Of a stretch of DNA of 64,000 nt, positions 1 to 64,000 are shown one piece after another. The position numbers and the translations under genes were made by a program. How positions within the stretch are numbered: position 1 is the first letter of the stretch; every line of letters begins with the position of its first letter. The stretch spans positions 117,242,001 to 117,306,000 of the forward strand of contig OZ024743.1 of NCBI GenBank assembly GCA_964016885.1. Reading direction: 5' to 3'. The notes under the pieces were generated by a model that saw only the letters and a program-made list of their open reading frames with translations, was not told where the DNA came from and did no database searches. The stretch comes from Eledone cirrhosa. Lineage: Eukaryota.

Positions 1-13155: not shown

Positions 13156-13360
13156 CATGCATATTGTTATAATGCAATTCTGTATTTCACGTTTCCGCTT
13201 GTTCAAATGATTTATGAAAGGGTCGTCTGACAAAATATAAGCTTATTTGCTCGAAAATACATGGATATATAATTGATTCGCTTAGTGTCTATTGGTATTT
13301 GTTGTGTGTAGAAAACGTCCTTTCGAAAATGAATTACATTTCGCTTATTCATTATTATAT

Positions 13361-13553
13361 GGCGGTGGATTGGCAGCATCCGTAGAGTGTTGGACACCAT
13401 GCTTTGAAGCATAGAGTTACGTCCCTTTATGATCTGAGTTCAAATCCGCCGAGGTTAACTTTGCATTTCATTCTTACGGGGTCGATAAAATAAAGCACCA
13501 GTAATACACTGACATAATTGCTGGCCTTGTGCCAAAAGCAAAAGCAATTATTA
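13361..13553 (+). mobile_element. tRNA-like SINE, near full length
   Basis: A-box-like TGGCAGCATCCG, B-box GAGTTCAAATCC, conserved body ...CTTACGGGGTCGATAAAATAAAG(C/T)ACCAG, 3' TGGCCTTGTGCCA hairpin and ATT tail. There are many copies in the window. Confidence 0.85.
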
Positions 13554-13727
13554 TATGCTTTGACATTTTCAACTAGAACACCGTTGAAAAGAAAGCTTCT
13601 AAACTGTCACTTCTGCTAAAAGTATGACACTAATTGCATTCAAAACGCGCCTCTCCTCAACGTGGAAGTAGGCACTATTAATGCCGCCTCCGTACTTTTC
13701 AACGGCTCACCCTTAAATTAAAATAAA

Positions 13728-13782
<55 letters not shown>

Positions 13783-14024
13783 TTTTCTTTATTAACCACA
13801 AGGGTTCACATAAAGTAGACATTAAGGACAGTACAGGACAATACAGGACGGTACAAATGGGCATTTCTGCGTGTAAAAGAACAGAGGTTGAAATAAAATA
13901 ACAAAGAAAAATTCCCCAATAGGGGGGAGACTTCCAAGGGACATTTGTTGAGAAAGCCCATTAAAAGACCACAGTGGCCCTGACCACCAGGGCAAGTGCC
14001 CTCTCCCAGTTTTCCACCTTTAAT

Positions 14025-17000
14025 TTACAGACACATACTCAGAGAAGGCCCATTCATTCGGGCCATACTTGCTTCTCTCACCCATCTTTCAACAAAATGC
14101 TGGGAAGAGAGCACTTCCCTCTCTACCCTGATTTTCCTTTTCAAATGAAATTTGAAAAAGTTAATCAGGGCATCACCGAAGAGGTAAGTGCTTGTCTTCA
14201 GCCCTTTCAAACGTGTCCACCATACTATCTCTTTCGCCATGGCCACCAGACAGATAAAAACTGCCTGCCCTTCCAGGCTAAAGGAAGGGGGTGGGGCAAT
14301 CCTCACGATGGACTCAGCTGATAGCTGGATCCATCCTACACGTGACAGCAGGTGTTCGACATAAACCCACAAGTCGGCAATGCTCGGACACTGGACGAGT
14401 GCGTGCAGGACGGTTTCGTCGCCCTGCGCGCATCTCGGACATGCCCGGCTGGCGGCACCTCCATGCCTGTAGAGTTTATCCCGAACTGGCAAAGCTCCTC
14501 GGTAGCACTGCCAGGCCAGGGATTTCTGGAAGTTGTCCATAGGCCCCGGCCCGAAAGTCCTTCCGAAGAGATTGGCTAGTTGATTTTCGTCGACGTCTAG
14601 AGTTTCGCCAAGTACGTCGTCGCTCTTCCCCTCCACTAATCCCCTATAGAACGCCAAGGTGGAGTTTCCACCGATCACATTGCCCGATTGGTCGAGGGCT
14701 GTGAGCGCCTGAAGACATTCCAGTCTCCAAGCGCTCCCTCTCGGTCTTCGCTTGACCCAGGACTGCAGCTCCGTCAAGGAGACGAGCTGGGGAAAAACGT
14801 GTCTTGCAAACGGCGACCACACCTGATCACCGTCGAGGAAGAGGTGGAGATGTCGTAGCCTGAGCGCGTGTCTGCGCATCATCAGCCACGGCATGCCCAG
14901 CCCTCCACGTAGCGGGTGTTGACAGCAGATGGACCGCCTGACCATCGGAGCGCGTCCCTTCCACAAGAAGCGAAAGAGCAAACGCTCCAGCACAGTCAGG
15001 CGGGGCTTAGGACAAGGTACGACGGTCAGGCGGTAGTAGATGACGGATGCGATGTACGCATTCGCCACCTCCGCTCGACCTTTTAGGGATAGCTTCCTCT
15101 CGGCCCATTTCTGGGTGAGAGAAGCCACCCTGCTCGTCACCTCGTCCCAGTTTTTGTCCGTCTGGAGGTCTGGACCGAACCAGACCCCTAGCAATTTAAC
15201 CGGTCCGTCCGTCCAGCGCCCGACGACGCTGTTGGACGGCATGGACCTGCCTCTCCAGGTGCCGAGCTGCAGGCCCACTGACTTTTCCTGGTTGATCATT
15301 GCTCCTGTCACCGCTTCGTATTCTCTTAGTGTAGTGCCGATCGCCTCGATGTGTTTGGCGTTCGACACCACTACGGTGACATCGTCGGCATATGCTGACA
15401 CGGATCTTCCGCACCCTAGTTCGCGCGGGACCCCCCTCAACGTCTCCAGTTTGTGCAGTAATGGCTCGAGAGTCAATACGTACAATAGGGACGAGAGGGG
15501 ACATCCTTGGCGGACCGAGCGCATGATGTTGAACGGTTCCGAAAGGTGACCGTTCACTCTCACTACAGAGCAGATGTCGCTGTGCATGGCAGCGATCCAG
15601 CCTCTGAAGACGGGCCCAAAGCCAGCCGCCCTCAGGACTGCCGCTAGGTAACGATGGTCGACCCTATTGAAGGCTTTCGACTGATCTAAATTGATCAAAG
15701 ACCCACCCGTGCCAGGTTCCCTAGCTACCCTCTCTACGATGTATCGCATGAGGTGGAAGTTGTCGTGGATGGATCTGTCGGGAATGGCGCATGTCTGTGC
15801 CTCTCCCACCAGACCACCAACGACAAGCGCCAACCTCTTTGCTAGCACCTTGGCCAAAATCTTGAACTCTGTGTTTAGCAGAGTTATGGGCCTAAAATTA
15901 TCTATGTTATCCCCCTTGTTCGGATCCTTTCTCAGCAGCGCCACCGCTCCTCGGCTCACAGAGCTGGGAATTCTCCCGTTCTGTTGCCTGTTGCAGTAGA
16001 CGTCCGCCAAGAGGCCTCCGAACAAGTTTGGCATTTGTACGTAAAGTTCATAGGGCAGACCATCCAAACCAGGCGATTTGCCCCTTGTGCAACTAGTCAT
16101 TGCATCCCGTACTTCAGCGGTTGTTATCGGCTTTTCGCAACACTCCGCCTCAGTGGCCGAAAGCCGCGGCAGTCCGTCGAGGTAGACACTAAAGTCCATC
16201 CCTCGATCCGGCCCGCCACTGCCCCCGAACAGTTGAGCGAAGTGTCGCTGAAAAGCTTCACACATTTGCCCGGGATCGAGTAGCATGCGCCCGTCGTGGT
16301 CCACCAAAGACCGGATCGTGGCTTTGTTGCCACGACGCGCCTCCGCCACTCGGGCCCATTCAACGGCTTTCGTCCCCTCGTGTCTGAGAGCACGCACCCT
16401 AGCTCTGACAACGCAGCCTTCGTGCTTTGCATTGAAGAATTGGTCAAGGGCCAATTTCGCCGCAAGTACGTCGGTCGCGATGCCTTTGCTAAGCGCCTCA
16501 TCTAATTTTCTAACTAATTCTCCCTCTGCTCTATTTTTCTCTATTGCTAAAGTCTTACTAAACCTAATGGACTCTATTCTAATTGCTCTTTTCAGAGCAA
16601 ACCACCACTTGTTGTTGACGATGGCCCCCGTCAACGCCCGCTTAACTAGTTCGCTAATCCGGTCTCTGTAGGCCTTGCGCGCTGGTAAGGACGCGTTTAG
16701 CTTCCAGTAGCCGGGTCCTCGTCTATGGAGCCTATCTAAGTCAAGCACACAGATCACGAATTTGTGGTCCGTGTAGCTGACTATCTTGAATTGTGGACAG
16801 CCTATGCTAGACCTATCTATTTCCCTACAAAATACTCTATCTAGATATGATCTGGATGACCCTATGCGATTTGTCCAAGTCCACATTGGTACATTCGGGA
16901 AATCCATTCGGTACCTGTCAGACAGTTCAAAACGTCTGAGCAGGTTGGTGAGACTCTTGCACCCTCCTTCCCTATCCACTAATCCCACACAATCCCAGCG

Positions 17001-17444
17001 TGCATCTAAGATCCCGTTCCAGTCGCCCACTAACACTAAAGAGCGGGACGTTCCAGGAAAGGTCTCCAGACGCCGGAAGAAATCAGGCCGCCCTGCTCCT
17101 GTCGGGGCATAGACGGCCACTAACCTGAAAGCTTGCCCGTCTCCGCTGGTCACGTCCAGCACCACCAACTTACCTTCTGGGTCCAGGAAGATGGCCCGTA
17201 TGGCAAGATCCAAACCTCTCCGAAAAAGCACAGCAACTCCTCCCCCCGATCCCGGACGGCTGGGAGATGCGTACACATCGTAGCCGCCGAAGATCGGTGC
17301 GAAAGCCTGTGCTTCGGAGATTCTGGTCTCGCTAATGGCCACTACATCTATGTTTAGTGACCTGAGGTCGTTGAGCAGGTGGCCCTGCTTCCATGACGAC
17401 CCCAAGCCACGCGCATTTATGCTGCCTATTCTGAGTGAGGTCAT
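14025..17444 (-). CDS. LINE ORF2: APE endonuclease, reverse transcriptase and C-terminal CCHC zinc motif (1139 aa, uninterrupted)
   Basis: APE motifs SINARGL, SETR, GDWN, YLDRVF, TDHK. RT motifs KSPGLDG, NFRPITLLN, DQSKAF, QGCPLS, YADD. Also GGLGMP and CPRC..ETVLHALVQC. Confidence 0.96.
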   Translation of the reverse strand: MTSLRIGSINARGLGSSWKQGHLLNDLRSLNIDVVAISETRISEAQAFAPIFGGYDVYASPSRPGSGGGVAVLFRRGLDLAIRAIFLDPEGKLVVLDVTSGDGQAFRLVAVYAPTGAGRPDFFRRLETFPGTSRSLVLVGDWNGILDARWDCVGLVDREGGCKSLTNLLRRFELSDRYRMDFPNVPMWTWTNRIGSSRSYLDRVFCREIDRSSIGCPQFKIVSYTDHKFVICVLDLDRLHRRGPGYWKLNASLPARKAYRDRISELVKRALTGAIVNNKWWFALKRAIRIESIRFSKTLAIEKNRAEGELVRKLDEALSKGIATDVLAAKLALDQFFNAKHEGCVVRARVRALRHEGTKAVEWARVAEARRGNKATIRSLVDHDGRMLLDPGQMCEAFQRHFAQLFGGSGGPDRGMDFSVYLDGLPRLSATEAECCEKPITTAEVRDAMTSCTRGKSPGLDGLPYELYVQMPNLFGGLLADVYCNRQQNGRIPSSVSRGAVALLRKDPNKGDNIDNFRPITLLNTEFKILAKVLAKRLALVVGGLVGEAQTCAIPDRSIHDNFHLMRYIVERVAREPGTGGSLINLDQSKAFNRVDHRYLAAVLRAAGFGPVFRGWIAAMHSDICSVVRVNGHLSEPFNIMRSVRQGCPLSSLLYVLTLEPLLHKLETLRGVPRELGCGRSVSAYADDVTVVVSNAKHIEAIGTTLREYEAVTGAMINQEKSVGLQLGTWRGRSMPSNSVVGRWTDGPVKLLGVWFGPDLQTDKNWDEVTSRVASLTQKWAERKLSLKGRAEVANAYIASVIYYRLTVVPCPKPRLTVLERLLFRFLWKGRAPMVRRSICCQHPLRGGLGMPWLMMRRHALRLRHLHLFLDGDQVWSPFARHVFPQLVSLTELQSWVKRRPRGSAWRLECLQALTALDQSGNVIGGNSTLAFYRGLVEGKSDDVLGETLDVDENQLANLFGRTFGPGPMDNFQKSLAWQCYRGALPVRDKLYRHGGAASRACPRCAQGDETVLHALVQCPSIADLWVYVEHLLSRVGWIQLSAESIVRIAPPPSFSLEGQAVFICLVAMAKEIVWWTRLKGLKTSTYLFGDALINFFKFHLKRKIRVEREVLSSQHFVERWVREASMARMNGPSLSMCL

Positions 17445-17478
17445 GTTGAAAAGGAGTGGAAAAGATGGGAAAGACCAC

Positions 17479-19464
17479 TTACCTTACTTCTCGTAGGGGA
17501 AGGACGGCTTTTCCATCCTTTTCACTGCTTGTGGCCTCCTCAGGAAGGATGTCCTTATAAATCCTCCTGGAGAGTGCTTGTCGGAAGTCTCCGATGTCTT
17601 TGGGGAATTTTTGTTTTAGTGTCATGTACGTTTTCTGTGTGATGCGAGTGATTTGTATGTGTGGAGGTGGTGTGAATTTTGGGGTTGTTGTGTAGTCTTT
17701 TTCTGTGATGCTGGTGTTGTGTTGGATGTAGTGTAATAATTGCTTGTTGTTCAAATTTAATGCTGTGTAGTGTGTATCGTTTTGGTTGTTTTGTTTTGTT
17801 TGCGTTTGTTGTGGGTTTGTTTCTGTTTCGCTTTTTGGTGACTTTTGTGGTGTAGGTGATGGTGGTGCTGGGGATGATGATGGTGATGGTGTTGGTGTTT
17901 GGGTTGATGGGGTTGGTGATGCTGGTGTGGATGGTGGCATATCTGTCCTAACTTTTTTGTTTCTTAGTTTATTTGTTTCCCTCTGTATTTTGTTTTTGGA
18001 GGGGGAAGGAAGAGAATTTTTTCTTTTTTGGTTTCTTTTTTTTTTCCGGATATCGTTTCCCACTCCTCGTCGTCACAATCTGTCTCCAGTTGTGATAGGC
18101 CGGGGAGTGGAAAATCCTCCACAGCCGTTAGTTTTGGTTGTGGTGTGGTGGATGGTGTAGGCGCTGGTGCTAGTTCTGAAGCGTTGGGTGGTGGTGGTGT
18201 TGGTTTTGCTGGTGGTGGTAGTGGTGTTGGTTTTGCTACTGTTGCTGGGGTTGTTGCTGTTATAGTTGCTTCTGTTGTTGCTGCTACAGTTTTTGCTGCC
18301 ATCTCTGCTACTGGTGGTGTTGATGGTTTTGTCACTGGGGTGGGTAGGAGAGGTGGCCTCAACCTTTTAGCCTGAGGGCAGAAAGCCCTTAGGTGGGTTC
18401 CTTCACCACAAACGACACACCTAGGTCTTCTGCCCTCGACAATTACCGTGAGGTGGCTGCCGTCAGTGAGGTCTATTACCTCTGGGATCTCCTCAATGCT
18501 TTTTTGGTCCGCTTGGATCAGGAGCTCCATCCCAGATCCGGACCAGTTTTCCTGCTTTTCTTTTGCTACTGCTATTATTTTCGTGTTGGCTTCGATGCCG
18601 GTGAGGACAGCCGCTATTAGCCAGGGAATTTCGATGGCCGGTGGAACGTGGGTCACCCTGATCTTTACGAGTCTCTGGCCACAATAGCTTGGGACGAGTG
18701 TGAGGTCGTCACTTTTTAATGGGGCCATGGAGTGTTCTCTAGCCTCCTCTGGTGTTTCAAAGAACACATCCACGGTTCCATACTTTTGCCCACGTCTGAT
18801 GTGGGTTTTTCTTGCCCACACATGTCCCAAAGCTTTTTGGATTTGGGACTCGGATGCCCGTTCCACTCGGCGCAATTTTACATTTATTGTTCTATACGAC
18901 ACGGTGCACAGGCGCCGATGCTCCATTTTATTAGGTGGGGGGGGTGAGGCTGACCCTGTACCCATCTTTCTTTACCATTTGTTTGGCATTTTCTAAATTT
19001 TCTTGGGTTACCGTGAACGCTTCGAATTGTTTTGCTACGATGGCGAAACTGAGGGTCGGTTTTATAATGTCATTGTTGTTGTTGCTATCGTTAATATTAA
19101 TTTTATTTTCAGTTGTGGTGGTTGTGACGTCAGTCGTCTTTGGTGGGGAAGAGTCCATTTTGCTTGATTTCATTTCGACGTCACGAGTTAATTTATTTTT
19201 TTCTTCTTTTGTTTCTGTTGTCGCGGTGGTGGTGGTGGTGGTGGTGGTTGTCGCGGTGGTGGTGGTGGTGGAGGGTTTAACACCTGCAGTCATTGGTAAT
19301 GGCGGGAAATGAATGTCTGCCTGAGACAAATTTAAAATATTGCTACTGCTTATATTTTTTTTTGTGTTGGCAAACGTAGTAACATTTACAATGGTGGTGT
19401 CGGTGTGAGGTGTTATTTTGTGAGGAAGGCTTTCAGCTGCTTCGTGCAGAGGGGAATTAGCCAT
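17479..19464 (-). pseudogene. LINE ORF1 (gag-like, single CCHC knuckle) split by two homopolymer frameshifts
   Basis: Three overlapping ORFs (18931-19464, 17964-18965, 17479-18063) with a CVVCGEGTHLRAFC (CX2CX4HX4C) knuckle. The junctions fall in C and A runs and are read through in copy 3 and copy 2 respectively. Confidence 0.85.
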
Positions 19465-19700
19465 TTTTTTTCAAAGAAATTTTTGGATTATAATAAAAGT
19501 TAAAATTTTGGGCACAAGGCCCCAATCTTTTTGGGTGTCCTTTTCGGAAAACAATGTATGTGTGCTTATAAACAGTTTACAATAAAATTTTCCATAAATG
19601 GCAATTTTTAAACAAACGGAAATAACAAACCTTTGCGGAGCTGACGATAATACGATTTCCTACGTAGGTCGCCAATAATAATAATAATAATAATAATAAT

Positions 19701-22700
19701 GATTTCTTTATTAACCACAAGGGTTTACATAAAGTAGACATTAAGGACAGTGCAGGACAATACAGGACGGTACAAATGGGCATTTCTGCGTGTAAAAAAC
19801 AAAAACAGAGGTTGTAACAAAAAATAACAATGAAAAATTCCCCAATAGGGGGGAGGCTTCGTAGGGACATTTGTGGAGGAAGCCCAGTAAAAGGCCACAA
19901 TGACCATGACCACCAAGGCAAGTGCCCTCTCCCAGTTTTCCACCTTTAATTTACATATATATACTCAGAGTAGGCCCATTCACTCGGGCCATTATTGCTT
20001 CTCTCACCCATCTTTCAACAAAATGCTGGGAAGAGAGCACTTCCCTCTCTACTCTGATTTTCCTTTTCAAATGAAATTTGAAAAAGTTAATCACGGCATC
20101 ACCGAAGAGGTAAGTGCTCGTCTTGAACCCTTTCAAACGTGTCCACCATGTTATCACTTTTGCCATGGCCACCAGACAGATACAAATTGCATGCCCTTCC
20201 CGGCTAAAGGAAGAGGGCGGGGCAATCCTCACCGGACTCAGCTGATAGCTGGATCCGACCTACACGCCTCAGCAGGTGTTCGACATACACCCACAAGTCA
20301 GCAATGTTCGGACACTGGACGAGTGCGTGCAGGACGGTTTCGTCGCCCTGCGTGCATCTCGGACATGCCCGGCTGACGGCACCTCCATACCTTAGAATTT
20401 ATCCCGAACTGGCAAAGCTCCTCGGTAGCACTGCCAGGCCAGGGATTTCTGGAAGTTGTCCATAGGCCCCGGCCCGAAAGTTCTTCTGAAGAGCTTGGCT
20501 AGTTGATTTTCGTCGACGCCTAGAGGTTCCCCAAGTACACGTCGCTCTTCCCCTCCACTAATCCTCTATAGAACACCAAGGTAGAGTCCACCGATCACAT
20601 TGCCCGATAGGTTGTGGGTTGTGAGCGCCTGAAGACATTCCAGTCACCGAGCGCTCCTTCTCAGTTTTCGCTTGACCCAGGACTGCAGCTCCGTCAAGGA
20701 GATGAGCTGGGGTACAACGCGTCTTGCAAACTGCGACCACACATGATCACTGTCGAGGAACAGGTGGAGATGTATGTCGTAGCCTGAGCGCGGTCTGCGC
20801 ATCATCAGCCACGGCATGCCCAGCCCTCCACGTAGCGGGTGTTGACAGCAGATGGACCGCCTGATCATCGGAGCGCGTCCCTTCCACAAGAAGCGAAAGA
20901 GCAAACGCTCCAGCGCGGTCAGGCGAGGCTTAGGACAAGGTACGACAGTCAGGCGGTAGTAGATGAGGGACGCGATGTACGCGTTAGCCACCTCCGCTCG
21001 AACTTTCAGGGATAGCTTCCTCTCCGTCCATGTCTGGGTGAGAGAAGCTACCCTGCTCGTCACCTCGTCCCAGTTTTTGTCCGTCTGGAGGTCCGGATCG
21101 AACCAGAACCCTAGCAATTATACGGTACGTCCGTCCAGCGCCCGACGATGCTGTTGGAAGGCATGAACCAGCTTCTCCAGGTGCCGAGCTGCAGGCCCAC
21201 TGACTTTTCTTGGTTGATCATTGCTCCTGTCACCGCTTCGTATTCTCAGTGTAGTGCCGATCGCCTTGATGTGTTTGGCGTTCGACACCACTACGGTGAC
21301 ATCGTCAGCATATGCTGACACGGAACTTCCGCATCCTAGTTCGCGTGGGAACCCCCTCAACGTCTCCAGTTTGTGCAGTAATGCCTCGAGAGTCAATACG
21401 TACAAGAGGGACGAGAGGGGACATCCTTGGCGGACCGAGCGCATGATGTTGAACGGTTTCGAAAGGTGAACGTTCACTCTCACCACAGAGCAGTTGTCGC
21501 TGTGCATGGCTGCAATCCATCCTCTGAAGACGGGCCCAAAGCCAGCTGCCCTCAGGACTGCCGCTAGGTAACGATGGTCGCCCCTATCGAAAGATTTCGA
21601 CTGATCTAAATTGGTCAAGGACCCACCCGTGCCAGGTTCCCTAGCTACCCTCTCTACGATGTATCGCATGAGGTGGAGGTTGTCGTGGATGGATCTGTCG
21701 AGAATGGCGCATGTATGCGCCTCTCCCACCAGACCACCAACGACAGGCGCCAACATTTTTGCTAGCACCTTGGCCAAAATCTTGAACTCTGTGTTTAGCA
21801 GAGTTATGGGCCTGATATTATATATGTTATCCCCCTTGTTCGGCACCTTTCTCAGCAGCCCCATCGCTCCTCGGCTTACAGAGCTGGGAATTCTCCCGTT
21901 CTGTTGCCAGTTGCAGCAGACGTCCGCCAAGAGGCCTCCGAACGAGTCTGGCATCTGTACGTAAAGTTCATAGGGCAGACCATCGAAACCATGCGATTTA
22001 CCCCTTATGCAGCCAGTCATTGCCACCCGCGCTTCAGCGTGTTTTCGGCTTTTCGCAACACTCCGCCTCAGTGGCCAAGAGTCGCGGCAGTCCCTCGAGG
22101 TAGACACCAACGTCCATCCCTCGATCCGGTCCGCCACTGCCCCCGAACACCTGAGCGAAGTGTCGCTGAAAAGCTTCACACATTTGCCCGGGATCGAGTA
22201 GCATGCGCCCGTCGTGGTCCACCAAAGAGCGGATCGTGGTTTTGTTGCCATGACGTGCCTCCGCCACTCGGGCCCATTCAACGGCTTTCGTCCCCTCGTG
22301 TCTGAGAGCACGCACTCTAGCTCTGACAACGCAGCCTTCGTGCTTTGCATTGAAGAATTGGTCAAGGGCCAATTTCGCCGCAAGTACGTCGGTCGCGATG
22401 CCTTTGCTAAGCGCCTCGTCTAATTTTCTAACTAGTTCTCCCTCTGCTCTATTTTTCTCTATGGCTTTACTAAACCTAATGTACTCTAATCTAATCGCTC
22501 TTTTCAGAGCAAACCACCAATTGTTGTTAACGATGGCCCCCGTCAATGCCCGCTTAACCAGTTCGTTCATCCGGTCTCTGTAGGCCTTGCGCGCTGGTAA
22601 GGACGCGTTTAGCTTCCAGTAGCCGAGTCCTTGTCTATGAAACCTATCTAAGTCAACCTCAAGATCATGAATTTGTGGTCCATGGAGCTGACTATCTTGA

Positions 22701-25385
22701 ATTATGGACAGCCTATGCTATACTTATCTATTTCCCTACAAAATACTCTATCTAGATATGATGTGGATGACACGATGCGGTTTGACCAAGTCCACATTGG
22801 CACATTCGGGAAATCCAATCGGTACCTGTCAGACAGTTCAAAACGCCTGAGCAGGTTGGTGAGGTTCTTACACCATCCTTCCCTATCTGCTAACCCCACA
22901 CAGTCCCAGCGTGCATCTAAGATCCCGTTCCAGTCGCCCACTAACGCTAAAGAGCGGGACGTTCCAAGAAAGGTCTCCAGAAGCCGGAAGAAATCAGGCC
23001 GCCCTGCTGCTGTCGGGGCATAGACAGCCACTAGCCTGAAAGCTTTCCCGTCTCCGCTGGTCACGTCCAGCACCACCAACTTACCTTCTGGGTCCAGAAA
23101 GATGGCCCGTATGGTGAGATCCAAACCTCTCAGAAAAATTACAGCAACTCCTCCCCCCGATCCAGGACAGCTGGGAGATGCGTACACATCGTAGCCGCCG
23201 AAGATCGGTGCGAAGGCCCGTGCTTCGGAGATTCTGTTCTCGCTGATAGCCACTACATCTATGTTTAGTGACCTGAGTTCGTTGAGCAGGTGGCCCTGCT
23301 TCCATGACGACCCCAAGCCACGCGCATTTATGCTGCCTATTCTGAGTGAGGTCATGTTGAAAAGGAGTGAAAAAGATGGGAAAGACCACTTACCTTACTT
23401 CTCGTAGAGGAAGGATGGTTTTTCCATCCTTTTCACTGCTTGTGGTCTCCTCCGGAAGTGTGTCCTTATAAATGATCCTGGAGAGTGCATGTCGGAAGTC
23501 TCCGATCTCTTTGGGGAATTTTTGTTTTAGTGTCGTGTACGTTTTCTGTGTGATGCGAGTGATTTGTATGTGTGGAGGTGGTGTGAATTTTTGGGCTTTC
23601 GTGTAGTCTTTTTCTGTGATGCTGGTGTTGTGTTGGATGTAGTGTAATAATTGGTTGTTGTTCAAATTTAATGCTGTGTAGTGTGTATCGTTTTGGTTGT
23701 TTTCTTTTGTTTGCATTTGTCGTGCGTTTGTTTCTGTTTCGCTTTTTGGTGACTTTTGTGGTGTTGGGGATGATGGTGTTGGGCTTAATGATGGTGATGG
23801 TGTTGGTGTTTGTGGTGATGGGTTTGGTGATGCTGGTGTTGATGGTGGCATAGCTGTCTTAACTTTTTTGTTTGTTTGTTTATTTGTTTCCCCCTGCATT
23901 TTGTGTTTGAGGGCGATGGAAGAGGATTTTTTCTTTTTAGGGTTCTTTTTCTTTTTTTCTTTTTTCCTGATACAATTTCCCACTCCTCGTCGTCACAATC
24001 TGTCTCCAGTTGTGATAGGTCGGGGAGTGGAACATCTTCCACAGGCGTTGTTTTTGGTTGTGGCGTGGTGGATGGTGACGCGCTGGTGTATTTCTGGCGC
24101 GGTAGGTGGTGGTGGTTTGGTTTTGCTACTGTTGCTGGGGTTGTTGCTGCTACAGTTGTTGCTGCCATATCTGCTGCTGGTGGTTTTGATGGTTGCGTGA
24201 CTGGGGTGGGAAGGTGAGGTAGCCTCAACTTTTAGACTAAGGACAGAAAGCGTTTAGTTGGGTACCTTCGCCACAAACGACACATCTAGGACTTCTACCC
24301 GCAACGATTACGGTGAAGTAGCTGCCATCATTGAGGTCTATCACCTCTGGAATTTCTGCTTGGATCAGGAGCTCCATCCCAGTTCTGGGCCAGTTCTCCT
24401 GCTTTTCTTTTGTTACCTCAATTATTTTCTTGTTGGCCTCGATGCAGGGGAGAACAGCAGCTATTAGCCAGGGAATTTCGATGGCCGGTGGAACGTGGGT
24501 CAACCTTATCTTTACGAGTCTCTGACCACAATAGCTTGGGACGAGTGTGAACTCGTCACTTCTTAATGGGGCCATGGAGTGCTCTCTGGTTTCCTGTCGG
24601 GTTCCAAAGAACACGTTCACGGTTCCATATTTTTGCCCACGTCTGATGTGGGTTTTTCTCGTCCACACATGTCCCAAAGCTTTTTGTATCTGGGACTCGG
24701 ATGCCCGTTCCACTCGGCGTGATTTTGTGTTTATCGTCCGATATGACACGGTGCAAAGGCGCCGATGCCCCATTTTATTAGATGGTGGCGGGGGTGGGTG
24801 ATGCTGACCCTGTACCCATCTTTTTTTACCATTCTCTTGGCTTCATTTAATTCATTTGGCCTTCCTCGATTGTTTCGCTTTTCTTGGCTGCTTTGGCGTT
24901 GTTGTTATTCTCGTTGTTGTTGTTGTTGCTGTTGTTGTTGTTATTCTTATTTTTGTTGTTGTTATATTTAGTTTCAGTTGCGGTGGTGGTGGTGGTCGTG
25001 GTGTCAGCAGTTATTGGTTATGGCGGAAAATGAATGTCTGCATGTGACAAATTTAAATTATTGCCACTGCTTATACTTTTAGTGTTGGCAAGCGTAGTAA
25101 TGTCTACAATGGTGGTGGTAGGTGTTGGTCTGATAGGAAGGCTGTCAGCTTTGTGTGGCTGCGAGCCGTCCATGTTTTTTCAAAGAAAGTTTTTGTTTGA
25201 TAATTATAAAAGTTTAAATTTTGGGCTCAAGACCCCAATCTTTTTGAGTGTACTTTCAGAAAGCAATATATGTGAACTTCTAAACAGTTAACAACAAAAA
25301 AAATCCATAACTGGCAATTTGAAACAACTGAAAACAACAAACCTTTACGGAGCTCACGATAACACGATTTTCTAGGTAGGTCAAC
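19701..25385 (-). mobile_element. Full-length Tx1/L1-type LINE, copy 2 (decayed close relative of copy 1)
   Basis: Colinear with copy 1. ORF2 pieces at 22702-23355, 22034-22570, 21118-22383, 20644-21117 and 19951-20232; ORF1 pieces at 23390-25173. (ATT)n tail at 19674-19700. Confidence 0.93.
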
Positions 25386-25409
25386 AATAAAAATAATAAT
25401 AATAATAAA

Positions 25410-28400
25410 GGTTTCTTTATTGGCCACAAGGGCTGAAATGAAGAAAAACATTAGAGACGGCACAGAACATTACATGACGATACAAAGTGGGTTTTGGTCG
25501 TGTAAATAGGTTATAACAAAATCGGGCTAGAAATCAAAAACATTCAAACATCAAAAATTCCCCAGGGGAAACCTCCTAGGGTCGCTGGTGGCGAAAACCA
25601 CACAAAAGGACATCGGCCACCCTGACCGCCAGGGCAAGCATCCTCTCTCAGTTTTCTCACTCCTCAGTCATCAGGTGCATACTCAGAGCGGGCCCATTCA
25701 CTCGGACCAGACTAGCCACTTTCACCCACCTTTCAACAAACTTATTAGAAGACAGTACTTGCTTCTCCAACCTGATTTTCCTCGTCAAGTGAAACTTGAA
25801 AAAGTTAATCAGGGATTGGCCGGAGAGGAAATTGTCCGTCTTCAACCCTTTCAACTCTGCCCACCACACAATATATTTCACCATGGCCACCAGGCAGATG
25901 AAAAGGAGAATGGTGGGACTATCTGCACAATGGACTCAGTCGATAATCGGATCCGTACTACACACGACAGTAGCTGTTCGACATAGCTCCACAAGTCAGC
26001 AATCCTCGGGCACTGAACGAATGCATGCAGGACGGTTTCGTCGCCTTGCGCGCATCTCCGACAGGCTCAGCTGACAGCACCTCCATGCCTGTAGACCTTA
26101 TCCCGAACGCGCAACGGTCCCCGGTAGCACTGCCAGGCCAGGGATTTTTGGAAGTTGTCCAAAGGCCCCGGTCTGAAAGTTCTCTTGAAGACAGCGAACA
26201 GCTGGCCGTCTTCGACGCCTAGAGTCTCCCCGAGAACGTCGTCGCTCTTTCCCTCCACTAACCTTCTATAGAACGCCGAAGGGGATGTTCCACCGATACT
26301 AGTGCCCAGCTGGTAGAGGGCGGTGAGCGCTTGGAGACATTCCAGCTTCCAAGCGCTATCCGTCGATCTTTTCCTGATCCTGGACTGCAGCTCCATCAAG
26401 AAGACGAACTGGGGAAAAGCGCGTCTGGCACACGGCGACCACACCTTTTCATCGCCAAGGAAGCACCAGATATATCACAGCCTCAGCGCATGTTTGCGCC
26501 TCATCAGCCACGGCATGCCTAGTATCCACGCAACGGGTGGAGTACTAGCAAATGGATCGTCTGACCATGGGAGCATGTCCCTTCCACAAAAAGCAGAATA
26601 GAAGGCGCTCCATTTTGGTCAGAGTTGGGCGGGGCAAGGTACGACGGTCAGGCGGTAGCAGATGACGGACGCAATGTACGCATTCACCACCTCTGCCCGA
26701 CCTTTCAGAGACTGCCTTCTCTCGGCCCATTTCTGGGTGAGAGAGGCCACCCTGCTCGTCACCTCGCTCCAGTTTTTTTCCATATGGAGGTCCGGACAAA
26801 ATCAGACCCCGAGCAATTTAAGCGGTCCTTCCTGTCGGGCGGCATGGGCATGCCTCTCTAGGTGCCGAGTTGCAAGCGCACCGTCTTTTCCTGGTTATAT
26901 TTTGCTCCTGTCACCGCTTCGTATTCCTTGAGAGCGGAGTCCAGCATCTGGACGTGTTTGGTGCTTGACACCACCACGGTGACGTCGTCGGCGTAAGCTG
27001 ATAGTGACCTACCGCATCCCAGTTCGCGTGGCACCCCCCTCATCGTCTCCAATTTGTACAGTTACGGATCGTGGGCCAGTACGTACAAAAGGGACGAGAT
27101 GGGGAAACTCTGGCGGACAATGGGAATGATGCTGAAAGGCTGCCTCAGGTGACCATTCAGCTTCACAATCGAGCAGATGTCGCTGTGCATCGCAGCGATC
27201 CAGCCCCTAAAAACGGGCCCGAAGCTGGCCGCCTCGAGGACCGCAGCTAGGTACCGATGGTCGACCCTATCAAATGCTTTAGATTGATCCAAGTTGATCA
27301 GGGCCGCACCCGTTCCAGGGTCTTAACCATCCTCTCTATGATGTATCGCATGAGATGGAGGTTATCGTGGACGGATCTGTCCGGGAAGACGCATGTCTGC
27401 GCCTCTTCCACCAGATCACCGACGACAAGCGCAAATCCCTTTGCTAATACCTTCGCAAAAATATTAAACTCTGCGATTAGCAGAGTTATGGGCCTGAAGT
27501 TGTCTATAATGTCCCCGTTGTTCGGGTCTTTTCTAAGCAGCGCCACCGTACCCGGGCTCACAAAACTGAGAATGCTCCCGTTGTGCTGCTAGTTGTAGTA
27601 GACATCTGCCAGAGGTCGCCGAACAAGTGTGGCATGTACGCATAAAGCTCGTAGGAGACCATCCAAACCTGGCGGTTTAACCGTCGTGCTGTCAGACATC
27701 GCTTCCCGTACTTCACCTGCTGTTATCGGCTTTTCACACTGCGATGGAGTCTATCTAAGTCGACTTCACAGATCACAAATTTGTGATCCGTGTAGGCGAC
27801 TACTTTAAATTGTGGACAACCTACACTAGCCTTATCTGTTTCCCTACATAATACCCTATCTAAATACCATCTGGATGACCCGATGCGCTTTGCCCATGTC
27901 CACATTGGCACATTCGGATAATCCAGTCTATACCTGTTAGACAGTTCAAAACGTCTGAACAGGTTGTTGACGCTTTTACATCCTCCTGCCCTGTCTACTC
28001 GCCCCACATAATCCCAGCGTGCATCTAAGATACCTTTCCAGTCGCCCACTAACACTAAAGGGCGGGACGTTCCAAGAAAGGTCTCTAGACGTCTTAAGAA
28101 ATCTGGCCGTCCTGCCGCTTTTGGGGCCTAGACGGCTACTAGCCTAAAAGCATTGCCTTCGCTGCTAGTCACGTCCAACACCACCGACTTACCTTCTGGG
28201 TCCAGGAAGATGGCCCGTATGGCGAGATCCAAGCCTCTCCGAAAAAGCACGGAACTCCTCCCGCTGATCCTGTGCGGCTGGGAGATGCATATACATACAT
28301 CGTAGCCGCAGAAGATCGGTGCGAAGGCTCGTGCTTCGGAGATTCTGGTCCCGCTGATGGCCACCACATCTATGTTTAGTGACCTGAGGTCGTTGAGCAG

Positions 28401-30679
28401 GTGACACTGCTTTCAAGATGACCCAGGCCACGTACATGTATACGGCCTATTCGAAATACGGCCATGTTGGATGAGAAACGGGGTAAGTGAGAAAGGATCA
28501 CTTACCTTGATCGTGTGGTGAAGGGACAGTAGAACCGTCCCTTTGGCTGGTCATGGGTGTTTCCAAGAGGATGTCGGTGTATATCCTCTTGGTAACCGAC
28601 CCTCTGAAGTCTCCAACTACGTTGGGGAATTTTTCTTTTAAAAGTTTGTAATGTTCTATTTTGATTTCAATGATGTTTATGTTTTTCGGGAGAGTTCTTG
28701 GTGTTGGTAGGGTGTAGTAATTTTTTTCTTTGATATTTGTGTGCTACTTTATATGTTGTAAGAGTTCTTTATTTGCCATGTTTATGGCTGTGAACTTTTT
28801 GTGGAAAGGGGTGATTTTGTTGCTGTTTTCTTCTTGTTGCTGTTGGCTCTGTGTGTTTTGTTGTGTTTGCGATGTTGGTGTTTTGGGTGATGCTGGTGGT
28901 GGTGTGGTTGTTTTTGTTGATGCTTGTGGTGTTGCTGCAAATCTCCTTACAGCCTTTACCTCTCTTTGTTTGCCTTCGCTTTTGGAGGGTGAAGCTAAGG
29001 GTTTTTTTCTTTTTTTTGTTTGTTGTGGCAGACCGTTTGCCACTTCCCTCCCGCCTCATACGCCATGTCGGATTCCGTGGCGTCTGGGAGAGGTATGAGC
29101 TCCACTGCTGTTCGTGGTGTTAGTGGAGCCCGCTCCTGCAATTTTGCCGCCGGTGTAGCTGCTGCGAATGTTGGTGTTGCCGCCACTGCTGCCGCTGTTT
29201 TAGTTGTCAGTGGCCTTGGCCGGGGTGCCACGGACATTGCCCTCCTACTCACCATGGAAGTGTCTTCTGCCTCTGTTGCCTGCCCTGTTCTTGATAGTAG
29301 CGTATCAGGCGTCGGAAGGAGGGGGCCCTCTTCTTGGCTGTCTTCTGTGGGCAGAAGGCCCTGAGATGACCCTTCTGCCCACAGAGATAGCATTTTGGTC
29401 GCCTTCTTTCCACGCTTATAGGGAGTTGGAGTCCTTCCTTGAGGTCTATGATATCTGGGATGGCCTCGATGCACTCCTGGTCAGTTTGTATTAGCATTTG
29501 CATGCCTATTCCTGACCAGTTCTCTCTTCCCATTCTCTGTATTTGCAGTATCGTGGTCTTCTTCTCAATTCCAGCAAGTACAGACGCGGCCAGCCAAGGC
29601 ATGGACACGTAGGGTGGGACCTGGGTCAATTTTGACGCTCACAAATTTCTGCCCGCAGTAGGAGGGCACCAAGTCTATCTCCTCACTTTTTAGGGTTTCC
29701 AAAGAGTGAGACTTTGCTTCGTGGGGGGGGGGAGAAAGGTACGTCTACTGTGGCGTACTTTTTGTCTCGGGTGATGTGGTGTTTGCGCGCCCAGTAGCAC
29801 TCCAAGGTCTTTGGGATTTCAGCCTCCGTGGCTCTCTCCACCCGATGTGACATTTTGCTTACGGTGAGGTAAGTCACCGTGCGCAGCTGCTGGTCTTTGA
29901 AGAAATCGGGTGGAGTTTTCAGGGAAACTCTATTGTCATTTCTTGACACCATGGCTCTTGCGACTGCCATCTCCCCCTCCGTGAGTAGCACTTTCTCTAT
30001 ATTTTGGGCCACACCTGCGAAAGAAGTGGCCCCTTTTTCAGCGCCACCATTATTGCTGCCGCTACTGCTACTACTTGTCTTGTTGTTGATGCTGTTGCTG
30101 TTGCTACAAAGAGTGTTCTTGGTGTTGTTGCTGTTATCACTGTTGTAGTTGGTTGTGTTTTTGGTGCCACCGTTGTTGTTGTTTTCGGTACAATTTGTAT
30201 TTTTGCTGTTGGTGTTGTCGTTCTTTATCTTCTTTTTAATGGTGTTAATATCGTTGTTGCATTTGTTGTCATTTTTTTCTGTTGTCTGTATTTTGGTTGT
30301 TGCTGTTATTGTTGTAGTTGATGTGATAATTTTTTTTAAATTAGTGTTCTAAGTGTTGTTGACTTTGTTCACGTTGTTTGTGGTGGTGTTTGTTGTATCA
30401 ATTTCTGTAACCCTCCTCTCAACTTTTACGCCGTTGTCACACGACAGCAGACATATTGTTGGGGGGGGGGGGGGCATGGCTCAGCCATGTTTTTTTTTTA
30501 TTTTTAAAACTAAAATATTCAAATATTAATCAAATATTTGGGCCAAAAGGCCCAAATATTATACTTTCACAAGGCAAAGTCCAAGGGCTTACACAACAAG
30601 AAAAATTAAGCAACAAATAATTATAACAGGTAAATAAAGCGACCTACTGGTAACGAGCAAAAAGACGTCCGAAGAGCCC
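25410..30679 (-). mobile_element. Tx1/L1-type LINE, copy 3 (divergent subfamily, decayed, about 0.6-kb internal deletion)
   Basis: ORF1 remnants at 28502-30488 with CYLCGQKGHLRAFC. ORF2 remnants start at 28465 (DQSKAFDRVDH, YADD). DRLHR joins directly to the CEKPIT region at about 27740. Confidence 0.9.
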
Positions 30680-31113
30680 AATAATAATAATAATTGTTTC
30701 TACTTTTGGCACAAGGCCAGTAATTACCCAGTGCATTACTGGTACTTTATTTTATCGACCCCGTAAGGATGAAAGGCAAAGTTGACCTCGGCGGGATTAA
30801 ACTCAGAATGGCAAGGGCCGTAACTCTATGCGTCAAAGCATGGCGTCTGACCCTCTACCGATACTACCAATCCATAATAATAATTGTTTCTACTTTTGGC
30901 ACTAGGCCAGCAATTATCTAGTGCATTACTGGTACTTTATTTTATCGACCACGTAAGGATGAAAGGCAAAGTTAACCTCGGCGGGATTTGAACTGAGGAT
31001 GGCATAATAATAATTGTTTCTACTACTGGCACAAGGCCAGCAATTATCCAGTACATTACTGGTACTTTATTTTATCCACCCCGTAAGGATGAAAGGCAAA
31101 GTTAACCTCGGCG
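30680..31113 (-). mobile_element. Tandem of three SINE copies joined by (ATT)n tails
   Basis: Three repeats of AATAATTGTTTCTACT..TGGCAC(A/T)AGGCCAG..GTAAGGATGAAAGGCAAAGTT. Confidence 0.88.
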
Positions 31114-31692
31114 AATAATTGCGAATTAGAGTTCCTAACCAGATTGTTCTGAACTACACATGAAAATCAATATCAGAACATTGTCCTGCTCCAAAATACA
31201 CGCATATGTTTTACATGGAGGTGATTGCCCTAAACAAATGAGTCCAAGACAAATTTTAAAAAACGGAAGATTCATGGCTAAAAGGCTGTTTGGGATACAT
31301 TTACGCGATCTGAATTGAACTGAGGTTGAAAAGAAAGAAAATTTGCTAATATATTCACAATATGCAAAAAGTAAACGTGATCAAGGAAGCGACACAAGTT
31401 GTTGTGTGAATATATGAACGATTTTGTAACATGAAGCCATCGGTTAGTGTGTGATAAATCCATTATGTAGAAAATAAAATTTGTCCGCCACATGTATTCC
31501 TTAGTAAATGACGATGCTGTGTCTGCAAGAATTTATCAATCCAAATTGTTTTCCGCAATTCGAAAATACTGTGACAGAATGTTATACTTTTCTGAGAGAA
31601 CGAGAGTGTACGTTCTACGTCTTAATATACGTAGACATGTCTTCTATAATGAAACAATTGATCTAATATATGTTAATACTATTATAATTTAG

Positions 31693-31810
31693 ACTGAATT
31701 CAAATCCCGCCGTGGTTAACTTTGCCTTTCATCCTTACGGGGTCGATAAAATAAAGCACCAGTAATGCACTGGGATAATTTCTGGCCTTGTGCCAAAAGT
31801 AGAAACACTT
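31693..31810 (+). mobile_element. SINE, 5'-truncated
   Basis: B box, conserved body and 3' hairpin match the SINE family. Confidence 0.8.
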
Positions 31811-32279
31811 ATAATTTAGACTGCAGATATGACTTGTGAACTATTAAAGCATATTTCAGACTGTCTGAATTTACATATATGTTACAAGGATACTTTTTAA
31901 GGCCCTATAGGCCCTAAATAACTCTTCAGCTCACTGTCCACTGCTCGATAAACTTATGCCAAGAACTGATGGCCCTCATAGCACGAAATAAAGAAAATGA
32001 GAAAGAAGGGAGATTTTTGGCACCAGAACCTACAGAGTCACAGGCAATCATGATGGTGTGAATGGCGCAAGAGACATACAAAAACAATTTGGAGACTGTT
32101 CTCCATTACAAAGGAAACCCTAATATAAGAGCTTTTCAATAGGCTTTTCAAATGATTCTGAAAAAAAACACCTTTCTCCATTACATATAAAACTCTAATG
32201 TAAGAGTTTTTCAGTAGGTTTAAAAAAACAAAAAAAACAACACCAAGTATGGAGGTCCAACACCCCGATCTCCTAAAGC

Positions 32280-33510
32280 GCCGGGTGTAAGTAGTCCCCT
32301 TTTTTCTCCTAACTAACCAGTTAACATGCATAAATGTTCGTGGTCTGGGATCGTCTTGGAAGCATAGTCTGTTGCTCTACGAACTTAGATAACTAACTAT
32401 AGATGCATTGGATTTCCGACAGGCACTAGCTTCATTGCTGTCGACTATGACATCTTCGCATCTCTCAAACGACCTAAAATAGGAGGCACGGTGACAGTGT
32501 TGGTTCGGAAATACCTGGATCCTGTGGTACTGATTATCTTCTTGGAATTGAACGGGAAGTTGGTGGTCCTGTACGTGAACAGTAGTAAAGGTGATACATT
32601 TAGGCTGGTGAGTGTCTATGCCCCAACTGGAGCGGGACAGCTGGATTTCGTCAGGCGCTTGGAAAACATTCTTCGCTCTTTACTCTTAGCGCGGGACTGG
32701 AAAGGCATCTTGGACGCACATTGGGATTGTAAAGATGAAATATATAAAAGCGCGAGGTGCAAAAGCCTCGAGAATCTAATTAGGCTGCTACTGCTGCCTA
32801 TACACTCTACCTAGAAGGCTGGGCATGCCTTGGTTAATGCTGCGCAAACATACGCTGATGCTAAGGCATCTCCACATATCCCTAAACCATGAACAGGGGT
32901 GGTCGCTATTTGTGAGACAAATCTGTTCGCCTCGGACTAAGGACAACTTCCAAAAATCCCTGGCTTGGCTGTGTTACCGGGGGGTAATGTTGTTTTGACA
33001 CAATCTCTACAGGCACGGAAATGCTGTTAGACAGACCTCCTCTACAGGCACGGAAATGCTGTTAGACAGACCTCTCCAAGATGCACATGGATCGACTGAA
33101 GATAGCCTATTTTCTCTTTAGCCAAGTCTTCATCAACTTTTTCAAGTTCCTCATGAAAAGGAAGGTGAGGGAGGAAAGGGAAGTGTTGCCCCCCAGTAAA
33201 TTTGTAAAAGGATGGGTGAAGAAAGTATGATGGCCCGAGTGAATGCGCATACTCTGACCATGGCCTTCCTAGTGTGCTCTTGTAGATTAAGGCAGGCCTA
33301 TTTGGTATTGATGGGATTCCTAGGTCAACATTGGGAGTTACTTTCACAATTGGGGAATATTTAAAGTTGTAATTGTATCATTTATTGTTATTTGTTATCA
33401 TTTTTTACTCGATATATATTTGCAACTCCCTATTGTCCCTGTTTTTATGTTCTCCTTCATATTTCGGCCCAGATTATTATTTTTCTTTACAATTGGTGAT
33501 AAACATAATA
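32280..33510 (+). mobile_element. Internally deleted Tx1/L1-type LINE relic
   Basis: VRGLGSSWK, FRLVSVYAPTGAG, LGMPWLML, DNFQKSLAW and INFFKF occur in order, but the RT core is missing. Confidence 0.85.
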
Positions 33511-33778
33511 ATGGTTTCTAACTTATCTAGAAATATCTGTGGAGGGGAAAGATCATAATATCGAGTCCAATATTTGACTGGTACTTTATTTTATAGACCT
33601 CGGAATGATGAGATGTCAAGTTGACTTCGGCGACATTTGAACATAAAGCATAGAAAGTCGTAACTAAATATTTTAAAGCATTTTGTCTGACGTAATACCA
33701 GTAGTGCCAATCTACCACCATACCGATTATAGCTAACAAATAAATAGATAATTATTGAAGTTGTTGTTGTTTGTGATG

Positions 33779-33800
33779 CTAGTAGTAGTAGTAGTAGTAA

Positions 33801-33853
<53 letters not shown>

Positions 33854-33854
33854 A

Positions 33855-33929
<75 letters not shown>

Positions 33930-33950
33930 TAGTAGTAGTAGTAGTAGTAA
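33779..33950. repeat. (TAG)n microsatellite flanked by divergent SINE copies
   Basis: Direct observation. SINE body motifs lie at about 33575-33730 and 33950-34130. Confidence 0.9.
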
Positions 33951-36197
33951 TGATTTCTAATATAGGCATAGCGTCAGCAATTTTGGGGGAGGTGAAAGTC
34001 GATAATCTTTCACTGGTACTTTATTTTATCGACCCCCCCCCCCCGGCAGTATTTGAACTCAGAAAGATGAGAGCTGTAACAAACATTGCTAAATGTCTAT
34101 CCGGTGTTCAAACTATTCTGCCAATCCACTAATAATAACGACAAACGTACATAAAATGAAAGGGGTTAAACAGAAGACACAACTTTTGTAGTTAATTGAT
34201 ATTCAAACACGTCCCTTAGCTTTTGGGGTCAGCTTTCTATGCAATTAATGAAGAATAATTGTTGTCACACACACACACACACACACAAACTCACACACAC
34301 ACTCATACATACACTAACGCACATAAACATATATACATACATAATGAATACGTACCTACATGAATACATACGTACATAAGTACATACACACATACATACA
34401 TACATACATACATACATACATACAGATACGTGCATGTGTTTGTGTATTTTGTCTGTGCAACTGTTCTTACATTAGGAAACTGTTAGATAAACATTTAGAA
34501 ATTCACATAAAAAAACATCATAACGTGCAAGTGTGTAAATAGACACATACTCGTGTAAAACACTCTTATAAATGCACACATACACAGAAAAACACACTCC
34601 TACAAAGCAGAGGTTATGGCCCTTGCTTCTGTTGACAGACAACTAACTCTTTCTACGTTTGTCCCAAGAGACGTTAACAATTCCTTTTTATCTCTCACAA
34701 TCCTTCTCTTCAACCTTTCTCTCTCCTTTTGTTTTCCTATCTCGCCTCCCAACCATACACACACACTATCTCTGTTTTCTCTCATCCCTCTCTCTTTTAC
34801 GTTATCTCTCCCTTTCTTTTGCTCCCTCTCTATTTTTTTACTTTTACATACATTATCAATGTCATTTCAAATCGCTTTAGCAAGGCAATATGACCGAAGC
34901 CGATGAACAGTGTTTGCTGTCGTTATAGTTGATGCTAGTGCTATTATTGAGAATGATATTACTGATGTTCATGCTGCTGCATTTGATGCTGGTGGTATAC
35001 TGTCATTGTTGTTTTTCCTTTGATTGTTGCAGTTGTTTACGCACCTCATTTCTCTAGTAAACGCTTCACCTCAATGCTTTAAACTCAAATGTAATCTCCT
35101 CCTCCGTTACTACCCTCCTTCTATATATCTGCCTCTCCTACTTTACCTATTCCCCTCCATACCGATCACCTTTATTCTCCATATATGTTTTTGCCTCACT
35201 TAGGAAACAGTGAGTGGAGAAGCTGCAATGGACTGTTTAAACACTGTGTCCTTTGAAGCTTGCCAATAGCGTCAACACCAACCGCTGTAAATTTAATATT
35301 CTACACAACTATCGAACAAACAGACAGACAGGCACGCGTACGTACATATGCAGTTGCTTGGCTTGCTAAAGTTAGCAATCTAATCTCAATCAGATCATAT
35401 ATATCATCTTAAAAAATTAACATATTGGATTAACAAATTCGATGAAAACGAGATAGCCTTGTTTGGAATATTGTACCTAGAGCTGATATGCAGCTAGACA
35501 AAAACAACAACCGAAATATCAACAATAGCAATAACAATAACAATAACAACTATACCACATCAGTGTTCGTCTACATGGTCGCTCAACCTGCTGTAAACAT
35601 TAGAAACGTTGCCCTTCATGTTTTACTAAATAATCTTTAAATAAAGACACATTAGATAATGAGGTTGTAGAAACATTGTCAACTGGATAACGGCTAAAAT
35701 GGGACTAATGAACCTGCAACTAGAACAACAAATCTACATATAGAGATACATTGTAATAATAAATAAACCACCCTTACAGTGACAGCAGAGTCGAAATAGG
35801 TAGTATTAGAACGTAAATGATTGGTGTATTTTTTAAAGCAATGCATCATATTGAATCAGGATATCTTACAAATGGATCCTATACTTCAATACAAAATGAC
35901 ATAGCAAAACTCCTTTATATACGCCTGGCTTCCACGCCAGTTAACGCTTTTTATAGAAAGCAAAGTGTGGTATTCACTCGTAGAAAATGACAATACAAAA
36001 ATACTATAGAAATTTAGCATACAGACTGACAACCTATTATATAGATTGCTATCTGATAATATAGATATAACAAAGCTTACATACTTTCGTATGACATAGT
36101 AGATTATACTGTAGAAACAGTCGACGGATCAATTAGAAATCACTAAGATGTTTTTTCAGAAAAATTACACCGATCCACATGCACACACAAACATGTC

Positions 36198-51162: not shown

Positions 51163-54100
51163 TTTCATTTATTGGCCACAAGGGCCGACATATAGCGGAC
51201 AATACAAAAGACTGGGACAGTGGGGTTTTACAGAAAAATCGAGTAAACAATATGAATCACAATAACAAAGTAACAAGAAAATTACAGCAAGAAAAAATTC
51301 CCCAATAGGGGGCATGACCACCCAGGGTTCGCTCAGGTACTCCACCAATCATGAACGACCCGACGCTTCGAGAGCACCCTGGAAGGGCACCCCTCTCCTC
51401 CTCAAATTTACCTACCTACAGCCGCATGACCAGACTCACACGGGCCATTCTCGCCACATACACCCACCTTTCAGCAAATGTACTGGAAGGCAGCACTTCT
51501 CTCTCCACCCTCACCTTCCTTTCCAAGTGAAACTTGAACATGTTGATGAGGGATTGGCCGAAGAGAAAAGTGTCTATCTTCAGTCCTTTCAACCTCGTCC
51601 ACCATACAACCTCTTACGCTACTGCCACCAGACAGGAAAATTGCCTGCCCTTCCTGGCCAAAAGAAGGCGGCGGGTCGATCTTCACTATGGACTCGGCAG
51701 ATAGCCGGATCCGTTCTACACGCGACAACAGCTGTTCAACATAACTCCACAAGTCAGTAATGCAAGGATACTGGACGGATGCGTGCAGAACGGTTTCGTC
51801 GCTCTGCGCGCATCTCGGGCAGGTCCGTCTGACAGCACTTCTGGGCCTGTAGAGTTAATCTCGAACCGGCAGTGCCCCCCCGGTAGCACTGCCAAGCAGG
51901 GATTTCTGGAAATTGTCCATCGTCCCCGGCACGAAAGTCCTCCGGTACAGACTGGTTAGTTCGACTTCGTTGACTCCCAGAGCCTCTCCGAGTGCGTCGT
52001 CGCACTTGCCCACCACTAATCCTCTATAGAACTCGAGAGTGGAAGTTGATGAGTGGAAGTAGATGACGGACGCGATGTACGCGTTTGCCACCTCCGCCTG
52101 ACCTTTCAGTGATAGCTTCATCCCAGCCCAATGCTGGGTGAGACTGGCTACCCTGCCCGTCACCTCGTCCCAATTCTTATCCACCTGGAGGTCTGGCCCG
52201 AACCAAACACCAAGCTACTTTACTGGTCCGTCCGTCCAGCGCCTAACGACGCTTATGGACGACATGGACTTGCCTCTCCAGATGCCGAGTTGCAAGCCCA
52301 CCGACTTTTCCGGGTTAAGTTTTGCTCCCGTCAACCTTTCATATTCCTCCAATAAGTTGCCGACCACCTCAATTTCTGAGGTGTCCGACACCATCACGCT
52401 GATGTCGTCCGCATAAGCCGACACAGCCTTTCCGCGTCCCGGTTCGAGCGGGATGCCCTGCAACAGCTCCAGCTTCCGCAGTAAAGGCTCGAGAGTCAAT
52501 ACGTACAGAAGGGAGGAGAGAAGGCGCCCTTGACGGACCGATAGGGTGACCTGAAACGGTTTAGAGAGGTGGCCATTAATTTTGACCATCGAGCAGGTGC
52601 CGCTGTGCATTGCTGCGATCCAGCTTCTGAAGACGGGACCGAAGCCAGCCGCCTTGAGGACAGCCTCCAGATACAGATGGTCGAACTATCGAATGCTTTC
52701 GATTGATCTAAATTGATCAGAGCCCCACCGAAGCCAGATTTACACCCTACCCTCTCTATGATGTATCGCATTAGGTGGAGGTTGTCGTGTATGGACCTGG
52801 TTGGGATTTCGCAATTTTGCGCCTCCCCAACCAAATCCCCGATGACAAGTGCCAACCTCTTCGCTAACACCCTGGCCAAAATCTTAAACTCTGTTTTGAG
52901 CAGAGTTATGGGCCTGAAATTGTATAAAGTATCCCTCTTGTTCTCGTTTTTCCTTATCAGCGCCACTACGCCCCGGCTCACAGAACTAGGAATGCTCCTA
53001 TTCTGCTGCCAGTTGCAGTAGAGCGCTTCGAAGAGTTTGGAGAACAAGTCTAGCATATTTACGTAAAGCTCGTGGGACAGACCATCCAAACTGGGTGACT
53101 TGCGCTTCATGCAGCCGACAAGGGCATCCTGAATTTCGGCTGAAGTAATCGGCCTTTCGCAGCACCCAGCATCGGCCGTCGAGAGTTGCGGCAAGCCATT
53201 GAGGTAGGGACTGAAATCCGCCACTGTCGCTGACCCGCCACTTCCCCCGAACAACCGAGCTAAATGTTTGCGAAAGGCCTCACACATCCGCTTGGAACCG
53301 CTCAGCTCATGTCCATCTCGGTCCGTCAAAGACCGAATCGTTGTTTTATTACCACGCTGCGCCTCTGCCACGCGGGCCCATCGAACAGGTTTGGTTCCCT
53401 CGTTTCTCAGAGCACGCGCCTTAGCTCTGACAATGCAACATTCGTGTTTCGCATTGAAGAAATGGTCTAATGCCATTCTCGCCACTAGCACGTTAGTTGC
53501 AATGCCACTACCAATAGCCTCGTCTAACTTATCTACCAACTCCCTCTCCTTTCTATTTTTCTCTAACACTACTTCTTTGCTAAACTCTATCGACTTTACC
53601 CTAATCTCTCTTTTGAGAGCCCCTCACCATCTATTGTTGACGACTCCCCTGTCAACCTTTTCTTAACTAAATTGTTGACCTGGTCCCTGTAAGCCTTGCG
53701 TGCCGGAAATGACATGTTGAGCTTCCAGTATCCAGGTTCTAACCTATGCGTCTTATCTAGGTCTACCACCCAGATCACAAACTTGTGATCTGAATAGGCA
53801 ACCCTTTTAAAACGTGGACAGCTTACACTATTTCTGTCTATTTTCCTAATGAATATCCTGTCTATATACGATCTAGAAGACTCTATGCGGTTATCTAGGT
53901 CCACACTGGCGAATTCGGGATATCTGGTCGGTACCTGTCAGACAGTTGGAACTGGCTGATCAGGTACTTGCGCTTTTGCACCCTCCGATCCTATCGGATA
54001 CTCCCACACAGTCCCAGCGTGCGTCTAAGATGCCGTTCCAGTCCCCCGCTAAGAGTAAAGGGTGAGGCGTACCCAGAAAGGCTTCCAGGCGTCTAAAGAA

Positions 54101-54472
54101 GTCCGGCCGTCCTGCCCCAGTAGGGGCGTATACGTCCACCAGTCTAAAGGCACCAACTTCGTTATTGTTCACGTCCAGGACCACCAAATTCCAGTCCGCG
54201 TCCCGGAAGTTCGACCTTACCTCGAGATCCAGGCCTTTCCTAAACAGCCCTGCCATCCCGCCTCCCATTCCCAGCCGACTAACAGATGCAAAGATCTGAT
54301 AGTCGTCAAAATTGGGGGCTAGTGCGCGCGTGTCAGAAATCCTGGTCTCGCTGACGGCAATTGCATCCATTTCTAGAGACCTGAGGTCGTTGAGCAGGTG
54401 GACCTGCTTCCAGGACGATCCCAGGTCTCGAACATTTAAACTTCCTACTCTTAATACGGCCATGTTGGCAGA
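51161..54472 (-). mobile_element. Tx1/L1-type LINE, copy 4: ORF2 plus 3'UTR only, decayed
   Basis: MAVLRVGSLNVRDLGSSWKQ, GDWN, YSDHK, NFRPITLL, DQSKAFD and YADD. There is an internal deletion at about 52055 and an (ATT)n tail at 51123-51160. Confidence 0.9.
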
Positions 54473-54473
54473 T

Positions 54474-54640
54474 TAAAATAAAGTACCAGTAATGCACTGG
54501 GTAATTGCTGGCCTTGTGCCTAAAGTAGAAACAATTATTTGAATTGACTTTGCCTTTCATCCTTACGGGTTCGATAAAATAAAGTACCAGTAGTGCACTG
54601 GATAATTGCTGGCCTTGTGCTAAAAGTAGAAACAATTATT
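54474..54640 (+). mobile_element. Two partial SINE copies in tandem
   Basis: SINE 3' halves ending GGCCTTGTGC..AAAGTAGAAACAATTATT. Confidence 0.8.
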
Positions 54641-55378
54641 TGAAGAAAAGAAACAGACATAGATCGGAAAACACAGTTTATTTCGGGGGATAAGTTCTGT
54701 TTAATCAAAAATCCGACTAATTATTATGCAATCATCTCTGTGGCAGAAGATGTGAAGGGTGCATATATATTTTTAAATATTTCCCCAATACAATTTTCTT
54801 TTTTTTACATTTTGGTCGATTGTGGTTAAATTTCAGATTTTGAAAGGGAAATGGACAGTTGAAAGATCACTTCTCTCTCCCACCACCACATTCACAGTAG
54901 GGAGCCAATATTCACACCAGTAAATCCCCAATCTATTTTTAGACGACTGTCACTGACTGCTACCTACCTCCCTTCTCAGTGTCTAATGTGTGGCTATATA
55001 TATATGTGTGTATATACATACGTGTGTATAAGTATGTACGTGTGAATGCATATTTATGTATGTGTATGTAGCCCACATAAAGAACAACAAAGGGGTAAAA
55101 AAAGAAAAAAAAAGAATACTAGCACCTCATTTACACCTCAAAATCAAGATAGACAGAAAATAACATCGGAGAAGCAACTCCTATAAGCTACAATGTCACC
55201 CTACCCACTACCACTCCCAGCACCCCACCCCCAGCATTAATCTCCCTGCCACCACCACCAACACCACTCACACTACAAGAACAGTTGAGAAAATTCTCGT
55301 ACACCTCTTACAGCTGCAACCATAGCAGTATCACCTCAATCAACAACAGCAATGACTATAACTATACTGTTATAATAG

Positions 55379-55552
55379 TAATAATTGTTTCTACTTTAGG
55401 CACAAGGCCAGCAATAACCCAGTGCGTTACTGGTACTTTATTTTATCGACCCCGTAAGGATGAAAGGCAAAGTACACCTCGGCGGGATTTGAACTCAGAT
55501 CGTAAAGGGACGTAACTATGCAGGAAAGCATGGTGTCCGACCCTCTACCGAC
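55379..55552 (-). mobile_element. SINE copy
   Basis: Matches the family consensus. Confidence 0.85.
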
Positions 55553-57965
55553 AATGATCTCAGTGCCAGCCAGCAAATGCACTACCCAAAGAGCCGGGCA
55601 ACTTTCCATGTACGTCCAATACCATGCGTAACGCAAGCATGTACTGCGAGATGAACAAATGAAAATTAATACACGATACTAAATCGCTTTTCCTATGGTA
55701 AATCAGGAAGCGCGTCCCTCGGGAAGGTGCCAACCTGAGATCGAAAAGTCCACCTCTGGCACAAACTCTTCTCCAATTATGGACCTGGACTGTCACTTGA
55801 TCGGGGATTGCCCCAGCTCGAGCCCTCCAGATCCACCACCCAAACCACCTCAAAAAGAAAACCTAAAAGGATGAAATGAACCCAAGAGTATAAAGAAGTA
55901 ATATATGCATATTACTATGCATTAGGTAAGCCATCACAAGACAGACGCACTTTAAACTCCTACAAAATCTGGAAAACTCGGAATCAAGCTAGCAGACGTG
56001 ATATGGATGGAAATAAGATGAAAATAATTGTAAGGAGGTATATCTTCAGAAATAATAGACTCACAGACACGGAACAAACTGCGATCAAGCAGGCTGTGGA
56101 GAATGATATAAATATAAATGATGAAAGAACTGAAGAATCTCCTGGAGATAGTAACCAGTCACAAGTCTTTACTGAAAGACCTCCATCTGACCAAATCACA
56201 AATAAGTTTGTAGAAATGATAAGCCCTATTGAACCCGCTGAAAATAGCCAGGAGAGGGACTTAGAAACAGTAATTGAAAACGAAACATCTGCTGAAGAAC
56301 ACAGGGAGACTATGAAGGAATTAAAGCAAAAAATACTGAATGAGCTTGCAGTAGTAAGACATTCTAGTATAAATGATAGAGAACCACTTCAAATCTCCCA
56401 AATACAATCCAAAATAGAAAACAAATAATGATTGGTAATTCTGTGACAAAAGAAATCATAGAAGAACTAGAATCTAATCTTACTGAGTTAAATTAAATCA
56501 TTTATGCATCTGCTAGAGTAATTGAAACAAGTTGTTTACCACCAAAAAAAAAAAAGAAAAAAAAAGTTCAACCTTTGAGGTAAACCAATTTGGAGGAGTA
56601 GAATCGAAAAGGAGATTGCCGTAATGAGGGGAGAAATATATTATTGAGCGAGTTAACCGCTGGAAATGATATAAGATCCAAGAAGGTAAGAAAGCTAAGG
56701 AGAAAATCTTCTAGAGAAGCAATAGTTTCAACAAAAGGATCTCTGAAACAAAAATCCAAGTAAAAGCCCAATGAAGCGAAACAACTTCTTCAGGCAAAAT
56801 AAGTTGTTCTTATCCAATGCCAAGTCATTTTATAGAGAAGTAGGGAAGTAAGATTTGGAGTGATGAGAAGACATATAATGCTAATATAGATTGGATTAGA
56901 CGCCTGGATAGATCCTACACAAATTTAGAAGAACAGGCGTTGGAAGACATCTCTATAGCGGACTTAAGGGCAGCACTCAATAAATCTCATAAATGGAAAT
57001 CTCCTGGTAGAGACAAGGTGCACAATTTCTGGCTTTCCTCACTCCCGTGCACTCACAATATATTGGTCAAGCTGTTTAATTGAATTATGAAAGATCCAAA
57101 AAATACACCTGATTGGATATCATGTGGCATTACCTACCTTCTACCAAAGAACAACGAAACCTGAGATCCAAAAAACTATCAGCCCATAACCTGCTTGTCC
57201 ACCACTAATAAACTATTCTCATGGGAAAAGCATACGTGTTTTTGGAGGAGAACAATCTTTTCCCCATTGGACAAAAAGGGTGCCGACGAGGTTCATATGG
57301 TTGCAAAGATCAACCTTTGATTAATCGTATGATCCTTGAGAACTGTCATCATGAACTCAGAAATCTCAGTTCTTCATGGATCGATTATAAAAAAGCCTTT
57401 GACAGTATACCACACTCATGGATTCTGAAATCACTGGACATCTTCAAAATCTCACCTGTGATCTCAGACATCCTGAAACACAATATGTCCTTATGGAACA
57501 CAAATTTCCAATTATCTCATTCCACTGGGGTACTGTGCTCTAGGAATATAAACATCAACTGTGGTATATTTCAGGGTGACTCACTTTCACCCTTGCTTTT
57601 CTGCATAGCTTTAATACACCTTACTTCCGAACTTAATAGAACAGGGTACGGTTATAGAATTGACAACAAAAAAATAAGCCATCTATTTTATATGGATGAT
57701 TTGAAGCTATATTGCAAAGATAATGACGAAGTGGAAGGCTTTTTGCGGACAATAAAAACGTTTAGCGATGACATCAGGATGGAGTTTGGACTTGACGTGT
57801 GTGCAAAAGCCACTTTCAAGAAGGGGAAGCTTGTCAACTCAGACTCAGTTGAATTGGATGTTGAAACAATCATAAAGGAACTTGAGCAGGAACAAACCTA
57901 TAAATACAGCATGCAAGTATGAAAGAGAGGAAAAGGAAAGAATGTTACAAGAGAGTACGTTTATA
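55553..57965 (+). mobile_element. R4/Dong-type LINE, N-terminal region plus RT, 3'-truncated and decayed
   Basis: KWKSPGRD, QKGCRRGSYGCKDQ, WIDYKKAFDSIPHSW, QGDSLSPLLFC, HLFYMDDLKLY and EFGLDVCA. The left boundary is approximate. Confidence 0.85.
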
Positions 57966-58397
57966 GATATGCAGGGGGATCGAATCTAAGACCTAATGAT
58001 TACAAGGTGAGATTCTTAACTATTTTGTCATGTTGCAGCCACTGAAGGAATTGGAAATCTATATCTAATGATCAATATTTCTCAGACTTGCTGGAAAATA
58101 AATCGTACTTAGCGCTGCTCCTTTTTTTCGTATGAATAATATATGAAAAGCCTTCCCGCCAAAAGCAATATACGGTCTATGTGATCTAGACTGGTAAAAT
58201 TTGTTAACAAAATACTTATTTCATTAAAATAGTAATTTATGGAATCTGTATAAGGAAGCAATTCAAAATAGAGGGTTTTTTTTAAAACTAGAAACGTAAT
58301 AAAAGCACATTAATCTGGATAGGATCTGCACCAGCCACCTCGGTCAGTACTACGCTGAATTATAAGAAATAACATCTTTCATGAAGTTATTATTAAG

Positions 58398-58569
58398 GAT
58401 CGGACCCCATGCTTTGCAGCATAGAGTTACTCGCCTTTATGGTCTGAGTTCAAATCCCGCCGAGGTTAACTTTGCCTTTCATCCTTACGGGGTCGATAAA
58501 ATAAAGCAGCAGTAATGCACTGGGGTAATTGCTGGCCTCCTGCCAAACGTAGAAACAATTATTATTATT
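58398..58569 (+). mobile_element. SINE copy
   Basis: B box, conserved body and ATT tail. Confidence 0.85.
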
Positions 58570-59287
58570 GTCCTTTTATTTTTCTGTAGGGAATAGATAT
58601 ATTCGATTGATTATGACTTCATATCCGATGAGATACAGAGAAGATTTCTAGCTGGCTTGATCTTGTTTGTGATGTTAGGTGGGAGCTTGGGTTGATGATG
58701 ATTATGATGTTGATATTGATAGTAATGGCAGTGATGGTAGTGATAATACTGTTGATGGTAGTCATGATATTATGTGCTGAAGAAGCAGCAACAGTAGCAG
58801 TAGTAGTAGTAGTAGTAGCAGCAGCAGTAGTAGTAGTAGGAGTATGAGGAGTAGGAGGGGGAGGTGGAGGTGTACTACACTAGACCAAAAGTAAATGCTG
58901 CATAGGCATTTATCTGGCGTTCAACTGTCTCAGTCAGCAAAATAAACTATCGCCACCACCACCACCACTGCCACCATTACCACATCTTATAAACAGAATA
59001 TAATGTCTATATCAAGTAATTTAGCTCTAGAGAAAATATTCCGTATTGCTGGCTAGGCTGGAATTAAAAGTGAAAGTAAAAGGAAATCTCAGATGTTAAA
59101 CAGGACGAAACCATCTCCGTCAACTCCATTCTATAGAGTAAGGAGGAAAAACCTGTCCATCGACTCCACTCTGTAGAGTAATGTAACTTTACTGATTACG
59201 CTATATTGACATCGTTATGAAAGGAATATTGATTACACTTCAGTTTATAAAGAACGAAAGCCAGACAGACAGACATATATATATATA

Positions 59288-59318
<31 letters not shown>

Positions 59319-59521
59319 ATATATATAGAGAGAGAGAGAGAAAGATAGCTATATTTATAGATAGATATATAGATAGATAAATAGATAGATAGAATGATAG
59401 AGTGAAACTACATTTGTTACCAATGCAGTCCAGTCAAGTTAGCTGAGTCCACTTCTGTCCCGATCCAGTCTACCGCGTCCTTTTTTTCCTGATTCTCTTT
59501 CTTACAAACATATTCACATTG

Positions 59522-59552
<31 letters not shown>

Positions 59553-59651
59553 CTTCTTCTTCTTCTTCTTCTTCTAATACGACTACTACTACTACTACTT
59601 TTTCTTTTTCTTCTTCTCCCACCACCACAACCCCATACAAAAACAACAATA

Positions 59652-59725
<74 letters not shown>

Positions 59726-59974
59726 TACTACTAGAATTATCACGATTATCATTAACAGTATTAATATTGTGATCGCTATCACCACTACCATCAACATCAG
59801 CATCATAAACATCACAACCACCACAACGACCCTCACCCCAGGAGCCTCCACCACCATGTCCACTCCTCTTACTATAACGACTAACATGGTTATCACCACC
59901 AACACAACCACTACCTATACCGTCTTCTATAACCAATACCCACACCACCACAACCTCCTTCGCCTTCTCCAATA

Positions 59975-61185
59975 TTATCCCCAACTATTATTTACCACCA
60001 CCATCACTGGCACACTACCACCAATATTAACCACTGCAACCACCACCCTCACCACCACCGCAGCAGCAGCCACACCCACCACTGCCACACACGCCGCCAC
60101 CACCACACATAGCACCACCACACCCAGCACCACCACACACGCCACCGCCACAACCACCACCGCCACACACGCCACCACCACACCCACCACCGCCACACAC
60201 GCCACATCCACAAACACCGCCGTCACACACGTCACCACCACACCCACCACCGCCACACCCACCACCACCACACCCACCACCGCCACACCCACCACCACCA
60301 CACACACCACCACCACCATACACACCACAGCCACACCCATCACCGCCACAACCACCACATCCATCACAAGTCAAACCGCACCACCACCACACCCATCCCC
60401 ACCATACCCACCACCGCCACTACGATCACAGCCACCACAAGCCCAACCACGCCACCACAACACCGCACCACCACCACCACACCCACTACCGCCACTACCA
60501 ACACGCCACAACCATCGCCACCACCACAACCCCCACTACCACCACCACTACCAACACCGCCACAGCCACCACCGCCACCACCACCACCGCCACTACCACC
60601 ACAGCCATCACAAGTCCAACCACCACCACAACACCCACCACCACATCCACCACCACCACAGCCACTACCGCCACTACCAACACCGCCACAATCATCACCA
60701 CCACCACAACCCCCACTACCACCACGCCATTACCAACACCGCCACAACCATCGCCACCACCACAACCGCCACTACCACCACAGCCACCACAAGTCCAACC
60801 ACCACCACAACACCCACCACCATCACACCCACTACCGCCACTACCAACACCGCCACCACCACCACCACCACCGCCACTACCACCACAGCCACCACAAGTC
60901 CAAACACGCCACCACAACACCCACCACCACCACCACAACAACACCCACTACCGCCACTACCACCGCCACTACCACCGCCACTACCACCACAAGTCCAAAC
61001 ACGCCACCACAACACCCACCACCACCACCACAACAACACCCACTACCGCCACTACCAACACCGCCACAACCATCACAACCCCCCACCACCACCACCACCA
61101 CCGTCACTACCACCACCGCCACAGCCATCGCCACCACCACCACCACCACCACCACCACTACTACCACCACAAGTCCAACCACCAC
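59975..61185. repeat. (CCA)n-derived degenerate minisatellite
   Basis: Recurring CACAAGTCCAA..CCACCACAACACCCACC units within a CCA-rich tract. Confidence 0.85.
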
Positions 61186-61569
61186 TTCTGCCAATACAAT
61201 GATTATCGTCAGCAGCCGGCTGTGACGCCAAGACACTATAGGATTTATTTCTACAATAGCTCAGCATTTTTGCAATTAGGATTGATTGTGGAGTAGAGAG
61301 TCAACCTTTAATGACGTGGCCATTCAGTTGGTAATTACAACTCTTCACCAAAACAATTCCATAAATAGAAGTCGGAATATACAAGGAGTTGAGTTGTACG
61401 GCGTAATTAAGAGTTTTATTATACGTTTGTTTATCTCTGCATACCCACACTAACATATACACACACACACACACACATATATACTTGTATTTATATATGT
61501 GCATAGATATTAAGACACACGCACACACACACTAAGACACACACACATACACTCGCACACACACACACA

Positions 61570-61627
<58 letters not shown>

Positions 61628-61740
61628 TATATATATATATGTATAAAATACATCTAAGTAAATATATGTATATATATATATTTATATATATATATATTTT
61701 TTCACATACATGTGCGTGTGTGCATACATACATAGATACA

Positions 61741-62602
61741 TGATGATGGCTGCCCCCTCGTTATCGAGTATGGCCATTGCACGATATACCGTTATTAATA
61801 ATTATTAATTAATTCTATCATGCAATGCCTGTGCGTGAAGATTATTTTTAGAGTGAGGAAAGTCTGTGCACTGAGCCAAACCCACTCTCTGAGCGACAGT
61901 AGCTATAGCACGAAAAGAAGAAAAGCCCAACATCATCAGTAACTACTGAGCCGCAGGTTTTATGTCGGAGTTATCCCAGTTTCCTGAGATGCCTTCTCCT
62001 AGAAGAATGCCCTGACAAATGGGGTCCTTCACTCTCAGTGGTTTAACAACGCGATCGGGTATCAATCCTGACTATTTCTATGTCCCCGCGCATATACATA
62101 CATATGTACATGTGTATATACATATTTACACTTTTTTGGATGGCCGTTGATTCTTATGAGTCCTAGCGCCTATACATATTCTCCTAGAATTCTGCCTTGA
62201 CAAAGGCTAAGGGGTCATCTCTCCCGGTGATTTTCGATGGCCATTGACTCTTAAGAGCTCCTTTGCCGTTTGACAGGTTTTGTTTTTAGTCATGCAGGAT
62301 GTCCAAAGTCACCCTGCTCACCAAGAAACCTTGGTGGGGTTGCCAGTTTAGTCGCCAACGACGCGACCATGAGACAGGTTGTACATACATACATACATAC
62401 ATACATACATACATACATACATACATACATACATACATACACACATACACACATACATACATACATACATACATACATGATGATGATGGCTGCCCCCTCA
62501 TTATCGAGTTAGGCCATTGCACGATATACCATTATTAATAATTATTAATTAATTCTATCGTGCAATGCCTGTGCGTGAAGATATCTTTTAAAGTGAGGAA
62601 AG
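61741..62602 (-). mobile_element. Two copies (61741-61862 and 62481-62602) of the 3' end of an RTE-related non-autonomous element
   Basis: A 122-bp direct repeat, each copy next to (TACA)n. The minus strand ends CTCGATAA(C/T)GAGGGGGCAGCCATCATCA. Confidence 0.65.
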
Positions 62603-63710
62603 ATTGTCATTCTCACTCCTTCCCGCAATTCCTATCTCTCTCACTTTCTCCCACATCTCTCTCCGTCCCTGTTTCTGCTAACACTCCATTTTAAATCGTC
62701 TCGTTTTAAAAGTTCAATTATACTATTATCTAATTATATATTTGAATATTATTACCATAACGCAGCACAAAATAACAGAGGGTTTATAGAACGGTTAATG
62801 CATCTGATGAAACGCATTGCAGTATCTCGTTACTGCCTTCTACACTATAGTTTCAAATACTGCCGATATAAACTTTGTCGTCTGTGATCGATAATATAAA
62901 GTAAAGGCTCGTTATTATCGATCTTCCTCCCGCACAAGTGTTGGGAATCTTTGCCAAAATTAGAAACCGTTATTATAAGGTAGTATAACATCAGAGTTTC
63001 GGAAGAAATGTTTTGTGAAGTTCGATAAAATAATATACCAGTCAATTACTCAACTTGTATGCCATAAGATAACATTTGAAGTTAGACAAAATAATAATAT
63101 TTAAATGAAACACAAAAGGAAAGAAAGAAAGAGAATGAAGCAGCGAAGGAAAGAGAGAGAGGAAAGGGAGACTAACTCTACACAGCAGTATAGGTGATGA
63201 TTCGGCTTTGCCCTGCAGACAGAATGGCGAAAGCGTCGCCACGGAGAATTTCCAGGGACGCTCGCTGTACAGCCTCCCCATCTTACGGAGCTCCTTCCTC
63301 AGGCGAGGTACTGTCTTTCCGATTTTGCAGATAAAATCACCAGTGCGGGTACCATGGACGCCAGAGGCTTCGTCGGCGACAGTTAGGAAAAGCAAGAGGT
63401 CGGACATATCTCGATATTTGTTTATATTTCTCTCCTCGTCCATGTAGTCAATTATTTCCTCCACTCAAATCCATAGCATTGTGCCTATATAAGTCCAAGT
63501 ATAGAAATCACGGCCATACGTTCATGCGCTTAAGAGCCACGGATCTGTGCGCAACAGAAAAAAAATCTGAATGAGGGGAATAGAAGAACGTGAAATAAAG
63601 CGTGTTACTCAAGAACACAACTTACCGCTCGGAACAAAACACATTAGTTTGCGTTCCTGTGACGAACACACAATCCAATCTCTCAAGCGCCTTCACACAC
63701 ACATACACAC

Positions 63711-63761
<51 letters not shown>

Positions 63762-64000
63762 GCAGGGTGGGGGTGGGGCTGTGTACGTATGTATGTAATG
63801 TATGTTTGTTGATAGGTTTGTTTACACTTAACCAGCGCGAGTCCCATTTGATATCACATAAATTTGTCGGAAGTTTGTTCCCTGATAAAACAATACTGAT
63901 TCCTCACCATGATTGTTGTACTGCTCCGGATATCTTTCAGTGATCTGTCCAAGGTCTCCAATTCGTGTCTGTGCGCCATTGTGCATTCAACCTTCCGAAT

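Follow-up and report, generated by a model that had tools for sequence, protein, structure and literature searches.

How does a head-to-tail array of 5'-complete LINEs arise with nothing but microsatellite repeats between its members? We addressed this question at one locus of Eledone cirrhosa, in a 64,000-nucleotide stretch of contig OZ024743.1 (the window), and in the rest of the genome.

Structure of the array

Read 5' to 3' on the minus strand, the array runs from ATTATT through two truncated SINEs and one full SINE to LINE copy 3, copy 2, copy 1 and a final (ATT)18 (Table 1). We observed that (ATT)n is the sole spacer between the three SINEs and the three LINEs, and that all three LINEs are 5'-complete and co-oriented. 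The sequence junctions confirm the first-pass annotation, which had described a head-to-tail array in one orientation with 5'UTRs kept and (ATT)n-only spacers. The locus lies at 117 Mb on a 379-Mb contig and is interstitial.

Table 1. Features of the array (positions 13728–31119 of the window, contig OZ024743.1; array order is read on the minus strand, 5' to 3')
Feature	Position	Strand
(ATT)18 at the tail of copy 1	13728..13781	-
Full-length LINE copy 1 (5892 bp), a young member of family A	13782..19673	-
Termini of copy 1: start GGCGACCTAC, end AATAAAGAAAAC	13782..19673	-
ORF2 of copy 1, 1152-aa open frame, first Met at 17444	14025..17483	-
ORF1 of copy 1, split over three frames	17479..19464	-
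(ATT)9 junction: copy 2 tail and copy 1 head tract	19674..19700	-
LINE copy 2, older family A member, 5'-complete, stops and frameshifts	19701..25385	-
Degenerate TTT(ATT)5TTTATT junction: copy 3 tail and copy 2 head tract	25386..25409	-
LINE copy 3 of family B, with complete 5' end and an internal deletion around 27740	25410..30679	-
(ATT)5 junction: SINE tail and copy 3 head tract	30680..30694	-
Full-length SINE (~176 bp), end CCTTGTGCCAAAAGTAGAAACA	30695..30873	-
(ATT)3 and 5'-truncated SINE (SINE 30885-31003)	30876..31003	-
(ATT)3 and second 5'-truncated SINE (31015-31113), with preceding ATTATT (31114-31119)	31006..31119	-

Coding capacity and decay of the copies

ORF2 of copy 1 encodes an APE endonuclease, an RT with a YADD motif and a C-terminal CCHC zinc knuckle. 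Pfam Exo_endo_phos, RVT_1 and zf-RVT all scored above their cut-offs, and the best PDB match was human L1 ORF2p (E = 1.8e-51, residues 5-855). ORF1 contains one CX2CX4HX4C knuckle and is open at 661-665 aa in the relatives L079 and L085; in naturally occurring elements of families A and C, ORF1 is 661-714 aa long and has one such knuckle. A Pfam profile search of ORF1 returned no family match. The open ORF2 reported earlier for copy 1 stands, but the element is not intact: ORF1 is broken, and ORF2 carries eight private amino-acid changes, each found in at most 1 of 38-39 relatives. ORF2 of copy 2 is spread over three frames, with seven stops in the tblastn pieces, and that of copy 3 is interrupted by stops and frameshifts and has lost residues about 255-448 to an internal deletion.

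Divergence, counted as departures from the commonest letter among the five closest copies sampled, was 7.9% for copy 3, 5.2% for copy 2 and 0.4% for copy 1. Both steps were significant (P = 2.5e-8 and P = 2.3e-65), in agreement with the graded decay proposed at first. The best genome matches to the 5'UTRs were 87-88% for copy 3, 93% for copy 2 and 99% for copy 1. Over the first 2.1 kb, copy 3 is just 47-65% identical to copy 1; it is a member of a different family (B), with another 5'UTR and ORF1. Because copy 3 is of another family, the array is not a tandem duplication. Mutual closeness of copies 1 and 2, named beforehand as a sign of such duplication, was not seen, as copy 1 matches dispersed copies at 99% identity and copy 2 at 90%. 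An assembly artefact or local duplication can be given almost no credence. Long reads at the locus were swamped by other family copies, with no piece across a junction, but the copies differ by 10-25% as well as by family, and junctions of this type are present at dozens of other loci.

Genome-wide placement behind (ATT)n

We tabulated 5' flanks across the genome. In-phase (ATT)3 precedes 579 of 621 exact family-A starts, where about 0.2 (0.23) would be expected from its chance rate before a given position (3.7e-4, from 40 evenly spaced 10-kb stretches). All 39 young family-A copies, which were sampled on contigs C1-C3 only and include one duplicated locus (L077/L078), carry a head tract of 6-21 units. 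Head tracts of at least two units were present in 29/29 copy-2-like and 29/29 copy-3-like copies, and an ATT tract stands at the head in 97/97 loci read. Five distinct 5' ends, each starting with G, come after ATT. The flanks are not random, a tract lies at both ends of every copy, and the claim that the family inserts into (ATT)n and leaves (ATT)n is supported, as is a choice of strand that places copies head to tail. These flanks make (ATT)n targeting by the lineage likely. The literature searched, with most subscription papers and Repbase outside the search, yielded no ATT target for this LINE group; what is new is the target and its quantification, as microsatellite targeting and double-insertion tandems are already known.

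Tracts head nearly all full-length starts, and truncated and 9-nt insertions were directly seen to be flanked by a tract at either end. An ATT tract is joined by 12 of the 15 listed truncated or internally deleted copies. In a second sample, four of six non-full-length copies had no ATT at the 5' joint, three of these four being joined to an antisense Dong-like element; window copy 4 likewise lacks ATT at its 5' joint. Because truncated copies mostly lie behind a tract too, the tract appears to be the target. The last 9 nt of the LINE, enclosed by a tract on each side, have 14 matches genome-wide, at 13 loci, and 10 of the 12 loci fetched have no LINE body directly upstream. We read these as probable 9-nt truncated insertions, and L066 is therefore no proof of target duplication. 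The idea taken from L066, that the first nick often falls inside an earlier copy's AATAAAGAAA, was rejected on the same counts.

An element could instead have (ATT)n as its own two termini and insert at unrelated sites, the tracts being no targets. The single phase of full-length heads is what an AUU-starting RNA would give, and of four interruptions shared by head and tail, three come with a higher unit number on the head side, although one of these (L066) was later read otherwise. Against this, in 22/39 young and 18/29 family-B copies the head directly adjoins the precise 3' end of a LINE or SINE with an ATT tail, and truncated copies and 9-nt insertions lie behind tracts although they lack the 5' end. 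We consider this account highly improbable; an AUU leader may add to targeting.

Tail tracts were longer than head tracts (median 15 versus 10, P = 0.004). L085, where ATT-ACT occurs in the head and again in the tail, is the only locus with a visible target-site duplication apart from weak cases at L251 and L255, and in at least six interrupted head tracts the interruption is not echoed in the tail. In one sample 25/31 copies (~80%) were full-length. LINE tails, 8015 in number, are dispersed over the genome, and matches to the LINE lineage, which may include relatives with other targets, cover 7.4% of the 40 sampled 10-kb stretches. Given this coverage, target recycling is a likely route for the growth of long ATT tracts and LINE stacks in the genome.

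Stacking behind other LINE copies

Stacks proved common genome-wide. The left neighbour of the 39 young copies was a LINE tail, older or of the same age, in 21, an antisense Dong-like element in 5, a SINE tail in 1 and other sequence in 12. To the right of 38 young copies we found a LINE head (6), a Dong-like tail (12), a SINE (6) or other sequence (14). L076 holds four-member arrays. Not behind a LINE tail were 18/39 young copies and, in the other sample, about 19/27. Upstream partners belong to families A, C, D and E at 80-99% identity, so that stacks were directly seen to mix families and ages. These junctions suggest that new copies landing in older copies' tails are the likely source of head-to-tail stacks.

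Among 39 young copies whose head is perfect and at least 10 units long, 15 lie behind a LINE end. By comparison, 5682 of 33450 tracts of this kind follow a LINE end genome-wide (17%, P = 0.001), and 39 of 194 do so over the initial 37 Mb of C1 (20%, P = 0.006), a matched baseline that compares at the scale of tens of Mb. Own tails are over-used about twofold relative to their share of long tracts, which is a bias; the 3'-anchored sample alone was not significant (4/13, P = 0.17). SINE tails were used by 3 of these 39 copies, their expected share (5.8% of tracts). Tract length was rejected as the cause of the excess: longer tracts lie behind LINEs no more often, the LINE share being at least 15.6% of the 13291 tracts of at least 16 units. 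Landing tracts differ over time, with older families mainly in SINE tails (family B, 16/29) and the youngest, family A, mainly in LINE tails.

Targeting may be real and the excess still reflect regional hot spots or biased retention, in which large insertions survive where LINEs are already present, with no recognition of the earlier copy. We judge this to fall a little short of an even prospect. It fits the mixture of Tx1-type, SINE and Dong-like elements in stacks, the uneven spread of targets (long tracts are about half as dense at the start of C1 as genome-wide) and the lack of a significant excess in the second sample alone. The excess over the C1-matched baseline and the expected share of SINE tails argue against it. 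Alternatively, the lineage might recognise its own 3' end beside the tract, through RNA-DNA homology or protein binding. Stacking would then be autocatalytic, the landing pad would have shifted from SINE to LINE tails, and a head-tract transcript with AUU at both ends would explain the fixed 5' joint and the high full-length share; we regard this proposal as doubtful. If true, an L1-type enzyme would achieve precise, near-complete integration at a repeat contested by a Dong-type element on the other strand.

Stacks might also move as units, if read-through transcripts from an upstream copy retrotransposed as dimers. HeT-A uses the promoter of its upstream neighbour. In favour, the upstream partners at L067, L074, L076 and L082 resemble one another at 99.1-99.7% and equal the copies that follow them in age. 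However, the downstream copies at these four loci have no exclusive shared variants and group with other loci, the sequence ahead of the four partners differs, and in 15/21 cases the upstream partner significantly exceeds the anchor copy in age. Co-mobilisation is largely refuted, and its probability is very small.

Age order within stacks

We compared 64 adjacent pairs, with selection biases in both directions: 33 had the younger copy downstream, 14 upstream, and 17 were ties. The downstream copy was younger in roughly 70% of informative junctions. Around young anchors the ratio was 15:4 (P = 0.019), and further upstream 7:1 (P = 0.07). Symmetrically chosen pairs gave 4:4 with two ties, and the pooled ratio was 19:8 (P = 0.052). 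The significant younger-upstream pairs were found at L082, L085, L092, L095, L098, N196, N197, N200, N201 (two), N203, N205, N207 and L111.

The window itself is ordered by age, as had been claimed, but strict polarity did not extend genome-wide. Growth at the outermost tail only, giving age-ordered arrays like those of HeT-A/TART, would account for the order in the window and the ratios around and beyond young anchors. The 14 younger-upstream pairs refute it unless all are gene conversions, and it merits hardly any belief. Age order is a bias and no rule, because any tract in a stack can be reused. In HeT-A/TART/TAHRE polarity arises by end-addition. Those elements, in the extracts of PMC5932611, share the head-to-tail order and single orientation; unlike them, the present lineage is interstitial and endonuclease-bearing and can reuse any junction, and the suggested HeT-A/TART likeness fails.

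A proposed model of target recycling

Taken from the flanks and junctions, the stack is very probably a series of separate insertions of (ATT)n-targeting L1/Tx1-type LINEs, each splitting a tract into a reusable head and tail. L1-group elements are known to integrate by target-primed reverse transcription. By this route, the APE endonuclease would first nick the (AAT)n strand, and the (AUU)n end of the RNA would pair with the freed primer. A second cut on the opposite strand, after ATT, would yield the fixed ATT|G head. One tract would become a head tract and a tail tract, both usable again. An older copy's tail reads ATT on the same strand, and a newcomer would therefore land behind it in the same orientation. 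In the window, the SINEs most likely came first, followed by copy 3 into the SINE tail, copy 2 into the copy 3 tail and copy 1 into the copy 2 tail. An Rfam scan of 13200-31900 for a self-cleaving ribozyme at the precise G start gave four chance-level matches only. LINE and SINE 3' ends have CCTTGTG in common, and folds of five ends did not support a shared hairpin (z -1.8 to 0.0).

Element families sharing the tracts

At least five LINE families with distinct 5' ends draw on a common pool of tracts and add to it, as do a SINE and a Dong/R4-like element that lies antisense. The label 'self'-stacking is right in that own tails are used, but too narrow. Families A and C are 96% identical in ORF2 and 43% in ORF1. 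The Dong/R4-like element (at L136) lies antisense in ATT tracts and has one ORF with an RT, a C-terminal CCHC and what we take to be RHD and PD..D motifs. It fits the Dong description (single ORF, restriction-like endonuclease, TAA sense), whereas the array copies have two ORFs and an APE.

The array LINE is L1/Tx1-type. Its ORF2 has the APE, RT and CCHC of the L1 group, and a separate ORF1 with a zinc knuckle precedes it, a trait of Tx1-type elements. Named protein matches include an alligator 'transposon TX1 149 kDa protein' (an automatic name), at 40% in the RT region. In a tree of 35 of the 120 listed matches, with an open base and without labelled L1 or Kibi/Koshi rows, octopod proteins formed their own supported group, shared with unnamed proteins; the alligator 'TX1' and medaka proteins fell into a group outside it. 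Tx1 clade membership is likely. A search of metagenome contigs for the nearest non-cephalopod relatives found no locus, and a look-up of their clusters returned no name. Octopus vulgaris has 13 recently active L1-Tx1 and 5 Dong-R4 families according to extracts of PMC13282606, and the present families may already be in that list, without a target.

For APE-type LINEs, where either the endonuclease or the end of the RNA might select the microsatellite, the lineage is a rich natural source of data. Its young copies number in the hundreds and are mostly full-length, five 5' modules are interchangeable ahead of a common ORF2, and an unrelated element occupies the other strand of this repeat.

Comparison with known systems

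As far as extracts of PMC4494074 and PMC3812793 describe them, Kibi and Koshi of the teleost Tx1 clade target (TC)n and (TTC)n, and crocodilian Tx1 families sit in (TTCC)n/(TTTC)n. The array lineage is likewise an APE-RT L1-group LINE in one microsatellite, far above the target-specificity threshold of >20% of flanks in one microsatellite (PMC4494074, in extract); it differs in its (ATT)n target and octopod host. Dong, described in part of PMC3812793 from Bombyx, Anopheles and Biomphalaria, uses the same TAA microsatellite, but on the other strand and with another enzyme type than the APE-bearing array LINEs.

Tandems of R1 and dimers of P elements and non-LTR elements arise by double insertion at a preserved target (extracts of PMC5932611), and SINEU-3 occurs in tandem (PMC4494074, in extract). 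There, too, successive insertions give head-to-tail tandems with the target kept in the junction, whereas here the microsatellite is left at both ends and at least five families and three element classes are mixed. Zepp/ZeppL, green algal L1 elements, insert in nested fashion into their own copies (extracts of PMC8226300), and so also draw new copies to old ones. Zepp forms one cluster per chromosome, mostly of 3' ends; the array lineage forms thousands of dispersed short stacks of mostly full-length copies, and most of its insertions lie outside its own copies.

The LINE array in the window

We observed on the minus strand (G000:C4:117242001-117306000, 3.0-Gb assembly) three SINEs and then three LINEs in succession, with ATT repeats as the sole spacer. 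Copies 1 and 2 belong to family A and copy 3 to family B, two of the LINE families (A-E) with distinct 5' ends. Copy 2 contains stops and frameshifts. ORF2 of copy 3 shows 75-77% identity and lacks ~190 codons, and its 5'UTR and ORF1 are unlike those of the other copies. Divergence from the five closest relatives of each copy, drawn from 214 segments, was 7.9% for copy 3, 5.2% for copy 2 and 0.4% for copy 1. The junctions and these values bear out the array of SINEs, three LINEs, ATT-only spacers and graded decay described in the first-pass annotation. The open ORF2 that it reported for copy 1 stands, but this ORF2 carries 8 private substitutions and ORF1 is broken into three pieces.

Features of the window
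Feature	Coordinates	Strand	Description
LINE copy 1	13782-19673	minus	Open 1152-aa frame: APE endonuclease, RT, zf-RVT
ATT tracts of the array		minus	In minus-strand order: (ATT)3, (ATT)3, (ATT)5, degenerate (ATT)5, (ATT)9, final (ATT)18
LINE 3' end	13782-13810		Compared with SINE 3' end
SINE 3' end	30695-30740		Compared with LINE 3' end
LINE relic	32300-33257	plus	Heavily deleted; from a LINE of this group at greater distance (amino-acid identity ~50-55%), opposite strand
(TAG)n array	33780-33949		Near the LINE relic
LINE copy 4 (family D)	51123-54473	minus	Older; (ATT)12 tail; begins at ORF2; internal deletion; 5' end joins a SINE piece without an ATT tract, further SINEs next
(ACC)-rich and (TCA)n arrays	60039-61185 and 49029-49646		Long, degenerate; give spurious long open frames

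Exchange of 5'UTR/ORF1 modules involves families A, C, D and E at loci L062, L076 and L085, and family B in copy 3. Families A and C have 96% of ORF2 and 43% of ORF1 in common. The endonuclease regions of B, E and A are 87-93% alike, the remainder being more divergent.

Probable LINE targeting of (ATT)n tracts

The first-pass annotation had proposed the sequence 5' of full-length starts as a check on its reading, and there (ATT)n was enriched: by exact whole-genome counts, an in-phase (ATT)3 directly precedes 579 of 621 family-A starts (0.23 expected). A tract stood at the head of 39/39 copy-1, 29/29 copy-2 and 29/29 copy-3 relatives, the best 39 of 1910, 29 of 2128 and 29 of 1502 candidates ranked on UTR similarity with the flank ignored. 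In at least five families (A-E) the 5' end starts with G immediately after ATT. Tracts in mixed phases also precede 12/15 truncated or deleted copies. At 13 loci (L285-L296), ATT tracts flank 9-nt LINE ends (AAAGAAANC), likely products of extreme 5' truncation. Because truncated copies and 9-nt ends also adjoin tracts, the tract is not merely part of the element. A real L1/Tx1-type lineage that targets (ATT)n and forms its stacks through tract reuse is thus well supported.

Counting against targeting, the 5' joint lacked a tract in 4/6 incomplete copies of another set and in copy 4. Three of the tract-less incomplete copies join an antisense Dong-like element, whose insertion may have deleted their heads. 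At L240, L249, L258, N194 and N204, an antisense Dong-like 5' end is fused into the interior of a Tx1-type copy with no tract, as if the insertion had removed the LINE head.

When sampling was anchored on 3' ends, 25/31 young copies reached position 1, and both frames are open in several relatives (L079, L085); the lineage has therefore been active recently. Tandem duplication, which the first-pass annotation had named as a competing account, would make copies 1 and 2 closest to each other. Copy 1 instead showed 99% identity to dispersed copies versus 90% to copy 2. Upstream partners of stacked copies showed 80 to 99% identity and fell into four families. Four near-identical family-C partners raised the question of co-mobilised dimers, which we rejected: the copies behind them had no exclusive shared variants. 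The locus pairs L077/L078 and L105/L106 have identical flanks and are recent segmental duplicates, their tracts already 1-3 units apart.

Sources and users of the tracts

Left neighbours of 39 young copies were a LINE tail (21), an antisense Dong-like end (5), a SINE tail (1) or other sequence (12); right neighbours of 38 were a LINE head (6), a Dong-like tail (12), a SINE piece (6) or other (14). The antisense element has a single 1141-aa frame with RT, C-terminal CCHC, RHD and PD..D motifs, a layout that we take to match Dong/R4. Dong targets TAA (PMC3812793); with the antisense neighbours, this places two unrelated LINEs on opposite strands of one microsatellite. Young copies of the Dong/R4-like element, 98% alike, lie at L136:2067-6600, L070, L082, L063 and many tail flanks; it shares ATT/TAA tracts and builds its own tandems (L285). 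A second Dong/R4-like family ends in ...AAGATAAATGCA. A further repeat, ending in ...GCACTGTACACAAT..TTC plus an ATT tail, supplies landing tracts at L165, L169, L175, L185, L246, L269 and L293.

The SINE and LINE 3' ends have CCTTGTG..AA..AG.AAC and an ATT tail in common, so this LINE may drive mobilisation of the SINE. Folds of these 3' ends were not significant.

LINE tails were the landing pads of 2/29 family-B, 8/29 older A and 21/39 young A copies (young versus B, p = 6e-5), and SINE tails of 16, 4 and 1, respectively (p = 6e-7). The simplest reading would be that SINE tails were long in the family-B era, with LINE tails building up afterwards. In genome counts today, tails with 6 units are about equal (SINE 7496, LINE 8015) and those with 10 units unequal (1944 and 5682).

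Excess of own tails

Perfect tracts of at least 10 units number 33450 genome-wide, 17% behind a LINE end and 5.8% behind a SINE end. Of the young copies that carry such a head, 15/39 had a LINE end upstream when scored with an identical sequence pattern (11/26 + 4/13; p = 0.001). The excess held against the first 37 Mb of contig C1 (39/194 tracts among the matches listed; p = 0.006) and was not significant in the second sample by itself (4/13; p = 0.17). A cruder comparison, with LINE tails at 4/23 tracts in 40 evenly spaced stretches versus 21/39, gave p = 0.007. We rejected tract length as the cause: at 16 units or more the LINE share was still at least 15.6%, a lower bound with one tail type left out of the count. 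A nick within the earlier copy's poly(A) signal also failed as an explanation. Finer-scale hot spots or retention are about as likely a source of this excess as true recognition.

Age order within arrays

Both members were dated in 64 adjacent pairs, most picked via one member; the downstream copy was younger in 33 and the upstream in 14, with 17 ties. In the fairer comparisons, young anchors had an older neighbour on the 5' side in 15 cases and on the 3' side in 4 (p = 0.019). Further upstream at the same loci the ratio was 7:1 (p = 0.07), and pairs with both tails among the matches listed gave 4:4 with 2 ties (pooled 19:8, p = 0.052). The counts of 15:4, 7:1 and 4:4 therefore amount to a bias of about 70:30. 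The polarised, age-ordered array of the first-pass annotation gives way to this bias, with an even split in pairs picked symmetrically; a perfectly ordered array, as in the window, arises commonly and is no rule. The likeness to HeT-A/TART stacking is superficial: the lineage is neither polar nor telomere-like.

Proposed mechanism

Flanks, phase, orientation and ages come from the data. Target-primed reverse transcription is established for L1, and on that model the first nick would fall on the (AAT)n strand, the freed DNA end would prime on the (AUU)n end of the RNA and the second cut would follow ATT. L1 cuts at T|A steps, as both cuts would here. An AATAAA signal lies 6 nt upstream of the tract and RNA is cleaved 10-30 nt downstream of such a signal, so AUU units would stay on the RNA. 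A transcript starting in the head tract would explain the fixed phase equally well. Target duplication was visible at L085 only. Tail tracts exceed head tracts in length (15 versus 10 units, p = 0.004), and the two medians together exceed any tract in a 400-kb sample (longest 22), which suggests that repeats are gained on net at insertion.

Classification and known systems

Microsatellite-targeting Tx1 elements, tandems by double insertion and self-nesting are already known. Examples are Kibi, Koshi and crocodilian families as microsatellite-specific Tx1 elements and a tandem SINEU-3 (PMC4494074), tandems via double insertion (PMC5932611) and the self-nesting Zepp (PMC8226300). A literature search outside Repbase and subscription papers found no ATT target for the L1/Tx1 group. 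The element is an L1-group LINE, and Tx1 membership is likely. In a tree built without labelled clade references, the octopod proteins form their own group with unnamed proteins. Among named proteins, the RT has its nearest relative in Argonauta hians (73%), which makes an octopod host probable.

What the first reader, a model, noticed from the sequence alone, without database searches (positions are those of the whole stretch)
30680..30873. The tRNA-like SINE appears to be the non-autonomous partner of the Tx1-type LINE
Seen: the SINE ends TGGC-CTTGT-GCCA-AAAGTAGAAAC-A(ATT)n, and the LINE ends GCC-CTTGT-GGC-CAATAAAGAAAC..(ATT)n. Loop, GAAAC and tail unit are the same. SINE copies also form head-to-tail tandems joined at ATT tails (30680-31113, 50015-50475, 50834-51122, 54474-54640). 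Inference: the SINE is mobilised by this LINE and inherits its target preference, so SINE tails can seed LINE arrays. The SINE body (CCTTTCATCCTTACGGGGTCGATAAAATAAAGTACCAG) recalls a conserved central domain of metazoan SINE superfamilies; this is from memory and unverified.
Basis: partly seen in the sequence, partly recalled or inferred. Interest (0 to 1): 0.7.

Follow-up and report, generated by a model that had tools for sequence, protein, structure and literature searches.

The report
SINE carrying a Tx1-lineage end signal
An abundant short jumping element in this likely octopus genome ends in the same small hairpin sequence and ATT repeat as the long L1/Tx1-type jumping genes beside it and lands in the same ATT sites, so it is likely copied by an enzyme of that lineage, though probably not by the youngest copy seen here.

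Summary
Observation confirmed. 30680-30874 (minus) is one of 16 aligned copies of a ~190-nt SINE with Pol III-type boxes. Its end shares CCTTGTG, GAAA and (ATT)n, without gaps, with four L1/Tx1-type LINE ends; the 4-bp stem covaries (31 of 32 cells paired). SINE copies and LINE L2 have 8-16 bp target duplications starting in ATTAT. Two RTE-like ends and one Dong/R4-like end in the window lack a terminal hairpin, and the Dong tail reads (TAA)n, the opposite polarity.

New here: LINEs only 40% identical in ORF2, from another organism, carry the SINE's exact stem (GGC-CTYGT-GCC) behind a C-rich tract near their 3' ends, as a longer sister SINE does. The tail is therefore likely a Tx1-lineage signal, closer to older or unseen families than to the young L1/L2 copies.

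Limits: no genome was held; CR1/L2 ends were not seen; whether a SINE tail seeded this array is unresolved; Tx1 versus other L1 lineages was not tested by tree. The central block is shared with a foreign SINE, but no named superfamily could be assigned. The scan noted this pairing before on other DNA of this genome. New variant of a known kind; interest 0.5.

The parts
30680..30874 (-). Nearly full-length SINE copy (the finding); 6.7% from the window consensus
30858..30869 (-). A-box-like motif (box consensus recalled)
30794..30804 (-). B-box-like motif (box consensus recalled); no tRNA gene called
30739..30776 (-). Central block; 28 nt of it occur in a foreign SINE with another head and tail
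30707..30719 (-). SINE 3' hairpin TGGC-CTTGT-GCCA
30680..30694 (-). (ATT)n tail, abutting the 5' end of LINE L3
30874..31113 (-). Two 5'-truncated SINE copies upstream in head-to-tail tandem; the middle one is flanked by ATTATTATTATG on both sides
25386..30679 (-). LINE L3, decayed, 5' UTR present; 3' hairpin GCC-CTTGT-GGC at 25423-25433
19674..25382 (-). LINE L2, 90.9% identical to L1; 3' hairpin AACC-CTTGT-GGTT at 19713-19725
13722..19671 (-). LINE L1, youngest; intact 1139-aa ORF2 (14025-17444: endonuclease, RT, zf-RVT), ORF1 in three frames; 3' hairpin at 13794-13806
25386..25397 (-). ATTATTTTTATT, repeated at 13722-13733: target duplication around L2+L1
19506..19523 (-). Second hairpin GGGC-CTTGT-GCCC in the L1 5' UTR; counterparts at 25219-25236 (L2) and 30537-30556 (L3)
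51123..54470 (-). LINE L4, decayed, begins at about the ORF2 start; 3' hairpin GGCC-CTTGT-GGCC around 51175-51185; tail followed by two SINEs
50828..51122 (-). SINE tandem directly behind the L4 tail
50012..50476 (+). SINE triple; first junction without ATT, second with ATT
54474..54640 (+). SINE pair; the second copy is flanked by ATTATTTGAA on both sides
40846..40876 (-). Orphan 3' end TGCC-CTTGT-GGTA, GAAAC, (ATT)n; no ORF remnant found upstream
41683..41895 (-). Decayed longer sister SINE with a C-rich tract before the same hairpin

Best explanation
This is a non-coding SINE whose end shares a hairpin-forming CCTTGTG motif, GAAA and (ATT)n with neighbouring L1/Tx1-type LINEs, and it is likely copied by the ORF2 enzyme of that lineage. 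Inferred steps: RNA polymerase III transcribes the SINE; ORF2 protein binds the stem-loop with its CUUGU loop; the endonuclease nicks at ATTAT sites; the (AUU)n tail pairs with the nicked strand and primes reverse transcription; a second cut 8-16 bp away gives the target duplication. Each insertion leaves new ATT repeats, so SINEs and LINEs stack in one orientation. The donor of the tail was likely an older or unseen family with a GGC/GCC stem, not the young L1/L2.
For: Shown: ungapped shared end. Stem pairs in 31 of 32 cells, 3 of 4 pairs change on both sides, 0 of 500 shuffles reach the score, slid controls pair 9-53%; with four foreign ends and the 5' UTR hairpin 42 of 44. SINE ends vs L3/L4/orphan score 32-38 (p at most 0.0065), vs L1/L2 26-29 (p 0.005-0.044), vs two RTE-like ends 17-20 (p 0.09-0.47). 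Target duplications with unique letters: 11, 15, 16, 10 and 12 bp at copies 13366, 31703, 38917, 54547, 30874; 12 bp around L2+L1. 12 of 16 SINE copies have ATTAT or TTATT just 5' of their start, background 5.6%. LINEs with 40% ORF2 identity carry GGC-CTYGT-GCC behind a C-rich tract shortly before AATAAA; array-terminal and 5'-truncated copies place it at their 3' end. The Dong/R4-like end at 38215-38733 has a (TAA)n tail. No run of four T in 5 of 5 long SINE copies checked.
Against: The shared stretch is short (about 25 nt) and weak in energy: z-scores of the tail folds are +0.5 to -1.9, and in 4 of 7 tails the minimum-energy fold is not this hairpin, including the SINE copy of the finding. 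The Dong-like end scores 21, 27 and 23 (p 0.12, 0.015, 0.08), overlapping L1/L2, and its 3' UTR holds a TGCC-TTTGT-GGCA hairpin about 105 nt before the tail. The 11-mer also occurs in an unassigned 286-bp repeat (L173). Plain pairwise scans of five foreign loci put a tail window first in only one and second-third in one. The foreign stretch was found with a motif taken from the SINE. CR1/L2 ends of this genome were not seen. Covariation shuffles ignore relatedness.
Confidence: 0.72

Rival explanations
1. The tail was captured once from a Tx1-type LINE, but the hairpin is a relic; today the SINE is moved through its (AUU)n repeat alone, by any ATT-targeting Tx1 enzyme (relaxed recognition).
For: Weak folding energies and a competing fold in the short SINE; the fourth stem pair is broken in a sizeable share of copies (30707 T>A, e.g. 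7080 of 23069 reads in X24); most L1-group LINEs have no tail-sharing SINE (PMC3747384, passages).
Against: Loop and closing pair are kept across LINEs 40% identical in ORF2 while stems change in pairs.
Confidence: 0.1
2. An unseen CR1, L2 or RTE family is the partner; the likeness to Tx1 ends is convergence on a common RNA motif.
For: CR1 and RTE are active in Octopus vulgaris (PMC13282606, Table 1); mollusc SINE partners in print are CR1, CR1-Zenon, L2 and Nimb (PMC11481361, passages); the 11-mer occurs in an unassigned repeat; no genome-wide screen was possible.
Against: Both RTE-like ends in the window end in (TATG)n or (GAA)n with no hairpin; SINE and L2 share the same kind of target duplication; foreign Tx1-type ends carry the SINE stem exactly.
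Confidence: 0.1
3. Dong/R4, which targets the same microsatellite, mobilises the SINE.
For: Dong targets TAA repeats (PMC3812793, passage) and is the most active LINE group by recent insertions in O. vulgaris (PMC13282606, Table 1); its end here scores up to 27 against a SINE end and its 3' UTR has a one-mismatch hairpin.
Against: The one Dong-like end ends in (TAA)n and meets a decayed SINE tail to tail on the other strand; SINE tails read ATT; the Dong hairpin is about 105 nt from the end, not about 13.
Confidence: 0.06
4. The tandems and the LINE array arose by DNA duplication or unequal crossing-over, not by repeated insertion.
For: Head-to-tail order; L1 and L2 are 90.9% identical.
Against: Tandem members have different 5' truncation points and their own target duplications; L3 is only 68-69% identical to L1/L2; ORF2 damage rises from 0 breaks in L1 to 13 in L2 and 21 in L3.
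Confidence: 0.02

Closest known systems
Stringent L1-clade SINE/LINE pairs: maize ZmSINE2/3 with LINE1-1_ZM; Chlamydomonas SINEX-3_CR with L1-1_CR (PMC3472496 passages; PMC3747384 passages and Table 1)
   Same: SINE and L1-group LINE share a 3' hairpin with fixed loop and covarying stem.
   Different: Those are plants and algae with poly(A) or poly(T) ends; this is an animal, with an (ATT)n tail and a microsatellite target.
SINEU with Tx1-Mar of crocodilians (PMC4494074, parts 2-3 of 5 read)
   Same: A SINE moved by a Tx1 group, sharing its target and forming tandems by sequential insertion.
   Different: SINEU has snRNA heads and poly(A) tails; no Repbase LINE matched the SINEU-1 3' half, so the link rests on target and age. 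Here there is a shared 3' structure and a tRNA-type head.
Microsatellite-targeting Tx1 families Kibi (TC)n, Koshi (TTC)n, crocodilian (TTCC)n/(TTTC)n; Dong (TAA)n (PMC4494074; PMC3812793 passage)
   Same: Repeated insertion into a simple repeat.
   Different: The target reads ATT in the element's sense; no SINE partner is named for these in the passages seen.
Octopus SINEs OK, OR1, OR2 and the CORE/Meta/V/Deu superfamilies (Ohshima and Okada 1994, not seen; PMC4824008; PMC5786205; PMC4758252)
   Same: tRNA-type head plus a central block shared between distant animals with swapped tails.
   Different: The CORE motif CCTTGGG is absent; only a 19-of-23 likeness by eye to the start of one bivalve Meta sequence. 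Identity with OK, OR1 or OR2 could not be checked, so the SINE itself may already be catalogued.

Membership tests
tRNA-derived SINE | Short, non-coding, many dispersed copies with 5' truncation, simple-repeat tail and target duplications | tested here: met
   16 copies aligned in 64 kb, duplications at several; very deep cover in 4 of 4 runs laid
tRNA-derived SINE | A and B boxes, no internal Pol III terminator | tested here: met
   A-like in 4 of 5, B-like in 5 of 5, no T4 in 5 of 5; box consensus recalled
tRNA-derived SINE | Head traceable to a named tRNA | tested here: inconclusive
   ARAGORN and Rfam find no tRNA
L1 group of non-LTR retrotransposons (the LINE) | ORF2 with APE endonuclease, RT and C-terminal zinc motif, closest to L1 ORF2p | tested here: met
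   Pfam; human L1 ORF2p E 1.8e-51 against R2 7e-18
Tx1 clade (the LINE) | RT phylogeny grouping with named Tx1 elements | not testable with these tools
   No named Tx1 protein among the hits; no tree built
Tx1 clade (the LINE) | Target-specific insertion; CCHC-type ORF1 (the latter recalled as typical) | tested here: met
   3 of 3 full-length copies start behind ATT-rich repeats; zf-CCHC at about the cutoff in L3 ORF1, look-alikes
Stringent SINE/LINE pair | Shared 3'-terminal sequence and covarying stem-loop | tested here: met
Stringent SINE/LINE pair | No other LINE clade matches the tail better | tested here: inconclusive
   2 RTE-like and 1 Dong-like end match worse than L3/L4; CR1/L2 not seen; no genome
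Stringent SINE/LINE pair | Overlapping activity periods | tested here: inconclusive
   SINE 4.8-11.8% from consensus, median 6.8%; private changes L1 25, L2 78, L3 225, L4 397 of 2647 columns, the last two mixed with subfamily divergence
Stringent SINE/LINE pair | 3' end needed for retrotransposition in trans | not testable with these tools
   needs a cell assay
CORE-SINE | Conserved 5' CORE part with CCTTGGG (PMC5786205 passage) | tested here: not met
   motif absent in 5 of 5 long copies; no likeness by eye to the 5' part of bivalve CORE sequences
MetaSINE | 66-bp Meta domain directly behind the tRNA head | tested here: inconclusive
   19 of 23 letters alike by eye to one bivalve sequence, the rest of the domain missing; the consensus is in a figure that is not held

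The most novel reading that the evidence does not exclude
An animal Tx1-type lineage keeps an old, stringent 3' stem-loop signal (CUYGU loop) across 40% ORF2 identity, a major octopod SINE family spread by capturing it, and the local LINEs carry a second copy of the same hairpin in their 5' UTR, so the motif may be a protein-binding site used at both ends of the RNA.
Probability: 0.3. Interest if true: 0.7.

Novelty: new variant of a known kind. Interest (0 to 1): 0.5.

Why it matters
SINEs make up 11.6% of the Octopus vulgaris genome and most recent families are unclassified (PMC13282606); naming the enzyme behind an abundant family explains where it lands and why ATT repeats collect stacks of elements. 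A 2012-2013 survey found only 3 tail-sharing SINEs for over 800 L1-clade LINEs, all in plants or algae (PMC3747384). An animal case with a 13-nt hairpin and an intact ORF2 at hand makes the question whether ancestral L1-group enzymes recognised their RNA stringently directly testable.

Tried and rejected
No whole genome was held, so no genome-wide screen of LINE ends, ages or targets. No RNA holder listed. ARAGORN and Rfam found nothing for the head. The central block gave 0 matches in viral and in genome contigs; ORF2 gave no relative in viral contigs. A literature search for three SINE motifs returned 48 papers; the 40 listed were unrelated by title. SINEBase supplements could not be read and the bivalve SINE library file was unreadable; either may name this SINE. 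I first read the hairpin of the distant LINEs as part of their 5' UTR; array ends and truncated copies showed it is the 3' end. The assembly that holds those LINEs (G001) has no copy of this SINE (best E 0.2). Folding energy does not support the hairpin on its own. A decayed Tx1-like end at about 33473 has lost the hairpin and scores at background. Contigs that cross from ATT into an L3-type start cannot show whether a SINE lay upstream; not used as evidence. DNA duplication was rejected as the main source of tandems.

Full report
Setting. No whole genome is held. The host is likely an octopod: a protein 57% identical over 45% of the LINE's ORF2 is named from Argonauta hians, and a short piece matches an Octopus sinensis protein. 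This is inference.

The SINE. The finding is a nearly complete copy on the minus strand at 30680-30874. BLAST finds copies across the window; I aligned 16 of the short family and left out weaker, decayed hits. They are 4.8-11.8% from their consensus, median 6.8%. A-box-like and B-box-like motifs are present in 4 and 5 of the 5 long copies checked, with no run of four T (box consensus recalled). ARAGORN and Rfam see no tRNA. All four tandems named exist; the junction near 50187 lacks ATT.

The LINEs. Three full-length copies lie head to tail behind the SINE: L3 (25386-30679), L2 (19674-25382), L1 (13722-19671); a fourth, L4, lies at 51123-54470. The 5' UTRs of L1-L3 align from the end of the ATT repeats. 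L1 has an intact 1139-aa ORF2 with endonuclease, RT and zf-RVT, closest among solved structures to human L1 ORF2p. So the L1 group is shown. 'Tx1' is inferred from target specificity and a CCHC-type ORF1; no named Tx1 protein was among the hits, so no tree was built.

The shared end. Eight ends (three SINE, four LINE, one orphan at 40846-40876) align without gaps around CCTTGTG. The four flanking pairs hold in 31 of 32 cells; 3 of 4 pairs change on both sides; slid controls pair at 9-53%. These shuffles ignore relatedness. Terminal 40-mers of three SINE copies score 32-38 against L3, L4 and the orphan (p at most 0.0065) and 26-29 against L1 and L2 (p 0.005-0.044). Folding energy is weak, and in 4 of 7 tails the minimum-energy fold is another one. 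The evidence for the hairpin is conservation, not stability.

Insertion signature. Five SINE copies have duplications with unique letters that begin in the ATT repeat or its last letters: 11 bp (13366), 15 bp (31703), 16 bp (38917), 10 bp (54547) and 12 bp (30874). 12 of 16 copies have ATTAT or TTATT within about 20 nt of their 5' junction; background is 5.6% (counted by eye). Copies 54547 and 30874 are duplicated at the tail of another SINE, so these tandems are separate insertions. ATTATTTTTATT flanks L2+L1: L2 entered at the end of L3's tail and L1 then entered L2's tail, in line with 0, 13 and 21 ORF2 breaks in L1, L2 and L3. The order of the SINE trio and L3 cannot be read, because only pure ATT lies between them. 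At 51123 two SINEs follow a LINE tail. 'Shared target' is supported; 'SINE tails seed LINE arrays' is possible but not shown.

Rivals inside the window. Two RTE-like elements (clade judged from recalled motifs and a tblastn match) end in (TATG)n at 44751 and (GAA)n at 36255, score 17-20 and have no hairpin. A Dong/R4-like 3' piece at 38215-38733 (clade name recalled) ends in (TAA)n and meets a decayed SINE tail to tail on the other strand. Against my reading: its last 40 nt score 21, 27 and 23 (p 0.12, 0.015, 0.08), as high as L1/L2 in one case, and its 3' UTR has TGCC-TTTGT-GGCA about 105 nt before the tail. Polarity and hairpin position still favour the L1/Tx1 type. No CR1 or L2 end was found in the window.

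Distant relatives. A scan of genome contigs returned 45 loci, 43 of them tandem LINEs about 40% identical in ORF2, eukaryote-like DNA inside one bacterial MAG; the host is unknown. About 700-730 nt after the ORF2 stop they carry GGC-CTYGT-GCC behind a C-rich tract, then a second hairpin and AATAAA. Similarity between subfamilies breaks there; the last copies of two arrays run into other DNA 12-17 nt later, and two 5'-truncated copies start there. So it is their 3' end. In that assembly the motif occurs 66 times against 3 for the reversed pattern; 2 of the 66 lie in an unassigned 286-bp repeat and 2 on the large contig C1. The two more distant loci (28% and 31%) show no such hairpin. A longer sister SINE, seen at 41683-41895 and in loose ends of public reads, has the same order: C-rich tract, then this hairpin. 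A profile made from 10 distinct foreign ends gave as its top 10 hits in the window the long SINE end (9.6 bits), 8 short SINE ends and the L1 5' UTR hairpin (5.8-6.9 bits); the best of 20 shuffles was 6.8; it did not hit the L1-L4 3' ends. The foreign stretch was picked with a SINE-derived motif, and plain pairwise scans were weak, so this is support of moderate weight. Reading: the SINE tail came from a Tx1-type family with a GGC/GCC stem; the short family then lost the C-rich part; the window's LINEs kept the loop but changed the stem.

Central block. A 28-nt pattern from the block matched 121 metagenome loci (a capped scan). Most are one foreign SINE-like family with another head and another tail; 0 of 122 matches have the tail hairpin downstream. 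It lacks the CORE motif CCTTGGG (PMC5786205 passage) and resembles only 23 nt of one bivalve Meta sequence. No superfamily is assigned.

Mechanism. Shown: shared end, covariation, duplications, polarity, stacking order of L1-L3. Inferred: Pol III transcription, binding of the stem-loop by ORF2 protein, nicking at ATTAT, priming by the (AUU)n tail. Untested: that the hairpin is required, and which family is the live partner. Confidence 0.72.

Literature. Tail-sharing pairs in the L1 clade are reported for maize, sorghum and Chlamydomonas (PMC3472496 passages; PMC3747384 passages and Table 1). Tx1-moved SINEs are known from crocodilians, argued from target and age (PMC4494074, parts 2-3 of 5). 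Mollusc SINE partners in print are CR1, CR1-Zenon, L2 and Nimb (PMC11481361 passages; PMC4824008 parts 1-3 of 6 and part of its supplement; PMC4758252 passages). Octopus repeat papers list L1-Tx1 and many unclassified SINEs without pairing them in the parts I read (PMC13282606 parts 1-2 of 3; PMC8967140 passages). Searches showed no octopus SINE-Tx1 pair. Repbase, Dfam, SINEBase files and Ohshima and Okada 1994 were not available and may already hold this SINE. The scan itself noted the pairing on other pieces of this genome; those notes are not independent evidence.

Verdict. A real, probably Tx1-lineage-dependent SINE with a stringent-type 3' hairpin: a new variant of a known kind, interest 0.5.

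Noticed in passing
window 19506-19523, 25219-25236, 30537-30556 (minus): The LINE 5' UTR holds a hairpin about 45-55 nt before ORF1; in L1 it has the SINE's exact 11-mer, in L3 it is a 12-bp stem (z -3.7). It may be a captured tail or a second binding site.
   Followed up: partly
window 38605-38617 (+): A Dong/R4-like 3' UTR has TGCC-TTTGT-GGCA, one letter from the Tx1 loop, about 105 nt before its (TAA)n tail; one copy only.
   Followed up: partly
L122-L166 (G001 contigs): A bacterial MAG holds many contigs of tandem, largely intact L1/Tx1-type LINEs (6.4-6.8 kb units) with conserved ORF2 and 3' UTR but exchanged 5' UTR and ORF1 starts; likely host DNA binned by mistake.
   Followed up: partly
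L173 360-370 and 646-656: A 286-bp repeat of unassigned class carries the same 11-mer behind CCCACCTTAAAAAC.
   Followed up: partly
L001-L121: A SINE-like family of about 480 nt from other animals' DNA shares the central block, has an A-box-like start and ends in TTTACC repeats.
   Followed up: partly
window 54460-54480: L4 begins a few letters before the ORF2 start codon, head to head with a 5'-truncated SINE on the other strand.
   Followed up: no
window 7407-8297 and 8852-10111: A large inverted repeat beside an ORF with a weak GIY-YIG hit (E 0.026): possibly a Penelope-like element.
   Followed up: no
window 55859-57960 (+): Decayed Dong/R4-like element with RT but no 3' end.
   Followed up: partly
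window 32330-33480 (+): Internally deleted, decayed Tx1-like copy whose tail lost the hairpin but keeps ATT.
   Followed up: partly
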